This document shows, one piece after another, positions 1-64,000 of a stretch of 64,000 nucleotides of DNA. The stretch lies in contig JACPPP010000046.1 in the NCBI GenBank assembly GCA_016190935.1, positions 20,317 to 84,316 of the forward strand, written 5' to 3'. The translations under genes were made by a program, and so were the position numbers. The notes below the pieces were generated by a model, which was not told the DNA's origin, searched no databases, and saw only the letters and a program-made list of their open reading frames with translations. The stretch is from Armatimonadota bacterium (lineage in GTDB: Bacteria > Armatimonadota > UBA5829 > DTLH01). Within the stretch, counting starts at the first letter, position 1. Every line of letters begins with the position of its first letter.

Positions 1-469
1 AGATGTCCCCCAACTCCTCCAGACTAGCGATGTCAGGATTGATCACAAGATTGAGGAGCACTTGCACTGTCACCGGGTTCACGCCAAGGCACTCGCCTAT
101 GTCCACGGTGGAGGGTTGTCGTCCCAATGCTACCAACAGGTCCTCCTCAGTATGCTGGATCAACTGGCAGAGTTTGCGGTGACGCTTCGCCCCCCGGAAA
201 TCAAGATGGGCCGCGATCATATGCCACCGGATCTGCCGTATCGCAAAGGCGCGGAAGGGGATGCCTCTTTGGGGATTGAACAGGCGAATCGCTTCGCGAA
301 CGCCGAAGTGTCCGTCAGCGTAGAATTCCTCCGCCGGGTGCTGCGCAGAGCGAAACCGCCGGGATACTGACTCCACGTCTGCTTTGCACTTGGCCAGGAT
401 GATGTCCCTCGCCTGTTCATCGCCTGCCTTGGCCAGCTCGACCAACTCAGGCGCTATGTCTTGATCCAT
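1..469 (-). CDS. Sigma-70 family RNA polymerase sigma factor; start codon at 469, C-terminus runs off the window edge (partial)
   Basis: Reverse-strand translation from ATG at 467-469 reads MDQDIAPELVELAKAGDEQARDIIL...REAIRLFNPQRGIPFRAFAIRQIRWHMIAAH...LGRQPSTVDIGECLGVNPVTVQ. This has a region 2-like segment and an HTH-like segment typical of sigma-70 factors. It is absent from the ORF track because no stop lies inside the window. Confidence 0.5.
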   Translation of the reverse strand, partial: MDQDIAPELVELAKAGDEQARDIILAKCKADVESVSRRFRSAQHPAEEFYADGHFGVREAIRLFNPQRGIPFRAFAIRQIRWHMIAAHLDFRGAKRHRKLCQLIQHTEEDLLVALGRQPSTVDIGECLGVNPVTVQVLLNLVINPDIASLEELGDI

Positions 470-506
470 CTACCTTTCCGCCTTAGCCATATCAAGGACG
501 CACAAT

Positions 507-529
507 AGCCCTATTATGATAATAGGGCT
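507..529. promoter_or_regulatory. Perfect 11-bp inverted repeat (agccctattat g ataatagggct), putative operator about 40 nt upstream of the sigma gene start
   Basis: Read directly from sequence: agccctattat-g-ataatagggct is a perfect palindrome. It sits between the RuvC-like gene end (740) and the sigma start (469). Confidence 0.3.
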
Positions 530-739
530 GCCGAGGACCTGTTGTCACGACTTTTTTTGCGGCCTCTGCCAAATTCTTGCGAATACATGCGGCGCGCAGC
601 TCCAAGTTTGGGACGGAGTGCCAGACGTCCCTAACGTGCCTACTGTGCATCCTTCGAGCAACCGGTATTTGCGCTACGTCCAGGGATCTTGGAATGTGCC
701 GAATCGTGTGCGCCGTGGCCAGCAAGGTGCTGCACACAA

Positions 740-1300
740 TCAGCCCCGCCCGATCTCTCGTCTCGATGTAACGAGCATTCCAAGAGCCACGGCGTCGAAC
801 ATGTGTCCGTGAAGCCTTTGTCGCCACTTGCGATCCTGCGCGGAGTAGGCTCTGAGCTCGGGGTATCGCCTGACCACGGCTGCGGCAACGGCCCCTTTAT
901 CCGACCATCCATTGCCCGTCACGGCCTTCCGGATCGTGCTGGGGGCATAGCTCACGAACTCCGCCCTCTCCTCCCTCGCCACAGCCCGGATCTCATCCCC
1001 CAGCACGTTGAGCAGACAGACACTGCGATTGTTGCCCACGAACGTCTTCTCAAGGGCAAGAACATCAGGCCTGAAATCCCGCACCAGCCCGACGACGGCC
1101 TGTCGCGCTTGCCTCAGTCTCTCGAAGGGCGACTTTCCTTTTTTGAACACCTTCACTCCGTGGTAGGCGAGGGCGGCACCGTCCAGGACGGCGATGCCCA
1201 TCTCCTTCGTGCCAGGGTCGATGGCCAAGACTCTGGGCTTAGACCTGCGCCACCAGCCGGTATCGGGGTTTCTGACTTCGCTTCCCGTTGCTGAAATCAT
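740..1300 (-). CDS. RuvC-like Holliday junction resolvase (RNase H fold), copy 1
   Basis: N-terminal LAIDPGTKEMGIAVLDG plus downstream acidic residues (LALEKT, RKAVTGNGWSDKGAV) resemble RuvC family. 4-nt ATGA-type overlap with the upstream paralog. Confidence 0.55.
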   Translation of the reverse strand: MISATGSEVRNPDTGWWRRSKPRVLAIDPGTKEMGIAVLDGAALAYHGVKVFKKGKSPFERLRQARQAVVGLVRDFRPDVLALEKTFVGNNRSVCLLNVLGDEIRAVAREERAEFVSYAPSTIRKAVTGNGWSDKGAVAAAVVRRYPELRAYSAQDRKWRQRLHGHMFDAVALGMLVTSRREIGRG

Positions 1301-1797
1301 CTTCTCCTCTCGATCTCATCGCGGCAGACTGTGGCAAGCGCAATAGCATCGAACATTCTGATGTAGTATGGCTTGCCTGTCGCCCTGTCTCTCTGGAGCT
1401 CCTGGGATAGAAATGGATATCTCGTGCATAGTATGTCGGCCATCTCATATCGGCCGATCCGCTGGCCCTGGCCGTAGGAGGCTTCAAGCTGCTCAAGGCG
1501 ATACTCCCGAAGCTTCATCTGGCTTCGCCTAGCCAGATCCTCTACATCCAGACGGAGCCGGTCAAGGCACGGAGACGTACGGGAGGGATGAGGCTTCTTT
1601 ACCGCCAGAACATCGGGCCGGTATCTCTCGATAAGATGAGACACGGCGGCCCTGATTCTCTCCTGCTTCGTATCCGACCATCTGCCTTTGACGGTCTTCA
1701 CTCCCCAATCTACAAGCTCAGGTCCCGCGAGGACCGCCATGCCGAAGTACCTCGTTCCTGGGCTAATTGCCATTATTATCGTTCGATTCTCTCGCAT
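1297..1797 (-). CDS. RuvC-like Holliday junction resolvase, copy 2 (tandem paralog)
   Basis: MAISPGTRYFGMAVLAG...DVLAVKKP motif pattern parallels copy 1. True start may be the internal Met (about 1773). Confidence 0.5.
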   Translation of the reverse strand: MRENRTIIMAISPGTRYFGMAVLAGPELVDWGVKTVKGRWSDTKQERIRAAVSHLIERYRPDVLAVKKPHPSRTSPCLDRLRLDVEDLARRSQMKLREYRLEQLEASYGQGQRIGRYEMADILCTRYPFLSQELQRDRATGKPYYIRMFDAIALATVCRDEIERRR

Positions 1798-2530
1798 ATA
1801 CTTTCACCAGATGCTTGAACAGAGCCGCCCGGCTCGTTCTGATCCTGCTCCTGGGTAACTCCTTGGCCTCACCCACGGCTCTTCTCAGCAACCGCTCCGG
1901 GTATGCGTTGGCGTAGAGGCGGTAGATTGACAGGTTGCCTTTGTCATTCAGAGCTTCTGACAGGTCTACTGCAAGAAGATCCTCCCTCGTCCGGGGTCTG
2001 AAGACAGGTTGTGCTACGGCATTCCCAGTCATATGCATCTCGGCCTCCTCGGTGCTCTTGGTAGTAACTATTGATCTATGGTTATTGTTTGTGTCCGCTG
2101 GTGTTACAGATGGATCCCGCTGATGCGACAGTGAGGTTCCTCCACTGATGCAGCGCAGACGAAGGAGTCGATAGACGTGTGGATGACCGGCACCACGCCT
2201 GTCCACACTTATCAGCTTATGGTCTTTCAGCGCCTTGATCGCCCGGTTGACTGTTGCCCTGGAGCATCCGAACACCGTGGCTATGCGCTTCTGCGAGGGG
2301 AAACACGACTGAGCAGGACCTGTGAGCGATGCCAGGTAGTTGTAGACCGCCACCCCGATGGCCCCTATCTTCGGAACGTAGTGCTGGATGAGGGCCCGGT
2401 CTATCCAGTACCAGTTGCCGTCCCTCAAGTTCCTGACTGCGTGCTCGTCTGATTGTGTTTGACTCCCGCAAACAGTTCGCCACTCGGTGTCACCCTTGGC
2501 TTCGCCGTTGTTTGGTCGACCAATGATCAT
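1763..2530 (-). CDS. Winged-helix DNA-binding protein, replication-initiator/DnaD-N-terminal-like (phage/plasmid replication organiser-like)
   Basis: Segment GVAVYNYLASLTGPAQSCFPSQKRIATVFGCSRATVNRAIKALKDHKLISV is a typical wHTH of replication initiator/replisome organiser proteins. The ORF-track start at 2761 gives an Arg-rich N-terminal extension that looks non-coding; internal Met at 2530 preferred. Confidence 0.4.
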   Translation of the reverse strand: MIIGRPNNGEAKGDTEWRTVCGSQTQSDEHAVRNLRDGNWYWIDRALIQHYVPKIGAIGVAVYNYLASLTGPAQSCFPSQKRIATVFGCSRATVNRAIKALKDHKLISVDRRGAGHPHVYRLLRLRCISGGTSLSHQRDPSVTPADTNNNHRSIVTTKSTEEAEMHMTGNAVAQPVFRPRTREDLLAVDLSEALNDKGNLSIYRLYANAYPERLLRRAVGEAKELPRSRIRTSRAALFKHLVKVYARESNDNNGN

Positions 2531-2627
2531 CCCTTTACTCCTAACCGCCTTAACGCCCCGGTCGAAACGCGAAAGGCACCTCGGTTTGCTCGTGGATAAG
2601 GCCCTCCCTCGGACTTGCGGCGCGCAT

Positions 2628-2915
2628 CTATGCGTCTCGCGCCGTATCGGTTCCGCAGATCGCCGTCTCGCAGCCAACGATCTCATCCGCCAGGTCGGAC
2701 CGCAGCTCGTCGTAGATGACATCGACACAACTGCGGTACAGCGCGGCCAGTCTGAGCGCATTGGTGGTGTCCGGCAGACAGGTTCCGTTCTCCCATCGGG
2801 AGACTATGCTGCTGCTGCTCAACCCCAGGGCTCGGGCCACATCCTTCTGGCTGAGACCCCTCTCCCTCCTATACCGCTTGAGGCGATTGCACACAAGTGG
2901 TGGTTTCATCGGCAT
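2628..2915 (-). CDS. XRE-family (Cro/CI-type) HTH transcriptional regulator
   Basis: MPMKPPLVCNRLKRYRRERGLSQKDVARALGLSSSSIVSRWENG is a classic HTH_3 motif. The upstream part of the track ORF (to 3377) is judged non-coding. Confidence 0.6.
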   Translation of the reverse strand: MPMKPPLVCNRLKRYRRERGLSQKDVARALGLSSSSIVSRWENGTCLPDTTNALRLAALYRSCVDVIYDELRSDLADEIVGCETAICGTDTARDA

Positions 2916-3576
2916 TCCTCGGTGCGGTTCACAAGGAACCAGCTTTGGCCATAAGCTACCAGAGAACCCGAGCCTGTACAAGGGGGTAAGAATTGCGCTA
3001 GACGGCAAGACGCTCTTGCCGTCTAGCACCGCTTTCCCTGCAAGTCGCCTGGGGCAGCTTCTCGTGTAGCCCGGCCCCCGCGAACTCTGGACGTCGGGCA
3101 GATAAGGAAGAAGCCAAGATCGGGCAATCGTCGGACTTAGGGACTCAGATCTAGCGACCACCCGCTCGCCGCAGTGAGACATATACGTAGAACACGTCGT
3201 CGAGGTCCGCGTTGCGCCGGACTGCACGGCCTTCTGCGTTTCGCTGACGGCCTGCTCAGGGCCATCGGAGAGCACTGCGGGATCTGGGACATAAGGCGAT
3301 TTCCATCCGGACCAATGGTGCACGCGGAAGCCCGTTTTCGCGACAGGGGATACCGCCAGAATGAGTCTCATTGGCATCAGTGCCCGGCTTGCGGGGCAGA
3401 AGGCAGCACGGACGTGTCGTTAGCGGCGAAGCAGCGTTCTGCCGTTCTGCCAGGCCGAATTCCGGCCGCCGGGAACAAGCCCAAGGGTTTGTCGCGATGC
3501 TTCCGCTCTGATGCGCCAGCTCGGACTCATCGCACTAACCAGTCTAGCACCCACATCCGCGTAACCAAACACATTT

Positions 3577-4362
3577 TCACGTGCATTCCTCAAAGCTGAT
3601 TCCCGCGAACCTGAATACGCGCAGTGAGTTTGACCGGACAATCTCCCACATCGAAGTTGGCTTTTCGGATAGCAGAACCGCCAACTCCGCCACCATGCGA
3701 GCTGTCTCTAGTGGAATCGAGCAGTTGTGGCCTGCCTTCATTAACGGGGAATCGGTTTCTGTTAGTATTCGATCTCTCGGTAGACTTTCTATCAGTGTTC
3801 GCCCGCGATCGGCAGTCAGCATTGCTGGATTGATTGAGAAGTAACAGCCAGTATCCCCTGCTCGTACAGCTTCCGCGACCGAGCCTGAAAACCAGTGCAA
3901 AATGCAGATCACATCTTCAGGAGCGGTATGTCCCTTTATCAATGATACAGTATCACGCGCCGCGCGCCGGCTGTGGACACTGACGACGCGACCGCCATAC
4001 CGTTGGGAGGCCGCGAGTGCACGCGCGAAGACGTCTTTCTGCCGCTCGTAGCTGCTGCGGTGTTGCGGGCTCCCGTCCAGTCCAACTTCGCCGACCAGAC
4101 GAGATTCGCCAATGTATTTCTCGAGCATGTCAATCTCTGCATAGCCCTCCGCGACGAGCTCTGGATGCAATCCAACTGCCGCATGCACATAGCGGCTGTC
4201 TTGCATCCAGAGTCTGTTCTGAGGCCAAGCGCGCGCCGTCGTCGTCACGGCAAGCACGGCGATCCGTTCCTGATCACAGCGCGCTATAAGTGCGGCCGGG
4301 TCGGGATGCAGATCGATGTGGCAGTGGAAATCAAAGCCCTTGACGGTCTCATCTCTGGTCAC
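3577..4362 (-). CDS. qatD: QatD, TatD-family metal-dependent hydrolase/DNase of a Qat anti-phage system
   Basis: N-terminal FDFHCHIDLH TatD motif and downstream conserved His/Asp/Glu pattern. ATGA overlap with the upstream QueC-like gene. Confidence 0.8.
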   Translation of the reverse strand: MTRDETVKGFDFHCHIDLHPDPAALIARCDQERIAVLAVTTTARAWPQNRLWMQDSRYVHAAVGLHPELVAEGYAEIDMLEKYIGESRLVGEVGLDGSPQHRSSYERQKDVFARALAASQRYGGRVVSVHSRRAARDTVSLIKGHTAPEDVICILHWFSGSVAEAVRAGDTGCYFSINPAMLTADRGRTLIESLPRDRILTETDSPLMKAGHNCSIPLETARMVAELAVLLSEKPTSMWEIVRSNSLRVFRFAGISFEECT

Positions 4363-5720
4363 GCTGTCTCTATCACCACATGCTCAACTATTGCGCCCAC
4401 TTCGGCGATGCCCCTGCGAAAGACTGCCGCGTACTCCGCGATTTCCGTCGCTGAATAGTCGGAGAGCGGCCCTGTCTTGTGCACCAGGATTTCTGCGAGA
4501 GCAGGAGCCTGTGCAAGGCGACGGCTCATCATCTGTAACGACCTCACGTCGGCTGATTCAGCCTGCCTGGCATCAAGGGCACGCTCCTTCAGGTCAGGGA
4601 TGAGGTATCTGGTCGGGTCATTGCCAAACGCCGCATGGATCGAAGCGCGGCGGATGAGGCACGGCACACAGTATCCGCAGTGACGTGGGGAAAGTCCCTT
4701 CCACCGCCCCTTCACGATGGACGAGCATGAGACCGTGATATCCATCGCTTCCCGCAGAAGAGCCTCATTGCGGCACTCGGCAAGCATTTCCCCCTTTGTT
4801 CTGAACCGATAGGGGTTCAGTAGCCGCGCGCCCAACCCAAGGTTATTGATAAGCTCCTGCCAGCGCGTCATGTAGAACGGGTGTGTAGTCCGCGTGCTCC
4901 ACGCTCCTAGCCGCAACGGATCGAGCGGAACATTCAGCGAGATGAGTCCGTTCTCCGGGACAAAGATCGGTGTCACGCCTTCCAGTGCACTTGCGGCCAG
5001 GCTAGCGAGTGCAAAGAAGATAAATGAGCGTCCCCGTGTAGTCGTCTCGGTCCCCATGTCCGCCATGTCATTCCTGTCAAAGCTCACATTCGCACGGACA
5101 CGCCGCGGACCCATATCCCCATAAACTTTGCCGAGCCTTGCCGCACAAGTCTCTTGGCTCTTGGTGCTCGCATCTCGGTAGTGACTGACGAACAGGGGAT
5201 TCCTTCCGGCTTCGAGAAGATCGATCGCGCCAACAAAGCTATCGAGCCCTCCCGAGAACAAGGAGACGCTATCAAATGTTGGACTTACCGGCTCAGACGG
5301 CCTGTCGATTAGCGTATCTATTTCCTTCTGTCTTGCGCGAAAAGAGACCCGCCAGATATCACCCGTGAGGAATTGCAGAATCCGCTCAATGAGATCGTCG
5401 TCCGCAGACCATCTTTCCGGTTCGGTCACGGGAACATAGAGATCGATCTCTCGCGTCCAACTGTCCTGCGCATCATCTGCCCGCGAAATCCGCGTGTCCG
5501 CTGCCGTGACAGTCGCGGCCAGGATTGCAAGATCGATAGCAGCCTCGGGCGGATACATACCGCGGTGGGCGAGCTGACCAAGCATCTGGCCGATCCCGTG
5601 ACCCACGCGGCGTTGTCCGTCGACGAAACGCAGCTCTGTGATCTGCGAGGATCTATCGCTGACGCGAACATTGTTCGTGTCGGCTGGGTTCAGCCGGACG
5701 ACTATGCTGTGACGTTTCAT
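4359..5720 (-). CDS. qatC: QatC, QueC-like PP-loop ATPase (7-cyano-7-deazaguanine synthase-like) of the Qat system
   Basis: SLFSGGLDSFVGAIDLLEAG PP-loop (SGGxDS) and C-terminal Cys cluster CGYCVPC typical of QueC. Start taken at internal Met 5720, which forms an ATGA overlap with the upstream gene stop. Confidence 0.8.
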   Translation of the reverse strand: MKRHSIVVRLNPADTNNVRVSDRSSQITELRFVDGQRRVGHGIGQMLGQLAHRGMYPPEAAIDLAILAATVTAADTRISRADDAQDSWTREIDLYVPVTEPERWSADDDLIERILQFLTGDIWRVSFRARQKEIDTLIDRPSEPVSPTFDSVSLFSGGLDSFVGAIDLLEAGRNPLFVSHYRDASTKSQETCAARLGKVYGDMGPRRVRANVSFDRNDMADMGTETTTRGRSFIFFALASLAASALEGVTPIFVPENGLISLNVPLDPLRLGAWSTRTTHPFYMTRWQELINNLGLGARLLNPYRFRTKGEMLAECRNEALLREAMDITVSCSSIVKGRWKGLSPRHCGYCVPCLIRRASIHAAFGNDPTRYLIPDLKERALDARQAESADVRSLQMMSRRLAQAPALAEILVHKTGPLSDYSATEIAEYAAVFRRGIAEVGAIVEHVVIETA

Positions 5721-6594
5721 GTTTCCCGGTCTCCCAGCACTTGCAGAAGGTTCCATGCGTCCAGATAGGTTCTGTCTACGACCTCACGGACTCCTTGATC
5801 CGACATGTTCGATAGCTGCGTCAGGTCTCCCCCAAAGGAGTCCCGCACGCTCCTCTCAATGTAACCCCTGAACTGCTCATCGAACCCTTGGATATCACCG
5901 AGGTCTTCGGCCAGGCTGAATCCGTTCACGCCAATCTCCTGATAGAGCCGCGCCTCGACGGTGTGTGCGACAAAGCTCAGGAAGATTTCCTGTACCTGTT
6001 CCGTTGACAGCGTCCCGAGATTGTCAATCCCAAACTGGTCCAATGCTGCAATCGTCTCCAGCCACGCATCCCGCGCGATTGCCTCATCGACGAGGCCACC
6101 GTCACGGCAGACGACCTCCGTCAAGCCGATGAATACGTCCTGCACACCTTGGCCCGACAGGCTTTCGAGGTTGAGTTGGCGCAGAGTCTCCTGCACTCCA
6201 TCGCGCTGAAAGCCCCGGAAAACGCCCAGTACATTGCTTGCCGCCGCACGCGATGGTCCCATGCGTCGAACCGCATTTCCGCTTCCGCCCGTGCCGCTGC
6301 GGACGTAGTCACGTACTGCTCTTCGAAGGCCCCTCCGTCGCTGCCGCCGGAGCCAGCGAACCGCGAGAAGTTCGACCGTGCGCTCCTGAAGCGCTCCGGC
6401 TCGGCAGGCGGCGGTAACAGCGGCCGCTTGTCGCTATCCCGGTCGCCGGGCGGGGGGACTTGACCGTCTGAACCGTCATCCGGTGTTTGCGAGTCATCAC
6501 CGCCGGGCAGCGGATCCGTGTCCATCCCGTCGAGCCAACTCGGCACGAGCGGTGTGTTTGATCCGGAGCCGGACGAAGAACCAGACGTCCCCAT
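5717..6594 (-). CDS. qatB: QatB-like protein, apparently split by a frameshift (track ORFs 6121-6594 and 5717-6262 in different frames)
   Basis: Start ATG at 6594 overlaps the QatA stop (ATGA). The N-terminal part is a Gly/Ser/Pro/Asp-rich low-complexity region; the C-terminal part (MGPSRAAASNVLGVF...helical) continues in another frame. The canonical Qat system has four genes, so two ORFs here suggest a frameshift (real or sequencing error). Confidence 0.45.
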
Positions 6595-8528
6595 CAGCCT
6601 GTCCCCTTCCCAAGTGCGGGCAATGCTGCGGATGCCGCTTGCTTAAGGAGCTTGTTGTCCTCCTGGTTTGCCCATCCCTGCACCACGTCCTGGAGTTCAC
6701 GCTTCGCCTTCTCTTCCGTGACAGATCCGCTCCAGCCCTTCACAACCCAAAGTCCCAGCCCCCTGGGATCAAGGCTGCCCAGCAGTTTCACGACTTCGCC
6801 CTGAAGCCTTGGATGATGTTTCGCGACGATCGACAGACCACCGATCCCCTGCGGTTCCTGCGTAAAGCTGCCGGCACCGAGAACCCGCTCACGAAGCGCC
6901 GCAAAGACGTTTTCAGCATCTCCCGGTGTGAGCGCTTTGACCTCAGCTTCGGCGGTTCGGACTTCCAACTGTGAGCCGCAGAGCTTTGCAATCAAGGCAT
7001 CCAGTCCGCTCGGTCCGCCAGCACTGGTCAGCAAGCGCTTGTCGCGCGCGACGAAAATGTAAGGACGCAAATCAGTGTCGCCGACCTGAGGCTGAATCGT
7101 GAGCCAGCGTTTGAGCCAATCACGCTCAAGCCATTTCTCTATCCCCGGTTCCACGGAGACCTTGTCAGTGGCAGTGTCTTTACCAGGCATCTCGTGCTCC
7201 GTGCCGTCGCGAGGCTCTTCTGCGAACCTTTCGAGGGCAACGATATCCCCCGCTTTGCCGTCGCCAGACGACATCGCCTGTGCCGCGACATGTTCGTAGA
7301 AATCGGGTTGGAAGCGTTCCGCCAGCATCAGCTTGGCCAGCACGGGCCGGCTCACCAGTTCATCGAATCCCCGGGCGCGCGCAATCAACTGCCGGAGCAA
7401 CAGCGCATTCAGGAATCGTTTGACCTGCCGCGGATTCCCCTTGGTCCCTTCCGCCAGGATGGGTGCTATCTGGTGCGCTAGGACGAACGCCGCGTTCAGC
7501 TCTTCGACTCTGGCGGGGTCCGTGGCCTGGACATCGCTTTGCGGAAGGTCCGTCCCGAGCCAAGGCTTTCTTAGACCCTCCTTCGCCTTTTCGAGCAAAA
7601 TGCCGAAGCCAGGATGATCTTCGCCGACAAGACTCTGCAGGAGCAGCAGCAGCACGTAGACACGTGTTTCCTGCGCGCCCAATGACGGGATTCGAAACGG
7701 TACTTGGATCAGCTTCTCAAGGTAGTTTCGTGCATACGGTAGTGGTCCGGACGCTGCGGGCAGATCAGGAAAGTGCTGCCGCACGGCGTATTCGATCATC
7801 GCCTCATCGGCGCCGATAACGAATGCGGTCTTTGGAACGAACAGAAACAGCCGAATGGCCTCCAGCGTTTGGATAGCAGTTGCCGGAAGACAGCGGTCGA
7901 GATCGTCGATCAAAACCACGAGCTGACCGATCTTTGCTTGGTCGAGCAGTTCCTGAAACTCCTGACGGAACGCGTGGATCGTTTCCGGCAGGTTGTCACC
8001 GTCCTCCGCTGGTTTCAGGAAGCCACCAATCGCCTCTAGCTGCGTCCGCACATCGGCAGGGTCGATATCCGCGACATTCTGAACCACGTTCTGTAGAGCA
8101 GCGACTGCACTGCCGATCTGATCCGGGGAAGGTAGACCCGTGAGGACATTGAACGCGCCGCCGCCGCATCGTTTCGCAACTTTCAGCCAGTCGACCCGCC
8201 TCAGCAGTCGGCCCGCCACCTCCCTAACCTTCCCTATGGTTGAGCGCTGTCGACACAGCTCCGTGATTGTGGACTCAATGAGAATGGTCTTCGCATCATC
8301 GAATCCTTCGAACGTCCAACCATTGAACCAGAGGACCGCAACATCCCCATCTTCCGCCAGCTCGCTTTCAATCATTTTGAGGACGCTTGATTTGCCTGCT
8401 CCCCAGTCGCCATGGATTCCGATAGTCACCGGACCGCTGCGGTTGACCTTTAGAATCTCGACAACAGTCTGCGAGATTGCCTCACAATTCAGGTAATCAA
8501 CTTCCGTCTCGTAATCTGGAATCAACAT
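6594..8528 (-). CDS. qatA: QatA, KAP-family P-loop NTPase of the Qat system
   Basis: Walker A in VTIGIHGDWGAGKSSVLKMIE and Walker B VVLIDDLDRC. The long helical C-terminal region is typical of KAP NTPases. Start chosen at Met 8528 (MLIPDYETE). Confidence 0.8.
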   Translation of the reverse strand: MLIPDYETEVDYLNCEAISQTVVEILKVNRSGPVTIGIHGDWGAGKSSVLKMIESELAEDGDVAVLWFNGWTFEGFDDAKTILIESTITELCRQRSTIGKVREVAGRLLRRVDWLKVAKRCGGGAFNVLTGLPSPDQIGSAVAALQNVVQNVADIDPADVRTQLEAIGGFLKPAEDGDNLPETIHAFRQEFQELLDQAKIGQLVVLIDDLDRCLPATAIQTLEAIRLFLFVPKTAFVIGADEAMIEYAVRQHFPDLPAASGPLPYARNYLEKLIQVPFRIPSLGAQETRVYVLLLLLQSLVGEDHPGFGILLEKAKEGLRKPWLGTDLPQSDVQATDPARVEELNAAFVLAHQIAPILAEGTKGNPRQVKRFLNALLLRQLIARARGFDELVSRPVLAKLMLAERFQPDFYEHVAAQAMSSGDGKAGDIVALERFAEEPRDGTEHEMPGKDTATDKVSVEPGIEKWLERDWLKRWLTIQPQVGDTDLRPYIFVARDKRLLTSAGGPSGLDALIAKLCGSQLEVRTAEAEVKALTPGDAENVFAALRERVLGAGSFTQEPQGIGGLSIVAKHHPRLQGEVVKLLGSLDPRGLGLWVVKGWSGSVTEEKAKRELQDVVQGWANQEDNKLLKQAASAALPALGKGTG

Positions 8529-8970
8529 GGAGACCTCACCGCCAACACGTACCTCGTGCTCACTGCCCTCTGCATCCAAACTAGGCCTGTCATCAAGTCT
8601 TCTCAAGCGACGGTTCGCTCTACACCCATTGTAGGATAAGCGGTGAAGCTGCTCGCCATCAACGCCAGCGCGACACTCCATCCGCTCTGAGCCGTACTCT
8701 AGAGCCTATGCATACGAGCGCTACTATCAGACCACCAATTGTATCATTCGCAGTCACATTCTTCCAATCCGAGCGAACCCAAGGATGTGTCAGCCGGGTA
8801 ACGGGCTCGATCGTTGCTGATTCGTCGTCGCTGGAGCTACATCGAGCCTGGGGAGAGGAGCAACCTCGGTCCACGCCCCGCTTGCACGCCAGCCTGCGTT
8901 TCTGCTATACTTTACCGACCCACAAAGGACGTTATGATGCACTATCCGATACAGCAGGAGGCCAGCAGTC

Positions 8971-9955
8971 TTGGCTACCGAAATCACTCCTTTCACCGGC
9001 AACGCCCTTGCCGGAAGGCACACTTTCATATTGCCTCGGGTCATCCAGGATGCCGGCGAGGACGCGTCCAGGCGGTTCCTGGAGTTCTTCACCGCAGATA
9101 TCAGGAATCCCAATACCCGCCCGCCAGGCATATGCCCGTGCCACAAGGGACTTCTTCCTCTGGTGCGAAAGGCACAGGTTGTCTCTGCATCAACTTGAGC
9201 CTATGCTCGTAGCGGCGTATATCGAGGAACTTCAGAGGTCTCAGTCCGCACCGACAGTGAAGCAGCACCTTGCCGCTATCCGGATGCTCTTTGATTACCT
9301 GGTGGTCCGCCAGGTAATCCCAATGAACCCGGCTGCATCAGTCAGAGGACCGAAGTATGTCATCAAGCGTGGAAAGACTCCTGTCCTATCGGCTACCGAC
9401 GCCAGGCGGCTCCTCGACAGCATCGATGTGTCCCAGGTGGTCGGGCTCCGCGATCGCGCGCTTATAGCTCTCATGGTCTACTCCTTTGCCCGGGTCAGTG
9501 CAGCAGTGAATATGCGCGTGGAGGACTACTACGCCAACGGAAAGCGCTGGTGGATCCGGCTTCACGAGAAGGGGGGCAAGTTTCACGAAGTCCCCGTGCA
9601 TCACAATGCTGAGGCCTATCTGGACGCTTATATAGCTGCTGCCGGCATCAGCGATGACCGCAGGGGTCCGCTTTTCCGAACTGCTGAAGGAAAGACCAAA
9701 GTGCTAACGACCCGCGCGATGACCAGGAACGATGCCCTGAGGATGATAAAGAGGAGGGCTGCAGACGCAGGACTCGCTGTTAACATCTCCTGCCACACAT
9801 CCCGGGCCACCGGGATCACTGCCTACCTGGAGAACGGCGGGACTATAGAAAACGCACAGGCAATTGCTGCGCATGAGTCTCCACGGACAACCAAGCTCTA
9901 CGACAGGACAACTGACCAGATAACGCTTGATGAGATCGAGAGAATAACCATATAG
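8971..9955 (+). pseudogene. Tyrosine recombinase/phage integrase (XerC/D-like) with an apparent +1 frameshift near 9118-9124 (extra C in a cccgcccgcc run); TTG start at 8971 preceded by aggagg
   Basis: Frame 1 from 8971 gives LATEITPF...RRFLEFFTADIRNPNTR, then stops at 9198. Frame 2 from 9122 continues RQAYARATRDFFLWCERHRL... through the catalytic region (R...HxxR...Y: HTSRATGITAYLENGGTIENAQAIAAHESPRTTKLYD). Joining the two after deleting one C gives the canonical ...NPNTRRQAYARATRDFF... motif. Confidence 0.6.
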
Positions 9956-10000
9956 CCAAGACCGCCGAACGGGAAAGGGGCAGGAATGACGTCCAACCTT

Positions 10001-11506
10001 TCACCGCAACATGAAAGACGGGGAGTAGCTTGGCTGTTGGTCTTCCATCAACTGTATCTCCTGACACACCGCATTGAACCGGTGGCCTAGAAAGCATGCG
10101 CCACTCAGCGGACCGAAGTAGTAGAGCAGCAGCTTCGTGGCACGCCATCTGCGCACAAACGCCCTTACCATATCCTTAGCCTCATCCGCAAGCGCAACCA
10201 GGTCTCCTGTGCTACGGATGCAGTCTCTACCCAGCTCGCGCTCAGGCCGAAGCAGCAACAGCGCTGCTATCTCCTCACTGCGTTCATGAAGATGCTCCCG
10301 CACTGCGTCGTCGATGGTGCCAGTCACACTTATACCAACGGCCACTGTCGTTCCGCTTCCATCAATGATCTCACCGTCGAAGTTACTCCCCTGATCGCTG
10401 ACTATCACCCTAAAACCATCGGCCTTTCGATCACTCGTGCGCCAAAGAACTCCGTTCTGGTCCACCTCAAGCGTGTATCCGGCTGCATCTCTGAACATAT
10501 GGCCAAACGCAAACCACGCGGAGAGCCTCGCCTTCCCTCGCACCCTGATCAGCCTCATGGAGGTAGACGCGCCCAGCTCGCACTTCAGCCTCTCCAACTC
10601 TGGCAGAAGGTGCTCATTCCAATCATACTGGGGCTGAAGTTGCCGACCCTTGGCGGCTGCACTACCTTCGAAGTAGTCGCACCAGTCGATCACGTAGTCG
10701 GGCTCAAGCTCATACTTCTCACGTACAATCGTGTTCAGGTGCACCGTGATGCATGGTTCCTGGCCTTGGGGCAGCAGGAGATCGTGCTTTCTCACAAGTT
10801 CATCCAGGTCATGCAAATACATGTCCTTCTTACTGGCCTTGATCCATTCCCTTACGATGCTCACGGCCAGCAGCAGTGCATCCTCATCTGGCCTCAGCCC
10901 AAGGCTGCACATCCGCTCGGCCACCAAATCGCGTAGGTCGTCGGCACCTGTTGAGCCGATCTTGAAGCGGATGCAGCCGGCAAACTCCCTCAGCTCGTCG
11001 GGACCGGCATCCAAATGAGAAAGCCAGTTCCCGTGTACCTCAGAATGCTCTTTGTGCTCAAAGAAGCTGGCTTTGATGCCTCCGTTTTCGTCCACGCAGG
11101 CGGTGAAGAACATATCATGTCGATCCCATGTCCAGTTGCTAACCAGATATAGTTCAATCGGGCCGGGCTTCGAGTCGCGTAGTAGCTTCCACGACCGCCA
11201 AAACTTCTGCAGTAGGCTCGATCTTTCTCTGGTGCGAGCCATCAGGACATCGCTGGAATACTGATTCCTTTGGTCCACGTGATACTTGATCTGGTAGAAC
11301 CGACTCGGTTTCAAGGTCTCAGGCTCGTACTCAATGGTAACGTCGTCCATTGATCCGGCTTCGGCATCCTCGATGCAGACTCGTCGGACCATCCTCTGCG
11401 GCATCTTCAGCTCGAGAGCCAACCACCAAGCGTAAAGGTGCTGATAATCATCGCCCTTTAGCCGCGCGATGACTTGATTCGCCATGTTATCCTCCATTCG
11501 GCGCAC
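10001..11506 (-). CDS. cap4: Cap4-like CBASS effector: N-terminal DUF4297-type restriction-endonuclease-like nuclease domain fused to a C-terminal SAVED domain
   Basis: C-terminal LLLYYFGPLSGACFLGHRFN resembles the SAVED/CHAT-like terminal motif. N-terminus has GDDYQHLYAWWLALEL...IEDAEAGSMDDVTIEY...QIKYH, consistent with DUF4297-like nuclease. Sits immediately downstream of a CD-NTase. Confidence 0.65.
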   Translation of the reverse strand: MRRMEDNMANQVIARLKGDDYQHLYAWWLALELKMPQRMVRRVCIEDAEAGSMDDVTIEYEPETLKPSRFYQIKYHVDQRNQYSSDVLMARTRERSSLLQKFWRSWKLLRDSKPGPIELYLVSNWTWDRHDMFFTACVDENGGIKASFFEHKEHSEVHGNWLSHLDAGPDELREFAGCIRFKIGSTGADDLRDLVAERMCSLGLRPDEDALLLAVSIVREWIKASKKDMYLHDLDELVRKHDLLLPQGQEPCITVHLNTIVREKYELEPDYVIDWCDYFEGSAAAKGRQLQPQYDWNEHLLPELERLKCELGASTSMRLIRVRGKARLSAWFAFGHMFRDAAGYTLEVDQNGVLWRTSDRKADGFRVIVSDQGSNFDGEIIDGSGTTVAVGISVTGTIDDAVREHLHERSEEIAALLLLRPERELGRDCIRSTGDLVALADEAKDMVRAFVRRWRATKLLLYYFGPLSGACFLGHRFNAVCQEIQLMEDQQPSYSPSFMLR

Positions 11507-11518
11507 ATTTTGGGCGCC

Positions 11519-12424
11519 TCACGATAGCGGGAACAACGGGCCAAACAGGTCTCGCCACGCCCTTAGCGCCTCTCCGTTCTTCCCGCTCTTTTCCAACTGA
11601 ATGGCCTGCGCAGCCGCGTATTGTGCATTGAGAAGCGCGGCTTTTGCCTTCTCGCGCTGCGAGTAGTCCATGCTATCACTTACCGCTGGCCCCAGCCCGG
11701 CAGGATCCGGCCATTCATCATGGATGCGGTCAGCAAGGGATGCGAAGAAGGACTTCATCTCATAGCGGAAATCGCCCTGGAAGCCGCCGTAGAGAACCTC
11801 CAGAGCCATAACCTCAATGAGGAAAGACGGTTTGATCGGCTTGCCCTGCTGGCTGTTCCACTTCTTCATCATACGGACGAGCCCTTTCCATTCTCCGGAA
11901 TACGCCCGCTGTGCCTCCACAGCCTTGTCGTAGTGGACCCTGGGGTTTGTCTTCACCCAGTCTGCCGTGATGGTGTCAGGGATATCGTAGTAGTCCTCCA
12001 GAGAAAAAGCCGGCACAACATCGAAGCTCATGACCTTACCATCTGTCTCATCGTCTACTGCCTGTACGCCGAAATCCACCGTTACTGACCGGCGCTGGCA
12101 GCTCACCCGGTTCGCGCCGTACTTGTCCGCGAGCACGTCACGAACCGCGCCGAGCACCTCAGACGGCAGGCTATCGCGGTAATGCCGTTCTTTCTCCCCG
12201 AGCACACAGAAGATGTCGACATCCTTCAGAGGCTTTGTTTTCGTCCACCTTGCATAGGAGCCTGTGAGGAAATCGTGCTCGATGTCAAAACAGCAGTCCA
12301 GGTAGCTGCGGATCTCCTTCTGGCGCCGCGAAGCATCTTGCTGCTCGCGGTCGCTCAGCTCAAGGCGGCTTCGGAGTGTTCGGAGAGCATCCGCTATGGT
12401 TATCATTGTTACACCCTCCTCCAA
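11519..12424 (-). CDS. cGAS/DncV-like nucleotidyltransferase (CD-NTase) of a CBASS system
   Basis: Nucleotidyltransferase signature GSYARWTKTKPLKDVDIFCVL (GS...DhD), about 300 aa. Operon context with TRIP13-like and SAVED proteins. Confidence 0.8.
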   Translation of the reverse strand: MEEGVTMITIADALRTLRSRLELSDREQQDASRRQKEIRSYLDCCFDIEHDFLTGSYARWTKTKPLKDVDIFCVLGEKERHYRDSLPSEVLGAVRDVLADKYGANRVSCQRRSVTVDFGVQAVDDETDGKVMSFDVVPAFSLEDYYDIPDTITADWVKTNPRVHYDKAVEAQRAYSGEWKGLVRMMKKWNSQQGKPIKPSFLIEVMALEVLYGGFQGDFRYEMKSFFASLADRIHDEWPDPAGLGPAVSDSMDYSQREKAKAALLNAQYAAAQAIQLEKSGKNGEALRAWRDLFGPLFPLS

Positions 12425-12909
12425 TAACCGGCTGACGCACTCAACCCGCTTCCGTCCACGGTCGTGCCTATGCTCTGCCGGACCAGTCCATCAGTAGATC
12501 GCAGTGTGGTGCTGCTCCAGCCGGATACGTCAGCGCGACCTGGCTTCGTGCTCGCGACGATCCGGTAGTCGCGGCTGCTGGGCCAGCATCCGGCTTTGAG
12601 AATGTGGTATTTCAGATCATCGGTATCGACCCAGAATGCGCCGTCACCGGTAAAGCTGTAGCAGATCGTGAAGTCCCATCTGCAGACGAGCCTGTCCGTT
12701 GACGGATTGAACACCTCAAGTACCAACTCAGTCAGGTCCCTGGTCTCAAGCCACCGCCTGAGGCCCCGTTCCAGCACAACCCACTCACCTGCCATCTTCT
12801 CCGGGCTGAGTCCGCTGGCGACGATGATGTCTTTCAGAGACATCAGCAGCTTGTCCGCGACATACGTCACGGAATGTGTGTATGTGTTTACCATAACTAC
12901 TGTGCTCAT
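12409..12909 (-). CDS. Small protein, putative bacterial HORMA-domain protein (Cap7/Cap8-like) of type III CBASS
   Basis: 166 aa, beta-rich. Assignment is by size and position between CD-NTase and TRIP13-like ATPase; no diagnostic motif recognised. Confidence 0.35.
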   Translation of the reverse strand: MSTVVMVNTYTHSVTYVADKLLMSLKDIIVASGLSPEKMAGEWVVLERGLRRWLETRDLTELVLEVFNPSTDRLVCRWDFTICYSFTGDGAFWVDTDDLKYHILKAGCWPSSRDYRIVASTKPGRADVSGWSSTTLRSTDGLVRQSIGTTVDGSGLSASAGYWRRV

Positions 12910-13373
12910 CGTCTGAAGAACGCCTCCTTACTGGCCACCGTATTCGCTTGGGTGGCATCCCGGCCTTTATCCGGTACGGCCTCCGCCAAATCGCGTGCGC
13001 TGACCCTGACCGAGCGCCGCGTGAGAGCAGCCTGAACCCATTGGAGATCCTCCGTTGGGCAGGGCAAGGACATGTGCCAATCCCCATCTGTTGGGCAAAA
13101 CGGAAGCGCCGACTCGCTGGCATCTTCGCCGGACACGGCGTCTTCGCCATAAAGGCAGTAGATCCGCACGCGGGGCCCGCTGCCCCATAGCACGATGGGC
13201 GCTTCCTTCATAGCTTCAGAAGCGATCAATGAGCTCGCTATTCCCGCGACGCCACTCAGTTCATCCCTGGCGTTGTTCGCGGACGCTGGTGCGAGCAGAT
13301 CGGCTATCGCAGCCCACGTATCTGCCGCAGACCGAACTGGCGACGAGATCACCCGCCTTGCTATTACTGTCAT
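12906..13373 (-). CDS. Small protein, putative second HORMA-domain protein of type III CBASS
   Basis: 155 aa, immediately downstream of the TRIP13-like gene with a 4-nt overlap. Assignment by context only. Confidence 0.35.
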   Translation of the reverse strand: MTVIARRVISSPVRSAADTWAAIADLLAPASANNARDELSGVAGIASSLIASEAMKEAPIVLWGSGPRVRIYCLYGEDAVSGEDASESALPFCPTDGDWHMSLPCPTEDLQWVQAALTRRSVRVSARDLAEAVPDKGRDATQANTVASKEAFFRR

Positions 13374-14350
13374 CTTGTCTCCTCCTGGATACCAGCAGAG
13401 ACACCCTTCTCGTGCTGCACAGCTCGCAGTAGGAGCTCCGCTGTCAGTCTGTTGGGGTCCAGAGCCGTCTCTTTGTCAAATGTGCACGCCGCTGGAACAA
13501 TCTTCCTTATGCGGCGACCATCAAGCCCCACGCACAATTCCGCCGCCGTCCTAAAGCGGGAGTCCGACAGGATCTTGCCTGCCCCTGTATAATGCTTGGC
13601 CAGCGCCTGTACCGCATCCGTTAGGATCTGCGTGCAAGCCTGAGCGTTAGGCATTCCGATGTTCAGGACTAGGTCCGCCCGCGATACGAAAGCAGCATCG
13701 ATAGCCCGGGGGAAGTTGCTAGTAGCGACGAACAGCAACCGAGGGTACCGCGCAGCCAGTTGGTCTAACTGAGCCAAGACGGCGTCGGTAGCACGATGCA
13801 CGTCAATGGGGTTTGCCTCTAGGCTCAGTTTGCTTCTATCGGCGGCAAGCGTCTCCACCTCGTCCAAGAGCACCACCAGCGGACCGCGTAGTGCCGGCTC
13901 CGCTATCGTGGTGCCCAGCAACTCGGTTACGGCTCTCTGGCTCTTGCCCAAGGCGGCGCTCGCTAGGGCGTGTGGTTCCACCTCAAGATAGGTGAAGTTC
14001 GAGTTCTTGCCGAAGACCTCAGCCGTCCTGGCGGCAAGTCCGCGCGCAAGCGATGTTTTGCCGGTTCCGGGCTCGCCTACCAACAAGATAACCCCGTGCA
14101 ACGGGATTGCAGCTTTGTCCACGGTAGGACGCAGCGTAAAACTCAAGATAGCCTGGCTGAGTAGCCGGTCCTTGAGCTGTTGATCCACTATGATCGAGTC
14201 CCAAAGCTTAAGGAACTCGCTATCGGGGAGCAGGCGGCTATCCAGAATCCCCTGGGCCTCTACACCCCCTGACATTGCTCCTGATTGCGCACCAGGTCGG
14301 GTGCGCCCCGTGCCAGGCGCCACGCCTGGCCGAAACCCGTTACTATTCAT
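13370..14350 (-). CDS. TRIP13/Pch2-like AAA+ ATPase (Cap6-like) of type III CBASS
   Basis: Walker A HGVILLVGEPGTGKTSLARGLA, Walker B VVLLDEVETL, sensor region FVATSNFPRAIDAAF. Start chosen at Met 14350, preceded by a ggaagga RBS on the coding strand. Confidence 0.75.
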   Translation of the reverse strand: MNSNGFRPGVAPGTGRTRPGAQSGAMSGGVEAQGILDSRLLPDSEFLKLWDSIIVDQQLKDRLLSQAILSFTLRPTVDKAAIPLHGVILLVGEPGTGKTSLARGLAARTAEVFGKNSNFTYLEVEPHALASAALGKSQRAVTELLGTTIAEPALRGPLVVLLDEVETLAADRSKLSLEANPIDVHRATDAVLAQLDQLAARYPRLLFVATSNFPRAIDAAFVSRADLVLNIGMPNAQACTQILTDAVQALAKHYTGAGKILSDSRFRTAAELCVGLDGRRIRKIVPAACTFDKETALDPNRLTAELLLRAVQHEKGVSAGIQEETR

Positions 14351-14466
14351 AAGTGTCTCCTTCCCGGAGCAGATGCTTGCGGTGTGGCCGTCACCCCACA
14401 CCGCTTGTCTACTCGCGGCCATTTGCGTTGCTACTCAACGCAAGCGTTTATTCATAAGAAAACCGC

Positions 14467-15051
14467 TCACCATGCATGCTGGACCGCCATGTCGCCCAAG
14501 CGGTAGTGTAACGCGGTGAAGCTCACGCCGATGGATTCGGCGAGCCGTCGGAACCCGGAAGAAGTCTGGACATTGTAGCACGGAATTGCCTCCTGCAGCA
14601 GGTCCTTAGGCATCAGAAGCCTTGCCGCATAGCGATCTGCCGCAGACTCCTTCATGTCGCGGTCTCCGTCCCTGCATATGATCCTCGTGTCTGAGTCTCC
14701 GAACAGGAGACCTTGACTCAGGACGGCCTGGTTCACGTGCATCTGCCAGTGTCCGATCTCGTGGGCGATGGTGAACCTCTGCATACCTGGACAGTCATCA
14801 AAGCTCTGAAGGTAGTTCTCGTTCAGATATACAGTCCTCTCCACTGGGAAGAGCGACCCCAGAACCGACTCTCCCAGAGGGGACAGGTCTTCGTACACAA
14901 GCGCCAGATCAAGAGTCCGTTCCAGTATTGCCTCCACGGGAATGGGCAGAGCAGGAGTCCAGTCATCCTTGCGCGCATGAAACCTTATCAGCTCGTAGGC
15001 TTTCTGCTCTAAGACATTGTTGCTGAACGGAACGTCAAGATTCTTGAGCAT
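14467..15051 (-). CDS. capP: CapP-like ImmA/IrrE-family zinc metallopeptidase (CBASS regulator)
   Basis: HEIGH zincin motif in FTIAHEIGHWQMH. Paired with an upstream XRE HTH gene in front of the CBASS operon. Start at internal Met (MLKNLDVPF). Confidence 0.7.
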   Translation of the reverse strand: MLKNLDVPFSNNVLEQKAYELIRFHARKDDWTPALPIPVEAILERTLDLALVYEDLSPLGESVLGSLFPVERTVYLNENYLQSFDDCPGMQRFTIAHEIGHWQMHVNQAVLSQGLLFGDSDTRIICRDGDRDMKESAADRYAARLLMPKDLLQEAIPCYNVQTSSGFRRLAESIGVSFTALHYRLGDMAVQHAW

Positions 15052-15400
15052 CGTCCTTCGTCTTCTCCATCTCTTCGTCGAGTATCTCCTTTGCTTTGGA
15101 TGGCCCGTGATCTTTCCATGCCCGTAGCAGTCTGGTGGCCTCGGGGTTGCTGACAATGAACTCATGTATCGCAGCATCTACCTTGTTCGCCAGCGCCAGA
15201 AGCTCATCAGCATCCAGTTCCAGGGTCTTGGAGAGCTTGAGTATCACTTCCTCCGATGGTGGTGGAAATCTCCCTGTCTCGACTTTGCTGAGATAGGTGA
15301 AATCAATGCGAGCGGCATCCGCCACTTCCCGCAAACTCAGCCGCAACTCCTTCCGGCGGTCTCTTATTGTTGAACCAAAAGTCGGCTCCATCAGCTTCAC
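15035..15400 (-). CDS. capH: CapH-like XRE-family HTH regulator (CBASS regulator)
   Basis: TFGSTIRDRRKELRLSLREVADAARIDFTYLSKVETGR is a classic HTH_3 motif. Immediately upstream of, and slightly overlapping, the ImmA-like peptidase gene. Confidence 0.7.
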   Translation of the reverse strand: MKLMEPTFGSTIRDRRKELRLSLREVADAARIDFTYLSKVETGRFPPPSEEVILKLSKTLELDADELLALANKVDAAIHEFIVSNPEATRLLRAWKDHGPSKAKEILDEEMEKTKDDAQES

Positions 15401-15450
15401 CGATTTATTCTACCATATTGTTGAGTATGTATGCAACATGCAACCCCGCC
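15401..15450 (-). promoter_or_regulatory. Candidate sigma-70 promoter for capH: TTGCAT-(18 nt)-TAGAAT on the minus strand
   Basis: Reverse complement of 15401-15450 reads atgTTGCATacatactcaacaatatggTAGAATaaatcggtgaagctg, directly upstream of the capH start. Confidence 0.3.
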
Positions 15451-15464
15451 GGGGGATATCGCTG

Positions 15465-16484
15465 TCAGGTGAGTCTGCGAAGGCATGAGGCCAGTAGCGA
15501 GAGCAGTTCAGCCAGCCTCAGCACTGCCTTTTCTCGGATCACCAGCCGCTCGCCCACTCTGTAGGCCCTATCGCCGGTCTTGTCGATGTATTCCTGATCA
15601 ATGATCCCGTCCTTATGCGCCAGTAGATGTCGCTGCTGAAAGTATCTTACCAGTTCCTCAAGATCCGGCCTGGGGACGAGCTCGTCATAACCTTTACCAG
15701 CAGCCTTCCGCCACAGATCGCTCGATTCCGCAATACTCTGGAACACATTCTTGCGGCGCTTGAAATGGCTGGCAGTGGGAAGCAAGTCGAAAGTAGCCTC
15801 GGCGAATCGCTGAAAGGCCGCAACGAGTTTCGTGAAGGACTCCTCCAACATCAGCCGCTGCACGTTCTCAGCGGTATCGCGGTCCGGCATTGACTGTCGG
15901 ATATCTGGGATGTGCGCCACAGTCTTTCTGACGGCATCTACGGCCACCTCGAACATAGTCGCAGCGGAATTGTGGCCACAAGCTGGACAGAAGAAAGCTG
16001 CGCCAAAGGCCGAGTAGCGGCAGTGGCAGCCCTCGCATTCGAATCTCTGCCGCATCATCTCCGCAACTTCGTAAGGCACTACGACTTGCCTTGGGCCCGG
16101 TTTGTAGGACATAGACATTGTGATGAACCCACCGCGCGGCTGCGACCGGTTGAATGACTGTGTATCACGCCGCAGGGCCTCTCCGAGTTGGTCGCTGATG
16201 TAGCGGAAAGCGTAGTCCCGGATGTACTTGTTCTGCTGCTTGGTGTTGAAGGCGCTCGGGTCCGATTTGCGTCCGCAGATAGGACAGTAGGCTTCCTCTT
16301 CGGGCACCTTCTCCTTCCAGTCGTCCATCATCACCTTGAACTCACTCTTGCACCGTGAAGACGGGCACTTCCGGTCCAGATAGCCGTCATCGTCGAGTGG
16401 CATTGGGATGGGAGCGCTCACACTGTCACCCCATTGGCGGAGCAGACGCTGCGTCTGATCGAACATAGCTGCCTCCTGAGCCAT
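15465..16484 (-). CDS. Double zinc-ribbon protein with C-terminal alpha-helical domain carrying an HEPN-like Rx4H motif (QRHLLAH); function unknown
   Basis: Two CxxC...CxxC clusters (CPSSRC...CPICG; CEGCHC...CPACGH), then a helical C-terminal half with RHLLAH. Overlaps the upstream GHKL gene by about 40-59 nt, suggesting translational coupling. Confidence 0.35.
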   Translation of the reverse strand: MAQEAAMFDQTQRLLRQWGDSVSAPIPMPLDDDGYLDRKCPSSRCKSEFKVMMDDWKEKVPEEEAYCPICGRKSDPSAFNTKQQNKYIRDYAFRYISDQLGEALRRDTQSFNRSQPRGGFITMSMSYKPGPRQVVVPYEVAEMMRQRFECEGCHCRYSAFGAAFFCPACGHNSAATMFEVAVDAVRKTVAHIPDIRQSMPDRDTAENVQRLMLEESFTKLVAAFQRFAEATFDLLPTASHFKRRKNVFQSIAESSDLWRKAAGKGYDELVPRPDLEELVRYFQQRHLLAHKDGIIDQEYIDKTGDRAYRVGERLVIREKAVLRLAELLSLLASCLRRLT

Positions 16485-18459
16485 TCTTCTCGTCAGTAAT
16501 CAAGCACTCTGGTATATGGTCAGAGTGCCGTCTGCGAAGGTACTGCAGTGCCGTCTCGCAGTCCGGTTGGTACTGGAGATGGTCCTCGTAGAACTTGAGT
16601 CGTGCTTTGCAGTCCTCAATGACCTGGCCCCATGTCTTCACCCAGATTCTGGTCTTGCCATCGTCGCTCTCGTATAGCAGTCCCAGCGGCTTGTCCTTCT
16701 GCCGCGCCATCCGTTGCACCGGATCTGCGATCTCGTTCGAAAGCAACCAGAACACCCAGCGCGTGCCAGTATCTTTGAAGCGCTCGTCGGCTTCCACGGC
16801 AAATGCGTAGTCCTGAATCTGGGTCATGGCCTTCTGATCGATCTTCTTCCTCGGTGCCTTGAGCTCTATGACCAGGTGCTCCCGCTCCTCCACCCGAGGC
16901 TGAGGCACACGCCGCGAGAGCATTAGGTCCACTATCCCCTTGCTGCCGTCGGCACGCAGCACCGGTGCCGCGACCTCATCCTTACGCCCCAGCAGTTTCA
17001 GGTGCTTCCTCAGCACTTCATCGAGAGACTGGTCGTCAACGCTGAGGTGGAACTCCTCGCCGAAGATCCAAGTGTGGTCCGCAAGCACTCGGTGCAGCTG
17101 GCTTCGCTCCCGTAGAGCCTCTTTCGACGCGGGATCGAAGACGAGGATCTCAAGCCCCCGCAGGAAGTTCAGCCTGTCGGCGACCGTCTTTGCAGCGTTG
17201 ATAACGGCGGCAAGGCTGGTCTTCCTAAGCAGTTCGGCCAACTCGGCCACCTTCGCCTGGGGGAGGTCCAAGAGTTCTTGGACGACTTTCAACGTCTCCT
17301 CGGGCCTCTCTTCGAGGGTCTCCCGCAGCAACCGCAATTGGAACTTCCTGGTCTTCTGTTCGGAGCTGTCGAATTCCGGGAGGTAGTTGCTTATACTCGC
17401 AGCGCAGATATCAAAGACATCGCGTCTCGCCTGATCCAGTGGGCCGGTCGGTTCGTCTGGATAAGGATAGATGCCCTCCTGCTTCCACTGCTCGATGATA
17501 TCTGCTGACTTCTCGGCCTCTTTCGACCGCAGATAGCTTCGAAGGGTCTTCCTCGCGGATTCGACGAGAACCCGGATACGCGGGTCGAGCTCCAGAAGCT
17601 GCAGCGCATTCTCATCTACGCTGTCCTGTATAAGCTGGCTCTTCAGGTAGGCTGTGAAGTTGGCAGTCGAGGAGACGCCAGCGGGTATCTCATCCCTGGC
17701 GACGCCATTGGTATCGCAAAGCAGAATTCTCTTCTCCGTCTTGAACGCCCACTCGATAACGGTTAGCATCGGATTCTCCCCTACCAGTTCCGCCAGCTCC
17801 GGGATGGCAACCTCCAAGTTGCACTCGCTGACAATGGCGTGGAAATAGTCAACGGGACGGCCATCGTAGACTATGGAGACTCCAGGGTAGTTGCGCAGGT
17901 AGAGCGCGAAGGTCTCCGTTATCTCGGCGATCGCGTCCGGCTGTGTAAGCGACTCGAACTCCCTTCGCAGATTGGTAATCCGCACGGCAGTGCCCGTCTT
18001 ACGGTGGCCGTCGCGCTGAGGGTCCTCAAGCCTGAACTCCGCCAGCCTATCGAAGTTGCCATGGATGCGATAACTAGATAGCGCACCGTTGTCTGAGTAG
18101 TTCGTTTCCCATATCACGCTATGTCCCAGCGTGAACGCCCGGAACCTGCCTTTGCCCGCTTTGCCGTGCAGTATCCGCTTGTGCCGTCTCGACTTCCGGC
18201 CCGGCCGCTTCCATGAGCCGCCCAGATTGCCGAAGGCATCGTCCGCCTCAGCATAGGATATGCCGTGTCCGTCATCTGTGACAACTATCTCGTCAATAGC
18301 GCCCAAGGGAGAGCGGGCAAATTCCACAGTCACTAGCTCAGCATCGGCATCAAGCCCATTCCAGATCAGCTCAGCGATAGCGTGGATGGGTTTGGCACCC
18401 CCGACCACTCTCTGAAGGTAATCATCCTTGACCTGCACCTGTAACGTCTTCATCCACAA
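16426..18459 (-). CDS. MORC/paraMORC-like GHKL (Bergerat-fold) ATPase fused to a C-terminal PD-(D/E)xK restriction-endonuclease-like domain
   Basis: N-terminus IHAIAELIWNGLDADA...IVVTDDGHGISYAE matches HATPase_c (N-box and G1 DxGxG). C-terminus GIVDLMLSRR...EHLVIELKAPRKKID fits a D...ExK nuclease motif. Confidence 0.6.
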   Translation of the reverse strand: MWMKTLQVQVKDDYLQRVVGGAKPIHAIAELIWNGLDADAELVTVEFARSPLGAIDEIVVTDDGHGISYAEADDAFGNLGGSWKRPGRKSRRHKRILHGKAGKGRFRAFTLGHSVIWETNYSDNGALSSYRIHGNFDRLAEFRLEDPQRDGHRKTGTAVRITNLRREFESLTQPDAIAEITETFALYLRNYPGVSIVYDGRPVDYFHAIVSECNLEVAIPELAELVGENPMLTVIEWAFKTEKRILLCDTNGVARDEIPAGVSSTANFTAYLKSQLIQDSVDENALQLLELDPRIRVLVESARKTLRSYLRSKEAEKSADIIEQWKQEGIYPYPDEPTGPLDQARRDVFDICAASISNYLPEFDSSEQKTRKFQLRLLRETLEERPEETLKVVQELLDLPQAKVAELAELLRKTSLAAVINAAKTVADRLNFLRGLEILVFDPASKEALRERSQLHRVLADHTWIFGEEFHLSVDDQSLDEVLRKHLKLLGRKDEVAAPVLRADGSKGIVDLMLSRRVPQPRVEEREHLVIELKAPRKKIDQKAMTQIQDYAFAVEADERFKDTGTRWVFWLLSNEIADPVQRMARQKDKPLGLLYESDDGKTRIWVKTWGQVIEDCKARLKFYEDHLQYQPDCETALQYLRRRHSDHIPECLITDEKNGSGGSYVRSDAASAPPMG

Positions 18460-18709
18460 TCACCTCCACCCGCCACCGGACGTGCTCTTGCGCTAGTGCT
18501 GCCCTAAGCCTACAGCTCCCCCCGAAACGTCTTTTCTAGCAGTGCCGGCAAAGACGCGGTGCATAGCGCCGAGGCCTGTTCTCGAATCTTCGCTATCTTC
18601 CTCCTGCGCAAAGGGCAGTGTTGCTGGCTCGCAATACTTCATATTTGTGTTGCCAGCGGTAGCCAAAACCGCACACCGTGCTCCCGTTTCCGCTAACAGG
18701 GATGGGATG

Positions 18710-19909
18710 TCAGGCGCTGCCCCCACCATGCAGGCTTTGACGTGGGCGAACCTGGACCGGCACTACGCTTTCACGCTCGTCGTCGATCACTAGGGTCTGG
18801 CCGGGACCACTCAACTGCTTTATCCGGGAAGGGAGTCCGTCCGATATGTAGTCTTGGCTCAACGCGTCTATGGCCCTGTAATCATCCCGGGACGTTATCC
18901 TGTGAACAATGCGAATACCACACTGCGTCAGGATCTCAGCATCTATTGCTGCTGGTTGCTGGCTCGCCACCAACAGAGAAAGCCCGGGTTGCCGCCCTTC
19001 TTTGGCCCATCGAATGAGTATCTCCTTCGACAACGTGCTTCGACCGCTTGGACAGAAGTTGTGAGCCTCGTCTATGGCCAGCCACACCTTTCTCATGTCC
19101 GACGCCAGTCCCAGGGCCTCACGACGGCGGGCAATCGTGCGCATGCGGAATATGAAAGTAGCCAATACTGCCAGTACAAGATTGCGGAGGCCGTAGCGGC
19201 CCTGGGCGATGACGCTCAGGTCAAGAATGTTTATCGCCTCCGGCTGGAGTATCTCCCAGATCTCACGATAGCGGTGTTCCTCGAAGATTTGCCAGTCGTG
19301 TGCCATATCTAACTTCCTTTGTATGGCTTCCTTCGTCTGGTCGAGGCCGTGCATCTTTATGACCTCCGCCGCTATATCGTCTATCAAGAACTCTCTACCG
19401 TGTCTCTGACCACATTGGCGGACAGCCTTAAATAGCATGATGCCCATAAGCCCGTTGATGTCCAAATCAAAGAGATCGCACCACATTTCGGGTGTCAGGT
19501 CAGACGGGTTGAGCCTCAGCCCCTGAATGTTGATGCCGCGCTTGCGCATCTCATCAACAATATCTGCGCCGCCGTAGCGTTCCACTGGATCGCCAGGAAC
19601 CAAAACGTTCACGTTAAAGCCCCGGGCATCTCGGCTGTATTCCCACAGCTTGTCCGTCTCCGTGAATGAAGGATTCTGTTCAGCCATGCTCCAGAATATG
19701 CCCTGCGGGTCCACGACCAACACGATATCATTGTTGAGCCGAGACAACTCTTCAATGAGGACGCCGAGAGTGTAAGACTTGCCTGTTCCGGTCTTGCCGC
19801 AAACAAGTATCCTCTGGGACGTGCAGCATGGGATACTAACCAGGCTGCCGTCGTCCATCTCTTTGCCAAGGACCAGATTATTGTCTAACATTTCTAGCCT
19901 CCACGCCAA
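18710..19909 (-). CDS. HerA/FtsK-superfamily (DUF87-like) P-loop ATPase
   Basis: Walker A RILVCGKTGTGKSYTLGVLIEEL, Walker B VWLAIDEAHNF, about 400 aa. Confidence 0.6.
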   Translation of the reverse strand: MAWRLEMLDNNLVLGKEMDDGSLVSIPCCTSQRILVCGKTGTGKSYTLGVLIEELSRLNNDIVLVVDPQGIFWSMAEQNPSFTETDKLWEYSRDARGFNVNVLVPGDPVERYGGADIVDEMRKRGINIQGLRLNPSDLTPEMWCDLFDLDINGLMGIMLFKAVRQCGQRHGREFLIDDIAAEVIKMHGLDQTKEAIQRKLDMAHDWQIFEEHRYREIWEILQPEAINILDLSVIAQGRYGLRNLVLAVLATFIFRMRTIARRREALGLASDMRKVWLAIDEAHNFCPSGRSTLSKEILIRWAKEGRQPGLSLLVASQQPAAIDAEILTQCGIRIVHRITSRDDYRAIDALSQDYISDGLPSRIKQLSGPGQTLVIDDERESVVPVQVRPRQSLHGGGSA

Positions 19910-19918
19910 CGAGCACTG

Positions 19919-21046
19919 TTACGCCGTTCTGATAATCAACGGGACTACCGACTCCCACGCCGAGATTCCTCCGTGCACGCCCCACTCGTTGCTTTTCAGT
20001 TCCCTCGTGGTAAACGGTAGCTTCAGCAAAGAATAGGCATTGCCCATGCAAGTTCTAACGCAAGCATAGTGACGGAGACGGCTGCCGCGAATGTAGCGGA
20101 CGTGACGAGAATCGTCAGGATGCAGATCAGCGACCGCAGTCCACTTTCCGTCTAGCTGCTCGCGCCAAAGAATCCCATGATCTGCAGTCAGACAAGCCAA
20201 CACACTGCGATTCCCTCTACAGAGAAACTCAACCAAGGAGTCATACCGAGCCAACAACTCGGACAGATAATGCTTAACAGGAGGTTGGTCCTGGTGGCGA
20301 TGGCAAAGGCCATCTAAGCCTGGTGCTACGATCTGGATGTATCCCCGACTCATCTCTTCCGCCTGAATCATCCGAACACACTCATCGAACCTTCGAATCT
20401 TACACACTTGGCTGGAGCCGAAGACGCCATAGAGGTCGCTGGCCAAGGTGTTGCTGTCAGTGTCGAAATACGTGAATCCAAGTTGATGGCGGTACCCTAT
20501 CGAGAACAGCCTCTCGGATATCGAGGGCTTGCCTATCACTTCCCGGTAGCCGACCTCAGTAGTAGTTGCCCCATCTACGAAACAGGGATGATTTTCCGGA
20601 TCATCCGGCAGGTCGTAATAAGATAGTCCATCCACAACCATCAGGGCTACAACGTCCGGTTCCAGCAGTTTGGCCTTCTCTGCCAGTATGCGCCCTACGT
20701 CCCGTTGGGTGGTCATCACGTCCTTTACCGAGTCGAAGCGATCATAGAGCCTTTCAGATAGCAGGAACGGATCTGGACGCCGGCTGATGTTGTACGCCGG
20801 AAAAGGCCAGTTGGCGGGATCGTCCAACAGGTACTCACGGCGCTCGTCGCATAGCGCCGGATGGTCAAGAAGGTTGAGAAAGGCCGACGCCTCTCGGATA
20901 GGTCGAGCATCATCCAGAAAGAGCAGGTTCAGCGGATTGCCTCGGAACGCCGGCGGATAGGAGTTCAGAGTGGCCGATAGTCCCGACACGAGGGCGTCAG
21001 TGTCGCCACCCGGCTCTCTCGACTCGTGACTCAGACGGCGGCTCAT
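19919..21046 (-). CDS. PglZ-domain (alkaline-phosphatase superfamily) protein, short form
   Basis: C-terminal GVHGGISAWESVVPLII matches the conserved terminal HGGxSxxExxVP motif of PglZ/BrxZ domains. Sits in a cluster with BrxC-like ATPases. Confidence 0.55.
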   Translation of the reverse strand: MSRRLSHESREPGGDTDALVSGLSATLNSYPPAFRGNPLNLLFLDDARPIREASAFLNLLDHPALCDERREYLLDDPANWPFPAYNISRRPDPFLLSERLYDRFDSVKDVMTTQRDVGRILAEKAKLLEPDVVALMVVDGLSYYDLPDDPENHPCFVDGATTTEVGYREVIGKPSISERLFSIGYRHQLGFTYFDTDSNTLASDLYGVFGSSQVCKIRRFDECVRMIQAEEMSRGYIQIVAPGLDGLCHRHQDQPPVKHYLSELLARYDSLVEFLCRGNRSVLACLTADHGILWREQLDGKWTAVADLHPDDSRHVRYIRGSRLRHYACVRTCMGNAYSLLKLPFTTRELKSNEWGVHGGISAWESVVPLIIRTA

Positions 21047-24000
21047 TTCTTCGGACGCTCCACAGTTATCTGGATTTTGCTCTTGCGGAATAGCTCGACG
21101 AGACCGTCCAAGGAAATGTTAAGCACATCCCCGGAGCTGCGGCCGCCTTGCATCATCCTGAGAATGATCTGCTTGAGGTTCACGCCCGGACCGTCCGAGA
21201 TCATGTCCAACATTACCTTCGCGTCCGAAGTTAACTGGTCGTCTTGATCGTCCAGCGGCTTCCTTATCGCAAGCCTTATGGAACGGACCGCGTCTCGGGT
21301 GCCCTTAAGTGCTTCCTTGATTGCGGCCTTGTCTTCGTTGCCATCAGACACAAGCTCCTTGAACCACCCGGGCTTCGCTCTGTCCAGTATTGAGTCAAGA
21401 GACTGAGAATAGGCGCCCAACTGAGCAAGCATTGGATCAGCTTCGTCGGCGGGTATCTGTCCCAAGATGTCACGAGTGTACAGCAACTCTTGATGCTGGG
21501 AGTCAGCCTCTTGCCTTTCTACGCCTATGGCCTCCTGAACATGCTTCGTAGCTTCACTGTAGAGCCGCGCGTAACATCCCTGGATATCATCTGAGTTGAA
21601 CACTTCTCTGCAACGGTAGTCGCTACCGAGATCCAGTTCTTGGAGAAGCTCATTTGCGACCTTCTTCTGCTCCTCGAAGGCAGACCGGAGCTCTTGGATG
21701 TACTTTCTGCGTTCCTCGTCCAGCGTGTCCAGTTGCTGGAAGTACTGCTTATAACTCCCCAGCCCGGTGACGTTTCGGGTCTGAAGATGGCCGGAGATGT
21801 CCGCCCATATTGTATCCAGCTTCCCGATCAGCTCGCTGGCTTTCCCGACATGGGCAGTCTCTTTCTTTAGCTCGATGACTTCCCGGTAGACTTCATCGGA
21901 CCGGGCCAACAAACGTAGCCATTGGTCATAGTCCCGTAAGTAATTCATTACGGCAGACGCTTTACTCTGAGCATCCTTCATCTGCTGTCGCATTTCACCA
22001 ACATCCACCCAGCCGTGAAGCAACAGCGCAACCTTCTCGAGCGGCCTCCCGAGTTTCGTAACGCTGTGCTCTATCAGTGCCTTGCTAGCTGCTGCCTGGA
22101 TTCTCTGAAGCTCTTCGGCAGCGTCCTTGACCGCTGCTTTGAGGCTGACGAGGATATAAGTGTTCAAGTCTGAAGCCCACTTCGATGAGCCCTTGGGCGG
22201 GTTCTGTATTCTGGCGACTTCGGGCGAAGTCCTGAGCGTCTGCGACGCGTTGTTTGCGCTGGTCTGTACGCCCTCGATGTCGCCCTTCAGGCGCTCAAAG
22301 TAGTTCGGAAGCCGGCTGTGCATAAGCTCGAACTCCCTGTTCATTCGGGTCTGAAGGCTGTCATACTGGGCTTCATCCTTCAGTCCGTCGATGGCCTTTT
22401 TGGTGGCAGCTGAATCGAACGACGATGGGAACTCCGGCAGCTTCTTGAACTCGTCTATCTCCGCTTGAAGATCAGTCAGCTTCTCACTTAGCTGAGTCTT
22501 CATCTGATCGAGGTCCAATGGCCGGCAGAACAGGACTGGTTTGCCGCCGGACTCAGCCGTCTCAAAGCTGCCCCGGCTCTTTCCGATCTCCACAATCTGC
22601 AGTAGTTCGTCTAAGCTGTAACCGGAGCAGAGCATGACGGACTTAACATCCTCGAAGGGCACACACCAGCACTCCACGCCGCCGAACTTCTTCTTAGGAA
22701 GCGGGTTGTCCGTGGTTATCTTCTCGATGATTGCCTCTTCCAGAGGATGTAGCTTGAAATCCACCTGAAGGTCGTTCCTGTCAGCGGGTTTGATGGTTAT
22801 TAAGTTCTCAAAGCCCGCGAATGCTCCGCCTGTGAGATTCATCCGGCTGGTGTTGAACACTCTGGCTACGGCGTCCCCCGATTCGATCCACGGCTCTCGG
22901 CCGCGCTTGCAGCTAAGGGGAATGTCGGCGTTCTTAAGCGCGACGACGTACTGATTGACCTTCTGTTCCCACTGGGGCTGCCGAATCAACGTCGAGTAAC
23001 CGTGGTACCGGCTGAGAAGTATGAACCGACAGACGCTGCCTATGAGAGCCAGCGCGTCTCCCGGTATGTGTTGCCCCACTTGCTCTGACGCTTGCTGACG
23101 GACCTGTGGGTCGCCCAATAGCTTTGTCAGGAGTTCGCGAAGAAGCTGCTCCTGAAGTGCGCTCCACTGGGCCTCATAGTCTCTGGAGAGGGTACGCTTG
23201 TGCTTCTCGCTGATCAGATAGAGGGCTCCCAACGGGTTGAGCAGCACTTTTCCGACAACTTCCTCCAACCCCGGATGGTCGATCGCATTGTCCGCAAAGT
23301 CCAGTATCAAACGGATGACTCCTGGCCTACCTTCCTCAGGATCCCCTGGACTGACCTCGATCCGTTGCTCCGGCATCGGATCATCTTTGCTCCACCGAAT
23401 TCGGAAGTGCACGACAATGTCTATCGGCGAATCAGGTGCCCAGACCTCCGTGAAGACTCTGCCAGGGTCTGCATCGTATGGTCCGACCGCGACAGCAACA
23501 GTGCGCTTGGGAAAGTCACGGGTGGTCTGCATAAAAGCGCCCACAAGCTCAGCGGCTCTCGTGTCCGATTCGACCTTGTTCCACTTCTCTGGGATTTCCC
23601 AGCCCTGTAACTGCTGACCCTGACGTGGTTCGAAGATTCGAGGGATAACTCGCCTGATGAAAGCGTCCCGCGCTGAGGCAAACGTGGCAGGATTCGGCGC
23701 GAATTCGCTGGCGATGTCAACCAGGGTGTCCCGCAACTCATCTTGATCTGCACCAGCAGCCTGTCTCTGCAATCTAACCAGCCCGAAGAGGTTGCCTCGC
23801 TTGTAGACCAGATTTGGCCGCCTGATTAGGAAGTCCTTGGTCGCTGTATCTATGCCGAGGCGATCAGCCAAGTCCAGTGTAACGCCGTTTGGGAAGGCGG
23901 CGAGAGTGGTGACCAGTGCCTTGTCAATCCCCTCCGCTTCCGGAGAATCCAGGATCTCGCGCACCCGCGTTGGGTAATCGGAGACAAGTATCTCGCCATC

Positions 24001-25077
24001 GAGGCAGTCCCTAACGAAATCTGAGGGCAAATAAGCAGTACCGCGGTCCTTGTAGCAGAAAACCATGCGTCTGAAGGCAGATACAACCGTTCTGGGGCCA
24101 TACGATAGATCGTTTCTCTCCGATGACGCCACCTGGCCGATTGCCTGCAGAGCTTCCTCCGAGATCGCCTGTGTTCCTATCTCTCCTAAGCTGAACTCCT
24201 CGACGTAGCGTTGCCACAATGTTCGGGCGAAGTCAGAACCGTAGATATCCCGCAGTCTGGGGAAGCAGTTTCTGCCCTGAAGTCTGGCAGGCAGCGCCGC
24301 AAAAGCAGCTTGCGCTTGAGCCAGGAAATTCTCGGGCATCGAGACGAAAACACCGTAGTCTCCTTGGCGACTCATAAGGCCGTTAGCTATGTCGAAGAGT
24401 ATCTGAGAGACTTTGGCCGTGCCAAGGGTCTTAGCCGCCACCTCCGGTTCGTCCAGCATTACGAGAAGACCGGAGTATCCAGCGCGGCCCAGCACTTCGG
24501 TGACCTCTGTGCAGTAGTCCAGAAAGCGTTCGGGGCTTGTCTGGATGCCGATGGTGCCGCCTGCGTTCACGGTGTCAGTGTAGGTCTTGAGGACATCGTC
24601 TACATTCCTGCCGCTGTGCCGAGCGGTCTCCTCCGCCAGTTCCTGCAAGGACTTCTCTCGATAAGACTCATACGACTTCTTGGCCGCAAGGGCAAGCTCG
24701 GCGTGTGTCTTGGCAAGTATGTGCTGGACCCACGCAGAAACTCCATCTACAAGGTCAGTCACTCTCTCCCATTCGAAAGGAGGTACGGCGAATACCTTGC
24801 GCTCCTCACACTGATCCCAGATGTGCACTTGGAAGCTTGTCTTTCCGTGCCCGTAGCCTCCTGCCACCCCGCCTATGAAGCCGCCCAGGTTGGATCCGCC
24901 GACCCACTTGAAGACGGCGTCTACGTATCTGGCAGTGTCTCCCAGTGAGATATGCGTGCGGGCGTGTGCCCGGTATATCTGTTCCACCTGCTCCGGATTG
25001 GAGGATAGAAACGACACTGGAAACGTGGCTATGATCGCTTCCTTGTTAAGAATCAGATCCAGATCCTCAAGTGGCAT
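21043..25077 (-). CDS. Giant P-loop ATPase (1344 aa), BrxC/PglY-like, with long C-terminal coiled-coil region
   Basis: N-terminal Walker A GGVAGGYGHGKTSFQVHIW and Walker B LLVMLDEPE. Large helical/coiled-coil C-terminus. Size and context (PglZ downstream) resemble BREX BrxC/PglY. Confidence 0.5.
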   Translation of the reverse strand: MPLEDLDLILNKEAIIATFPVSFLSSNPEQVEQIYRAHARTHISLGDTARYVDAVFKWVGGSNLGGFIGGVAGGYGHGKTSFQVHIWDQCEERKVFAVPPFEWERVTDLVDGVSAWVQHILAKTHAELALAAKKSYESYREKSLQELAEETARHSGRNVDDVLKTYTDTVNAGGTIGIQTSPERFLDYCTEVTEVLGRAGYSGLLVMLDEPEVAAKTLGTAKVSQILFDIANGLMSRQGDYGVFVSMPENFLAQAQAAFAALPARLQGRNCFPRLRDIYGSDFARTLWQRYVEEFSLGEIGTQAISEEALQAIGQVASSERNDLSYGPRTVVSAFRRMVFCYKDRGTAYLPSDFVRDCLDGEILVSDYPTRVREILDSPEAEGIDKALVTTLAAFPNGVTLDLADRLGIDTATKDFLIRRPNLVYKRGNLFGLVRLQRQAAGADQDELRDTLVDIASEFAPNPATFASARDAFIRRVIPRIFEPRQGQQLQGWEIPEKWNKVESDTRAAELVGAFMQTTRDFPKRTVAVAVGPYDADPGRVFTEVWAPDSPIDIVVHFRIRWSKDDPMPEQRIEVSPGDPEEGRPGVIRLILDFADNAIDHPGLEEVVGKVLLNPLGALYLISEKHKRTLSRDYEAQWSALQEQLLRELLTKLLGDPQVRQQASEQVGQHIPGDALALIGSVCRFILLSRYHGYSTLIRQPQWEQKVNQYVVALKNADIPLSCKRGREPWIESGDAVARVFNTSRMNLTGGAFAGFENLITIKPADRNDLQVDFKLHPLEEAIIEKITTDNPLPKKKFGGVECWCVPFEDVKSVMLCSGYSLDELLQIVEIGKSRGSFETAESGGKPVLFCRPLDLDQMKTQLSEKLTDLQAEIDEFKKLPEFPSSFDSAATKKAIDGLKDEAQYDSLQTRMNREFELMHSRLPNYFERLKGDIEGVQTSANNASQTLRTSPEVARIQNPPKGSSKWASDLNTYILVSLKAAVKDAAEELQRIQAAASKALIEHSVTKLGRPLEKVALLLHGWVDVGEMRQQMKDAQSKASAVMNYLRDYDQWLRLLARSDEVYREVIELKKETAHVGKASELIGKLDTIWADISGHLQTRNVTGLGSYKQYFQQLDTLDEERRKYIQELRSAFEEQKKVANELLQELDLGSDYRCREVFNSDDIQGCYARLYSEATKHVQEAIGVERQEADSQHQELLYTRDILGQIPADEADPMLAQLGAYSQSLDSILDRAKPGWFKELVSDGNEDKAAIKEALKGTRDAVRSIRLAIRKPLDDQDDQLTSDAKVMLDMISDGPGVNLKQIILRMMQGGRSSGDVLNISLDGLVELFRKSKIQITVERPKK

Positions 25078-25576
25078 TCGCTTTCCCTCTTTCTATAGCT
25101 TCGGTACGAAGTATCAGGCCCAAGTCGGTCCCGTCCGCAGTGGTCTTGAAAGACTGCAGCACTCCGTGCTTCGTGAGATTGTGTTGGAACTGCTTGACAT
25201 CGCGCTCTTCCAGAACGAGATCGGCTCTTGGCATTGGGTCCTGCGGCGGTTGTCGCATCAGCACTACGACCCGCTTCAATCCCAGCAACTGGGCAGCCGG
25301 TCTCATCAACCGAGAGTACTCTTCACCGTCCACCACGACACTCTCTGTGCCAGCAGGCACATCCCTGAGATTGGGAAGGTATGTATAACCCCGTTCCTTT
25401 GCGAGTAGCCTGGCGATGAATGACTTCCCGCTGCCTGAAGGTCCGCAAAGGCAGACGAAAGTCTCGGCTTGCCACCGCTCCACTATGTCGTTGAACGCGC
25501 GTTTCTGAGTAGCCGTCAGCCACTCGTATTCTGCTTTGAGCTTTATCTGATTCAGCCACTCGACATACAGGCTCAT
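25067..25576 (-). CDS. Small P-loop NTPase/kinase-like protein (169 aa), function unknown
   Basis: Walker A FVCLCGPSGSGKSFIARLL. Overlaps the start of the giant ATPase gene by 11 nt. Confidence 0.4.
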   Translation of the reverse strand: MSLYVEWLNQIKLKAEYEWLTATQKRAFNDIVERWQAETFVCLCGPSGSGKSFIARLLAKERGYTYLPNLRDVPAGTESVVVDGEEYSRLMRPAAQLLGLKRVVVLMRQPPQDPMPRADLVLEERDVKQFQHNLTKHGVLQSFKTTADGTDLGLILRTEAIERGKANAT

Positions 25577-25585
25577 TACGAAGCC

Positions 25586-26422
25586 TCACAAATCCTCAAT
25601 GGTAAATCCGCGGGTCAGGTTGACGGAGGGCCCTGCCAACGTGTCCGAGAGCTTTATACTCGGCGTGATGCTAGCTGCCAGGCGCAGTAGATTCGCGCAA
25701 CAGCCGCGGTCAAGGAAGAAGACACCGGCTACCTGATTCAGTAGTGAATCATCCATCACAACTGCATCCCCGTACCTGTACCTCCGGGAACGATAGACAT
25801 CATCCAATGCCAACGCCGCCAGTTCGTATCGATCAACTATCCGCGGTTGAACGTGTCTGCCACGGGGATCGAATGCAGGGGGAGTGAGACAACCGAGCCA
25901 ACTCGAGACGCAGGATGCCGCCTTGTGGTTGAAGCGTCCACCTGCCTTTCCCATGGAGTCGATATGCGGAAAGGCCGAAACCATCTCAGCCTGGATTAGC
26001 GCCGCCAGTTCCACCGCTGGGATCATCTTCCCGTTGGCCCACATAAGTTCGCAGCAACGCCGGTAGCTCCAGAGATACTTGCGATCGGTCGGTGAACCGC
26101 CGTAGCCTGAGAAATGCAGGTAATGCAACAAGTCCCTGGCAAATGCTGCGTCAGAGGCCTGCACGGTTTGGACCCTCAGTCCTCGGGAGGTGAGGCAGTA
26201 TTTCAGACCTCCGTCCCTCATTTGCTCTGCCAGTCCGAGGTCGAACAGCCTGCGGGGGGTATACGTGTGATCTCTCTGCATCGGCTCGCCGTACTGGCTA
26301 TCAAGCGTATCTGCTATCTCGTCGGGTGACAAACAGACGTCTGCTGCCAACACTCGAAGCACGCGGGTAACTTCGTCTGGCGGAGCACTATCTATATAGA
26401 AATGAGTATCCTCTTCCATTCT
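25586..26422 (-). CDS. Hypothetical protein (about 279 aa), no recognisable domain
   Basis: ORF in operon context. Start taken at internal Met (MRMEEDTHFY) because the N-terminal extension overlaps the next gene. Confidence 0.3.
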   Translation of the reverse strand, partial: RMEEDTHFYIDSAPPDEVTRVLRVLAADVCLSPDEIADTLDSQYGEPMQRDHTYTPRRLFDLGLAEQMRDGGLKYCLTSRGLRVQTVQASDAAFARDLLHYLHFSGYGGSPTDRKYLWSYRRCCELMWANGKMIPAVELAALIQAEMVSAFPHIDSMGKAGGRFNHKAASCVSSWLGCLTPPAFDPRGRHVQPRIVDRYELAALALDDVYRSRRYRYGDAVVMDDSLLNQVAGVFFLDRGCCANLLRLAASITPSIKLSDTLAGPSVNLTRGFTIEDL

Positions 26423-26426
26423 CATG

Positions 26427-26966
26427 TCACCGCACCCCAAGAATGTCCTGCACATCGGCCGCCCCGAAAACGGATAGCATCGGTGCGAGGCTCTCCCTCT
26501 CACGGATCTCGAAGAACTCGGACAGGATGAACTGAGATAGGTCGCGGCGGATATCGGAGTACATCATCAGGGAGTAGGAATCGGGGTCAAGGAAGACGTA
26601 ATCGATGTTCTCCAGTATTCCCGCGCTTCCTCCGCCGGAGGTGTCTAGCTCCGAACAGGCGCGCTCTTTACCTCTCAGAGGCTTGTGGTACCAAAAGCCG
26701 GAGGTGCGCAAGTGGAAGAATGGCTCCGACGGGTGACACCAGTCGCCTTCCTGCTGCACCAGAGCAAACAGTCGGCTGAACGTGTTCTTGAGCCGTTCAT
26801 CGAAACGGATCCTGTTTTCGGATATCTCCCGCCTGTCCAGCAACTCGATGACAGCGAGCAGCAACAACGGCTTATGGGGCTTCATTCGGCCCTTGTGGAC
26901 ACCACGCCGCATGCCAAGTATCTCGGCTCTCAGACGTGCAACCTTCTCCTCCAACGCAGTGTCCAA
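26427..26966 (-). CDS. Hypothetical protein (179 aa) with conserved-looking HKPLLLLAVIELLD...FxxLF...W..P..PFFHLRTSGFWYH segment; function unknown
   Basis: ORF in operon context immediately downstream of the PAPS-reductase-like gene. Motif pattern recalls DNA-modification-associated small domains but could not be assigned. Confidence 0.3.
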   Translation of the reverse strand: MDTALEEKVARLRAEILGMRRGVHKGRMKPHKPLLLLAVIELLDRREISENRIRFDERLKNTFSRLFALVQQEGDWCHPSEPFFHLRTSGFWYHKPLRGKERACSELDTSGGGSAGILENIDYVFLDPDSYSLMMYSDIRRDLSQFILSEFFEIRERESLAPMLSVFGAADVQDILGVR

Positions 26967-26984
26967 CCTAACCTCCTCAACTGT

Positions 26985-27779
26985 TCACAGCGTGCAGACT
27001 AGACAAGGGGACGACTCCTCTTGGTCTTGCAGCAGATCGCATAGACGGGAACCCGTGCCGACACTGCGGGCTGTTCGCGCTCCGTATTCGGCCTTGATCG
27101 CAGCGACCCGCTCCGGTCGCGATAGTTCCTCAAGACTCTCATTGTCGCACCACGTGAACCGCCGACCCGTGGCTTGGTCCGTCTTCTCGTAGCCGCTCGC
27201 CAGTCTGAACAGTTCTGGGTGATGCTCCAAGAGCCCGACCCACTCAATCTTCTGTTGGAAGAAACAAAAGTAGCAGCCGGATCTCGACCGCCATTTTCGG
27301 TACCCGGGCATGCCGATTCCCGTTTCCTCCAATATCCGCTCAATATCGTGGTAGCACAATCCATCCTCTTTGAAAGGGTATACGGCTTTGATATTGGGCT
27401 TCTTCGAAATGTAACCTTCACGGTCTTCGTCAGCCCTTATGCCTACATAGCTGATAACAGGTGCTTCGCCAACATACTTCTCAAAAGGTTTCAGTTTAAG
27501 GTACTTGGTGCACCAACGCATGTTAGATGCTGGCAGATAGCCGCCGAACACGTTGAGCCAGTGATCAAAGCCGCGACCATCGTGCTTCAGCACCGTGATG
27601 GACTTACCAAGGAAGGCTTCTATGCGTGCGAGGTATTCATAAGTTTCGGACAGCTCCTTCTCGGTATCGCAGAACACGTACTCCATCTCTGGGACCTTGT
27701 CCCGCATGTAGATCGCCAGTGCGGCGCTGTCCTTGCCGCCGGAGATGGAAAGTATGTGTCGCAGCCTTCCTTCAGACAT
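26985..27779 (-). CDS. PAPS-reductase-family PP-loop ATP pyrophosphatase (SspD/DndC/BrxP-like)
   Basis: PP-loop ILSISGGKDSAALAIY (SGGxDS) near the N-terminus, about 264 aa, cysteine-rich C-terminus. Confidence 0.75.
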   Translation of the reverse strand: MSEGRLRHILSISGGKDSAALAIYMRDKVPEMEYVFCDTEKELSETYEYLARIEAFLGKSITVLKHDGRGFDHWLNVFGGYLPASNMRWCTKYLKLKPFEKYVGEAPVISYVGIRADEDREGYISKKPNIKAVYPFKEDGLCYHDIERILEETGIGMPGYRKWRSRSGCYFCFFQQKIEWVGLLEHHPELFRLASGYEKTDQATGRRFTWCDNESLEELSRPERVAAIKAEYGARTARSVGTGSRLCDLLQDQEESSPCLVCTL

Positions 27780-27782
27780 CCG

Positions 27783-30700
27783 TTACTTCTCCTCCTCGAT
27801 ACATTCGCTGCCATCAGCTGTAGCCAGACGCTTGGTAGCCTCGGTTAGAGCAGCGAGAGCAATCCGTCGATCCACGTTTACGACTGCCCCCTGAGCGATC
27901 AAATCAACAAGACTCGCGATCTCATCCCGATCACTATCCGAGAAACGCACCAAGTGGCGAATAGCCTCCCCTTGACGACCGCTGATCGTCAACAGATAGC
28001 CGTCCTCGCCGTCCTCCAACGCCAAACCCAGCGACTGAGCTGCCTCGATTCCGCGCACCTGAGCTGCGATCTGTGGGACAAGCCGACCGAAGCTATCGGC
28101 GTCGGCCTTGCTCCACCGGCTTGGCGGTTGGCCGACGATGCCCGCTCCGAGCGACTCCAGGTACTCCGTATCTCCAAGCTGAGCTTCGCGAGCACGCACT
28201 GTCAACGCCCGTAACTTGGAGTCCGTAGCCAGATCATATAGCTTCGAGGCCCGCTTCTCCACCTTGCGTCTCCAGTCGTCTCCGGCGGGAACATCGAATA
28301 TGTCGAGGATTCCGCGGAGCACACGCTCCAATAGCTGCGGGTAGCAGACGATCAGAGCATCGAACGCCTTGTTCAGGCGGTCGAAGAACGTCCCGACATT
28401 GCTGTCCTCCAAGGACTCCTTGTCCGATGGCTGGAACGGGTGGCAGCCCAGCGCAACAGGCAGGTCAACGAAGATGAGCCGTTCGGGGCTCTTCGCTCTT
28501 AGGATCGCCTCTCGCACCGCTATGGCTTCAGGCGGCAAATCTCTTGTCATCTCGACGTATCTGGGCAAGGATCCCATTCTCTGATACAGCGATCTCGCTA
28601 CCGGCAGCAATCCACTCTCGACGCGAAATCCCCGCGCGAACCGCTCGATGACCTGCTCGCGCTCTCCATCGATCCCGAAACGCAAGACAGAGAAATTCTC
28701 AGGTCGGCGCATCAGTCGTTCCATTACTGGCGGCGTCAGGTCGGGGACAAACACCCCGTCTTCATACATGGCCATCGTGCCGCAGTAGCTGATCATGCAG
28801 GCGCACAACAGCACCGGCACAAAACCATCGGCGACGCCGTAAGGAGGGCCGCTGAGTTCTCGGAAGAGTTGGCTCACGGAGATGGGCTTCAGCGATTCCG
28901 AGTAAGCTCGTTCAAGCAGGCAATCCCAGGCTTTCTGCAGCCCGGTATCTTCATCATTCGGTCGGCCGAACTCCCACTGTTCCTTGTCGTTCAGCCGGTG
29001 CACGCCGCTCCTCAGCAAGAGCGACTCGTATATGCTCCTCTCGGGGGGATAGCCATTGAAACCTAACCCGGGCTGGTCTTCCACCGTCAGCATCGCCTTG
29101 ACGAGATTACCTCGCGCGGCGGCCGCTGCCGACGAGAGTCTCCGGCGGTTGATTAGCTCATTCTGGACGACTGGCGCGAACTCGAAGGTGGCGTCGCAGG
29201 CATCGGAGAGCAGGGACGCGAGGTCTCTGGTGGATGCCGTCTTCCTTTGCTCCCCTCGCCAGAGACATAAAGTCTCGCCGGTACCAGGAGTGAATATCCG
29301 GTTCCATTCGGTTCTGAATGCAATCTCGGCTTCAAGTCTCCGCTCGTTGAGTTCCTGCCGAGCTACCCTATCGCCGGCGAGAGCCGGGGTGTTATGCTTG
29401 ACCCACTCCAGCGCTGCGACATCACGTGCGGCCTCCAGAAGCTCGTCGTTCTCTGTCCCGACGAGAACAAGGACAGAAGGGTCCACCAGACCGCTGAGGG
29501 CCGATATCACGGATTCCCTTTGCTCGTAATCCTGCACGAGACAGTGAATCAACCGTCCGTCAACGTCCTCTCTCGGCTCAAGAGCCGTGGAGAGATCCTC
29601 CTCTGAACTGGGTGTGACTGCAAACGATCTCAGCATGCCGGTGCGGAACGAATGTCTCCTGGCAACAACGGGCGGCGACGGACACAGGTCTCTAGCCACA
29701 GAAACTGCAACAGACTGAGATGGTAGCGCTTGGTACGCCGCCGCCAGCCGTTCCCCGACGTCTACGTCGCTGCCCTCCCACAATCGAAAAGCGTTGCGGA
29801 ACCTCCGGAATACGATTAGCCGCTTCTCTTCGAGCAGATCAAGGGCGGCCTGAATCCGCTCCGGCGAGCAAATCGGTGAAGACAAGGCAAGCATCAGAGC
29901 TTCGCGGGAAGCATGGAAACGTGATGTTTCCCCAACCAGGCTCAGCAGACCGACGCTCTTGAGGACGTCGACTTCCTCAAGCGTGGCGTCACCGAGCCTC
30001 GCAATCGCCTCTTCGACTTCCGCCCATGCGCGTGCTACATGAGGCGCTGGGGCTCCGCCAACAAGCGTGTGGCACGCATAGTCGTAGAGTTGAGGCAGGC
30101 GCATGAAAGGCGGAGCATCAGCATCAAATTCAGAATCTCGCACCCAATCGGTCAAGGAAAATGGCTCGTTCGCCGACAGAAATGAGAACAACGATCTTTC
30201 GCTCTGCCCGTATTTCCTGAACAAACCTGGAAGCAGCACAAGCGAAGTGGGGTGGAGCGGATAGCACGATACGCACAGATCCTCGAAGTCGCTTTCCGAT
30301 CCACGTGGCGCAAGTCCGGCACAGGCTTGAGCAGACTGCCGTATCGCCTGATTCGCGCACACGGCTTCGCTATCAGTGCTGTTCAATGCTCTTGCGACGA
30401 GCTGGAACGCATCAAGCCCATCCAGGACGCAGGGAACGTCAAAGAACCGTTGCTGGACGCGCTCCCACTCCCGCTGATGCCGTCGGCCCAAACGGGAGGC
30501 ATACTGGGAGAACTGCTGATGCAGGATGGTAACGAACCAAAGAGGGTAGTCGTGGCTGCGTGACGCAGCTTCGGCCATTTCCTGGAGGATCTGTACATCG
30601 CTGTCTTCGGAGCGCAGTGCCGCGTATTCCAATAGCTTTCCGAGTTCGTCGACGATCACAACTACGCCTAACGCCTGCTCTCCTTCAGCAGCAATTCTGG

Positions 30701-31247
30701 CGAGATCCTCGAATATCCTGACGACGGCCTTGGTGCCTGGATTCCTCGACTGGATTTCCTTTCGATGCTTCGTGAGCAGTGCGCGAAGTAGCGTCTGCCG
30801 CCCAGACAGTTCAAGCGAGCGTTTCAGGTTGCGCATGAGTGATACAGCGATGTTCTCCCTGGTACCTGTTGCCAGGATCGTTATGTAGCCCTGTTCCGGC
30901 GGCGGCAGGAGCTGATTGGCGACGCCATCGATGTCACCGCGCGCTCTGTCCTTGAAGCCGTTGTTCTGTGCTTTGTCGAGCAGTCTGGCGAAGTACAGCG
31001 CCAACGCTGATTTGCCAGAGCCGTACGGACCTGAAATGCACTGAGCGCGATATGAAGGGTCGGACGTTCCGCGCGCAAGGAGAGACAGGGCGGACAACGA
31101 GCCTCGAGTTAAGAGATAACCCTCGGCAGCATCGTCCGTATAGAAATCGCGCTCCAGATGCACTGATCTCAGGAACCGTGGGCTCAGGGAGATCAACTCG
31201 GACATAGCGGCCTTACCGGCTGGCATAGTAAGCCTCCAGAAAAGCAA
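27783..31247 (-). CDS. DUF499-type large P-loop ATPase (SspC/BrxC-like)
   Basis: Walker A CISGPYGSGKSALALYFARLL, Walker B VVVIVDELGKLLEYAA, followed by an ILHQQF motif, as in BrxC/SspC family ATPases. The true start may be the internal Met about 31205. Confidence 0.65.
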   Translation of the reverse strand: MLFWRLTMPAGKAAMSELISLSPRFLRSVHLERDFYTDDAAEGYLLTRGSLSALSLLARGTSDPSYRAQCISGPYGSGKSALALYFARLLDKAQNNGFKDRARGDIDGVANQLLPPPEQGYITILATGTRENIAVSLMRNLKRSLELSGRQTLLRALLTKHRKEIQSRNPGTKAVVRIFEDLARIAAEGEQALGVVVIVDELGKLLEYAALRSEDSDVQILQEMAEAASRSHDYPLWFVTILHQQFSQYASRLGRRHQREWERVQQRFFDVPCVLDGLDAFQLVARALNSTDSEAVCANQAIRQSAQACAGLAPRGSESDFEDLCVSCYPLHPTSLVLLPGLFRKYGQSERSLFSFLSANEPFSLTDWVRDSEFDADAPPFMRLPQLYDYACHTLVGGAPAPHVARAWAEVEEAIARLGDATLEEVDVLKSVGLLSLVGETSRFHASREALMLALSSPICSPERIQAALDLLEEKRLIVFRRFRNAFRLWEGSDVDVGERLAAAYQALPSQSVAVSVARDLCPSPPVVARRHSFRTGMLRSFAVTPSSEEDLSTALEPREDVDGRLIHCLVQDYEQRESVISALSGLVDPSVLVLVGTENDELLEAARDVAALEWVKHNTPALAGDRVARQELNERRLEAEIAFRTEWNRIFTPGTGETLCLWRGEQRKTASTRDLASLLSDACDATFEFAPVVQNELINRRRLSSAAAAARGNLVKAMLTVEDQPGLGFNGYPPERSIYESLLLRSGVHRLNDKEQWEFGRPNDEDTGLQKAWDCLLERAYSESLKPISVSQLFRELSGPPYGVADGFVPVLLCACMISYCGTMAMYEDGVFVPDLTPPVMERLMRRPENFSVLRFGIDGEREQVIERFARGFRVESGLLPVARSLYQRMGSLPRYVEMTRDLPPEAIAVREAILRAKSPERLIFVDLPVALGCHPFQPSDKESLEDSNVGTFFDRLNKAFDALIVCYPQLLERVLRGILDIFDVPAGDDWRRKVEKRASKLYDLATDSKLRALTVRAREAQLGDTEYLESLGAGIVGQPPSRWSKADADSFGRLVPQIAAQVRGIEAAQSLGLALEDGEDGYLLTISGRQGEAIRHLVRFSDSDRDEIASLVDLIAQGAVVNVDRRIALAALTEATKRLATADGSECIEEEK

Positions 31248-32154
31248 TCGAAGCCAAGGGTTGCTCGTCCCGTTTCACGACGCGCCTTACCTGCGTAGTA
31301 TCCTCAAAAACCATTGCTCCACCACTTGTATCAGAGACGCTGTCCAGGTAAGAAAGAACGGAATCCTCATCCAGCCTGAAGACCTGCGCCGGACTTCCTT
31401 CGGAACCTATGATCTGACGCAACTCCAGAGTCTGTCGCTCACAGCACTTCATATTCCAGAACTCAGACAGCGCATAGGTGAACACTCCTGAGGGTAGGGT
31501 CGGTTTCGGGCCAGTCCTAAGTCGCAGCCGATCTCCATCCGGCTCTTGAACCAGCAGATCCAGTCCAGTGAGCGGACACTCGATGGGGTCCTCACCATTC
31601 GTGACGTCATCTCTGCGAGACAAGTAAGTGTGTATAAGGCAGTCAACGTCGCGCTTCACGGTCGACTCAGACACGTCTTGCCATCCGATGGTCTGGATGA
31701 ACCTAGTCAGAGCGTCCAGCATGGCGGGTCTGGTGAATGCATACTCGTGGAACCTATTGAACGTCCAGTACCAGGTAGCCGCGCGCGTTCCTGCGCTGGT
31801 GAGATTCCAGTGAAGCAGCCAAAGAGTTCCCTCGTCCTCCAAGTAAGGATCCCAGCCAGCATCTTTCAGGAGGCGGTTGCCCAGGTCTGTAGGACGCAGA
31901 CGCCTCGCCCGTGTCCCGGGTTCCTCCTCGGCCACTCTGGTCGCGAGGCACCAGTGGCGGATAGACCGAACCATATTTTTGCCCACCCCAAGAGTAACAA
32001 TAGCGTCCTCACGCTGAAAGGACTCGCGGTCCCGGCTCAGGCTATCTACGCCCTTCTTCAGCCAGGCGTGCCGAAACGCGAAAGTCTCATGTCCGGCAAA
32101 GGACTTCGCAAAAGGCACCTGCACTTCGTTTTCCGCCAGTTGAACTGATACCAT
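31213..32154 (-). CDS. DUF4007-like protein (SspB-like candidate)
   Basis: N-terminal FAGHETFAFRHAWLKKG segment as recalled for DUF4007 family proteins that partner PAPS-reductase-family genes. Position is directly upstream of the DUF499 ATPase and PAPS-reductase genes. Confidence 0.4.
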   Translation of the reverse strand: MVSVQLAENEVQVPFAKSFAGHETFAFRHAWLKKGVDSLSRDRESFQREDAIVTLGVGKNMVRSIRHWCLATRVAEEEPGTRARRLRPTDLGNRLLKDAGWDPYLEDEGTLWLLHWNLTSAGTRAATWYWTFNRFHEYAFTRPAMLDALTRFIQTIGWQDVSESTVKRDVDCLIHTYLSRRDDVTNGEDPIECPLTGLDLLVQEPDGDRLRLRTGPKPTLPSGVFTYALSEFWNMKCCERQTLELRQIIGSEGSPAQVFRLDEDSVLSYLDSVSDTSGGAMVFEDTTQVRRVVKRDEQPLASIAFLEAYYASR

Positions 32155-32245
32155 GACCCGTGTCTCCGTCTCTCAGCGTTCTGGTTCTGCAGGGCTCAGG
32201 GCAATGGCAACCGCAGTCAAAGCCGCGTGGTACAGAAGGTTTTTC

Positions 32246-32461
32246 TCAGGCGTCTTGTTCGACGCCGCCACTTACACGCGCGTTAGCCAGTACCCACGAA
32301 TCCACCTCGGCCTTGCGAAACTTCCAGAGGCGGCCCAGCTTTATGGCTGGCATGCTCCTCCGATCAATCCACTTGTAGATCGTGTCCCGCTTGACACCTA
32401 AGTAGGCCGCGATCTCTCCTACAGAAAGCCAGCGATCATCGATACTGGAATCTACAGACAC
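32246..32461 (-). CDS. Excisionase/AlpA-family (MerR-like) HTH DNA-binding protein
   Basis: WLSVGEIAAYLGVKRDTIYKWIDRRSMPAIKLGRLWKFRKAEVDSW is a typical excisionase/AlpA HTH. Homologous (about 55 percent identity) to 50429-50653. Confidence 0.6.
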   Translation of the reverse strand: MSVDSSIDDRWLSVGEIAAYLGVKRDTIYKWIDRRSMPAIKLGRLWKFRKAEVDSWVLANARVSGGVEQDA

Positions 32462-33018
32462 TGTTACACACCTGCGCTAAGCTATCTACGGATGCGTTGC
32501 CGATTCCCAGATCGGCCCGCTTCCTTGGCCTGCAAAATGGTATAGCAAAGCACCTGCCGATGTCAAGTGTTATCGTGGGAAGAAGTGTGGTTTACTAGGA
32601 CCAATTGGACACATTCATGCCTCGCCGGTTCGAGGTGAACCTGCACCCCCGACAATCGGGTGCCGCAATGCCTTTGCGTAAATCGGCAAATCATCCCATC
32701 TTGCAGAACTATTCTCCGTTTCCTAAGATGTGGTTACATCAACGGGGAAGCAAGGAGTTTAGGCATGACGGAAACTCTCGGTAGGACCGCGGACTCGATC
32801 ACAGGAGCTTGTTCCGATAGAGGGGGAGTACAGCAGCGTGAGAAGGATTCTCACGTAGTCGAAAAGGCCGCTTCCCGCTTTGCGAGACTCTTCTGGCAGC
32901 AGCACATTTCGGAGCTACGATCCCGTGTCAAGCAGGGTAGCCCGCGACGACACCTGGGGCAAACTTGACGCCTCAGGATTACGGTGACATTGCAGCCGCA
33001 GTGCAATGCAGCCGTCCG

Positions 33019-34614
33019 TTAAGCGGTCACGCCCGACGCCGCGATGTCCCCAAGTCGAGCCCTCAGCCTCTTAAGGTAATCCACGTTCCGAAAGGTTATA
33101 ATAAGAGTCGGGCTGGGGAGCCAATCCGACTTCGCTATAACCTGCTTCTCCCTCTGGAGAACGCGGATGAGTTCCGTCGGGATGGCCTTAACGATCTTCC
33201 TATCCTGCACCATGAACCTATCCCAGAATAGGCCCAAGTAGTGGTGTTTGAGCTCGGGTGGAGCTGCCCTGTAAGCTCGGTAGATGCTCCTCGACAATCT
33301 GAGCACATCTTGCACAACATCCAGATCCGACTCCTTAACCTCATCGAGTTCATCCATCTGGGTGCGAAGACCGGCAAGAGCATCATTGAACTTTGCTCTC
33401 AGTCGCACGAACTCGTCGTCGCCAATGACGCCGTCGAGCAGTTTCTCTTCAGCTCTGTCTCTCTTCGCTTCCAAAGCGTTGATCTGATTCTGCAGGATCT
33501 GCTTTTCCGAGGCGATGCTCTGCCTTTGATCGAGGTACATGACCCGGAGTCGCTTGAGTATCAGCGTTACGAACCCGTCACTGAATTGTATACTCTTGAA
33601 TCGCTCCTCCACGGCCCGCTCGAGTCGTGGGACCTCGATGTTCTGGCCGCGGTTGCTATGGGCCCGCATAGCGGCACAGTGATAATACTGCTTCTGCTTC
33701 GCGGGATGCACCTCTGCCGTGTACCTCTGTCCGCAGATGTTGCAGAAAACAAATCCGCGCAACAGGAAATCGTGCCGCCGCCGTCGGCACGCGTAGCGGT
33801 TGTTGCGATCCATGATTTCGAGGACGCGTTTATGTTCTTCAGGGGTAATCATTGCCTTATGCCTTCCTGGCCGCTCCTGACCGTTCCATCGCATTATCCC
33901 GGCGTAGAACGGATTGCGGAACGTGCCGTACATCACACTATGTGGGACTTTCCTGCCGGTCTTCGATCGCAGACCCCGTTGATAGAGGATGTCGGCCACA
34001 TCATCAACGGAGTGCTTACCAGTAAGGTACAGTTCGAACCCTTGCCGCAGCAGCTCATACCGGTCCGAGTCTTTGGCAATGACGGCCACGGGCCTTCCCC
34101 CGCCGGTCGCCGCGCCTTTCTTCACATTCAGATAACCGAAAGGAGCAGGCGCTGGCCACCAGCCTTGTTCGAACTTCTCCCGCATGCCTCTCTTCGTCTT
34201 CCGGCTATTGATGTCCGACTGGAACTGGTTTACGCTCGCGAGAATTGTGTCGATCAGGTTCCCCTCGGGGCTGTCGTCCAGCATTGGCTGAGCAACTGAG
34301 ATCAGATTGACCTCGGCTTTTTGCAGTATCGCCCTGATTGTTAGATGGTCCTTCGTGTTTCTGGCCAGTCTGTCAGTCTCCTGGACTACGACCGCCTTGA
34401 TGTCTCCGTCCTTCGTACAACGCGACAGTAGCTCTGTAAGAGCGGGCCTTTCGAGCGTCGTTCCGCTCTTCCCTTCGTCGCGGAAGACATCAGCTACGCG
34501 AAGACCACTGCGGGCGGCGAAGTCCCGGCAGAGCTTTTCCTGGGCGTCAAGGGAGTATCCTTTGTCTGCCTGCTCCTCGGTGGAGACGCGGCAGTATATG
34601 AAGCAGTTAGCCAT
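33019..34614 (-). CDS. Large serine recombinase (resolvase/invertase catalytic domain + recombinase domain + zinc ribbon)
   Basis: Start at Met 34614 (MANCFIYCRVSTEEQADKGYSLDAQE...) with catalytic YCRVST. Downstream recombinase domain and CxxC...CxxC zinc ribbon. The ORF-track N-terminal extension to 34884 is judged non-coding. Confidence 0.8.
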   Translation of the reverse strand: MANCFIYCRVSTEEQADKGYSLDAQEKLCRDFAARSGLRVADVFRDEGKSGTTLERPALTELLSRCTKDGDIKAVVVQETDRLARNTKDHLTIRAILQKAEVNLISVAQPMLDDSPEGNLIDTILASVNQFQSDINSRKTKRGMREKFEQGWWPAPAPFGYLNVKKGAATGGGRPVAVIAKDSDRYELLRQGFELYLTGKHSVDDVADILYQRGLRSKTGRKVPHSVMYGTFRNPFYAGIMRWNGQERPGRHKAMITPEEHKRVLEIMDRNNRYACRRRRHDFLLRGFVFCNICGQRYTAEVHPAKQKQYYHCAAMRAHSNRGQNIEVPRLERAVEERFKSIQFSDGFVTLILKRLRVMYLDQRQSIASEKQILQNQINALEAKRDRAEEKLLDGVIGDDEFVRLRAKFNDALAGLRTQMDELDEVKESDLDVVQDVLRLSRSIYRAYRAAPPELKHHYLGLFWDRFMVQDRKIVKAIPTELIRVLQREKQVIAKSDWLPSPTLIITFRNVDYLKRLRARLGDIAASGVTA

Positions 34615-34682
34615 AGCAGTGGTTCCTTCCCGCAATTCACAGACTTCCGCCCGAATGCGAGGCTGATCATCTGGAGGCAAGG

Positions 34683-35042
34683 CTAAGCGGGGTCGTGGCG
34701 AGGATTGCTGTGGCGCGGCGAAAGCAGAATGGTCAGTTGTATCCCTTCCGTATCCAGGATCGTCTTCAGCGCGGCGTATTCGGAGAAGCTCAGGATGCCG
34801 GTTGTCGACACCACGACCATATCGATGCTTGGATTGCTCGCCAGAGCGCGGCGCAGGTTCCTGAGCTTGGCATCGTTGGCGCACTTGACAGGTTCGGCTG
34901 CATCGCTAACCTCATCGAGGATGTTCCAGCTGCGCTTCTTTGCATAATCCCTCAACGGGGCAAGATGATCCGCGATCGTTTCCGACGGTGATTGGCGCGC
35001 TTCCTTACGCAGAGGAATCTGGGCGTACAAGAGGCAGTTCAT
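34683..35042 (-). CDS. Degenerate resolvase-like N-terminal domain protein (catalytic Ser replaced: YAQIP instead of YARVS)
   Basis: MNCLLYAQIPLRKEARQ...DMVVVSTTGILSFSEYAALKTILDTEGIQLTIL aligns to the resolvase catalytic domain pattern but lacks the nucleophilic serine. Confidence 0.45.
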   Translation of the reverse strand: MNCLLYAQIPLRKEARQSPSETIADHLAPLRDYAKKRSWNILDEVSDAAEPVKCANDAKLRNLRRALASNPSIDMVVVSTTGILSFSEYAALKTILDTEGIQLTILLSPRHSNPRHDPA

Positions 35043-35299
35043 AGGGGCCTCCGTCTGGTTAAGCGTCCTCTCCGGGCTCAAAGAGGACGCGAGGCTGATA
35101 GCAGGGGACGAGCCTAGTGAGTACATGATGTATATCATTGGTCGGAGTCATTGTCAATAGCGGTGCAGTTACCCCCTTGGGCCCCTGGGCAAGCAAGTTG
35201 ATTTCGTTTCCGGCGGTGTGCTACTATCGATAGGCTTGGGAAGCTGGCGAAGGACGATCTGACTTCGTGATAGAGGGGAGTCGTCGGGAGGAACCAACA

Positions 35300-37912
35300 A
35301 TGCTGTACCGCTGCTTGTCAGTCTGCTTCATACTACTATTCACGGCCGTTCCGCCCGCCCCCGCGGGACAGTGGTACTCTGGTATCATTCACGTTCACAC
35401 GACGTTTTCCGACGGATCGGACAACGTTCCCCAGCGTGTGGAACTGGCAAAGAAGCTCGGGTACAAGTTCGTCATCATCACTGACCACTACGAGCAAATC
35501 GGCTCGCCTGAAAAGGTTTCTCTCAGGTATGTTGCCGCCAATCCGCGCGGAGTTGACGTCGGCTTTCCGGACTATGTGCGCAATTGCGGCGAGCAGACCC
35601 GCGACGGCTCATTTGTAGCCATTCCTGGAGCGGAGATTCAGACGATTTGGCACGCTGAACCTGACACGACTGATGCGTCTCACACAGTTGCCCTCGGAAG
35701 CGTCGGCACATCTGGTGATGACAAGCTCATCAAGATGTTTTCGGAGGCGGATCGCCAGGAGGATGTGATCAAGTGGGTCGACAAGCACCATCTGCTTTCC
35801 GTGGCTGCTCATCCGACGCTGATCTCGACGAAATCAGCGACCATCACGCCCTGGGAGTGGCAGCGCAACCGCTACGATCTGCGCAAGCCGGATAGGTACG
35901 TGGGTATCAGGGGGGTGGAATTCTTCAACTCTCAGACCGATCAGCAGAACCACGATGTGCTGGCCTGGTACCTGTCTCTACTCAGAGAGGAGATGAAGAA
36001 ACCCAAGGATAAGCGCAAACCCATATTCGTAACGGCTGGCTGCGACAGCCACGGCTGGAAAGACCCCAACGACCTCGAACGCTGGCTGCGTGGCACATAC
36101 GTGTGGGCTAACGGCCTCAGTACCAGTGGGATTCTTGATGCCCTCGCAAGTGGACGTTCTTACGCATCGACAGGCGGCGTTTACCTCAAAGAAATGAATT
36201 ATCTCCCCGGGGAGCCGGTCCAGAATGTTGATACGCCAACCTTTCGCTTCACGGTAGCCTTTCCAAGCCGTTCCACATCATTTCTCCTCACCTTATCAAA
36301 AAGCTACGGCATCCCTCTGAAGCTGGTGGCGGACTTGATTGGTGAGAGTAACGTGACTACCACCATAATGACGTACCGGGACGGCGAATTAGTGCCGGAG
36401 TCCCGCGCAACGTTCAAGGGTATGCCGACCAGCGTCAAGTACACCTGGACGGACAAGACGGCGGCTCCCGGCGAGCACTGGTACGTGCTGTGGGTGGATG
36501 GAAGGCTGGTCACATCCCCAATCAGGCTAGAGACTACAGGGCGAGCCGAAGACATGCAGAGCTTTCGCCAGGGAACTATGCTCTTTGTGCGAGGTGGAAA
36601 CATCTGGCGGGCTGATCTCACTGCTGGCAAAGCTACCTTAGTCGCGAGAAACGGAAGGCATCCGGCTTGGAACCCTGACAACAGAATTGTGCTGTTCACA
36701 CGGTTGCTGTCGGGCGCATGGGACAAGAGCCTAAGCGTGCGCATAGATTCCTGGGGCCTGTTCAGCCATGATCTCGCGGAGGGCAAGACGGCCAGGATTG
36801 GCAAGCTATCCTCCGAACAGCCGATAACAGCCGCTCGATCAGCGAGAGACGGAGAACTGATCTACCAGTATGCCAATTTCAAAGGCCAGCCGGAACTGTA
36901 TCGATTCCCAGGGATTGCGGGCCGCGATGTCAGGTTCCAGTCGGCTCTCTCTACTGCACAGTACCATTGGGGTGCCTCAATTTCAGGCGACGGGAAATGG
37001 CTGGCTTACCAAGGAGGAGGGGTTGACAGCCGCTATAATACGATAGCCATCTCTGATCTGGCGGAGCTTCAGGTTCGAATTGCCAAGCCGCTCAATCCTA
37101 CGGTCATTTACGGAGCAGGCGGGACGGCGTGGTCTCCGGATAACAGGTGGATCGCAATCGCCGACTCGGATGGCAATCTCTTGAAGATGAGCTTGGAGGG
37201 CTCAGTCACGACACTGGTTCATGGCAATCGGTCGTTCCGAGTGCTACGCCCTACGATCTCGCCCGACGGTCGAGCGGTTGCGTTTGAAGCCCAAGGGCAG
37301 ATATGGGTCTGCGCGGTGTCAGGTGGAGACGCGCAAGTGCTCGTTGCACATGCTACAGAGCCATGCTGGCAACATCAGGCGGTCGCAGTGAGAAGGAAAC
37401 CACAGCGGCAGCACGCCCCGATCACAAAAACCCTTCCGCGCACGGCCCAGTTCCCGGACAGTACGTACCTTGGTACAGTTAGAGTACGAGAGACGTGGAC
37501 GGCTGTGAGGCACCGCTTAGGCGATCATTACAGGGTTCTGCGCGGCACTGGCGACGATATCACGGTAAAGGTTGCATATTCGGACCCGCGGCAAGATGCC
37601 GCTTTGATAATCGGCATGGACGGGACAAAGCTCTCGGACAGCAGCGTGGTGTCTCTCATCAAGCTTGAGAGGACGCAGGGCCGCCGCTTTCCAAAGGCAC
37701 GGGTCGCCTTTGCTGCAGCGGGCAACGCACGCGGTGTGAGGCTGGGCGATTCCCTATCAGATATCCACGCGGCTCACCCGGGCGAACCCCGTTCCGAATG
37801 GCATGGGGACTACCAATATGCGGTCCAATCCCCACATGACTGGCCGTGTTACGTGCATTACCGGGTCAGCGGCGGGAAGGTGACCGCGATGAGTAGCGGC
37901 TATACCCCATGA
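35300..37912 (+). CDS. Secreted PHP-domain phosphoesterase fused to TolB-like beta-propeller (PD40/WD40-like repeats)
   Basis: Signal peptide MLYRCLSVCFILLFTAVPPAPAG. PHP motif IIHVHTTFSDGSD...ITDH. C-terminal repeats of WSPDNRWIAIADSDG / ISPDGRAVAFEAQGQIW type. RBS gggagg before ATG 35300. Confidence 0.65.
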   Translation: MLYRCLSVCFILLFTAVPPAPAGQWYSGIIHVHTTFSDGSDNVPQRVELAKKLGYKFVIITDHYEQIGSPEKVSLRYVAANPRGVDVGFPDYVRNCGEQTRDGSFVAIPGAEIQTIWHAEPDTTDASHTVALGSVGTSGDDKLIKMFSEADRQEDVIKWVDKHHLLSVAAHPTLISTKSATITPWEWQRNRYDLRKPDRYVGIRGVEFFNSQTDQQNHDVLAWYLSLLREEMKKPKDKRKPIFVTAGCDSHGWKDPNDLERWLRGTYVWANGLSTSGILDALASGRSYASTGGVYLKEMNYLPGEPVQNVDTPTFRFTVAFPSRSTSFLLTLSKSYGIPLKLVADLIGESNVTTTIMTYRDGELVPESRATFKGMPTSVKYTWTDKTAAPGEHWYVLWVDGRLVTSPIRLETTGRAEDMQSFRQGTMLFVRGGNIWRADLTAGKATLVARNGRHPAWNPDNRIVLFTRLLSGAWDKSLSVRIDSWGLFSHDLAEGKTARIGKLSSEQPITAARSARDGELIYQYANFKGQPELYRFPGIAGRDVRFQSALSTAQYHWGASISGDGKWLAYQGGGVDSRYNTIAISDLAELQVRIAKPLNPTVIYGAGGTAWSPDNRWIAIADSDGNLLKMSLEGSVTTLVHGNRSFRVLRPTISPDGRAVAFEAQGQIWVCAVSGGDAQVLVAHATEPCWQHQAVAVRRKPQRQHAPITKTLPRTAQFPDSTYLGTVRVRETWTAVRHRLGDHYRVLRGTGDDITVKVAYSDPRQDAALIIGMDGTKLSDSSVVSLIKLERTQGRRFPKARVAFAAAGNARGVRLGDSLSDIHAAHPGEPRSEWHGDYQYAVQSPHDWPCYVHYRVSGGKVTAMSSGYTP

Positions 37913-38208
37913 CTTCGGTCCCCCGGCTGAGCCTAAACTTGGACGTCTCACATGTGGGGCCGGGACAAGAAGGGAGTTGGTGGGTCATAATGCTGGACGT
38001 GATCGGTCTGGCCACTGCTGTTTCCCGTCTTACAGGCTATAACATTGGGGACGTCATCGGTTGGCTTCGCAAGCGCCAGTTCTCGACGGCGCCCATGACC
38101 GTGACCACAGCCAGGCTGCTGGAGACCCTGACAAGACCAGACGACGAACTCACCGGTTGTTGGTACGTCTCGCAGTGGCGTTATCTATGGAGAAGTGCTC
38201 CCGCCTGA
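37909..38208 (+). CDS. Small hypothetical protein, ATGA-coupled to the PHP/TolB gene
   Basis: Start ATG overlaps the preceding stop (ATGA). No recognisable domain. Confidence 0.2.
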   Translation: MTSVPRLSLNLDVSHVGPGQEGSWWVIMLDVIGLATAVSRLTGYNIGDVIGWLRKRQFSTAPMTVTTARLLETLTRPDDELTGCWYVSQWRYLWRSAPA

Positions 38209-38495
38209 CAGTGGACAGAAGCGCCCTTCCATGTCGACGGGTACCTGTATGGGCCTTATAGGTTCCCCGACGAAAGATAGATAGAAATGTACGCTCGTCC
38301 TCAACTATTCACCTCGCCGAACGAGAAGGAGATGGGTGCCAAGACGCCTGAGAGACTTCTACAGCCGACGCCGGGCAATCGTTGACGGGCGGTGTACAAT
38401 GTTGAGCTTCACAGAGGTGCTCTCGGTGTTGCGTCTGCCCGCTGCCTTGTGCTTATGAACTCCGGTCACCGTCCACATACGGGACGCACGTCGGG

Positions 38496-38551
38496 TATCT
38501 GGAGTAACAAGAAGAATGAAAAGAGGAGGGACTCCTTGGCGGACATCCCTC
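38496..38551 (-). terminator. Candidate intrinsic terminator for the VWA-MoxR-nuclease operon (7-bp stem ggaggga/tccctcc followed by a U-rich tract on the minus strand)
   Basis: Plus strand 38524-38551 ggagggactccttggcggacatccctcc. On the minus strand the stem-loop is followed by tcttttcattcttctt. Confidence 0.3.
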
Positions 38552-38643
38552 CTTGACTCCCTGAACTCCGCGTTCTCTTTCCGCGTGGACATATGGCGCC
38601 TCCAGCCCCACGGGTACCTACGCGCCTTAGCCAGGGATTGGGA

Positions 38644-40194
38644 CTACGCACCCCGAATTGCTCTCAGGATGTTGCCAAGCTTCCAGGGGAGCTCGTCGGA
38701 GTTGCAGCAGACGATCCGGTCTTCGCCGAACATGTCCGTGACGTACCCTTCTGTGGTCTCATCCGGGTCCAGAAGGACTCCGATGACTTCCACCTTTCCA
38801 CGCAACTCCCGACAGACTCTCTTCCCGAGTTCGGCGTCGTTACACGCCCCGTCCGTAAGGCAGAGAACAAGCCTGATGCTCTCGGAACGGAGAGTCATAG
38901 GCACGGCGTGCGTTTGTATAGCCCGGCCCATGTCCTCGTAGCCGCAGCGCGCGGGAACAAGCCCGGCGACCAGTGCTTTGCCCCTCTCGCCTACCGCCGA
39001 GTCGGCGATCCTGAGGTTCTGAGGTGTGACCATGATCTCGTGGGGTATCCGAAGCTCCGTGCATACCAGATGCAGTGCCATGACAGCCCCGGCGACGGAC
39101 TCGATTCTGCTCGTGCCTGCGGAGTTGTGATTGAGCGAGGTCGAATGGTCAACGATCACCTTGAGCACCAGCGTGGGAGGAGCTTTGGGGCCGGCCTCCT
39201 CGGTCAGAAACGGTCGGTTCATATCCTTCAGATAGTCTCTCATCGAAAACCTGCCACCCCTTTCGGCCGGTTCCAGCCGGCAGGGCGACTCCTCCCACGA
39301 CAGTTCGTCGATCAGCTCCTGGACGAGCGGCGTCACCTTCTCCTCAAGCTGGATGTACGGCTTCGGTTCGATCGCTTCGTAGCCGCTTCCTTCTCTCCTG
39401 TCGTTGGGCAGAACTTCGCCGTCGAAAGGCTCCGGTTCGACCGGGCTATCGGACGTCGCGGTGCTCGAACCAAGTGGTCTGCCACACACTTTCTCGGCCT
39501 CGTCACCCGCGATCCTCTCGCCCTCGATGTGCCCGAGCCTGTCCATCAGGTCCGTAACCCACGGCGCGATATCTAGTTCGTGGATCCCGAGCAGTTCCAC
39601 AATCTTCTCCGAGTTGCGATAGACGACCTCAGCAGTGTCCGCCTCCCAGGACTCATAGACAAGCGGTTCGACCTTCTTCCAGATGGCCTGGTTTCTGGCG
39701 GAGAGACCGCCTTTCACCGGCTGGCCTGCCCTTCTCGCCCAGCGAAGTTGCAGGAAGTAGGCGACGACCTCGCCCGGACAGTCGGAAGTCTCGTCTATCG
39801 GCTTGGAATCCAGGTAGAACCTGTCGGAGAGCTTCTGGACGAGCCATCTGACTCCCGCAAACTCCTCGCTCATCCGCCGCTCAACCCTTTCGTCCTCCAG
39901 GATGTTTGCCACTCGCTTCACCAGCTCCGGAACCCTCTCAGGGTCGGTGAACCGGCGGTGTCCCGCCTCGTGCACCAGAAGAGCCTTGGTGAGCTGATAC
40001 TGCTCCGCCGCCGGCGCGGGGAAGATGTCGGGGTTGACGGCAATCCGCCGAGCGGTGAAATTGCAGTAGCCGCTCGGACAGCGGCTGCGGTCCGGCTCGA
40101 TAACAACGCGGTATGGCGCGACGCCCTGCATCGCCCGGCCAAAGACGATCAGCCGGTTTCTGATATTGTCCCATTCGTACCAGGGAACAGCCAT
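38644..40194 (-). CDS. DUF2201-type protein: N-terminal putative metallopeptidase-like domain (HEAGH) + C-terminal von Willebrand factor A (VWA) domain; MoxR partner
   Basis: LLVHEAGHRRFTD HExxH-like motif. C-terminal VWA with MIDAS-like VIVDHSTSLNHNS and LVLCLTDGACND. Start at Met 40194 (MAVPWYEWD) preceded by an aaggagg RBS. Confidence 0.65.
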   Translation of the reverse strand: MAVPWYEWDNIRNRLIVFGRAMQGVAPYRVVIEPDRSRCPSGYCNFTARRIAVNPDIFPAPAAEQYQLTKALLVHEAGHRRFTDPERVPELVKRVANILEDERVERRMSEEFAGVRWLVQKLSDRFYLDSKPIDETSDCPGEVVAYFLQLRWARRAGQPVKGGLSARNQAIWKKVEPLVYESWEADTAEVVYRNSEKIVELLGIHELDIAPWVTDLMDRLGHIEGERIAGDEAEKVCGRPLGSSTATSDSPVEPEPFDGEVLPNDRREGSGYEAIEPKPYIQLEEKVTPLVQELIDELSWEESPCRLEPAERGGRFSMRDYLKDMNRPFLTEEAGPKAPPTLVLKVIVDHSTSLNHNSAGTSRIESVAGAVMALHLVCTELRIPHEIMVTPQNLRIADSAVGERGKALVAGLVPARCGYEDMGRAIQTHAVPMTLRSESIRLVLCLTDGACNDAELGKRVCRELRGKVEVIGVLLDPDETTEGYVTDMFGEDRIVCCNSDELPWKLGNILRAIRGA

Positions 40195-40274
40195 TTCGGT
40201 TTTTCCTCCTTGCATAAAAGAATCGGGCCGCCCGAGTTGAGCGGCCCATAGAGTTACGGTTTTGTTTGCCTTAC

Positions 40275-41783
40275 CTACTTGGGCGTGTGAGCCTCGATCA
40301 GGTCGAGAAGCTGGTTGGCGATATCCTCCCGCAGATAGCCGTCCGCATCGGTTCCCGCCACCTGGTGCATCCAGGTGACCTTCGCCGCAGCTTTCAGCCT
40401 GGAGAGAACGGACTTGCCTTTCCCGCCCTTGCACTTCGTCGCCCAGGCAAAGAGCCCTCTCGGCGTGATCTCGCCGGCTAGCTCGCGGTTTCGCCTGAGC
40501 CTTCTGGTCTCGTTCGCCACTTTGACCATGACCGCCGCTGTATCGCGGTCGATCCCTGTCTCCGTGACAAGAAGATCCTCTTCGTCTTTGGGCGCAAGGT
40601 AACGGAACTCCAGCACGCAGGAGAAACGGTTGAGCAAGGCGGTGTCCAGAGCGTTGATCGCGTAACCTTTGCCCAGGTTCATCGCCATCACCGTCTGGAA
40701 CCCGGTCCTCACCTTCACTTCCTCCGACCCGTGCTCGGTCAGCACGACAGCACCGCGTGATAGGACCCCAAGAAGGATGTTCAGCGTCCTCGTGGGCATT
40801 CGGTTCGCCTCGTCGATGAACAGGTATCCTCCGGCCCTCATAGCCTGGACCAGGACCCCGTCCTTCCAGTGGAACCCGCCCCTGCCGTCGGGCACGAAGC
40901 CGCCCAGCAGATCGAACTCCTTCATGGATTCGTGGCCTTCGATGACGGAGACCGGCTTGCCAGATCTCGCCCTGTCGAAGGCCTCGAATGCGCAGAGCGA
41001 TTTGCCGGTGGCTGTAGGTCCGACCAGCAGGCAGTGCATCCCGAGTTCCAAGCTCTCGACGAGTTCGGCAAGCTGTGGGCCGCGGAAACGGCTTTTGACC
41101 GCTGCTGGCGCGGGCAGTTCCTCGGACAATGGCGCTTCTGCGCCGCTGCGATAACCCCTCAGTTTCGCCGCGTCGGTCAGCACCTGGGGATCGAGTGGTT
41201 CAGCCACTGCGACCTCAGGCGGGTAGGTGGCGTCCCGGATCTCGAAGGAGTCGAGCCTCTCCGGATCGTTTATGGCATCGCCCCCCCGCCACTTGGCCCA
41301 GTAGTAGAGCTCGTCTGCAAGATGCATCAGAAGCTCAAGATGCCAGTCGTCGACGGCGGGCGACGCAGCGCGATACACCAGCATTTCCTCGAGCGCGTCA
41401 AGTAAATCGCCGGCCTCGTCTTTGCAGACCAGGGCCTCGCCCAGAAGCAGCAGTCCGAGATGGTAGGTGACGTGTCCTTTTGGCAGGTAAACCTTGTTCC
41501 CTACCAGATAGCAGTGGTGGAAGTCGCTGCCCGACTGGGAAAGCGACCTCACCATCACGACTCCTTCCGGTTCAAGCCTCGAGACGCCGATGACGTCTCC
41601 TTTCAGTGCGACTACGCAGGCTTTGCAGAGCATGGCCGAAAGATGGCCAACGGCCCTGGTGTTCCGCCTGGCAGGGTAAGTGATCTCCTGGCCGCCACGA
41701 AGCTCGGGGAAGATGTCTACCTCTCGCTTTCGGGAGAACAGTATCTGAGTCACGGTTCTTCTGTCTTCGGCTGCAAAGGCCAT
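40275..41783 (-). CDS. MoxR-family AAA+ ATPase with an about 240-aa uncharacterised N-terminal extension
   Basis: Walker A CLLVGPTATGKSLCAFEA, Walker B GGYLFIDEANRMP, sensor region TVMAMNLGKGYAINALDTALLNRF, typical of MoxR/AAA_5. Confidence 0.7.
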   Translation of the reverse strand: MAFAAEDRRTVTQILFSRKREVDIFPELRGGQEITYPARRNTRAVGHLSAMLCKACVVALKGDVIGVSRLEPEGVVMVRSLSQSGSDFHHCYLVGNKVYLPKGHVTYHLGLLLLGEALVCKDEAGDLLDALEEMLVYRAASPAVDDWHLELLMHLADELYYWAKWRGGDAINDPERLDSFEIRDATYPPEVAVAEPLDPQVLTDAAKLRGYRSGAEAPLSEELPAPAAVKSRFRGPQLAELVESLELGMHCLLVGPTATGKSLCAFEAFDRARSGKPVSVIEGHESMKEFDLLGGFVPDGRGGFHWKDGVLVQAMRAGGYLFIDEANRMPTRTLNILLGVLSRGAVVLTEHGSEEVKVRTGFQTVMAMNLGKGYAINALDTALLNRFSCVLEFRYLAPKDEEDLLVTETGIDRDTAAVMVKVANETRRLRRNRELAGEITPRGLFAWATKCKGGKGKSVLSRLKAAAKVTWMHQVAGTDADGYLREDIANQLLDLIEAHTPK

Positions 41784-41789
41784 GGCTTG

Positions 41790-42587
41790 TCACTTCGGCC
41801 TCCTTCCCATCGCCTTGAGTACTGCGTCGGTTCTTGCCTCTTCTCTTCGCTTCAGTTCGGATGGCTTAGGCACGCCGTTCGGCCAGCAGGTGCCGGTGAA
41901 CGGACAGTAGCCGTCGCACTGCCACAGGCCCTCCAAGGTCACCCTCTCCGGGAGCTTTCCACCGTCAAGGGCGGCCTTCAGGTTCTTGAGCCTGGGTGTG
42001 AGCCAGCCCAGAACCTGCCTCACGCCCATCACCTGGACATCGACGCGTTTGACCTCGCTCATGTCGAAGTAAACGATCTCCAGCCTGTCTACCTCGTAGT
42101 GGGGCATCGCCAGATACCGGTACAGGTTGACCTGAAGAGCATGGTTCGCATACGGCTTGTCGTCCTTGGGGATTCTCTTTGTGCTCTTGTAGTCGACGAG
42201 CTTTCCGTGCTGGGGATAGATGACATCAGGATGGCCCGACAGGACGATCCCTGCCACGCTACGCTCGAACCTCCGCTCGCAGATTGCGCCGTCGGACTGA
42301 GCCTGAGCAATCACGGCGTGGAAGAGCTGGCCCCGGAAGGCGTAGTAGAGCTGGGAGGGGTCGAGGTAGATGTCAATTCGTGCTTCCAGCGCCACTTTCC
42401 GCAGGCAGTTGAGCAGGGAGGATACGGACAACCCCGCCTCCTCTCGGATGTTACGCTGCATGGCCGAGAGGATTGGATAGTCGAACTGGCAGGGATTCTC
42501 GTGCGAGGCGGCACATTCCAGACATTCGTCGAAGAGCAGGTCGCCCTTGCCCTTCGGACAGCGAAATCCTCTAATCACGTTTTTCAC
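41790..42587 (-). CDS. Cas4/RecB-like PD-(D/E)xK nuclease with four-cysteine (Fe-S-type) cluster
   Basis: GHPDVIYPQHGKLVDYKSTK (D...DxK). N-terminal Cys (CPKG...CLEC...C) plus C-terminal CDGYCPFTGTC (C-x3-C-x5-C), as in Cas4/AddB-type nucleases. Confidence 0.55.
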   Translation of the reverse strand: MKNVIRGFRCPKGKGDLLFDECLECAASHENPCQFDYPILSAMQRNIREEAGLSVSSLLNCLRKVALEARIDIYLDPSQLYYAFRGQLFHAVIAQAQSDGAICERRFERSVAGIVLSGHPDVIYPQHGKLVDYKSTKRIPKDDKPYANHALQVNLYRYLAMPHYEVDRLEIVYFDMSEVKRVDVQVMGVRQVLGWLTPRLKNLKAALDGGKLPERVTLEGLWQCDGYCPFTGTCWPNGVPKPSELKRREEARTDAVLKAMGRRPK

Positions 42588-42668
42588 CTCTTTCTGAGTG
42601 TGGAGTAAAGGAGGCCGATCCTCCCTGTGGGGGAAGATCGGCCAGAGTGGTGGTGGCCCCGGCGGGAT

Positions 42669-43046
42669 CTATGCAGCGTGTTCCTTGTAGTTCGGACAGC
42701 TCCAGAATGGGCCGTATTTGCCCTGGCGCTCCGTAACCGGGGAGCCGCAGGTGCGGCCGTTCTTCAGCTTCAGGTTGCAGCGCCTCTCGCCGTCCTCGTC
42801 GAGATAGGTCTTCTCGGGCCTTTCCTCCTCCTCGGAGTTGCCATGGTTCTCCTCCGGGACATAGCTTCTTCGCCTGAGCGGCACGCCCCCGGACTTCAAG
42901 ATACCAACCATGGTCTTCTTTGCCCTCGTCTCCAGCGCGGCTTCATCCTCATCACGAAGCGTGATCTGACACTCGAAGCCCTCTTTCGCATGGTAGACCG
43001 TGTTCCAGCTTGCCTGCGCCTCGTCCAAGTTTCTCACCTCCTTCAT
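42669..43046 (-). CDS. Small protein with topoisomerase-I-type C4 zinc-ribbon (CNLKLKNGRTCG...GKYGPFWSCPNY)
   Basis: C-terminal motif closely matches the Zn-ribbon found at the C-terminus of bacterial topoisomerase I/III (GKYGxFWxCxxYP). Confidence 0.4.
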   Translation of the reverse strand: MKEVRNLDEAQASWNTVYHAKEGFECQITLRDEDEAALETRAKKTMVGILKSGGVPLRRRSYVPEENHGNSEEEERPEKTYLDEDGERRCNLKLKNGRTCGSPVTERQGKYGPFWSCPNYKEHAA

Positions 43047-43368
43047 TTCCAGATGTCTGCTCCCGTCTGCTCGTTTCTTATGGCGAATACCTGGCCAAGA
43101 GTCCAGTCGACGCCTTCCCGCATCCGCAAGTCTTCGTCCCAGACTTCGGTCACAGCAGTCTCTGCTGCTTGCTCCGCCTCGCCTTCCGCGTCGGCTACGA
43201 CGCTCACAGAGACGGTAACGTCAAAGCACACTGTCCAGCGAGTCATTTCCTCGCCTCCATCCAGGCGTTTTCGTTGTAAGGTTCTGAGTTCCAGATTAAC
43301 CCATTGCAGCCTCAAGACAAGGGGGGACGATTTGCCGCTGCCGGCAACAGCGCCCTGCTTTTCCAGAA

Positions 43369-44673
43369 GTGGCCGGGTGCTATAGTGGGTCCATGAGAGC
43401 AGACTGCCATGAAGACAATTCGATCACCCCCTTCGGGGTCACCGACTACCGGGACACGAGGCTCAGGTTCGGCATCAAGCGGAAGGATCGCCGGGGCCAT
43501 ATGTATGTCATCGGCCAGACGGGGACGGGCAAGTCCACGCTGATCGAGAATATGGCCATCTCGGACATCCTGCGGGGGGAGGGACTGGCCCTCATCGACC
43601 CGCACGGCGACCTGGCGGAGAGCCTTCTCGACTCGGTGCCCGAGAAAAGGTTGGAGGATGTCATCTACTTCAACGCGGCCGACTCCGAGTATCCCGTGGG
43701 CATCAACCCTCTGGACAAGGTGAATGCCGATCTCCGGTCCCTTGTCGCCTCCGGCCTCATTTCAGTGTTCAAGAAGATCTGGCCCGATTTCTGGGGTCCA
43801 AGGTTGGAGCACATCCTGAGGTACTCGTTGCTGACACTCCTTGAGCGCCCCGATAGCACGCTTCAAGACGTGCCGCCGCTCCTGACGGACAAGGGATTTC
43901 GGACGAAAGTGCTGAAGAGCGTCACCGACCGGCAGGTGCACAGCTTCTGGCTGCTGGAGTTCGACAAGTACACCGCGTGGCTCAAGTCCGAGGCGGTCTC
44001 GCCGGTCCTGAACAAGATGGGGCAGTTCCTGGCAAGCGTGCCGATCAGGAACATCGTCGGCCAGAGCCGCAGCAGCTTCAAGTTGCGGCAAGTGATGGAT
44101 GAGGGGAAGATCCTGATAGTCAGGCTTGCCAAGGGAAGGATCGGGGAAGACAACTGCGCTCTGCTCGGAGCGTTGATAGTCACCAGAATCATGCTCGCGG
44201 CGCTCAGCCGCTCAGACATACCAGAAGGAGAGCGCAGGCCCTTCTATCTCTACGTCGACGAGGTCCACAACTTCTTCACCGACTCGTTCATAGACATGCT
44301 GTCCGAATCCAGGAAGTATGGGCTGTGCCTGGTGCTGGCGCATCAGTATATCGATCAGCTCGACGAGAAGATGCGCTCGGCCATCTTCGGGAACGTAGGA
44401 ACGATCGTCTCCTTCAGGGTTGGAATGACCGACGCCAGAGTACTGGCCCAGCAGTTCGAGCCTGTCTTCGACGGGGCCGACCTCATCGGCCTGCCGAACC
44501 ATCACATCTACCTGAAGCTGATGATAGACGGGGTCACGTCCCGTCCGTTCAGCGCGAAGACACTACCGCCGGCCGCCGGAGCACACTCCTGGAGGAAGGA
44601 AATCACTGAGTTCTCAAGGGCGAAGTACGGGAGGCCGAGGCAGGAAGTCGAGCGTCAACTCATACGCCGGTAG
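43369..44673 (+). CDS. TraD/VirD4-like or HerA/FtsK-superfamily (DUF87-like) ATPase
   Basis: Walker A HMYVIGQTGTGKSTLIENM, Walker B FYLYVDEVHNFF. About 430 aa, divergent from the upstream operon. Confidence 0.5.
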   Translation: MAGCYSGSMRADCHEDNSITPFGVTDYRDTRLRFGIKRKDRRGHMYVIGQTGTGKSTLIENMAISDILRGEGLALIDPHGDLAESLLDSVPEKRLEDVIYFNAADSEYPVGINPLDKVNADLRSLVASGLISVFKKIWPDFWGPRLEHILRYSLLTLLERPDSTLQDVPPLLTDKGFRTKVLKSVTDRQVHSFWLLEFDKYTAWLKSEAVSPVLNKMGQFLASVPIRNIVGQSRSSFKLRQVMDEGKILIVRLAKGRIGEDNCALLGALIVTRIMLAALSRSDIPEGERRPFYLYVDEVHNFFTDSFIDMLSESRKYGLCLVLAHQYIDQLDEKMRSAIFGNVGTIVSFRVGMTDARVLAQQFEPVFDGADLIGLPNHHIYLKLMIDGVTSRPFSAKTLPPAAGAHSWRKEITEFSRAKYGRPRQEVERQLIRR

Positions 44674-44810
44674 CCGCTTCGAGCCGGATGTGCGTCCTGA
44701 CCAATGCCTTGACACATACCCTGACGTCATGGTGTTCTCCGTGAACCCCCGAAGCTCATACCCCAGTTGTCAGCCGGTGCTGGTCGTTCGGACTGCGGGG
44801 CGCTGGAACT

Positions 44811-46370
44811 CTAGCCAGCGCTCATGGCCAGCGGCATGCACCTCTCAGGCTTCAGCACAGTCATCCTGCTTCCGAACGTCTGCTCGAACCACTCCGGCGT
44901 CTGTGTATGCACGGGGATGATGTGCTTCGGCTGCATCGTGTCGATCAGCTCAGCCAGCGCCACGCCTGTGATATGGCCGGAGGCGTGGTAGCGGACCTCG
45001 GACTCCTTGTCTTCGGGATCTCCGACAAGAGTCATCCCGAATCTCGACACCCAGTTCCGCAGCCGACGGAAATCATACTCCTGCTCTTCCGAGTACAGTT
45101 CGCTGGATGAGTAGAGGTAGATGCCCCCAGGAGGAGGATTGATGTCCACGAGGTGGCTCAGGTCGAAGAAGCTGAAGCACAGAATGTACCGGCCGGGCTC
45201 ACAGCCTATGTCCTCGGGCTCCAGCGATTTTCCGCCACACATGCTATGAACATGCTGCTCCCATCCGTCCATCCGGGCCTTCGCCTTCTCGTAGAGCATT
45301 ATCCTGTCATCAGCGGCGGGTTCCGGAACGGCAGCATCGACCAGGTGCATAGCCTCCAGAAGCAACACATCCTTCGCCGTCAGGACCAGCCGCCGATCAG
45401 TCTCCTCCGCTATCCGCAGGAAAGAGAGCAGCCGCTCCACGTTTCTCGGTCCGAAGTCAGCTATAACGAACTGACCAGCCGCAGCCCTCACCGCTACCAC
45501 CGCGTTGGCATATACGTCGTCCTCGGTGGCGGACGTATCCTTGTGGATATGGGTACCCTCGGTGATGAGGACAAGCGGATGCAGCTTCGCCGCAGCTTCC
45601 GCAAACTGCCGCGTCAGCGCTCCGTTACGTCCGTGGACGCGTAGGTCGCCGGTATAGACGACGTATCCTTCGTCGGTCTTGATCGTGAAGCCTGTTGCGC
45701 CGAAGATCGAATGATCGACAGGGTAGCCGCAGACTTCAAGACTGCCTATGCAGGTGCAGGTACCCGGCATCTGTGCCTGAAGCCCTCTCGATGAGGTGAA
45801 GGCGGTCTCCCAGAAGTCGGATGCGCGGTCGGATAGCTCAGCCGAGTTGAGCAACAGGAATGGCCTTTGCACTGCATCACAGCCTCTCGCCGCGCCGACC
45901 GCCCCCCCGTTGCAGGCCTTCGGGATTGCGTAGCAGACCTCCGTTTCCATCGTACTCCTGCCCGAATCCTGAATAGCTTTGGTAATGAACGTGGTCATGG
46001 CGCCGCATGCTATGGGGATCTCCGGCTTGAGGAATGATATGTAGCCTGAGTGGTCGAGGTGGCCGTGCGATAGCAGCACTCCCTGCACGTCCACATCACG
46101 AATCGAGCATCGAGACTGCACCCGATCCCAGACGCCGTCATCTGGCACGAGATCGTCACGGTAGATACCCTTCAGCGGGGGCAAGAGGTCCATCTCCAAT
46201 GGATCGAGCAACCCCTTCACGCCGCGTGGCTGAAGGAACTCCTGATAGAACTTCTCCTTCGAGGAATAGCATATCCCGAAGTCTAGGAAGACGGCGGTGC
46301 CGCCAGACTCGACCAGGATCTTGTTCCCGCCGATGCAATCGGCTCCGTCATAGCATGTGATGGTGACCAT
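44811..46370 (-). CDS. Metallo-beta-lactamase-fold hydrolase (RNase J/beta-CASP-like nuclease candidate)
   Basis: HxHxDH motif in VLLSHGHLDHSGY and further His/Asp ligands downstream. 519 aa. Confidence 0.65.
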   Translation of the reverse strand: MVTITCYDGADCIGGNKILVESGGTAVFLDFGICYSSKEKFYQEFLQPRGVKGLLDPLEMDLLPPLKGIYRDDLVPDDGVWDRVQSRCSIRDVDVQGVLLSHGHLDHSGYISFLKPEIPIACGAMTTFITKAIQDSGRSTMETEVCYAIPKACNGGAVGAARGCDAVQRPFLLLNSAELSDRASDFWETAFTSSRGLQAQMPGTCTCIGSLEVCGYPVDHSIFGATGFTIKTDEGYVVYTGDLRVHGRNGALTRQFAEAAAKLHPLVLITEGTHIHKDTSATEDDVYANAVVAVRAAAGQFVIADFGPRNVERLLSFLRIAEETDRRLVLTAKDVLLLEAMHLVDAAVPEPAADDRIMLYEKAKARMDGWEQHVHSMCGGKSLEPEDIGCEPGRYILCFSFFDLSHLVDINPPPGGIYLYSSSELYSEEQEYDFRRLRNWVSRFGMTLVGDPEDKESEVRYHASGHITGVALAELIDTMQPKHIIPVHTQTPEWFEQTFGSRMTVLKPERCMPLAMSAG

Positions 46371-46428
46371 CCGCCTTCACCTCCTGTAGTTGCCATCGTG
46401 GCTTGATCAGCCAGGATGGTGGCAGGAC

Positions 46429-49017
46429 TTAGCTCAGGTTGTACTTCGATTTGCGCAGAATATACGGCTCCCTACCGCCCTCCAGAACCTGAAGGGCCGG
46501 CTCCTGCGCGCATTCAATGCCACCCAGGCATCTGACTGTTGCGCTGGTGGAGTCGCTCTCCACGTGAATCATCATGTCCGTATCTGAGGACACGGCGACC
46601 GTGTTGTTGTGCGTGGTCAAGATGAACTGCCGCTGTGTCTTGTTCTGGCGCAGTTTCTGAGCCACGTCCTCCCAGACAGTCTTAATGTCCAGGGCGTCTT
46701 CCGGTTGGTCTATGATGATCGGCCTCTCTCCCCGCGACAGGGCTATGATGAGCAGCGCAGTGCATTTCTGACCAACGGACAATTCGTCCAGCGTCGCATA
46801 GGACCCGCTATCCTTCCTGAACTTGATCGTCGGCTCGTCCTGTGGGTACCAACCGTGCTGGAGGCGGAGCAGCGGCTGAAGGCTCTCGGCGCTCATGAGC
46901 CTGCTGACCATAGTGTCAGCCGTTGTCTCCGGGATGCCGGCCTCTGCCGCAAGGCCGGCGGCGTCCTTGGTAAGGACAAGATCCACGAACCGTCGCGGTG
47001 AGAGCTTCTCGCCGACATCTTCAATATAGTCGCCCTTGACTCTGGAGCCGGTAACAAGCTCCTTGAGCTGCTCCTGAAACTGCCCGGAATCGGTTGAGTG
47101 CTTTACCTCCAGCCGAAGTTTCCGGCCAGACTGCTTAGCCAGGTCTGCATAAACTGTGGCCCGCTCGTTGTACAGGTCATCGTAGAGCCTGTCGAGAGCA
47201 TCGAGAGATTCCGTTCTCTCAGTTTGAAGCTTGCCACACTCGGCAGCACGTGCCTTGCGCTGGCTGATGCGCTTTTCCAGCTTCGACAGCTCCTCCTCAG
47301 CCTTCGCCCGCTCCTCGTTCAACTTCTTCTCGTCGGCAACAAGCGTCTCCGCGTAGGCCTTCTCGGCTGCGTTATACTGCGGCATCCACGATGCTCGCCT
47401 TGCCTCGATCAGCGACTTATGCGACTCCATGATCGCGATGGCGGCATCCAGCTTCTCCCGCACGTCGCTTCGCGCCTTCGCCGCGCTGTCCGTGGCCCAC
47501 TTGAGGTCGGGGTCCTCTTCTGCCGTCTCCTCTGCTGCAGAACCTTTGATGTCGTCCCTGGCGGCAGTGATCAGTTCCTTTACGCCATCGGCGTCCTGCT
47601 CAATGCCGCCGAAGGCGTTCTTTTTCTGCTTCGCAGTCTCGAACGCGGCCCGCAGCTTCGCTCGTTCCTCGCCACCCGCGAGAGCGGTGTCGATGTCTCT
47701 GATCTTGCCCTTGTACGTCTCGGCTTCCTTAATGATCTCCGTGACCTCCGTAGCGGCCGCGAGCGCGTCGCCGAGATCTTTGTCATTCTGATCAAGAGCG
47801 GCCTGGACTTGGGCGATCTTGCGCTGATGTGATGGAACGTCCACGAAGGAGTCCGTCAGCAACAGCTGCGCCCGCGTGTCCTTCGCAATCTCGATGATCT
47901 CCGTCTGACTGTATGCCAGGATCGGGAAAAGCTCCGGGATGTGGCCCTGGTACTGGATGCTTGCCGCCGTGTCAGTGCACGTGACGCTTCCGTCCGTTGC
48001 ACGGCGCAGAGCATACGTCACCCCCGCCGCCGTCAGCAACTGCAGTTCGACATGTCCGCTCGGTCCGAGGCACTTATCGACCTTCTTCCTGTGGTCTGCA
48101 AGGATGGTCGGTTCGTTAGAGGGCTGCCCTAAAGCGAATCTCATGAACTCTATGATGAGTGATTTGCCTGCACCTTTGCCACCGAAGATGCTGTTCAGGC
48201 TATCGTTTAGGTAGAGCTGCTGCCCATCAAGGAAGCCTCCCACCACGTTCATGCTGAGTATCCGGGGGAAGGCGTCCTGTGGTGTCCAGTCCATGGGCAT
48301 TATGCGTACCGACGGGTCGATGAAGCACTGTCTGAGACTTTCGAGCCTCAGGTCGCTGTCCAAGCGCATCCAGCACCTCCGCAGGCCGATGCCATCAAGC
48401 GAGTGCTTCTTCGGATCCGATGCGTCCGGGTTATCCGATATCTGGTAACAGGCCGGTATCCTGGAGAAACCGTGGCCTTTGTCGAAGTCCGCCGGAAGAG
48501 AGGGCCCAGTGGTCTCAACGGCATCGTACCAGGGGGCGTTAAGCGTTGCTATGCGTGTCTGCCCATTCAGCTCCCGGAAGACGCCTTTCGGGCCGTCGCA
48601 GTGCGCAAACACAACAAGCCCGCCCCAGTCGCGGATGGTCTTCGACACCTCCTCCAGAGTCTTCGAACACAGCGTCTCCGGCTTGCCCCGCTCATCAGGC
48701 TTGATGCCAAGCGCCGCGAGCAAACCGTTGACGTATTCGGTATCCCGGTCTATGTCAAACAGGGCCACGACATGTACGCCCGGCGCTACCGTGATCTCCA
48801 CTCCCGGGAACACGGCAAGCGCAGAACCAGCCACAGCCGACCTCACCTTGTCTATCCACTCGCCTGTGTTATGGTCGGTGATGGCTATAGCGGCAAGTCC
48901 TTTGCCAACGGCGGCTTCGACAACCTGTTCCGGCGTAACAGTCTTGTCCGCAAAGCACTTGGACGCCGGTGTATGTATGTGGAGATCAACACTTCGAAAA
49001 GCCAAACCCTTTCCCAT
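46429..49017 (-). CDS. PHP-domain phosphoesterase fused to an SMC/RecF/SbcC-like ABC ATPase with central coiled coil (single-chain SbcCD-like nuclease-ATPase)
   Basis: N-terminal PHP motifs VDLHIHTPAS...ITDHN. Walker A IFGGKGAGKSLIIEF. About 300-aa coiled-coil region. C-terminal signature/Walker B/D-loop LSVGQKCTALL...IIIDQPEDALD and H-loop ILTTHN. Confidence 0.65.
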   Translation of the reverse strand: MGKGLAFRSVDLHIHTPASKCFADKTVTPEQVVEAAVGKGLAAIAITDHNTGEWIDKVRSAVAGSALAVFPGVEITVAPGVHVVALFDIDRDTEYVNGLLAALGIKPDERGKPETLCSKTLEEVSKTIRDWGGLVVFAHCDGPKGVFRELNGQTRIATLNAPWYDAVETTGPSLPADFDKGHGFSRIPACYQISDNPDASDPKKHSLDGIGLRRCWMRLDSDLRLESLRQCFIDPSVRIMPMDWTPQDAFPRILSMNVVGGFLDGQQLYLNDSLNSIFGGKGAGKSLIIEFMRFALGQPSNEPTILADHRKKVDKCLGPSGHVELQLLTAAGVTYALRRATDGSVTCTDTAASIQYQGHIPELFPILAYSQTEIIEIAKDTRAQLLLTDSFVDVPSHQRKIAQVQAALDQNDKDLGDALAAATEVTEIIKEAETYKGKIRDIDTALAGGEERAKLRAAFETAKQKKNAFGGIEQDADGVKELITAARDDIKGSAAEETAEEDPDLKWATDSAAKARSDVREKLDAAIAIMESHKSLIEARRASWMPQYNAAEKAYAETLVADEKKLNEERAKAEEELSKLEKRISQRKARAAECGKLQTERTESLDALDRLYDDLYNERATVYADLAKQSGRKLRLEVKHSTDSGQFQEQLKELVTGSRVKGDYIEDVGEKLSPRRFVDLVLTKDAAGLAAEAGIPETTADTMVSRLMSAESLQPLLRLQHGWYPQDEPTIKFRKDSGSYATLDELSVGQKCTALLIIALSRGERPIIIDQPEDALDIKTVWEDVAQKLRQNKTQRQFILTTHNNTVAVSSDTDMMIHVESDSTSATVRCLGGIECAQEPALQVLEGGREPYILRKSKYNLS

Positions 49018-49204
49018 CGTTACCCTCCGCTGTAAGCCAGATATGCTCGCCTGAAGCGGCTACACAGCCGAACCTGGGGTACCCTTGCCGTACGCCGACA
49101 ACTCTTGAGTAGCGCATATTGGCGAGGACACCCTTCACCGTCTTGGCGATGCCCTGTACGGTCTTCACGATGGCACCTCGTCGCCAGGAGCGTAATGGAA
49201 AGCT

Positions 49205-50293
49205 CTACCAGTAGAGCCGCTTGTAGGCCTCGAAATCAAACTTGTGCGTGCGCTTGACGTGAGCGTCAATCCCGTACCTCATGCATCGCCCGCAGAACTG
49301 ACATTGCCTGCCAGGGCTGGGCGGCGGCCAATCCTCCCGCGGCACTACCTGTACGGCCAGGGCCGGATCTATGGGCAGATCGTCCGGAGGAGGTCGCGGA
49401 TCGCCCCGTCGCGGCGGCGGATCATACGCCTCCTGCGTCGGGACGTAGATTGCGCCTTCCAGTAGCCACGTCTCCTTATAGCGGTCCCTCAGGAATCCTG
49501 TGTGCGTCTTCAGGTTGTCTCCGGTCGCAAGCCAGATGGAGTTGATGCATGCGAGAACGGCGTCGCGGGCATCCTTCCAGTTGCGACCTTCAGGTGTGTA
49601 GTTCTCAACATTCACGCGTACACCTATTCTAAGCGTGGCGACCGCTATATCTTGTGTGGACGGTGCCTCTAGCAGACCGAGAGCTGACCTGACGGCTGCC
49701 GGATATGTTTCGACGACGGTTGGGTGCTCTTCAGTGGGCTCGTCCCACGGGCAGATTGCGCACGAGCCGTGGAGGCGGTGCAAGAGGGCAGTGCCCCTGT
49801 GAACCATCGGGATCATGTCCGGGTTCACAGTATGTATGCAGCTTTGCCCGCCGAGATCGCGGTCGGTTTGCCGAAGAGGTTCGTCTGCCGCTTCCGGTGG
49901 GCGGCGCAAGGCTTCTGCACACCGTAGGAGCTGTATCACGGATTCTGAGACCTGGGTAGTCTCGAAATCTGTTAGCTTCCAGGCAGCCGCGAGCAACCGT
50001 AGGAACACCTGAGGAACTCTATCCAATATCCGCCACACGTTGCGAGACTGACGCACATCCCTGAACCACATATTGCACAACTCTGTCGGGAGCGAGAATG
50101 GGAAATCCAGCGCCCAGATTGACGGTCCCGAGCGACCGACCTCGTCCTGTACTTGATCACGCGACAGGTTCTGCCGTACACGGATTGTCCATTCACCAGC
50201 GTCAAATCTCCCCGATGCTAACGCTATGTTCGCTTGCGGTCTGTCGTCTCTTCCGGCGCCGCTGAAGTCAACCCCGTAACATCTAGTGATCAC
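49205..50293 (-). CDS. DUF429-like (predicted RNase H-fold) protein
   Basis: N-terminal MITRCYGVDFSGAG resembles the DUF429 N-terminal strand-turn motif. Weak assignment. Confidence 0.3.
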   Translation of the reverse strand: MITRCYGVDFSGAGRDDRPQANIALASGRFDAGEWTIRVRQNLSRDQVQDEVGRSGPSIWALDFPFSLPTELCNMWFRDVRQSRNVWRILDRVPQVFLRLLAAAWKLTDFETTQVSESVIQLLRCAEALRRPPEAADEPLRQTDRDLGGQSCIHTVNPDMIPMVHRGTALLHRLHGSCAICPWDEPTEEHPTVVETYPAAVRSALGLLEAPSTQDIAVATLRIGVRVNVENYTPEGRNWKDARDAVLACINSIWLATGDNLKTHTGFLRDRYKETWLLEGAIYVPTQEAYDPPPRRGDPRPPPDDLPIDPALAVQVVPREDWPPPSPGRQCQFCGRCMRYGIDAHVKRTHKFDFEAYKRLYW

Positions 50294-50428
50294 GCCGCCA
50301 CCTCGGTGTCGGCGACGATCTGCCTCAGCAGGCCATCGGCCTCCGCCTCAAGTGCGAGGATACCGTCGGCGATGCCCCAGATGACACTCATGATGCCGTT
50401 ATGTTGAGATTCGTCCATTGACTCCCTC

Positions 50429-50653
50429 TTACATGCTCCTGTCGCGCCTCTTCGCCACGGATTCAGTGGACGCAGTGCCGCCCTTGGCACCGCCTGAACG
50501 CACCCAGGCATCGACTTCCTCTTTTCGAAACTTCCAGTGACGGCCTACCTTGTGCCCGGGCATGTCCCTGTGGACGACCCAACGGTACACGCTCTCCTTC
50601 ACCACGCCGAGATAGGTGGCAATCTCATCTACCGACAGCCATCGGTCTTCCAT
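50429..50653 (-). CDS. Excisionase/AlpA-family HTH DNA-binding protein (paralog of 32246-32461)
   Basis: WLSVDEIATYLGVVKESVYRWVVHRDMPGHKVGRHWKFRKEEVDAW. Confidence 0.6.
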   Translation of the reverse strand: MEDRWLSVDEIATYLGVVKESVYRWVVHRDMPGHKVGRHWKFRKEEVDAWVRSGGAKGGTASTESVAKRRDRSM

Positions 50654-51072
50654 AGTTGGCTGGCTCCACAGAAACTACAATGGCCGTCTGCCGCAACGAC
50701 GCATCGTGACGGACAGTGGACGTTGTATCGCGCCTGCTCGCCCACGGCATTATAGCATCAAAAGCTCTGCAATGGCCAGCCATCCAGCTATACTGGGTAT
50801 GACTACAGATGACTGTTGTTGACCAAGCTCTCATTGTCGGCGGTGATCCAGCAAGAGAGACGATAGCAGAACAGTAGTGATGGATAGGCGCAGGCAGTTC
50901 GGTTTGCCGAGCACACCGTCGAGCGAAGCAAGCGGCAACGCCTGGTGAAGGAGACACGCCTCCGGGCTTGACGGGGGTTGACGATCACCCTGCGGACTCT
51001 TTAGAATTTGGAGTGTCGGTTGACGCATCGTCTGCCGGTATGCAGCGCTGTCTGAATTGCGAGTGCGGGACC

Positions 51073-52554
51073 ATGGGTGAAGCAAAGCAAGTCGGAATCT
51101 GGATCCGAGTATCGACAGAAGACCAGGCTAGAGGCGAGAGCCCGGAGCATCACGAGAAGCGGGCACAGGATTACGCCGGGTTCAAGGAGTGGCAGGTCAG
51201 GGAGGTCTATCATCTGGAGGGTGTAAGCGGCAAGGCTGTCATGAGCCACCCCGAGACCCAGCGGATGTTGTCGGACATCCAGTCGGGACGCATCACCGGA
51301 CTTATCTTCTCCAAACTTGCTCGTCTCGCCCGCAATACGAGGGAGCTGCTTGAGTTCTCCGAGCTATTCAACGCTCACGGCGCAGACCTTATTTCTCTCC
51401 ATGAGTCCATCGACACCTCCACCCCTGCCGGCCGTCTGTTCTACACTATGATTGCGGCAATGGCTCAGTGGGAGCGCGAGGAGATCGCAGAGCGCGTTTT
51501 GGCTTCAGTACCGATACGCGCCAAGCTGGGTAAGCCGCTTGGAGGCAAAGCACCGTTCGGCTACCGCTGGGAAAACAAAGTCCTGGTTCCCGACCCCGCT
51601 GAAGCTCCGATAAGGAACCTGGTATATGAGCTTTTTCTCGAGCATCGCCGGAAGAAGAGGGTGGCCAGGCTCCTGAATGAAGCTGGCTACAGGACCAGGA
51701 GCGGAGTGGAATTCTCCCACTCGACGGTCAGCAAGATGCTGCGCGATCCCACGGCCAAAGGCCTTCACAGGGCGAACTACACCAGGCTCGTCAAGGGCCA
51801 GTGTGTCCTGAAACCAGAAAGCGAGTGGGTCTACACCACCGTCGAGGCTATCGTGCCGGAACAACTCTGGACCGAGTGCAACCAGATCCTTGATGACCAG
51901 GAGAAGCGCAACAAACGGCCAGCTCGCAAGACGGTGCAGCTCTTCAGCGGCGTCGTCCTGTGCAGTTGCGGCGGCAAGATGTATGTGCCTTCCAAGTCCC
52001 ACAAGTACACGTGTCGGAAATGCCTTGCCAAGATAGATGTCGACGACCTCGAAGAGGTATTCCACGAGCAGCTCAAAGCCTTCTTCCTCTCACCAGATGA
52101 GCTCGACAACTATCTGGCCAAAGCCGACCGGGTTATCCAGGAGAAGCAAGACTTGTTGCAGACCCGCTTCGATGAGGAGCGCAAGCTGAAGCAGGAAATG
52201 GACCGAGTCTACAGATTCTATATGGACGCGGAGATAACCCCAGCCGGCTTTGGGGCAAGATACAAGCCTTTGGAAGAAAGGCTGGCCCAAATCGAAGACC
52301 AGATCCCGGAGGTGCAGGCCGAGATAGACTTTCTCAAGATCCAATACCTCTCAAGCGACGAAATCCTGCACGAAGCCAGAGACCTCTATGCCAGATGGCC
52401 AGACCTTACTTACGAACACAAGCGTCAGATCATCGAAAGCATCACCCAGAGCATCATCATCGACAAGGACGAAGTGATCATCAACCTCGCCTACCTACCG
52501 TCGTCCTCGGAACTGATAGCAAAAAGTGCGACTAACCCTCGGGATGGGAGATGA
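51073..52554 (+). CDS. Large serine recombinase
   Basis: Start at ATG 51073 (MGEAKQVGIWIRVSTEDQ) with catalytic RVST. Recombinase domain, zinc ribbon (CSCGGKMY...CRKC) and C-terminal coiled coil. The upstream N-terminal extension in the ORF track is judged non-coding. Confidence 0.8.
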   Translation: MGEAKQVGIWIRVSTEDQARGESPEHHEKRAQDYAGFKEWQVREVYHLEGVSGKAVMSHPETQRMLSDIQSGRITGLIFSKLARLARNTRELLEFSELFNAHGADLISLHESIDTSTPAGRLFYTMIAAMAQWEREEIAERVLASVPIRAKLGKPLGGKAPFGYRWENKVLVPDPAEAPIRNLVYELFLEHRRKKRVARLLNEAGYRTRSGVEFSHSTVSKMLRDPTAKGLHRANYTRLVKGQCVLKPESEWVYTTVEAIVPEQLWTECNQILDDQEKRNKRPARKTVQLFSGVVLCSCGGKMYVPSKSHKYTCRKCLAKIDVDDLEEVFHEQLKAFFLSPDELDNYLAKADRVIQEKQDLLQTRFDEERKLKQEMDRVYRFYMDAEITPAGFGARYKPLEERLAQIEDQIPEVQAEIDFLKIQYLSSDEILHEARDLYARWPDLTYEHKRQIIESITQSIIIDKDEVIINLAYLPSSSELIAKSATNPRDGR

Positions 52555-53015
52555 ACACCAGGGTGAATGCGGACGGAATCGACATCAACCGCCAGTTTGC
52601 GACAAGACGCCCGGCGCCGGAGGCGGCGCTGATAATGCGCGCGCTCGAAGGCAGGTGCTTTGACCTTGTATTTGAGATGCACGAGGATGTGGACTCGAAC
52701 GGCTTCTACCTTTATGAACTTGTGGATGATCCGGCGGATTCGCTCGGAGAGGCAATAGTCGATGCTGTTGCCTCTTGCGGTTTTCCAATCAACTTCGACG
52801 AATGCATTGAGGGATCGGATGCTAAAGGAGGCATCATCAGGCCGAAGAAGTTCCGCTTCCGCAAGACACACCTGCCAAAAGCGGTCTATACTTACAGAGC
52901 ATGCGGCGGCCATGTCATCACATTGGCGCCGCCAGCGTCGACGCTTTCGTTCGAGGATAGGGTGAAGATTGAGCTGGCGGGGCTCAATGTCGCGCTCAAG
53001 TCGCTTCTCAGGTGA
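52551..53015 (+). pseudogene. C-terminal fragment of an M14-family (succinylglutamate desuccinylase/aspartoacylase-like) zinc peptidase gene, apparently 5'-truncated at the recombinase junction
   Basis: NADGIDINRQF (compare the DLNRNF motif of M14) and downstream FEMHED, but no upstream HxxE zinc-ligand segment. ATG overlaps the recombinase stop (ATGA). Confidence 0.4.
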
Positions 53016-53100
53016 CGGCACCAGGTTCATGTTGAAACAATGGACAAGCGGTTGCGAGAGGAGAACGTGGCGGGGAAGCGAGAGCCGGCTAAAGGATCCA

Positions 53101-54246
53101 CTAATAACTGTGATTCCGATATGCAGTGTCCAGAGGTCCGCATTGCGGGTCGCAAAACGCCCTGTTGGCCAGATTTGCAGACAAATCTAAATAATGCTTA
53201 ACCGCTTCGGGCGGCATGTTCCAGGGAATGTGGTTTCCGATAGACATCATATAACCGCCGGTCATGGATGCCGTTTCGATCATGTTCTTGACCATGGCCA
53301 GTATCTCGTCGGCGTTATTTCGCATGAGTATGCGATTATCTCCTTCACCCGCAAGAAAACAGTTCTCATGTTTTCGGGCGATGGCTTTGAAGTCTGTATA
53401 CGGCTCCGAGATAATACCTCTTGCGCCACAGGCGAATATATCGTCCGCGTACGCATCCATACAGCCGTCTACCATAAAGATAACTTCCTTGCCCGCCGCT
53501 TTCAACAGACTCCAAAATTCCTCATAGCGAGGGAAGATATGCCGATACATCCATTCCCTGGAACAAACTGGGCCGCGAGACGTGACAATGTCGTCATGAC
53601 AGACGACGAAGTTTACCGGCAATCGCGAGAATACACGAAAAACCCGTCTGTTGATCTCAGCAAACTCGTCCATAATCCGGGTGAAGCGATCGTCAAGGCA
53701 TGTCTGGAGGAACAGTTCCCAACCGAATGTGAGCAAGGGCCACATGAACATCGTGTTGTAGAATGAGACGCTGACGGCCGTTTCTTTCGGCGCCTCGTCG
53801 CCCCATTCAGCCGGGTACAACTGTCGATACTCCTGATAGAGCTTTTCCTCATCCCGATAATCGTGCGATTCCACCACTGGAATGGTGGTGAAATCTCCCT
53901 GCTCCAGCGGGGAAAAGGCGAAAACTTCTTCTTCGTTCTCGAACTGCCTGCCCCAATCCCAATCCCAGCTCTCGCCCTCACCCCAGCGTACGCTATGGCG
54001 GCCCTCACCATCGGGCTGGCTGCTCTCGTCATCGAAGCTCTCCGGGCGGGGTATGGAGGTATCATCTTCCGGAATCGGCAGATCGAGGATAGGATATAGC
54101 TGCTTCATTCTCTCCCTGCAGAGCTTGGGATGCTCGTAGTAATCGATCCCAGTGATATAGGTCTCCGCGTCCGGGCAGGACCAGAATTCCCAGTGGGGAA
54201 TCCGCTTCGGGCCCAGTCCCATAAAGGCTGCGTACTTGTCATCCAT
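53101..54246 (-). CDS. Uroporphyrinogen decarboxylase (URO-D) family protein
   Basis: Overall length (381 aa) and C-terminal pattern FVVCHDDIV...VIFMVDGCMD...ACGARGIISEPYTD resemble URO-D/methyltransferase-MtaA family. Weak. Confidence 0.4.
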   Translation of the reverse strand: MDDKYAAFMGLGPKRIPHWEFWSCPDAETYITGIDYYEHPKLCRERMKQLYPILDLPIPEDDTSIPRPESFDDESSQPDGEGRHSVRWGEGESWDWDWGRQFENEEEVFAFSPLEQGDFTTIPVVESHDYRDEEKLYQEYRQLYPAEWGDEAPKETAVSVSFYNTMFMWPLLTFGWELFLQTCLDDRFTRIMDEFAEINRRVFRVFSRLPVNFVVCHDDIVTSRGPVCSREWMYRHIFPRYEEFWSLLKAAGKEVIFMVDGCMDAYADDIFACGARGIISEPYTDFKAIARKHENCFLAGEGDNRILMRNNADEILAMVKNMIETASMTGGYMMSIGNHIPWNMPPEAVKHYLDLSANLANRAFCDPQCGPLDTAYRNHSY

Positions 54247-54258
54247 AATATCTATCTT

Positions 54259-55587
54259 CTACGCGTAATCCCGAGCATCACTGCTCATACCGGAAAGGAG
54301 ATGCTTTATCATAGGACACAGCGCAATAGCGACGACCGCCACTACGGCAAACGTGACCCTGAACGACAACACATCGCACAGCCAACCGATCAGAAGCGGC
54401 CCCAGGCTAACGCTCACATAGTTCTGTATCATCTGCACCGTGTAGTGTCCGGATCGATTCTCAGGTTTGGGCAGGCCGTAAATCAAGGCCAGGAATGCGG
54501 CGCTTTGGCCGATAACAAACACAGCGCCAATTGCCGTGCTCATATAAACCCCAATCTGGTTATGCAATACAAGCACCGGCACTATGGATAGAACTGCCAC
54601 CAAGGGCCAGAATGGAAGCATACGCTTTGGATGCAATTTATCGGTTATCTTGCCGATAGGCCCGGACGTAACTATCCGCGCGATACTTGTTATCATCATC
54701 AAGACGGCTGCGAGCGCAGGCGCCATCTTGAGTTCCTTGTATCCGTAGTTTGCTATATACACATTGACAACCGGCCAAAGGAAGATCAATATACTCGAGT
54801 TGATCACCATCAGCTTGATGAAAGGTTTGTCTTGCCAAACAGCCTTCAGCATATTCTTTGACCACGGTCTTGGCGCATGCTCGATCGGTGTAGGCCGTTC
54901 TCGTCCGAAGAGCGCCATCACATAACCCAACTGACAGAAGAACCACGCCATCAAATACAGGTATCCAAATGCCATGGGTTTTACGAACTGCAGCAAAACC
55001 CATCCTCCCACCGCCGTCGAACCCATTGACGTAACAGATCCAACGCCTTGTGAGTACGCCGAATAACGACCTCGGTGGCTCATCGGTATGCAAGCAGCAA
55101 CATATTCCTGATGCGGCAGGCTGACAAATCCTCCAAAAAACCAGTTAACACCAGTCATAAGCGTGAGAAAGCCCAGCAGCCAGGAATCTGACAGATTAAA
55201 ATGCGTGGAAAGCCCCAGCGCCAAACCCATCACTCCCCAAGCTCCTATATATGGGATGTGCGAGACAAAGAGATACCACTTCTTGTATCTGAACCTGACG
55301 CTGATGAACGGTGCGAAAAACACCCCGATCAGCGCAAGTATGGTGAGGGAGTTTATGAACCCTATTCTGGTACTGGACGCTCCGAGCAACACCCAGAGCG
55401 GGGTGCTCGCCATAGTGAGGTCGGCGACACCCGTCGTGAAGATCGCGTCCAGCATTATGATGACCTTCATGTTGTGCCGGATGTCGGCGTCAGAAATAAC
55501 ATGGCGCTCACCAACGCCCAAATTGCTTATCGTGTCAACCTGGGTTTCGACCACAGTTTCGATAACGCTATCTTTGCTGTTAGCCAT
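54259..55587 (-). CDS. MFS-type transporter (likely sugar/glycoside)
   Basis: 442 aa with about 12 hydrophobic segments; adjacent to a GH38 mannosidase. Confidence 0.55.
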   Translation of the reverse strand: MANSKDSVIETVVETQVDTISNLGVGERHVISDADIRHNMKVIIMLDAIFTTGVADLTMASTPLWVLLGASSTRIGFINSLTILALIGVFFAPFISVRFRYKKWYLFVSHIPYIGAWGVMGLALGLSTHFNLSDSWLLGFLTLMTGVNWFFGGFVSLPHQEYVAACIPMSHRGRYSAYSQGVGSVTSMGSTAVGGWVLLQFVKPMAFGYLYLMAWFFCQLGYVMALFGRERPTPIEHAPRPWSKNMLKAVWQDKPFIKLMVINSSILIFLWPVVNVYIANYGYKELKMAPALAAVLMMITSIARIVTSGPIGKITDKLHPKRMLPFWPLVAVLSIVPVLVLHNQIGVYMSTAIGAVFVIGQSAAFLALIYGLPKPENRSGHYTVQMIQNYVSVSLGPLLIGWLCDVLSFRVTFAVVAVVAIALCPMIKHLLSGMSSDARDYA

Positions 55588-55590
55588 GGA

Positions 55591-58353
55591 TTAATCTCCA
55601 CAATTGAAGGCCGGTCTCACTCCGAGCGTCCTTACAGCTTTCGGGGGCAGCTCTGCAGCGACAGTTCTTCCATCTACCCCTACGGCCGAGCGCTCCCACG
55701 GTCGCTCATCCAAATCTAATAGGTCGGCGCTCTCGATGTTTTGATCCAGCATCAGTTTGAGTTCTGCAGCATCCGCCGACAGGTTCACCATGCGCGCGAT
55801 AAGCATATCATCTTGCTCCGCCACCTTGAGCGCGCTCGGAATTAACGGATCAGAGACTGTAGCACGGATGAACGCCCCGGACTTATCAACAGTTGGCGCA
55901 AGTTTCCTTTGATGGACAACCATATCCACCTTGTGGTTGTAGGCTTGCCTTATCGATTTGGCGGCAATTATGTCTCCCGCACATGGAATCACGGAATAGT
56001 GAAACTGATGTATCCCTTGACACTGGGCATCTGGAGTAAACATATAGTTGCGTCCTTTGCTGCCGTCTTCCCTGTGACCCCGCCTCGTGTTCGATAGGTC
56101 TCCTCTTGAACCCCATTCAACACATCGGAGGAGCGTCAAGGCGAATGTGCGACGGTCGTCCGCGCAAAGCTCATATTCTGTCAGCCCTCGATTTGCAATA
56201 ACAAGGCTCTTGCCAGGAGATGATGCGCCTGCAAATGTGAGCTGCGGGCGCGTTGGAAGAGGATCTTCCATCCATCCACCAACATAGCCGACAGCCATAT
56301 CTCGCTCGACGATGTCAAATACAGTCTCTGAGAATGAGACATCGGCAATTATGTCTGTTGGAAAGAGAACTCGCATACGATGATCCCGAACATTGTTCTC
56401 AACCACTGTCGTGATGTCTACTCTTGGAACGCCGGCAGCCAAAGCAACAAAGGACACTATCTTGAGGGCACATTGCCGATCTGATCGCCTGCTTTTCGCT
56501 TCACGGATGAGACATTCGGGAGTGTCAATCTCGTACTCAACCCGGTAAACTCTAAAGGCCTCGCCTTTGGATTCCAGCGACACGGCCGCCTCGTATTGCG
56601 AGCTTGTAACGATTTGATCATCGTCCGGCGGACAGTAGTTGTACTCATCCCCGCGGTCACCGCTGTCTTCGAAATAGTGCAGCCCGGTGTAAGAAAGGCC
56701 GGACCGAAGATCGAGAACGTCAAAGGTCCCATTTCGATTGAATGAAAGTCGCACGCAATCGGTCTCTGCCCCAGGCAGTCCATCATTCGTTGTGAAATTG
56801 GTTATGAGTTTTCCTTTCGCCGCGGCTCCTCGCCCCGGTCGCACCTCGAGAGCTTTATAGCCCCAACCAGGGACGTTTTCCACGAGAAGACGCACTGTGT
56901 AACTGTGGCAGTCGTCGAACACAGGGAAATTGTCCAACGACTCGGCTGCATTGAACGATACAAAATCCTTGTTCTCGGCCAGCACTGTATACGGAACGTA
57001 ACGTTCTCCGTCGAAGAGTGAGAATTGCTCCCACGCTTCGTCTCTTGGTACCTGTACCTCGGCCTCGATTAGCTCCGTACGCTCCCAGGGCAGTGTATTG
57101 AAAATCAGAAGATGCGGAGTCCTTGATAGCTCGCTCCGACCGGATAATGCGTCGGCGATATTCTTGCTCGCGTACTCCGAGAGCATTTCCGCTATCTGCC
57201 GGGCTGATGAGAACCTTGTCATCATCTCCCGGTGGACTTCGTCCAGGCTGCAGCCGCAGATGCTATCGTGTGCATGGTTCTTAATCAACTCCTTCCATGC
57301 CGCGTTAAGAAGCGCGCGAGGATACTCTGCTCCCATAAGCCACGCAAACGCACAAAGCGGCTCCGCCTTATACGCAAGCGAGGTCTCTGTCCGTTCGTTC
57401 TCCTGCTTCAGATACATACGGGTCGAAAGAGTGCCTTGCAGCATTTCCATCTCTTGTGATTTTCGCTGCTCACCTCGCACGACCGGTAAGTCCACCATCT
57501 CGTGCCTCACGGCCTCAAAATACCTCGGCAAAGAGCTCTGCACAACGCTTGTTCCATCAACTGTTCCATCCAATGCGTCCATGGTTCGCGGGAGGTTCGG
57601 ATTCGGGAACCTGTGGTCCACGCCATTCATCAGGAGAAACTGGCTCGTCAAGGCTGTCCGTCCGATTCGCTCCGTTGCTTCCACAACCTGGACTCGCGCC
57701 TCCTCCGGGGACTCGACCTTTAGTTCCGCTGCGTTCAGATATCCGAATTTGCCCTCCAGCTTGTGTATGAGGACCCTCGACCCATCGGGCGACTCCCACC
57801 AAGCTTCGGTCGGCACTTTGCTGTCAAACCCCCGCCAGACCACCGCGTTTCTGATTCCAAAACCCGCCAATATTTGCGGCATCTGACTTGGGAAACCGAA
57901 CTGATCGGGCATGTATCCGACAGGCATAGCCTCGCCAAAGTCCTCAGCCAGCCGACGGCCTATTTGAAGATTGCGGATGATCGACTCGCCGGACACAAGA
58001 AACAAATCCGGCAGCACGTACCAGGGGCCGACCGAAATCCGCCCGTTCCGCACCAGGTCAGCCAATTCCGCTTTCCTCTCAGGGTGGACCTCCAGATAAT
58101 CCTCCATGATGATAGCCTGTCCGTCCAGCAGGAAATACTTGTATTCCTCATCTTGCATAATAGCGATCAGCCGGTCTATCAGTCTCACCAGATTTATGCG
58201 AAACTGTTGGAATGTGAGGTACCATTCGCGGTCCCAGTGCGTATGGGCGACCACATGAACCGTCCTGGCGCTGGTTGATCCCGTTCTTGCGTGGTTATCT
58301 CCGTCCTGCCATTCAACGGCAATCCGCTCATCCGTGATTATCTCAGATGCCAT
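55591..58353 (-). CDS. Glycoside hydrolase family 38 alpha-mannosidase
   Basis: N-terminal VHVVAHTHWDREWY and downstream DQFGFPSQMPQIL motifs typical of GH38. Confidence 0.8.
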   Translation of the reverse strand: MASEIITDERIAVEWQDGDNHARTGSTSARTVHVVAHTHWDREWYLTFQQFRINLVRLIDRLIAIMQDEEYKYFLLDGQAIIMEDYLEVHPERKAELADLVRNGRISVGPWYVLPDLFLVSGESIIRNLQIGRRLAEDFGEAMPVGYMPDQFGFPSQMPQILAGFGIRNAVVWRGFDSKVPTEAWWESPDGSRVLIHKLEGKFGYLNAAELKVESPEEARVQVVEATERIGRTALTSQFLLMNGVDHRFPNPNLPRTMDALDGTVDGTSVVQSSLPRYFEAVRHEMVDLPVVRGEQRKSQEMEMLQGTLSTRMYLKQENERTETSLAYKAEPLCAFAWLMGAEYPRALLNAAWKELIKNHAHDSICGCSLDEVHREMMTRFSSARQIAEMLSEYASKNIADALSGRSELSRTPHLLIFNTLPWERTELIEAEVQVPRDEAWEQFSLFDGERYVPYTVLAENKDFVSFNAAESLDNFPVFDDCHSYTVRLLVENVPGWGYKALEVRPGRGAAAKGKLITNFTTNDGLPGAETDCVRLSFNRNGTFDVLDLRSGLSYTGLHYFEDSGDRGDEYNYCPPDDDQIVTSSQYEAAVSLESKGEAFRVYRVEYEIDTPECLIREAKSRRSDRQCALKIVSFVALAAGVPRVDITTVVENNVRDHRMRVLFPTDIIADVSFSETVFDIVERDMAVGYVGGWMEDPLPTRPQLTFAGASSPGKSLVIANRGLTEYELCADDRRTFALTLLRCVEWGSRGDLSNTRRGHREDGSKGRNYMFTPDAQCQGIHQFHYSVIPCAGDIIAAKSIRQAYNHKVDMVVHQRKLAPTVDKSGAFIRATVSDPLIPSALKVAEQDDMLIARMVNLSADAAELKLMLDQNIESADLLDLDERPWERSAVGVDGRTVAAELPPKAVRTLGVRPAFNCGD

Positions 58354-58356
58354 AAA

Positions 58357-59136
58357 CTACCCCATCTCTACTCCGCCGGTGACGTTGATGGCCTGTCCGG
58401 TCATGTAGCTCGATTCATCAGAGACCAGGAATGCAACAACATTTGCCACATCTTCGACTATCGCCAAACGGCCAAGCGGAATACGCTGTGTCAGGTAATT
58501 CTGAACATTATCCGGATTAATCCCCCGCTTTGCGGCGTAATCTGCCTGCATGTCTTCCCACATCTTCGTGAACACAACACCTGGGCAGACGGCGTTGATG
58601 TTTATGCCAAAGGGGGCATATTCCACTGCGATGCTTTGTGTCAATCCAATGACTCCAAACTTAGATGCGCAGTAGGCCGCATACCAGGAGTTGCCTTTCT
58701 TGCCGGACTGAGAACTGATGTTGACGATCTTCCCATAGCCCCGTGCCGCCATACCCGGAAGAACCTCTCTGCAGCATAGAAACGTGCCGCGAAGGTTGAT
58801 GTCGAGCACCGCGTCCCAAATTTCCACGGTTGTTTTTTCCAAAGGGAGAATAGGCGAGATACCGGCGCAGTTGATCAGGATGTCTACCCGCCCAAGTCTG
58901 CTTTCGACGGCCTCGACCATGCTTTTAACCTGGTCCTCGTCGCGCACATCGACACATACCGCCATTGCGTCGTCTATCTGTGAGGCAGTTGCTTCAGCCG
59001 CTTCGAGTGTGACATCGCCTACCGCAACCCGGCTTCCTTCAGCCGCCAGCCTGATTGCGACTCCGGCGCCTATGTCGCCCCCGCCGCCGGTCACGAGCGC
59101 CACCTTTCTTGAACATCTTGGACCGCTCACTGGCAT
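58357..59136 (-). CDS. Short-chain dehydrogenase/reductase (SDR)
   Basis: Rossmann motif VALVTGGGGDIGAG, catalytic YAASKFGV (YxxxK), NISS region. Confidence 0.8.
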   Translation of the reverse strand: MPVSGPRCSRKVALVTGGGGDIGAGVAIRLAAEGSRVAVGDVTLEAAEATASQIDDAMAVCVDVRDEDQVKSMVEAVESRLGRVDILINCAGISPILPLEKTTVEIWDAVLDINLRGTFLCCREVLPGMAARGYGKIVNISSQSGKKGNSWYAAYCASKFGVIGLTQSIAVEYAPFGININAVCPGVVFTKMWEDMQADYAAKRGINPDNVQNYLTQRIPLGRLAIVEDVANVVAFLVSDESSYMTGQAINVTGGVEMG

Positions 59137-60182
59137 TTCTCGTCCTCAAACGTTACGCATATCTTCAGAGCGCGGCGCTCCTTCATCAATTCTATGCCTT
59201 CGAGAACTCTATCGAGCGGCAACCTGTGGCTGATCAGCTTATCGACCGGGACCATTTGACTATCTAGCACATCGAGTGCCTCCCTGACGTGCTCCGGCCT
59301 TGAATCCGAAGCGCCGACGATTCGGATTTCCCGATAGTGAACAGTCCGGCTGTCGATCGAAATCAAGGAGTCGCACATGGGCAAGCTTGCGAACAGGCAT
59401 ACTCTTCCACCCTTTGCAGTAAGCCCAACCGCGCGCTCCATGGCCGAGCGGTCCGGGGCGGCTACGACCACCACGTCAGCGCCCCGTCCGTCCGTGGCAT
59501 TCATTATCTTCGACTCCAGATCGGCGTCCGATGCCGAAAGCGACAGGTCCGGTCCGAATTCTTCGGACGTCTTTCGCCTGGCTTCGCTGCGTTGAATGAT
59601 CGCTACTTTTGCAGCGTCATACCATCTGGCAACAAACAGGTGCAGGAGACCCAGAGGGCCTGCACCTATAATAACTACAAAATCATGAGATCCGACACCC
59701 GCGATTTTTTGAGAGTTTATAACGCACGAGAGAGGCTCCGCCAGGGCTGCCGCATCATCCGTCACTGAGTCAGGCACCTTCACAATGTTCCTTTGCTTGA
59801 GCGCCTGAGCGGGAATAGGCACATATTCGGCAAGCGCGCCGGGATAGTCATAGCTTATGCACTTCAGGTTCTGGCAGAGGTTTCCCAGGCCACGACGGCA
59901 CAGCCGGCACTCTCCACAGGAGATGCTCGTTGCCATAGTTATTCTGTCTCCGATCTCGAAATCGGTCACGGTCGGATCTTTTCCACAGACAACACCGGCA
60001 AACTCGTGGCCGATGATCTGAGGCGGTTTGCACCTGGGGTTGCCGGAGTAATAGAGCTTCAGGTCCGTGCCGCACAAAAGGCAGCGCTTCACCTTTACAA
60101 GAAGCCCGCCCTCCGGCACGGTTGGTTCCGCCACTTCTCTTACCGTAAGATTACCGACGCCTCCGTACACGGCTGCTTTCAT
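59127..60182 (-). CDS. Zinc-dependent alcohol dehydrogenase (MDR family; sorbitol/threonine dehydrogenase-like)
   Basis: GHEFAGVV catalytic zinc motif, structural zinc CGECRLC, Rossmann IIGAGPLGL. Confidence 0.8.
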   Translation of the reverse strand: MKAAVYGGVGNLTVREVAEPTVPEGGLLVKVKRCLLCGTDLKLYYSGNPRCKPPQIIGHEFAGVVCGKDPTVTDFEIGDRITMATSISCGECRLCRRGLGNLCQNLKCISYDYPGALAEYVPIPAQALKQRNIVKVPDSVTDDAAALAEPLSCVINSQKIAGVGSHDFVVIIGAGPLGLLHLFVARWYDAAKVAIIQRSEARRKTSEEFGPDLSLSASDADLESKIMNATDGRGADVVVVAAPDRSAMERAVGLTAKGGRVCLFASLPMCDSLISIDSRTVHYREIRIVGASDSRPEHVREALDVLDSQMVPVDKLISHRLPLDRVLEGIELMKERRALKICVTFEDEKCQ

Positions 60183-60413
60183 ACACCTGTACCTTCACGC
60201 TCCAATGAACCAAACAATCGTGTATAGCCGAACAGCCGGAAGTAGTCCTTTATCTGTTCGACTACGCAGGTATCCAGACACCGTCTCTTCTGTAGGTGAC
60301 CGTAAAGGGGCATTTCGTCTCCACAAAATTATGTCGGGGCCTGCAACAGACCCCGACACTCCGGACAAACACGGCTCTGTCTCTAACGGACATACCGCTT
60401 TTGGGGACAGTAA

Positions 60414-63400
60414 CTACGGAGTAATCTCCTCAACAGTAATCGCCCGGATAACCCTCTTCACTTCGCCCGCATCAAGCTCACACGAACTGATCCCGGTCAC
60501 CCGGACATATATTCCTTCAAGCGGGTACGCCTCCGACAGAACCTTAAGGCTTACACCTGAACCGTCGTCCAAGAAGAACCTGCTGGCATCGGGCAGGCTG
60601 ACGGTTCCCGTGGTTGTCACCAATAGCCCGATGTTGTTCAGACCCGATGCGCCCGTTATTCCCTGCTGCAGCCCTGCAGGACCGCCGCCCAGCGCCCTGT
60701 TGTTCAGCGCCAGCGGATCTACGGAGCCGCTGCCCACATCGACAGCTATCACACCCTCTATGTAGCGCTCCGCATTGGTCGGATCCGTCTTGATCTTTCC
60801 GCCGACTACAACCTTTCTGCCGACTGAGACGCCGCTGCCGGCTAGATCGACGCGGATACCAGCCTGCCGGTTCAGTTCCTCGACATAGAAGCTGCCACCA
60901 AATACGGCAGTTACCGCAACCTCACCGGTCCATACATCCGTGTTATCGGCCAGGGCCTTGATGTCCGATATGTCCGTGGGTGTACCCGGTGTAATATATC
61001 CTATCACATCTATTGTCGCCATAACACCCGTCAGGTCGCCGGTAGTACCATCCTCGGTTGGTCCCACGGCGAAATCAATCGTATCTCCTTGAGCGACAAC
61101 TATTTCGCCGGTGTAGGTCTGGGTCGGAGCATCGCCGAATGCGGCAGGGAAACCTTCGCCCCCGCCCGCGTAACCGGAAACCACGCCATCGAACAATGAG
61201 GCGCCGTTCTTATAGACGTGAACATCGGCCGTCGTGCCCTTGGAACCACCGTAATATCGACCGCTGAACGTGACGTCGATGCTCACCCTTGCGTTCACCG
61301 GGGAGACGAACCGGTATGTGCCCATGTTGTCACCCGGAGGTCCAGGATGTGTGGTGGTCATCAGCGCATCTGCATCGCTGTAGCCATCATTCCAGCGGCC
61401 GGCATTTGTGTTCTTGAACACCGGAGGCCAAATCCAGCCCTTCATGCCGCCGCCATAGAAGTCGGATGAGGAAGCCGCAAGCGAGAAGTTCGTTATGTCT
61501 CCTTTTCCTCCGTATCGCCAGACGCCGTTAGGATTGACCTCCGTTGAGAACTCATCCGAGGCATTCCAGGGCAGAGACAGGTCAAGCGAGAAGTTCCTCT
61601 CGGTCGTGGCTCCGGCAGACACAACCAGGCCCGATGCCACGCCGTCGGCATAACCGCCCACGGACACGTTAACAGTGTAAGTGCCCTCATAGACGGTCAT
61701 AGAATAATCGCCGTTCGCGTCTGTGAAATCCCAAACCGAACCATCCGATATCTGAACCTTTGCTCCCTGGATGGGCAGATTGCCCGGCACATTCGCGGTA
61801 ACACGTCCGGAGATAGTTCCGGTCAGTTCCTCCAGGATGACATTCAGAGGCGTCGTGCCACCCGTGCTGACACTTACATTTGCCTCCTGCTTGCTGGTAA
61901 AACCCGCAGCGCTGAAATCGAGCGTGTAGGCGCCGCTCGGCAAGAACAGCGAGTAACCGCCGTTTTCGTTCGACAACGTCGAAACACCGGCCCCTAGAGC
62001 TTCCACCCGGGCTCCGGCCACCGGCGGATTGCCCGCTCTGTTGGAGCTTACAGTGCCCGTTACCGCTCCAAGAGTATCATCGAGGACGGTGATCGTTCCC
62101 TCAACGCCCGTAAGGTCGGCGCTCGATCCCTCGTCGAATCCAACACTGAAGTCGACCGTATCGCTTTGTGAAATAGTCGTGTGAATCGAAGCGTTCTGTT
62201 CAGGAGAGCTGCCGAAGGGCGGGCGGGCATCGAGACCTGCGTAGCCCGATACCAAACCATCGAACAGCGACACGCCATTCTTGTAGATGTGGACATCGGC
62301 TGTTGTGCCCTTCGCGCCGCCGTAGTATCTGCCGCTGAACCTGGCGTCGATCCTGACTTTTGCGCTGACGGGAGAGGTAAACCGATAGGTTGCCATTGGG
62401 TCGCCGGGCGGTCCTGGGTGTGCGGTGGTCATCTGGGCCGCGGCGTCACTGTATCCATCGCTCCACGAATAGTCATTAGTGTTAAACATTATTGTGGGCC
62501 AGATCCAGCCCTTCATGCCTCCGCCGTAGTAGTCTGAAGCTTCTGCGGAAAGGCTGAAATTCGTTGGGAGTGACTTCCCCCCGTATTTCCAAACGCCGTA
62601 AGGATTGACTTCGTATGAGTAGTCAGTAGCCGTATTCCACACCTGGTTCGCATCCAGTGAGATATTCTGAGTTGTGGTTCCTCCCGCGGTAATGACCACT
62701 CCCATCACCTCCTGGTAGGCGTAGCCTCCAGCGGATACAGCGAGTGTATGCGTGTCTTCAACCACCCACAAGGAGTAATCACCGTTCTCGTCCGTGAAAT
62801 CCGACACTGAGCCACCGAGAATAGAGACTTTTGCTCCCTCCACCGGCGGGTTGCCCGGCGCATTCGCGGTGACTTTGCCGCTCACGGTCCCGTGCTTGTC
62901 AACCAGTGTGGCGTTCACGGTTGTCGCGCCTCCGGTAGTGATAACCACGCCAGCTTGCTGAGCAGTGACATACCCATCCGCACTGAACTCAAGCGTGTAT
63001 GTGCCTTGAGGCAGTATCAAGCTATAGGCGCCGTTGGAAGCAGTGCGCGTCCATAATCCCGTGCCGAGGGCTTCCACTTTCGCTCCTGATACCGTGCCTC
63101 CTAAATTCGAAGATACAGTCCCGGAAACAGTGCCAACATTGGTGTCGACCACCGATATGGTGACCTCGACACCCGTCATATCACCCGTATTGCTGCCGTT
63201 GTACGCGCCGACAACAAAGTCGATTGTGCCGTTGGATGCAACTGTCACGTCAGAGGAGAATATCTGCTCGAAATCACCCCAGGCGCCGACTCCTCCCCAA
63301 CCGGCAAAGCCGTTGATAACGGCGTCGAATAGCGACACACCTGATCTCACAACGTGAACATCGGTAGTTGTGCCGCTTGCGCCGCCGTAGTATCTTCCAG

Positions 63401-63854
63401 TGAATCTTGCGTAAACATTGAGTTTTGCTGTAACCGGCGAAGTGAAACGGGTAGCAGCCATTGGAAGGAGCAACGTGTTGACCCCTGGAGCCTCTGTTAC
63501 CATTCCCGGCTCCACATAGCTGTATCCATCGTCCCAACCCGCCCCTGAGGTGTCTTTCATTACAAGAGGGTAAGCCCAACCCATGTAACCGTTGCCCCAG
63601 TCGGGTTTCGATGTGGCCGTGGAGAAGGAAGACGCGGTCACGCTCATCTTTCCCCCGTATCTCCACACACCATTGGGATTGGACGTCGTTGAGAAATCAG
63701 TTGCAAGATCCCAAGGACCCTGTGCCATGACACTTGCTGAAATAGACAGCACAAATCCGACCATTACGCCCAGCATCAGAATCCCCATCCCCACTCTCGC
63801 CGAGAGTGACCGCTGAAATCCGGACTTTGTCAGTGCTTTGCACCTAACCATTGC
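60414..63854 (-). CDS. Large secreted repeat protein: signal peptide, 3 x about 356-aa repeats (unassigned about 150-aa domain + carboxypeptidase-regulatory-like domains), C-terminal domain
   Basis: Start chosen at MVRCK (63854) preceded by an aaggagag RBS. Signal peptide MGILMLGVMVGFVLSISASVMA. Repeats begin W(D/N)xAxDxSxxxNPxGVW(R/K)YGGK. CarbopepD_reg-like units GTVSGTVSSN...YTLEFSADGY. Confidence 0.6.
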   Translation of the reverse strand, partial: AMVRCKALTKSGFQRSLSARVGMGILMLGVMVGFVLSISASVMAQGPWDLATDFSTTSNPNGVWRYGGKMSVTASSFSTATSKPDWGNGYMGWAYPLVMKDTSGAGWDDGYSYVEPGMVTEAPGVNTLLLPMAATRFTSPVTAKLNVYARFTGRYYGGASGTTTDVHVVRSGVSLFDAVINGFAGWGGVGAWGDFEQIFSSDVTVASNGTIDFVVGAYNGSNTGDMTGVEVTISVVDTNVGTVSGTVSSNLGGTVSGAKVEALGTGLWTRTASNGAYSLILPQGTYTLEFSADGYVTAQQAGVVITTGGATTVNATLVDKHGTVSGKVTANAPGNPPVEGAKVSILGGSVSDFTDENGDYSLWVVEDTHTLAVSAGGYAYQEVMGVVITAGGTTTQNISLDANQVWNTATDYSYEVNPYGVWKYGGKSLPTNFSLSAEASDYYGGGMKGWIWPTIMFNTNDYSWSDGYSDAAAQMTTAHPGPPGDPMATYRFTSPVSAKVRIDARFSGRYYGGAKGTTADVHIYKNGVSLFDGLVSGYAGLDARPPFGSSPEQNASIHTTISQSDTVDFSVGFDEGSSADLTGVEGTITVLDDTLGAVTGTVSSNRAGNPPVAGARVEALGAGVSTLSNENGGYSLFLPSGAYTLDFSAAGFTSKQEANVSVSTGGTTPLNVILEELTGTISGRVTANVPGNLPIQGAKVQISDGSVWDFTDANGDYSMTVYEGTYTVNVSVGGYADGVASGLVVSAGATTERNFSLDLSLPWNASDEFSTEVNPNGVWRYGGKGDITNFSLAASSSDFYGGGMKGWIWPPVFKNTNAGRWNDGYSDADALMTTTHPGPPGDNMGTYRFVSPVNARVSIDVTFSGRYYGGSKGTTADVHVYKNGASLFDGVVSGYAGGGEGFPAAFGDAPTQTYTGEIVVAQGDTIDFAVGPTEDGTTGDLTGVMATIDVIGYITPGTPTDISDIKALADNTDVWTGEVAVTAVFGGSFYVEELNRQAGIRVDLAGSGVSVGRKVVVGGKIKTDPTNAERYIEGVIAVDVGSGSVDPLALNNRALGGGPAGLQQGITGASGLNNIGLLVTTTGTVSLPDASRFFLDDGSGVSLKVLSEAYPLEGIYVRVTGISSCELDAGEVKRVIRAITVEEITP
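61000..63720. repeat. Three in-frame tandem repeats of about 1.07 kb within the surface-protein gene
   Basis: Protein-level repeats at about aa 91, 447 and 803 of the track ORF, corresponding to about nt 63719, 62651 and 61583. Confidence 0.5.
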
Positions 63855-64000
63855 TTCTCTCCTTTCTTTTCCATCTTCTGCGATAAAATCCTTAGTCACT
63901 TGTTTGCCACCTAGCCATTGATTCTCTTGCCTGCAAAAAATTCCTGAGGTTTTATTACTTGTCTGTTTTTTGCGCTTGGCCTTTCTCATAGATTGGCCTT

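Follow-up and report, generated by a model that had tools for sequence, protein, structure and literature searches.

Two adjacent genes in the window, a stretch of 64,000 nucleotides from an Armatimonadota MAG, encode a GHKL-S5-nuclease protein and a zinc-ribbon-HEPN (ZnR-HEPN) protein (MBI2842126.1 and MBI2842125.1), and these are most probably two separate, self-sufficient defence genes that lie as chance neighbours in one short operon within a large defence island. The initial annotation had taken the pair for a functional module of two genes without a known counterpart. Neither part of this proposal holds, as the two families never occur together among 117 GHKL loci and 92 ZnR-HEPN loci from genomes, metagenomes, viral contigs and plasmids, all of them independent loci, neither family has a conserved partner, and the GHKL-nuclease most probably corresponds to a published and validated single-gene system (VcSduA, Shedu type I-D, paraMORC3). 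What had been proposed as a new two-gene defence system thus becomes two separate genes.

In the first set of loci, the partner was found in none of the 82 GHKL loci and none of the 81 ZnR-HEPN loci, of which 72 and 71, respectively, have flanks long enough for the partner to be detected; at 90% identity the GHKL loci form 79 distinct clusters and the ZnR-HEPN loci 50. A further set of viral contigs, plasmids and closer relatives also contained no locus with both genes (0/35 GHKL and 0/11 ZnR-HEPN loci). No recurrent neighbour gene cluster was seen for either gene; for the GHKL gene, the lack of one in 82 genomic and 35 viral-contig loci is the evidence, from context, that it is a single-gene system. 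When all ORFs of the GHKL loci were searched by profile, no hidden relative of ZnR-HEPN turned up in the operon position. Several GHKL loci have a downstream neighbour of about 340 aa, considered as an analogous partner and rejected; these proteins are unrelated (integrase, dehydrogenase beta subunit and others) and have no CxxC and no HEPN motif. In two single cases, the GHKL locus L015 and the ZnR-HEPN locus L139, a neighbouring protein of about 270 aa has a related R[HN]LLAH..G motif and no zinc ribbons, and this was rejected as a pattern. Both genes are often found inside type I RM operons or beside other defence genes.

The features of the locus are the following.

14467..15177, minus strand: capP-like M78 (ImmA/IrrE) peptidase gene (Pfam Peptidase_M78; PADLOC capP, 3.9e-22)
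15035..15400, minus strand: capH-like HTH gene (Pfam HTH_31/HTH_3; PADLOC capH), within the 3.9-kb block described below
15401..15464, minus strand: spacer between the ZnR-HEPN and capH genes with a promoter/operator-like element (TTGCATGTTGCAT ... TGGTAGAAT), from conservation against L164
15465..16466, minus strand: zinc-ribbon-HEPN gene, 333 aa (MFD start in all homologues, and SD)
15468..15965, minus strand: HEPN-fold helical domain, aa 168-333
15615..15632, minus strand: RHLLAH, the putative Rx4H catalytic motif, R279, H280 and H284 (translation, conservation)
15969..16049, minus strand: zinc ribbon 2, aa 140-166, C144, C147, C160 and C163 (conserved Cys)
16257..16394, minus strand: zinc ribbon 1, aa 25-70, C34, C39, C61 and C64 (conserved Cys)
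16426..16477, minus strand: gene junction, with AGGAGG at 16472-16477, the ZnR-HEPN ATG at 16464-16466 and a 41-nt overlap
16426..18453, minus strand: GHKL-S5-nuclease gene of the paraMORC3 / Shedu type I-D type, 675 aa (NCBI model and SD)
16504..17058, minus strand: PD-(D/E)xK nuclease domain (RecB/Cas4/Shedu-like), aa 466-650 (PADLOC SduA, invariant columns)
17059..17598, minus strand: long helical linker, aa 286-465 (helices 291-464 in the AF2 model; not assigned to a family)
17599..17883, minus strand: beta-rich middle domain (S5-like, clamp), aa 191-285 (AF2 secondary structure, Foldseek)
17884..18453, minus strand: GHKL (Bergerat) ATPase domain, aa 1-190 (Pfam HATPase_c_3, PDB profile matches)

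Both ORFs are present as first described, one of 677 aa (16426..18459) and one of 339 aa (15465..16484), each on the minus strand; every motif that had been quoted was found: ELIWNGLDA, DDGHGI, D...ELK (16855-16929), the Cys pairs, two in each ribbon, and RHLLAH. The true start of the GHKL gene is the ATG at 18453, which has GGAGG upstream and is the start of the NCBI model, and that of the ZnR-HEPN gene is the ATG at 16466, behind the AGGAGG and in agreement with homologues that all begin with MFD; the overlap is therefore 41 nt and not 59. The initial annotation was right that the two genes overlap but had their order reversed: on the minus strand, which carries both, the GHKL gene lies upstream of the other, so it is overlapped at its end, and not at its start, by the beginning of the zinc-ribbon gene. 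The overlapped part of the GHKL protein is a non-conserved tail.

The pair recurs in only one relative (L164-L166; 80% and 79% amino acid identity), in a syntenic block of 3.9 kb that holds the GHKL, ZnR-HEPN, capH and capP genes, shows 75% nucleotide identity with the window and stops within the capP gene, at 14591. The flanks of this block in the relative are unrelated to those in the window, so the adjacent genes were retained or transferred together on at least one occasion. In L164 the junction consists of TAG, then 2 nt, then GTG, the genes lying 2 nt apart, and compared with it the window junction has lost 1 nt and reads CAG instead of TAG; the overlap arose through stop-codon loss. Because no terminator is predicted between the two genes and the SD of the ZnR-HEPN gene falls within the GHKL gene, they are very probably co-transcribed; this and the tight spacing are confined to one narrow lineage. 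A sigma-70 and terminator scan gave nothing above the shuffled expectation, and an Rfam scan of 14000-20000 found no RNA family.

The GHKL ATPase assignment made at first reading is borne out by a match to Pfam HATPase_c_3 (4.4e-16), by PDB profile matches to MutL, MORC2 and TopoVI-B, and by Foldseek matches over about 380-450 columns (E about 1e-10) to Hsp90 N+M, the MORC3/4 ATPase cassettes, GyrB43 and MutL LN40. Among 24 homologues, E28, N32, D35, D60, G62, G64, G97, G100 and G102 of this domain are invariant. An S5-like middle domain follows, its likeness in Foldseek being at the level of fold only. The PD-(D/E)xK nuclease assignment is likewise upheld: E466, D509, E530, K532, Q545 and Y549 (E-D-ExK-QxxxY) are invariant in 24 sequences, the core of the domain in the AF2 model is alpha-beta-beta-beta-alpha-beta, and residues 405-552 match positions 200-326 of 404 in the PADLOC SduA model (9.2e-7). 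Residues 467-559 also give weak matches to Cas4, PDDEXK_9 and HSDR_N_2. Only 3 of 24 family members reach the SduA model at 1e-3, Pfam DUF4263 is not detected in the GHKL-nuclease protein at E<=1, and the nuclease-domain profile alone matched no Shedu chain and no other nuclease among the PDB sequences. The family has more than 1200 full-length homologues and is sporadically distributed over many phyla.

By its sequence the GHKL-nuclease is most probably an enzyme of a known kind, a single-gene Shedu type I-D / paraMORC3 enzyme. ParaMORC3 was defined by GHKL, S5 and a RecB-like nuclease with E-D-ExK, often as a stand-alone gene (PMC2292703), and GHKL-Shedu was classed as type 1D (Gu et al., bioRxiv 10.1101/2023.08.10.552793); the assignment to Shedu type I-D is made because of the published equivalence of paraMORC3 and GHKL-Shedu, and the likeness to canonical Shedu is weak, with marginal similarity to the SduA/DUF4263 models. 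VcSduA alone suffices to protect E. coli and V. cholerae, by direct, non-abortive restriction for which the ATPase glutamate and the nuclease lysine are both required, defence being abolished by E27A or K557A (Adams et al. 2025, PMC12137116). The protein in the window shares with VcSduA and paraMORC3 the length class of about 660 aa, the domain order (GHKL ATPase, S5/clamp-like middle, helical region, RecB-like PD-(D/E)xK with E-D-ExK) and the occurrence as a stand-alone gene in defence islands and prophages, and its motif I catalytic Glu is at position 28 compared with 27 in VcSduA. The ExK lysine, however, is at 532 rather than 557, which marks a divergent branch, and unlike VcSduA the gene shares its operon with a HEPN gene to which it is unrelated. 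A homologue from Vibrio sp. (L083) shows only 38% identity and was ruled out as the VcSduA orthologue, its motif residues being at positions 29 and 536. The published list of VcSduA homologues has 543 entries (Supplementary Table 7, PMC12137116), and in the portion of that table available none of the organism names of the loci studied here is among the entries listed. As to other single-gene GHKL systems, of which the initial annotation had named Tiamat, the only models of this PADLOC release matched at E<=1 were SduA, REase_II, Cas4 and Csm2, and NCBIfam MzaB scored 13.8 bits against a cut-off of 850.

The zinc-ribbon protein had been called HEPN-like, and it does have the four-helix up-down HEPN fold (AF2 model, pLDDT 84.7) together with an Rx4-6H motif, of which R279 is conserved in 95 of 95 homologues and H280 and H284 in 93 each. 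In the same homologues, which are 25-50% identical to the window protein, the Cys of zinc ribbon 1 are kept in 93-95 and those of zinc ribbon 2 in 94-95; ribbon 2 also gives weak Pfam zinc-ribbon matches, and in addition to the two ribbons the protein has a helix of 33 residues. The family comprises 2041 clusters at 50% identity and is annotated as hypothetical, its N-terminal domain alone being known, as the PADLOC candidate PDC-M14A. That model is matched by 24 of 24 members, in the N-terminal half of the protein only, and in the window protein aa 17-166 match its positions 5-150 of 152 (4.4e-18). PDC-M14 is a two-gene PADLOC candidate, an embedded cassette FAM_02625>>FAM_00494 (bioRxiv 10.1101/2024.01.29.577857, supplement); its A protein is short, whereas here the domain continues into a HEPN domain for which PADLOC has no matching model. 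No B partner is present, and neither window protein matched another PDC-M14 model. Against Pfam and PADLOC at E<=1, all 24 family members scanned produced generic zinc-ribbon noise without any HEPN family, and the family profile matched no PDB chain. A search with the N-terminal 172 aa for other effector fusions yielded only 12 proteins, mostly truncated. Apparent fusions of ZnR-HEPN parts to GGDEF (P0383) and biotin carboxylase (P0307) were rejected, since their domains are truncated and they resemble chimeras of assembly or gene calling. The ORFs of 623 aa in L134 and L137 that looked like fusions are artefacts, produced by ORF calling that read through upstream.

The order of systems in the island is Qat, type III CBASS, the GHKL and ZnR-HEPN genes, and Ssp. 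Of the flanks first reported, the type III CBASS and SspBCD are confirmed, while the PglZ domain in a 375-aa neighbour is not, as that protein has no Pfam or PDB match. A HerA/mad8-like ATPase gene follows the Ssp genes, and the GHKL gene lies 250 nt further downstream. Directly downstream of the pair are the HTH and M78 peptidase genes, which fit the capH and capP models of PADLOC and in this resemble the CapH/CapP regulators (Lau et al., bioRxiv 10.1101/2022.04.27.489752). In canonical loci capH/capP sit upstream of their operon on the opposite strand, whereas here they run in the same direction as ZnR-HEPN and CBASS. In the 80% relative they are not followed by CBASS. The TTGCATGTTGCAT ... 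TGGTAGAAT element is near-identical in the window and L164 and the remaining spacer is not, and judging from sequence it may serve as a promoter/operator; because of this conserved promoter-like element of its own, capH looks like a separate transcription unit.

An unlikely explanation of the arrangement is a lineage-specific functional unit, a bicistronic DNase and RNase cassette whose products depend on or regulate each other, possibly together with capH/capP. It would account for the four-gene block at 75% nucleotide identity between unrelated flanks in L164-L166, for the 2-nt gap there and the 41-nt overlap here, and for an SD inside the GHKL gene with no terminator predicted between the genes, but the arrangement occurs in one lineage only. 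ZnR-HEPN relatives at 66%, 63% and 56% lack the partner, as do all GHKL relatives at <=51% identity, and in both families the catalytic and ligand residues are all kept when the gene is encoded alone. Moreover, one member of the GHKL family suffices alone for defence (PMC12137116), the overlap came from a trivial stop-codon loss, and capH has its own conserved promoter-like element. A translationally coupled two-effector system, in which the GHKL clamp senses phage DNA and licenses the RNase, or the reverse, is very unlikely; if true, a Shedu type I-D DNase with a ZnR-HEPN RNase would be a combination undescribed for either family. As this case again illustrates, gene overlap and tight spacing in defence islands are insufficient alone as a sign of a functional system.

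It is also improbable that ZnR-HEPN is non-autonomous, either as a latent toxin that guards or backs a neighbour, as PrrC does with type I RM, or as a TA toxin with a missed antitoxin. The gene directly follows HsdM-HsdS in three loci (gaps of 0-4 nt) and closes a Bil-like (Ubl/E2/JAB/E1) operon in five, and type I RM genes occur in 9 of 81 ZnR-HEPN loci; yet no neighbour is common to more than about 10 of the 81, no MNT-like or small conserved ORF turned up next to it, on plasmids the gene stands solitary beside IS elements, and here it follows a Shedu gene, Shedu not being known as a client of such guards. Least probable, and to be given very little weight, is that the GHKL-nuclease is the restriction part of a multi-gene RM-like system, a role proposed for MORC/paraMORC operons by Iyer et al. 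2008 (PMC2292703), with the Ssp or HerA-like genes as the partner here. Type I RM genes are near 12 of 82 GHKL loci, several of them immediately upstream, the GHKL gene directly follows DUF1156/DUF499 genes in L164 and L078, and the HerA/mad8-like ATPase gene is close upstream here, whereas most GHKL loci have no RM or helicase neighbour and the upstream context is wholly different between the window and the 80% relative. Iyer et al. found paraMORC3 frequently to be stand-alone (PMC2292703), and VcSduA protects as a single gene in both hosts (PMC12137116).

The folds, the motifs with their conservation, the independence of the two families across genomes and the setting in the island are observed; what the enzymes do, what triggers them and how they would act against phage in this organism we infer as follows. 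If the two genes are separate and self-sufficient, each protein would act by itself. The GHKL ATPase and S5-like clamp would dimerise on ATP, as in published family members, and the dimer would gate the C-terminal RecB-like PD-(D/E)xK DNase, which would cut invading phage DNA; E28 and K532 would be the counterparts of the ATPase glutamate and nuclease lysine of VcSduA. ZnR-HEPN would be a single-protein effector, in which the two Cys4 zinc ribbons and the long helix are the presumed sensor or oligomerisation module and the C-terminal HEPN domain with its intact Rx4H is the presumed RNase. By analogy with RAZR (PD-T7-4), its action is most likely abortive infection by a latent RNase with a phage component as the trigger, and it is reasonable to regard it as a candidate single-gene abortive-infection gene.

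RAZR, a Zn finger-HEPN protein of E. coli identical with PD-T7-4 (PMC13017515, PMC9519451), is by analogy the closest functional analogue of ZnR-HEPN; it is activated when it assembles around ring proteins of the phage, cleaves RNA and aborts infection. Both combine in one polypeptide N-terminal Cys4 zinc-ribbon module(s) and a divergent C-terminal HEPN domain with a conserved Arg/His pair, and both are sited in defence islands or mobile elements without a partner gene. Unlike RAZR, which has one ZFD, ZnR-HEPN has two zinc ribbons and the 33-residue helix and is about 110 residues longer, and the motif spacing is R279/H284 compared with R146/H154; even at E<=1, none of 24 ZnR-HEPN members matched PD-T7-4 in PADLOC or DUF4145 in Pfam. 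A further HEPN defence protein also carries HEPN and zinc-binding modules in one protein, and mutation of its Rx4-6H histidine abolishes defence, but its domain order is reversed, its HEPN family is different and it has no HMM match to ZnR-HEPN. The useful residue of the proposed module is the ZnR-HEPN family, about 2,000 clusters that are half covered by current defence-finder models; it resembles RAZR by architecture, not by sequence, with metal ligands and Rx4H fully conserved. It bears on the generality of the "zinc-finger sensor plus latent HEPN RNase" design and could supply an added model for PADLOC and DefenseFinder. Members of the family are found in soil and sediment metagenomes, on conjugative plasmids and in prophage-like contigs, and repeatedly inside RM operons, Bil-like operons and defence islands.

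The initial annotation read two adjacent minus-strand genes, one encoding a GHKL ATPase fused to a nuclease (the GHKL-Shedu gene, 16426..18453) and the other a protein with two zinc ribbons and a HEPN domain (the ZnR-HEPN gene, 15465..16466), as a new two-gene module. As the decisive test, each fetched locus of a relative was searched for the other protein of the pair, using 80 genomic GHKL loci and 80 metagenomic ZnR-HEPN loci, each including flanks of up to 8 kb, plus individual look-ups. The ZnR-HEPN gene is present in 0 of 82 genomic GHKL loci and 0 of 35 GHKL loci on viral contigs, and the GHKL gene is present in 0 of 81 metagenomic ZnR-HEPN loci and 0 of 11 ZnR-HEPN loci from viruses, plasmids and relatives of 56–63% identity. 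The flank was sufficient to detect the partner in 72 of the 82 genomic and 71 of the 81 metagenomic loci, and the loci represent 79 (GHKL) and 50 (ZnR-HEPN) distinct clusters at 90% identity. When all ORFs of the GHKL loci were searched with a sensitive profile, no hidden ZnR-HEPN relative turned up at the operon position, and clustering 1,859 ORFs of the fetched loci all against all revealed no recurrent neighbor of either gene. With the partner missing in all loci of these four sets, a new two-gene module is not supported.

Defense context does recur in these loci: type I RM genes occur in 12 of the GHKL and 9 of the ZnR-HEPN loci, and there are also HTH + M78 pairs, DUF1156/DUF499 genes and an operon of the Bil-like kind (Ubl/E2/JAB/E1). 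The Bil-like operon ends with the ZnR-HEPN gene in five metagenomic loci (L099, L114–L116 and L125), all accompanied by divergent HTH + M78 regulators. The ZnR-HEPN gene also follows HsdM-HsdS with gaps of 0–4 nt in L086, L127 and L145, and DUF1156 (methylase-like) and DUF499 (ATPase) genes lie directly upstream of the GHKL-Shedu gene in the unrelated contigs L164 (1002–7821) and L078.

Both genes are adjacent in a single close relative, represented by JGI and Logan metagenome contigs (L164–L166; 80% and 79% protein identity), where the HTH and M78 genes come next, as in the window. BLASTN between the window and this relative gives one alignment of 3,891 nt at 75% identity (window 18467 to 14591), which begins 14 nt before the GHKL ATG and ends inside the capP-like gene. 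The flanks of this shared block are unrelated: the relative has DUF1156/DUF499 genes and an HNH fragment, the window Ssp/HerA-like genes and CBASS. At the junction, L164 reads TAG, 2 nt, GTG, whereas the window carries a 1-nt deletion and TAG>CAG, by which the GHKL ORF is extended into the ZnR-HEPN gene by a non-conserved tail (pLDDT <50); judging from these sequences, the gene overlap in the window is a recent accident. It is thus almost certain that the pair is co-transcribed and has travelled together within one narrow lineage; nothing indicates that the two genes are interdependent.

The ORFs first proposed for the pair (677 aa, 16426..18459, and 339 aa, 15465..16484, both minus strand) are in the six-frame ORF list, and the motifs ELIWNGLDA, DDGHGI, D...ELK and RHLLAH and the cysteine pairs are all found in the translations. 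The supported start of the GHKL-Shedu gene is ATG 18453, preceded by GGAGG and in agreement with the NCBI model of 675 aa; that of the ZnR-HEPN gene is ATG 16466, with AGGAGG at 16472–16477 and with MFD beginning every homolog. The overlap is therefore 41 nt, and its order had been given in reverse (the GHKL start over its partner's end): on the minus strand, which carries both, the GHKL gene comes first. The products are MBI2842126.1 and MBI2842125.1 of an Armatimonadota MAG. GC content near the pair (0.54–0.58) does not depart from the remainder of the window, and scans around the pair found no Rfam RNA family and no promoter or terminator signals exceeding those expected from shuffled sequence.

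The GHKL ATPase and PD-(D/E)xK nuclease assigned to the first protein are borne out. Pfam HATPase_c_3 matches at 4.4e-16, a profile from 24 homologs matches MutL, Mlh1, PMS2, MORC2-4 and TopoVI-B in the PDB, and the proposed structure search gives fold-level matches: the AF2 model (pLDDT 80) aligns over ~400 columns, spanning the GHKL domain and the S5-like middle domain, with Hsp90/TRAP1, MORC3/4 ATPase cassettes, GyrB43 and MutL LN40 (E ~1e-10). The C-terminal region is modeled with the alpha-beta-beta-beta-alpha-beta core of a PD-(D/E)xK nuclease, and E466, D509, E530, K532, Q545 and Y549 are invariant in the homolog alignment. Cas4, PDDEXK_9 and HSDR_N_2 match this region weakly, and PADLOC SduA (DUF4263) matches at 9.2e-7; likeness to canonical SduA is marginal in the family, with 3 of 24 relatives passing 1e-3. 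Pfam DUF4263 has no match in the protein, and the nuclease profile matches none of the solved Shedu chains in the PDB.

The initial annotation matched the pairing to no named defense system; the GHKL-nuclease by itself has published counterparts. The protein agrees with the published descriptions of paraMORC3, a GHKL + S5 + RecB-like nuclease with E-D-ExK that stands alone in many cases (Iyer et al. 2008, PMC2292703), of the GHKL class of Shedu, type 1D (Gu et al., bioRxiv 10.1101/2023.08.10.552793), and, compared by description, of VcSduA of V. cholerae, which protects as a single gene, loses defense by E27A or K557A and is non-abortive (Adams et al. 2025, PMC12137116). It belongs to a known, validated kind, being of the paraMORC3 type and assigned to Shedu type 1D through the published equivalence of paraMORC3 and GHKL-Shedu. 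Under the published model, which we adopt, the GHKL/S5 module would be an ATP-driven dimeric clamp controlling the C-terminal DNase, and phage DNA would be restricted directly.

For the ZnR-HEPN protein, Pfam and NCBIfam return no family beyond zinc-ribbon noise. The PADLOC candidate model PDC-M14A covers residues 17–166 at 4e-18 and matches 24 of 24 aligned homologs. The AF2 model of the ZnR-HEPN protein (pLDDT 84.7) comprises, in order:

C34, C39, C61, C64: zinc ribbon 1
Between the two ribbons: a helix of 33 residues
C144, C147, C160, C163: zinc ribbon 2
C-terminal, after zinc ribbon 2: a helical domain

The eight Cys ligands and R279, H280 and H284 are kept in at least 93 of 95 sequences with 25–50% identity to the window protein, so the call of "HEPN-like" was right, and the Rx4H site looks catalytically competent. 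In an exhaustive profile search, 2,041 clusters (50% identity) pass E<=1e-3, 351 of them E<=1e-30, and most members have ~335 aa. Some homologs (P0255, P0261, P0283, P0295, P0302 and others) have 485–558 aa with an unannotated C-terminal extension of ~170–220 aa, which may serve as an additional module for DNA binding or sensing; one shows a weak MarR-like match. PF26408 has a precomputed match on the ZnR-HEPN homologs P0185 and P0196 and, by Pfam search, no match in the window protein. Proteins of ~270 aa without zinc ribbons carry the related motif R[HN]LLAH..GI..Q.YI in L015 (9975–10787, minus; adjoining the GHKL-Shedu gene, convergent) and L139 (2260–3063, plus; adjoining the ZnR-HEPN gene), and therefore this HEPN subfamily also occurs with other N-terminal regions.

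RAZR/PD-T7-4 combines a Zn finger with a DUF4145-HEPN domain. Phage portal or ring proteins are its trigger; it becomes active when it assembles around the ring proteins, and it defends by abortive infection (PMC13017515, PMC9519451). The likeness is one of architecture and not of family membership, since the PD-T7-4 (PADLOC) and DUF4145 (Pfam) models match none of 24 members of the ZnR-HEPN family at E<=1. By this analogy, the best-supported reading is that the ZnR-HEPN protein would be a self-contained RNase of the HEPN type, held latent, with a double zinc-ribbon module that would sense a phage component or mediate oligomerization; abortive infection is the predicted mode of defense. PDC-M14 is a candidate two-gene cassette embedded in known systems 247 times, and its A family pairs with another family too (bioRxiv 10.1101/2024.01.29.577857); these pairings fit a putative role of the zinc-ribbon domain as a modular sensor. 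The ZnR-HEPN protein represents an uncharacterized variant among zinc-finger-HEPN proteins and deserves separate testing.

The window is a large defense island on the minus strand, and the place claimed for the pair holds, with type III CBASS on one side and SspBCD on the other:

Within 6594–9955: QatA (KAP NTPase; PADLOC 2.8e-250), adjoining the tyrosine integrase
Within 6594–9955, plus strand: tyrosine integrase, adjoining QatA
Type III CBASS: SAVED-nuclease, CD-NTase, two HORMA proteins and TRIP13
Between CBASS and the HerA/mad8-like ATPase: capP and capH, then the ZnR-HEPN and GHKL-Shedu genes
Within 18710–25077, minus strand: HerA/mad8-like ATPase, 399 aa
Within 18710–25077, minus strand: unannotated proteins of 375 aa and 1344 aa
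Beyond the HerA/mad8-like ATPase and the two unannotated genes: SspD, SspC and SspB
33019–34884, beyond SspB: large serine recombinase

The 375-aa and 1344-aa proteins have no Pfam, PADLOC or PDB match, and the PglZ call for the former was not reproduced. Together with the HerA/mad8-like ATPase, these genes between Shedu and Ssp may form an Ssp-associated restriction module, and the recombinases may bound or segment the island.

In the spacer that separates capH from the ZnR-HEPN gene (15401–15464, minus), a stretch of ~55 nt is near-identical in the window and L164 (~11000–11075), and the remainder is unalignable between the window and this 75%-identical relative. The stretch reads TTGCATGTTGCAT...TGGTAGAAT, in longer form GGTTGCATGTTGCATACA..CTCAAC..TGGTAGAAT; it resembles a promoter for capH combined with a tandem TTGCAT operator, which suggests that capH has a separate promoter/operator. 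The capH/capP-like genes (14467–15400) share the orientation of the CBASS operon and of the upstream ZnR-HEPN gene, whereas published capH/capP loci are described as divergent from their own operon (Lau et al., bioRxiv 10.1101/2022.04.27.489752). The same capH/capP pair in the 80% relative has no CBASS behind it; an HNH fragment comes next.

Follow-up and report, generated by a model that had tools for sequence, protein, structure and literature searches.

Described systems closest to the operon

Type 4 BREX systems consist of BrxP, BrxC, PglZ and BrxL, with BrxP being a PAPS reductase usually fused to DUF4007. BREX-Related Capture (BRC) is a computational prediction covering 45 taxa (NAR 2026; PMC12839542 section 36), in which the core is predicted to be a defence system with PglZ as the effector and HerA as the translocase. 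GNAT and/or TGT genes are found in a subset of BRC loci (PMC12839542). A related hybrid, the 'sspBCDB-brxCZL' islands, is mentioned in passing in PMC12914056.

We analysed an operon of nine co-oriented, tightly packed minus-strand ORFs at positions 18710-32154 of a 64,000-nucleotide stretch of DNA from an Armatimonadota bacterium (contig JACPPP010000046.1; this whole stretch is referred to as the window). All nine ORFs are present at the positions given below, each on the minus strand. Neighbouring ORFs are at most 18 nt apart or overlap by up to 35 nt, the latter figure requiring that sspC begin at the TTG at 31247. All nine products could be identified by using HMMs, two high-confidence structure models and one PDB match. 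The last five genes correspond to those of the BRC core (DUF4007-like protein, small STAND-type NTPase, probable BrxC-like 'DUF6079', short PglZ and HerA/FtsK), in the order of the accessions in PMC12839542, and the PglZ of the window is identical to MBI2842128.1, a BRC PglZ in Supplementary Data S3 of that paper. A sequence-only reading had held that the operon matches no described layout and that type 4 BREX is its nearest relative; both views give way to BRC, given the matching five-gene core. However, the match to this catalogued system stops at those five genes. PMC12839542 assigns modification to GNAT/TGT alone, which would make 7-deazaguanine/acyl marks, whereas here the core is accompanied by SspBCD and a putative reader with a sulfur-binding domain (SBD); the main text of PMC12839542 does not mention PAPS reductase, SspBCD, phosphorothioate (PT) or SBD for BRC. 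We conclude that the coupling of a BRC core to PT, through SspBCD and the SBD protein, is the new element here, since we found no description of it in the literature searched.

The first three genes encode an SspBCD-type writer module

The three genes transcribed first had been proposed to be sspB, sspC and sspD, and PADLOC models bear this out. The sspB gene (31213..32154) encodes a DUF4007 triple winged-helix protein, as anticipated, that matches Pfam DUF4007 at 2.6e-84 and PADLOC SspB at 4.1e-93 (NCBI MBI2842135.1, 'DUF4007 family protein'). The sspC gene (27783..31247) encodes a large BrxC-like P-loop ATPase with the motifs GPYGSGKS and IVDELGK, which scores 5.9e-299 on the PADLOC SspC model, in an alignment spanning 23-1068, and 3.7e-168 on BrxC-PglY. 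Note that its start codon is uncertain: the ORF begins with the TTG at 31247, yet HMM alignments start near residue 23. Pfam matched SspC with AAA_16 only and returned no DUF499 match at E<=0.01, such that its earlier description as 'DUF499-type' was imprecise and SspC/BrxC-type is the better label. The sspD gene (26985..27779; NCBI MBI2842133.1) encodes a PAPS-reductase-like PP-loop enzyme with the motif SISGGKDS, matching PADLOC SspD at 4.2e-110 and Pfam PAPS_reduct at 1.3e-11. The PADLOC BrxP model matched SspD weakly (1.2e-9, against 4.2e-110 for the SspD model), and DUF4007 is encoded separately. By analogy, the sspB product would be the DNA-recognition/nicking subunit of the PT writer, and the sspD product its sulfur-inserting subunit.

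As had been noted from the sequence, Pfam, PADLOC and tblastn searches detected no PglX, BrxL or SspA in the operon. BrxL/Lon had no match among the operon proteins in Pfam, PADLOC or NCBIfam, and tblastn with the SspA of a related locus (L002) gave 0 matches in the window at E<=1e-3. SspA is often swapped for IscS-type desulfurases (PMC11185695); with no cysteine desulfurase in the window, PT synthesis would depend on a gene elsewhere. The operon and the whole window likewise lack a methyltransferase, TGT, GNAT and que genes, and SspBCD fills the position of the TGT and GNAT genes.

Three small proteins, including a stand-alone sulfur-binding domain

The three small proteins encoded after sspD had been read as unknown, but can now be assigned as an SBD protein, an SspB-fold protein and the small NTPase of BRC. 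The first, of 179 aa (26427..26966), is a clear SBD that is closest to SBDHga (phmmer against PDB 8H0L, 5.1e-23), and its N-terminal part matches NCBIfam PT-DNA_restrict at 3e-9. The cavity residues of SBDHga include H25, K26, P76 and H79 (PMC10602919), for which H31, K32, P82 and H85 are the counterparts here. These residues lie in KPHK and PFFHL, motifs that do not vary among the SBDs compared; altogether, four of five residues of the sulfur cavity are kept, with L75 of SBDHga replaced by E81. Unlike the SBD type IV restriction enzymes that it resembles (ScoMcrA, SprMcrA, Hga), the 179-aa protein has no nuclease domain, either HNH or PD-(D/E)xK. SBDHga binds hemi-PT CpsCA, the kind of modification that Ssp systems make (PMC10602919). 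We regard the 179-aa protein as a putative reader of PT-modified DNA. Since it is encoded together with a PT writer, the DNA that it reads would have to be the cell's own, and foreign PT-DNA would not be its target.

The second small protein, of 277 aa (25586..26419), is the product of the first BRC-core gene. We set its start at 26419, following orthologues and the NCBI call, although the mechanical ORF reaches a GTG at 26503. It is a second SspB-fold protein (DUF4007-like, BrxA-like) with a triple winged helix, and the DUF4007/BrxA-like tripartite winged-helix component of BRC is thus present. We consider it a putative subunit recognising a DNA site or mark. The third, of 169 aa (25067..25576), is a small P-loop NTPase with Walker A GPSGSGKS and Walker B-like VVVD, and has weak matches to Pfam nSTAND3 and AAA. 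BLASTP aligns it at 1e-10 with the product of L081:5181-5801, which begins with the residues shown for HEY9694178.1 in the BRC STAND-NTPase alignment, and at 1e-8 with the TGT-type copy in L015. By this chain of sequence similarity, the 169-aa protein is identified as the BRC 'STAND NTPase', the BrxB counterpart.

A giant ATPase, a short PglZ and a HerA-like ATPase complete the core

The expectation that the genes further downstream form a BREX-like PglZ/ATPase/HerA module was upheld by Foldseek, by BrxC_BrxD matches in relatives and by DUF87/HerA matches. In the giant BrxC/BrxD-like ATPase of 1344 aa (21043..25077), the Walker A motif is GGYGHGKT (73-80) and the Walker B motif LLVMLDEPE (204-212), and residues ~860-1190 look like a coiled coil. 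Its length is constant (~1345 aa) across 111 homologue clusters. Pfam BrxC_BrxD matches 24 of 25 relatives, at best 1.5e-7, and the protein of the window itself at 1.1e-3, which is below the cut-off. Hhalign relates it to SspC only around Walker B (85 columns, probability 85%), and a PDB profile search yielded coiled-coil noise only. The gene sits between those for PglZ and the small NTPase, as in the BRC accession order, and family similarity and position together suggest that its product is the BRC 'DUF6079/BrxC counterpart'.

The short PglZ, of 375 aa (19919..21046), was assigned to the alkaline-phosphatase/NPP fold by a structure model and Foldseek. Pfam PglZ did not match it, and among 13 orthologues picked up only 5, with E near 0.05. 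Its AF2 model (pLDDT 91.4, pTM 0.90) retrieved from the PDB PorX 7PVA (1.6e-9), BREX PglZ 9ZN5_B (4.5e-7) and then NPP/ENPP enzymes. All of 53 diverse family members share D139, T163, D245, D289, H290 and H358, and at least 90% of them also have H249. Family lengths are 355-380 aa, with a single 872-aa protein found only at E 2.5e-4. The alignment and the model together predict a complete NPP-type catalytic set and an active enzyme, putatively the effector, as a phosphodiesterase or nickase; note that nuclease activity of PglZ is documented for type 1 BREX only (PMC12839542).

The last gene (18710..19909; exact start codon uncertain) encodes a HerA/FtsK-like ATPase of 399 aa with Walker A GKTGTGKS and Walker B AIDEAH, which matches Pfam DUF87 at 9.5e-14 and the PADLOC models HerA at 1.1e-25, mad8 at 6e-22 and the DndH C-terminus at 7e-5. 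It is the most conserved gene of the system, with identity of 69-85% across all Ssp-type loci, and is a putative DNA translocase.

Comparison with other modification-based systems

SspB, SspC and SspD are clear members of their families by HMM, and the operon would share with SspABCD-SspE and SspABCD-SspFGH the use of PT as self mark, with SspA suppliable in trans. However, the restriction arm here is the five-gene PglZ/HerA/ATPase core, and the PADLOC models for SspE, a protein that combines DUF262 with DUF1524, and for SspF, SspG and SspH had 0 matches on the nine operon proteins at E<=0.01. With type 4 BREX the operon has in common a predicted PAPS-reductase-based PT writer, a DUF4007 module, PglZ and a BrxC-like ATPase, as reflected in the score of SspC on the PADLOC BrxC model. 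In contrast to type 4 BREX, it lacks BrxL, encodes SspD and DUF4007 in separate genes with no BrxP fusion, and adds a second large ATPase, a small NTPase and HerA; its PglZ is also far shorter than the type 4 protein (~800-900 aa, with a helical linker and C-terminal domain). In the 'sspBCDB-brxCZL' islands (PMC12914056), a second SspB follows SspD, as it does here.

DndFGH and HerA/FtsK-anchored capture systems (PMC10853773) likewise combine a HerA/FtsK motor, a triple winged-helix protein and a PT modification partner, DndG being a relative of SspB. The HerA-like ATPase here matches the DndH C-terminus weakly, but PADLOC found no DndF, DndG or DndH homologues, and the predicted effector is PglZ rather than a nuclease of the restriction-endonuclease fold. 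MADS (methylation-associated defence, mad1-8), of which mad6, mad7 and mad8 are the mandatory components, is also large, multi-gene and modification-based. However, only mad8 matches here, with 0 matches to mad1-7 at E<=0.01, and the operon has no methyltransferase or kinase.

The writer alternates at one position upstream of a conserved core

Among the first 13 distinct loci examined, from several phyla, all 13 have ssp genes beside the core, and in 10 sspB-sspC-sspD is colinear and directly upstream of it. Exceptions are L005, which ends within sspD, and L002, with divergent sspDCB and sspA. L008 and L009 encode SspB, SspC, SspA and DndB, but have no PAPS reductase/sspD adjoining the core within the stretch covered; SspA itself is encoded in L002 and L008. 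A wider census, drawn from the best 80 of 203 matches and hence biased towards relatives of the window's PglZ, comprised 79 distinct related loci, all from MAGs or metagenomes, of which 45 are informative on what precedes the core. Directly upstream, these carry SspD (27), GNAT-TGT (10), SspA/DndB (3) or nothing recognisable (5), the Ssp-linked form thus being commoner than the GNAT-TGT form among relatives of this locus. In a sister clade, GNAT-TGT or queCDEF-TGT stands at the same position before the same five genes. This alternation indicates that one writer module can take the place of another at a single position.

Dozens of loci, spread over several phyla, have the genes in colinear order, which puts the arrangement far beyond chance. 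Within it, the SBD gene is accessory, being found in 7 of the 27 Ssp-type loci and missing from 20; hence, SBD cannot be the sole route of PT sensing. In one of the seven (P0275/L016), the SBD is fused to the SspB-fold protein, with the operon position unchanged. We conclude that the sequences support coupling of the writer and core halves, rather than mere adjacency, given that 27 of the 45 informative loci have SspD directly ahead of the core and that SBD occurs fused to the SspB-like protein. The earlier proposal of PT self-marking with PglZ/ATPase-based restriction is supported in part; its restriction half had already been predicted as BRC.

A proposed mechanism and its alternatives

On balance, we think that the operon is probably a single, two-arm, PT-based defence system of the restriction-modification type. 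As is established for SspABCD, SspB, SspC and SspD would modify host DNA with PT at a short motif, using sulfur from a cysteine desulfurase encoded elsewhere. In the core, which would be the restriction arm, the SspB-fold protein would bind DNA. The small NTPase and the coiled-coil ATPase of BrxC/BrxD type would serve, much like BrxB and BrxC, as a scaffold or switch powered by ATP, DNA would be moved by the HerA/FtsK-like ATPase, and the short PglZ would be the phosphodiesterase/nicking effector that blocks replication of unmarked DNA. The SBD protein would sense PT sulfur and, once docked on the SspB-fold subunit, signal 'self' to the core.

The same components could be wired in the opposite sense, with host PT, sensed by SBD and/or the SspB-fold subunit, stimulating the core NTPases. 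The mark would then serve for activation or positioning rather than as a protective tag, and would arm PglZ/HerA against DNA that enters the cell or in the course of an infection. According to PMC8092258 and PMC13251355, SspE senses PT and is stimulated by it, and PT occupies only a minority of consensus sites (PMC8053081; PMC12914056), which is hard to square with a simple protective tag. The presence of SBD and writer in one operon also suggests that the system binds its own mark. Nonetheless, SBD is missing from most Ssp-type loci, and the swap of SspBCD for TGT/GNAT at one position is most simply read as an exchange of self-marks under classical restriction-modification logic. We therefore consider licensing by PT to be unlikely, and favour PT as the protective mark of a single system.

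We see still less reason to regard the operon as two independent systems, an orphan SspBCD module with an epigenetic or redox role, or partnered by a distant SspE, beside a self-sufficient BRC 'capture' system that does not use PT. Defence islands bring unrelated systems side by side, and CBASS and other candidates are nearby in the window. L071 and L085 have a core but no recognisable writer; the core may therefore be able to work with no mark of its own, which has also been proposed for DndFGH. PMC10853773 argues that modification by Dnd is commonly decoupled from DndFGH. The real Ssp partner could be a gene for GmrSD_N, the SspE-like N-terminal domain, such as lies beside the clusters of L002 and L017. 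However, in 27 of 45 informative loci, from several phyla, the genes keep the same order with almost no space between them, which argues against independence, as do the replacement of SspBCD by another writer in the same slot, the SBD fusion to the first core protein, and the lack of a PADLOC SspE or SspFGH match among the nine operon proteins.

PorX-type PglZ domains hydrolyse nucleotides and oligonucleotides. PglZ might similarly hydrolyse a nucleotide/oligonucleotide signal or deplete nucleotides, leaving HerA and the ATPases as the real DNA-directed machinery or making the system one of abortive infection; its best structural matches are PorX, whose PglZ-type domain was solved with pGpG, and NPP/ENPP phosphodiesterases, and ATP inhibits PglZ nuclease activity, with nucleotide substrates plausible (PMC12839542), but BREX PglZ 9ZN5_B is also a strong match, Pfam and PADLOC found no cyclase or other signal-generating gene in the operon, and the linked genes for DNA-mark writers and for winged-helix proteins that bind DNA speak for DNA as the substrate, such that we give this reading little credence.

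Promoter candidate and genomic surroundings

The best sigma-70-like match upstream of the operon is TTGACA-18-TACCAT (32537..32566, minus strand; 10/12 matches to the consensus). Region-wide, such matches number 9, not above the shuffle expectation of 6.3 +/- 2.9, and the site is a weak pointer to the operon promoter. The operon is flanked by a type III CBASS with CapH/CapP, a GHKL-ATPase candidate system and a serine recombinase. Neighbours of the other loci include integrases and Gabija-like, UvrD-like and GmrSD-like genes.

An Ssp writer at the head of a nine-gene operon

The window holds nine co-oriented minus-strand ORFs spanning 18710–32154, exactly as the sequence-only reading had described them. 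Neighbouring genes are separated by at most 18 nt or overlap by up to 35 nt, the larger overlap holding only with an SspC start at TTG, and this spacing is typical of a single operon. The GC content of the operon (0.54–0.60) is the same as that of its flanks, and the source is an Armatimonadetes MAG (locus tags HYX78_018xx; proteins MBI2842128-135). No tRNA genes were found in the 64-kb window, and promoter and terminator scans gave counts not above shuffle expectation. The best promoter-like site (32566–32537) lies upstream of a 71-aa HTH_17/AlpA-excisionase-like ORF (32246–32461, minus strand, 4e-16), which is itself just upstream of sspB and is not conserved among the other loci checked. 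Also upstream of sspB is a large serine recombinase gene (33019–34884, minus strand) encoding Resolvase, Recombinase and Zn-ribbon domains. The serine recombinase and the AlpA-like ORF together occupy 32246–34884, and the island may be mobile.

The first three genes in the direction of transcription had been read as SspB-SspC-SspD, and PADLOC and Pfam matches support this assignment: SspB/DUF4007 (31213–32154, minus strand; Pfam 2.6e-84, PADLOC SspB 4e-93), SspC (27783–31247, minus strand; PADLOC 5.9e-299, BrxC model 3.7e-168) and SspD (26985–27779, minus strand; PADLOC 4e-110, PAPS_reduct 1.3e-11). The SspC call is very strong; the earlier label "DUF499-type" is imprecise, Pfam DUF499 giving no match. 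We rejected a close paralogy between SspC and the 1344-aa protein encoded further downstream, as the two resemble each other only over 85 columns around Walker B. We conclude that the locus clearly belongs to the Ssp writer family, although it lacks SspA.

A sulfur-binding domain and a second SspB-fold protein

Three small proteins encoded after SspD had been listed as unknown; all are now assigned, as a sulfur-binding domain (SBD) protein, an SspB-fold protein and a homologue of a small "STAND NTPase". The first, of 179 aa, matches the crystallised SBDHga (8H0L) at 5e-23 and the N-terminal part of the NCBIfam PT-DNA restriction endonuclease model at 3e-9. The sulfur cavity of SBDHga is formed by H25, K26, L75, P76 and H79 (PMC10602919), and four of these five residues are kept in the 179-aa protein, as H31, K32, P82 and H85. 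The KPHK and PFFHL motifs are invariant in all seven operon-linked SBDs aligned. The 179-aa protein contains no nuclease domain. In one related locus (L016), the 277-aa protein carries at its N-terminus a fused SBD with 40% identity to that of the window (2e-18), which physically links a putative phosphorothioate (PT) reader to the first subunit of the BREX-Related Capture (BRC) core. P0332, which is related to the 277-aa protein and is 448 aa long, has no SBD fusion. A second Armatimonadota locus has an SBD gene of 247 aa (L003:7908-8651), with a C-terminal extension of ~90 residues that has no Pfam match.

The second small gene (25586–26419, minus strand), previously put at about 279 aa, encodes 277 aa; a longer 305-aa ORF is unsupported by orthologues and by the NCBI call. 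Neither the 277-aa protein nor the 375-aa protein encoded downstream matches any model in Pfam, NCBIfam or PADLOC, and their respective identities as an SspB-fold and a PglZ protein were settled solely by structure prediction. Comparison of the 277-aa family with SspB by hhalign gave a colinear alignment that was not significant (E 0.027, probability 1.9%). On the structural models, the operon encodes two SspB-fold proteins. The third product, a P-loop protein of 169 aa, is a homologue of the small BRC "STAND NTPase" (1e-10 to the published representative).

The large ATPase, PglZ and HerA

The 1344-aa protein belongs to a family of constant length (~1345 aa; 111 clusters). It contains both Walker motifs, A and B, and a long stretch of it (~860–1190) is coiled-coil-like. 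Pfam BrxC_BrxD matched 24 of the 25 family members scanned (best 1.5e-7), and a PDB profile search with the family returned coiled-coil noise only. The putative BrxC-like architecture of this protein rests on these Pfam matches and on the published description.

The PglZ signal is faint in orthologues of the 375-aa protein (5/13), and a 13-sequence profile found no match among PDB sequences. The predicted structure (pLDDT 91.4, pTM 0.90) matches PorX (1.6e-9), BREX PglZ 9ZN5_B (4.5e-7) and then NPP/ENPP enzymes. Among 53 diverse family members, residues D139, T163, D245, D289, H290 and H358 do not vary, and H249 is present in at least 90%. These residues form the two-metal and Thr-nucleophile set that is canonical for the NPP/alkaline-phosphatase superfamily, and the 375-aa PglZ is therefore predicted to be an active enzyme. 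Its family is small and isolated: a search of 1.84 billion proteins gave 152 representatives at E≤1e-3, and almost all of these are 355–380 aa long.

The last gene encodes a 399-aa HerA/FtsK-type ATPase (DUF87 9.5e-14, PADLOC HerA 1e-25, mad8 6e-22). HerA is the most conserved component, with 69–85% identity across phyla within the Ssp type and 43–47% identity to the TGT type. Identities for the other components are 24–67%, and SspB, SspC and the 1344-aa ATPase diverge fastest, which would fit specificity or arms-race subunits. Judged from these sequence comparisons, HerA may be a constrained motor amid fast-evolving partners.

One core with two kinds of writer

A first set of 13 distinct loci was drawn from genome and assembly collections and covers Dehalococcoidia, Bacilli, Armatimonadota, Thermodesulfobacteriota, Desulfobacteraceae, Anaerolineae, Pirellulales and Chloroflexia. 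All 13 have ssp genes beside the core, and the order SspB-SspC-SspD-(SBD)-277aa-169aa-1344aa-PglZ-HerA is repeated in 10. In L005 the sequence ends within sspD; in L002 (Bacilli) sspDCB is divergent and sspA is present. In two Anaerolineae loci (L008:975-8535 and L009:1-3445), the core is preceded by genes for SspB, a 1248-aa SspC-like protein, a cysteine desulfurase, a 157-aa GIY-YIG-like protein and a DndB-family protein; neither sspD nor any PAPS reductase was found in the DNA of these two loci.

Scanning metagenomes with an alignment of the whole PglZ family gave 203 confirmed matches, and the best 80 of these were used. Removal of near-identical copies left 79 distinct loci, 45 of them with readable DNA upstream of the 277-aa gene. 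Within these best 80 of 203, the core was directly preceded by SspD in 27 of the 45 loci (seven of the 27 also with an SBD), by GNAT-TGT in 10, by SspA/DndB in three and by nothing recognisable in five. One of these last five is disrupted by a recombinase insertion and another has only 774 nt upstream. The TGT-type locus L015 also carries queC, queE, queD and queF. With SspD or GNAT-TGT at the same position, the five-gene core takes either of two DNA-mark writers.

Several of these clusters show further variation. Cores without a recognisable upstream writer include L071:1044-5374, whose contig has a ParA-like gene and is plasmid-like, L085, and L081:1-5801, a cyanobacterial locus with published BRC representatives in which four unrelated ORFs (571, 288, 424 and 371 aa) lie upstream. 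In the Ssp-type core L021:168-5445, the 277-aa gene is truncated and recombinase- and integrase-like genes replace the upstream region, an apparent insertion of a mobile element into the system. A GIY-YIG-like gene lies downstream of HerA in L007 and L068, followed by DndB in L007. Directly downstream of HerA in two Ssp-type loci (L002:16540-17715 and L017:9189-11378) is a gene for GmrSD_N (DUF262; the SspE-like N-terminal domain), followed in L017 by a DUF4007 gene, which suggests that some clusters join an SspE-like effector to the BRC core.

Relation to described systems

BRC was described computationally in January 2026 as PglZ, a DUF6079 ATPase, a STAND NTPase, DUF4007 and HerA/FtsK in 45 taxa, with GNAT and TGT in a subset of loci (PMC12839542, section 36); the PglZ accession of the window is in the BRC PglZ alignment list of that paper. 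In its section 36, discussion, conclusions and supplement text, GNAT/TGT is the BRC modification route and PT is raised for type 4 BREX only; a figure showing a PAPS reductase is possible. A passage in PMC12914056 mentions "sspBCDB-brxCZL type (or similar)" islands in 40 strains, a related hybrid that differs in having BrxL where the operon here has HerA. In full-text literature searches, phosphorothioation, HerA and PglZ were not brought together in any other paper.

The locus belongs to the BRC core family and is not an SspE or SspFGH system. Membership of type 4 BREX was rejected (no BrxL, a short PglZ and no BrxP fusion), as was that of MADS (only mad8 matches) and, by PADLOC, DndFGH. We conclude that this is a real feature with good conservation, and that the sequence-only reading was largely correct, except that the BRC core had already been catalogued by computational prediction. 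New relative to the literature searched are the coupling to PT, an SBD encoded within the operon and in some cases fused, and an architecture in which the writer can be swapped.

A two-arm system and its rivals

The best-supported interpretation is a two-arm PT-based restriction-modification system, for which we infer defence itself, the signal direction (veto or licence) and what PglZ truly acts on. SspBCD would write the PT mark, with the desulfurase supplied by a gene outside the operon; the SBD and the SspB-fold protein would read the mark; and unmarked DNA would be restricted by the BRC core, in which PglZ would be the effector and HerA the motor. A rival for the signal direction is that PT licenses activation, in the manner of SspE, and a rival for the effector step is that PglZ is directed at nucleotides. 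That two independent systems are merely adjacent is disfavoured, being opposed by synteny, the writer-slot swap and the SBD fusion.

We also entertain, with rather more doubt than belief, that the BRC core is a generic, mark-agnostic restriction engine with one writer slot, filled by SspBCD for phosphorothioate or by TGT/GNAT for 7-deazaguanine or acyl marks. On this view, the SspB-fold first subunit would be dedicated to reading the self mark, either by itself or together with an SBD that docks on it or is fused to it. No earlier BREX-like system would then have had a nameable, mutable modification-reading subunit, and the SBD would serve self-recognition inside a PT-writing system, not attack on PT-DNA.

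The family bears on how BREX-type systems sense their self mark and on the role of PglZ. Its PglZ is compact (375 aa) and has a clean catalytic set, and its reader candidates, the SBD and the SspB-fold protein, are separable, with a natural fusion of the two in one relative. Two natural versions with different marks share the same core, and domain swaps between them could test how mark recognition is wired to restriction. BRC would be a further restriction partner for Ssp phosphorothioation, besides SspE, SspFGH and BrxL-type hybrids, and one that is widespread in uncultured bacteria of several phyla (e.g. Chloroflexota, Thermodesulfobacteriota, Armatimonadota and Bacillota) and escapes RefSeq-based surveys.

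Neighbouring genes

Directly downstream of HerA is a two-gene candidate defence unit (15465–18459, minus strand). Its first gene encodes a 677-aa GHKL ATPase (HATPase_c_3 4e-16), the C-terminal part of which matches the PADLOC SduA/DUF4263 model (9e-7), and its second a 339-aa protein matching the PADLOC candidate PDC-M14A (4.6e-18). Beyond it lies a complete type III CBASS operon (10001–15400), with all genes on the minus strand: a SAVED-endonuclease effector (10001–11506), a CD-NTase (11519–12424), two HORMA proteins (12409–12909 and 12906–13373), TRIP13 (13370–14422), the M78 peptidase CapP (14467–15177) and the HTH regulator CapH (15035–15400). On the other side of the operon, beyond the recombinase, a plus-strand gene (35267–37912) encodes an 881-aa protein with an N-terminal PHP domain and PD40/beta-propeller repeats.

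Follow-up and report, generated by a model that had tools for sequence, protein, structure and literature searches.

Here, we report a cassette of BREX-Related Capture (BRC) genes that is joined to a DNA-sulfur-writing module, as opposed to the base-modifying enzymes of its original description. The cassette lies in a 64,000-nucleotide stretch (hereafter, the window) from an Armatimonadota bacterium (GenBank assembly GCA_016190935.1, contig JACPPP010000046.1). The locus, including the mechanism set out below, is probably a restriction-modification system that is related to BREX and based on phosphorothioate (PT), with small genes of two origins. Three small open reading frames (ORF1 to ORF3) at the junction of its halves, which the original prediction could assign to no family, can now be placed: ORF1 as a stand-alone sulfur-binding domain (SBD), ORF2 as an SspB/BrxA fold, and ORF3 as an AAA+ core matching the "STAND NTPase" of BRC systems.

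Table 1. Features of the locus (positions in the window)
Feature	Position	Strand	Evidence
sspB (DUF4007), PT modification module	31213..32154	-	Pfam DUF4007 2.6e-84; PADLOC SspB 4e-93
sspC, BrxC-related ATPase, PT modification module	27783..31247	-	PADLOC SspC 5.9e-299
sspD, PAPS-reductase-family PT enzyme	26985..27779	-	PADLOC SspD 4.2e-110; Pfam PAPS_reduct 1.3e-11
ORF1, stand-alone SBD, predicted phosphorothioate-DNA reader	26427..26966	-	PDB 8h0l; NCBIfam; PF26340
ORF2, SspB/DUF4007-fold (BrxA-like), putative multi-HTH DNA-binding subunit, cassette gene 1	25586..26425	-	
ORF3, minimal AAA+ core NTPase, clamp-loader/DnaA/ORC-Cdc6 type, cassette gene 2	25067..25576	-	
P1344, BrxC-like ATPase, 1344 aa, effector cassette	21043..25077	-	Weak Pfam BrxC_BrxD; tblastn; synteny
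P375, short PglZ-like (alkaline-phosphatase-type) putative effector, 375 aa	19919..21046	-	Motifs; Haloplanus ortholog
P399, HerA/FtsK-type translocase ATPase, 399 aa	18710..19909	-	Pfam DUF87; PADLOC; PDB

The genes form a minus-strand operon in the order sspB-sspC-sspD-ORF1-ORF2-ORF3-BrxC-like-PglZ-like-HerA, with ORF1 to ORF3 translationally coupled. The three small ORFs (179, 279, and 169 aa) were confirmed in the position and orientation originally given for them, as were the quoted ORF1 segment (HKPLLLLAVIELLD ... PFFHLRTSGFWYH) and the GPSGSGKS motif of ORF3. On its sequence matches, sspBCD is the PT-writing module; no adjoining cysteine desulfurase was found within the window, and sspD had no blastn match in Escherichia coli genomes. 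A large serine recombinase adjoins the locus, and the surroundings are a defense island, which suggests mobility of the locus.

ORF2, ORF3, the BrxC-like ATPase, the short PglZ, and HerA are one five-gene effector cassette. The order sspBCD-[SBD]-ORF2-ORF3-1344-375-HerA was kept in approximately 80 metagenomic/MAG loci from several phyla, and SspBCD was the partner of the cassette in approximately 50 distinct related loci. Gene order was kept in nearly every related locus of sufficient length, and the conservation of the three small ORFs far exceeds chance. Their homologs occur in related loci, and none belongs to a housekeeping family. ORF2 and ORF3 accompany the BrxC-like, PglZ-like, and HerA genes even without SspBCD, which speaks against the earlier picture of three genes wedged into the locus as a single unit. 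Across loci, the cassette adjoins PT, TGT, or radical-SAM-like genes or no modification genes: a Haloplanus plasmid carries the same five genes beside a DpdA-like TGT, queC/E/D, and GNAT, and a further locus (L098) carries them beside a radical-SAM-like gene. Neither the window nor the Ssp-linked loci contained TGT or GNAT; SspBCD takes their place there.

By sequence comparison, the window cassette is the same as that of the published BRC system (Rakesh & Krishnan, NAR 2026, PMC12839542), a rare, computationally defined system from 45 taxa in which the HerA/FtsK translocase is universally retained and TGT and/or GNAT occur in a subset only. The two share their five core genes and the order of these (DUF4007-like BrxA homolog, active small STAND/AAA+ NTPase, BrxC-like DUF6079 ATPase, reduced PglZ, and HerA/FtsK), and the window cassette is directly homologous to the Haloplanus BRC locus. 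In the published main text, the partners of BRC are TGT and GNAT, for 7-deazaguanine or acyl marks; a BRC-SspBCD pairing goes unmentioned, and PT marking is taken there as specific to type 4 BREX (PMC12839542). In contrast, the partner here is SspBCD, TGT and GNAT are absent, and some loci have the SBD as an extra reader.

Of the larger cassette proteins, P1344 aligned with a Haloplanus "BREX system ATP-binding domain-containing protein" (tblastn, 1e-30 over 91%), matched Pfam BrxC_BrxD weakly, and holds a conserved syntenic position; the Pfam DUF6079 model did not match it. P375 has the invariant PglZ/alkaline-phosphatase motifs VVDGLSYYD, GLDxxxHxxxD, DHGILWR, and WGVHGGxS. Its Haloplanus ortholog (full-sequence value, 1.8e-50) matched PADLOC PglZ (3.6e-6). 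PglZ models had no direct match to P375 itself, and PDB sequence searches returned nothing for P1344 or P375. P399 was identified as HerA from its matches to Pfam DUF87 (9.5e-14), PADLOC HerA (1e-25) and mad8 (6e-22), and PDB HerA chains (1.6e-12).

ORF1 starts at a TTG 6 nt 3′ of the ribosome-binding site GAGGAGG and is a nuclease-less SBD, predicted to read phosphorothioate DNA. Residues 24 to 156 matched the solved SBDHga (PDB 8h0l; E = 5.1e-23), and the N-terminal part of NCBIfam model PT-DNA_restrict (NF045808) also matched (3e-9). PF26340 (DNA-SBD_ScoMcrA) gave no match to ORF1 in the local Pfam even at E ≤ 1 and is carried as a precomputed annotation by ORF1 homologs. Homology to the SBDs of type IV PT-dependent enzymes (ScoMcrA, SprMcrA, Hga; PDB 8H0L) spans the entire domain, and ORF1 keeps the HK...P..H residues of the cavity (H31, K32, P82, and H85, aligned with H25, K26, P76, and H79 of SBDHga). 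Unlike those SBDs, ORF1 and all other Ssp-linked SBDs have Glu (E81) at the cavity position of SBDHga L75 (L75/Y164), and the SBDHga DNA-contact residues R70/N72 are not conserved in ORF1; PT binding therefore stays a prediction. ORF1 further differs in ending approximately 20 residues past the SBD, with no HNH, PD-(D/E)XK, or other nuclease domain found, and in lying within a PT-writing operon, whereas the type IV enzymes belong to hosts lacking PT. ORF1 homologs fell into 12 clusters, all small, and an SBD was present in 9 of 54 informative loci, so this optional add-on cannot be a general self-recognition device. Nothing relevant linking an SBD with SspBCD was found in the literature.

Stand-alone SBD genes always lie directly 3′ of sspD, and the effector module that comes next is one of three unrelated kinds (BRC, SspFGH, or DUF4007-PglZ-BrxL), which leaves SspBCD as their sole common partner. 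ORF1 might accordingly serve the modification module, either by shielding PT sites (for example, from oxidation or from the PT-dependent type IV nucleases of a new host) or through DndB-like feedback on PT density, DndB being the feedback control of PT density in Dnd. The suggested mobility of the locus would suit this reading. We nevertheless think it unlikely, as two independent fusions (P0031 and P0204) tie the SBD to effector subunit ORF2 and to no Ssp protein, and as the SBD is missing from most SspBCD-BRC loci. Less probable still is an origin of ORF1 from a type IV PT-dependent SBD-HNH enzyme, as its remnant or derivative. ORF1 would then be an inserted, independent add-on that either has no Ssp or BRC role or brings in a nuclease in trans to act on foreign PT-DNA. 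Published surveys do find 94% of SBDs joined to HNH (PMC10602919), and in L071 and L075 the identical slot is filled by an SBD+HNH_2 ORF (321-322 aa, stop to stop), for which a type IV nuclease add-on is a better fit than a self-sensor. Intact stand-alone SBDs from BRC-linked loci, however, are 45% identical to those from SspFGH-linked loci, and both keep an invariant GDWCHPSEPFFHLR-type core, which speaks for purifying selection acting on a protein that lacks a nuclease, and ORF1 is coupled to its neighbors inside the operon.

ORF2 was called from an ATG 1 nt past the ORF1 stop (279 aa). The mechanical reading frame begins farther upstream, at a GTG that overlaps ORF1, and has 305 aa; homologs (119 clusters, approximately 280 aa) start with M..EDTHFYID, and NCBI lists the identical protein with 277 aa. 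ORF2 had no match in Pfam, PADLOC, or NCBIfam, including the DUF4007/SspB models, and a PDB sequence search returned nothing. The comparison with BrxA and BrxB of type 1 BREX gave no match to Pfam DUF1819, DUF1788, or DUF4007. The Haloplanus 282-aa protein aligned with it (hhalign, 96.7%). ORF2 has the three-dimensional fold of SspB (HTH and wHTH modules), and its link to SspB/DUF4007 is one of fold, since hhalign detected no sequence similarity to the window SspB (probability, 2%) and nothing significant between the ORF2 profile and the Thermomicrobium roseum DUF4007 protein. The invariant N-terminal D6/H8/D12 are not conserved in the archaeal homolog, which leaves a catalytic role for these residues unsupported. 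ORF2, a triple-HTH protein, may be regarded as BrxA-like, its role borrowed by analogy from that of BrxA.

The stop codon of ORF3 overlaps the ATG of the gene for P1344. Homologs (81 clusters, 165-173 aa) have invariant Walker A/B residues, phmmer matched family members to the AAA protein of Haloplanus with values down to 9e-8, and the same motifs occur in the BRC supplementary alignment (PMC12839542). Against the PDB, sequence searches gave Walker A matches only, and Foldseek gave generic AAA+ matches with none specific to BrxB. In BRC systems, ORF3 corresponds to the "active STAND NTPase, BrxB homologue", its role being borrowed from BrxB by analogy; BrxB of type 1 BREX lacks the Walker motifs that ORF3 retains. 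It is very improbable that the two proteins serve DNA modification and not restriction, with ORF2 acting as a second SspB-type nickase and ORF3 as an ATPase: SspB, whose fold ORF2 has, is reported as a nickase (PMC9240713), and a modification role for the NTPase, with the STAND NTPase replacing DpdB, has been speculated upon (PMC12839542), but SspBCD is already equipped with its own SspB and ATPase, and both genes stay with the BrxC-like, PglZ, and HerA genes whatever the adjoining modification genes, a constancy that makes a role in a single chemistry unlikely.

As in SspABCD-SspE and SspABCD-SspFGH, a PT-writing SspBCD is followed by a restriction module, and P399 has the HerA/FtsK-type ATPase domain in common with SspH. 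Unlike in those systems, the effector genes of the window match no PADLOC SspE or SspF/G/H model. An SspFGH identity of the downstream genes was rejected, as no window protein matched SspF/G/H at E ≤ 0.01; genuine Agrobacterium and L093 loci, used as positive controls, matched at e-125 or better. BREX type 4 (BrxP-BrxC-PglZ-BrxL) shares PT marking with a BrxA-like, small-protein, BrxC-like, and PglZ logic, and the T. roseum-type locus (SspBCD + DUF4007 + small protein + 1401 aa + PglZ + BrxL) has an analogous gene order. The window differs from both in having HerA instead of BrxL and a half-size PglZ. BrxL models matched no window protein (the T. roseum controls matched BrxL and PglZ models), and BLASTP found no significant similarity of ORF3 or P1344 to their T. 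roseum counterparts; on these comparisons, the T. roseum locus is analogous and not orthologous.

In the PT-based restriction-modification system that we favor, SspBCD would mark host DNA with PT, and ORF2, by analogy with BrxA, would place the effector complex on DNA. ORF3, in the position of BrxB and with intact Walker motifs, may act as a nucleotide-dependent switch or bridge from the BrxC-like ATPase to PglZ; HerA would pump DNA, and PglZ, as a phosphodiesterase effector, would attack unmarked DNA. ORF1 on PT sites would relay "self" status to the complex via ORF2, such that marked DNA is spared. The original prediction expected a sensing component at the junction of modification and restriction, which holds for ORF1 as a nuclease-less SBD; ORF2 and ORF3 belong to the restriction half as core subunits and are not linkers. 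The SBD-ORF2 fusions and the placement past sspD are points for a link of the SBD to the system. Tentatively, the SBD could be a portable Ssp "self-mark reader" that informs BRC (via its BrxA-like subunit), SspFGH, or PglZ-BrxL, with BRC itself agnostic to the mark (PT, 7-deazaguanine, or possibly radical-SAM-made marks); we hold this broader view as less likely than not.

Sensing by DndFGH and SspFGH has been called "poorly understood" (PMC12914056). PT is present at no more than a minority of consensus sites, which complicates self/non-self discrimination by PT restriction modules. A gene for a predicted PT-binding domain beside sspD, at times fused to the DNA-binding subunit of an effector, is a testable sensor candidate and, if the portable-reader view is true, would supply the first concrete molecular route for the sensing of sparse PT marks by a PT restriction module. 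The approximately 50 distinct loci add a large PT-coupled branch to the 45 taxa of BRC, and the occurrence of one effector cassette beside different DNA-marking modules informs the modular evolution of BREX-like immunity.

The three small proteins singled out in the original prediction are present as adjacent minus-strand reading frames (ORF1, ORF2 and ORF3) with the quoted motifs, and belong to one co-directional, tightly packed string running from sspB to a HerA-like ATPase gene (table). By their PADLOC matches, SspB, SspC and SspD, the phosphorothioate (PT)-writing module, are unambiguously identified. ORF2 was called mechanically as 305 aa from an upstream GTG within ORF1; the 279-aa ATG start was used. 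Proteins identical to ORF1 and ORF2 are known from an Armatimonadetes MAG. In the short PglZ-like protein P375, VVDGLSYYD, GLDxxxHxxxD, DHGILWR and WGVHGGxS are invariant; such motifs characterise PglZ and, more widely, the alkaline-phosphatase superfamily. P399 is a HerA.

Features of the Ssp-BRC locus and its surroundings (window coordinates)
Feature	Coordinates	Strand	Remarks
ORF1	26427-26966	minus	179 aa; TTG start with GAGGAGG before it
ORF2	25586-26425	minus	279 aa from ATG 1 nt past ORF1 stop
ORF3	25067-25576	minus	169 aa; stop overlaps ATG of 1344-aa gene
sspB	31213-32154	minus	PADLOC 4e-93
sspC	27783-31247	minus	PADLOC 5.9e-299
sspD	26985-27779	minus	PADLOC 4.2e-110
P1344	21043-25077	minus	1344-aa BrxC-like ATPase
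P375	19919-21046	minus	375-aa PglZ-like protein
P399	18710-19909	minus	399-aa HerA-like ATPase
Large serine recombinase, XisF/Ccr-like	33019-34884	minus	immediately upstream of sspB
KAP NTPase	6594-8681		defence island
SAVED-domain protein	10001-11506		defence island
AAA ATPase	13370-14422		defence island
PHP + beta-propeller protein	35267-37912		defence island
McrB-like AAA_5 protein	40275-41783		defence island
PHP+SMC/AAA_23 protein	46429-49017		862 aa; defence island

[quoted passage not shown] The SBDHga sulfur cavity, formed by H25, K26, L75, P76 and H79 (PMC10602919), aligned in HMMER with ORF1 H31, K32, E81, P82 and H85, keeping four of five positions with Glu at the Leu/Tyr position; the backbone contacts R70/N72 are W76/H78 in ORF1. 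ORF1 is predicted to bind PT-DNA. Because the protein ends shortly past the SBD, and neither HNH nor any other nuclease was detectable by domain searches, it is best taken as a reader domain that lacks a catalytic partner in cis.

Related loci were fetched with an ORF2 profile (10 genome and 71 metagenome loci, plus contigs encoding individual homologues), and their six-frame ORFs were searched with the window proteins. In this co-occurrence check, as originally proposed, the ORF2/ORF3 gene order recurred: SspB-SspC-SspD-[SBD]-ORF2-ORF3-1344-375-HerA was found in practically all loci of sufficient length, in MAGs of Dehalococcoidales, Thermodesulfobacteriota, Pirellulales, Chloroflexia, Anaerolineae and others. 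Of the distinct ORF2 sequences, 54 were preceded by 900 nt or more of DNA. A PAPS-reductase/SspD gene lay upstream in 49 of these; two of the other five (L015 and L066) had an upstream SspA homologue. GIY-like and DndB-like genes also lay upstream in L015 and in the related L014, which additionally carried a BrxP-like PAPS reductase. In a variant module from Anaerolineae (L014, 572-9884; L015; L066), the modification genes encode a BrxP-like PAPS reductase that has 4Fe-4S domains, SspB, an SspC-like protein, SspA, a small GIY-YIG-like protein and a DndB-like protein before the same five-gene core. The GIY-like/DndB-like pair also follows HerA in L009; in L071, the GIY-like gene alone was detected there.

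A role in modification is a less likely alternative for ORF2 and ORF3. Both keep the three downstream genes even in loci that lack SspBCD. The five genes on a Haloplanus plasmid adjoin queC/queE/queD, a DpdA-like TGT and GNAT, and their homology to the window-type cassette is direct: the counterpart of ORF2 was recovered by hhalign (96.7%), phmmer searches with the Haloplanus proteins reached related-loci homologues of ORF2 (down to 1e-10) and ORF3 (down to 9e-8), and P1344, P375 and P399 matched at 5e-45, 9e-33 and 5e-123. A full core with a distant ORF2 relative (L098, 8471-17555) follows a 473-aa radical-SAM-like gene, not SspBCD or TGT; here the effector may be coupled to a DNA mark of a third type. 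A large serine recombinase lies at the edge of L098. In L090, the first three cassette genes follow unrelated genes up to the contig end. Decayed copies were also seen: in L082/L083 (9974-10366), a truncated ORF2 comes after sspBCD and the effector genes are missing, and in L064 (9383-10588), ORF2 is without its N-terminal ~84 residues. The protein P0104, with the same shortened ORF2 segment as L064, includes a phage-integrase domain (PF00589).

ORF2 had no match in Pfam, PADLOC, NCBIfam or PDB sequence searches, and its family is real but small: clustering at 90% identity gives 119 clusters, almost all of 275 to 300 aa, and a set of 1.84 billion representative proteins yielded only 207 hits at E<=1e-3. 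It is predicted to be a very divergent DNA-binding protein of the SspB/DUF4007/BrxA fold; BrxA-SspB kinship is documented (PMC9240713), and comparing the profiles of ORF2 and of the SspB in this window revealed no sequence signal. Sequence searches with ORF3 gave matches only at the Walker A level. Its family (81 clusters, 165 to 173 aa bar a few shorter fragments) has invariant G45, G48, G50 and K51 (Walker A), R89 and E159, and nearly invariant D83 (Walker B position), R92 and R163 in a 53-sequence alignment, with like conservation in a second alignment of 36 sequences.

The five-gene core is the BREX-Related Capture (BRC) system that Rakesh and Krishnan defined from computational analysis (NAR 2026; PMC12839542). 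According to that paper, BRC comprises a PglZ that lacks the usual additional domains, a BrxC-like DUF6079 ATPase, a DUF4007-like BrxA homologue, HerA/FtsK and an enzymatically active STAND NTPase that the authors regard as homologous to BrxB, with GNAT and TGT optional, and is known in 45 taxa, haloarchaea among them. The supplementary NTPase alignment shows ORF3-family motifs (e.g., "LNLIKTRRDPAWLTVSQQ...GATVGKTF", Anaerolineales bacterium); both ORF2 and ORF3 thus fall into families already described, in silico only. In the main text, GNAT/TGT is the modification route that sets BRC apart, and PT marking is confined to type 4 BREX. The main text does not mention SspBCD-BRC pairing, which about 50 distinct loci show here; the PT-coupled form of BRC is a new element.

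SspFGH identity was rejected for the window effector genes, which matched no PADLOC SspF/G/H model; the genuine set adjoining SspABCD on an Agrobacterium plasmid (614, 513 and 1686 aa) matched at e-219 or better. Thermomicrobium roseum plasmid NC_011961 (L089, 90215-105778) carries SspBCD, a second DUF4007 protein, 166-aa and 1401-aa proteins, PglZ, BrxL and cysteine desulfurase, an Ssp/BREX type 4 hybrid parallel in architecture to the window; its counterparts of ORF2, ORF3 and P1344 had no significant sequence similarity to the window proteins.

The SBD stands apart from the five-gene core as an optional element, present in only 9 of 54 informative loci; elsewhere, sspD-ORF2 spacing is -3 to about 100 nt. 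Stand-alone SBDs (150 to 185 aa) directly follow sspD ahead of three different effector modules: BRC (the window, L016, L027, L080 and L085), PADLOC-confirmed SspFGH (L093/L094) and DUF4007-153 aa-1401 aa-PglZ-BrxL (L095/L096). Over its full length, the SspFGH-linked SBD shares 45% identity with ORF1, and the two have a common Glu-Pro cavity motif; other SBDs are fused to the ORF2 N-terminus (P0031, 421 aa; P0204, 416 aa), and a 321- to 322-aa SBD+HNH_2 ORF fills the slot in L071 (9002-9964) and L075 (165-1130). Together, these four observations argue that the SBD matters. The SBD+HNH_2 ORF has the classical architecture of a PT-dependent type IV nuclease, yet in PT-writing operons it occupies the place between sspD and ORF2, where it looks self-toxic. 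Published SBD surveys list HNH, SRA, kinase and PD-(D/E)XK partners, and free-standing SBDs within ssp operons do not feature in them (PMC10602919), and a literature search for a link between SBDs and SspBCD found nothing; the nuclease-less SBD is a new element.

The locus lies in a defence island (window 1-50000). Directly downstream of HerA (15465-18459, minus) are genes for a 677-aa HATPase_c_3 protein with an SduA/DUF4263-like nuclease region (BbrUII/HgiDII-like; NCBIfam 1.9e-13) and, after it, an unannotatable 339-aa protein. These genes may form a restriction pair of their own or supply the Ssp-BRC system with an auxiliary nuclease. The serine recombinase adjoining sspB suggests that the whole cassette is mobile.

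The original idea of a sensor or linker between modification and restriction holds for ORF1 only, as an SBD; ORF2 and ORF3 are most probably core effector subunits of the recently described BRC system. ORF1, which directly follows sspD, could instead serve the modification module as a PT-site shield or density control, or derive from a type IV add-on nuclease; the SBD-ORF2 fusions point to action via ORF2. With ORF1 acting via ORF2, SspBCD and a cysteine desulfurase encoded elsewhere would place PT on host DNA, and the BRC proteins would assemble in BREX fashion with ORF2 as the DNA-binding subunit. ORF3 would take the place of BrxB between the BrxC-like ATPase and PglZ and work there as a nucleotide-dependent switch, with HerA as DNA mover and PglZ as effector on unmarked DNA; ORF1 would read PT via ORF2, and marked DNA would be spared.
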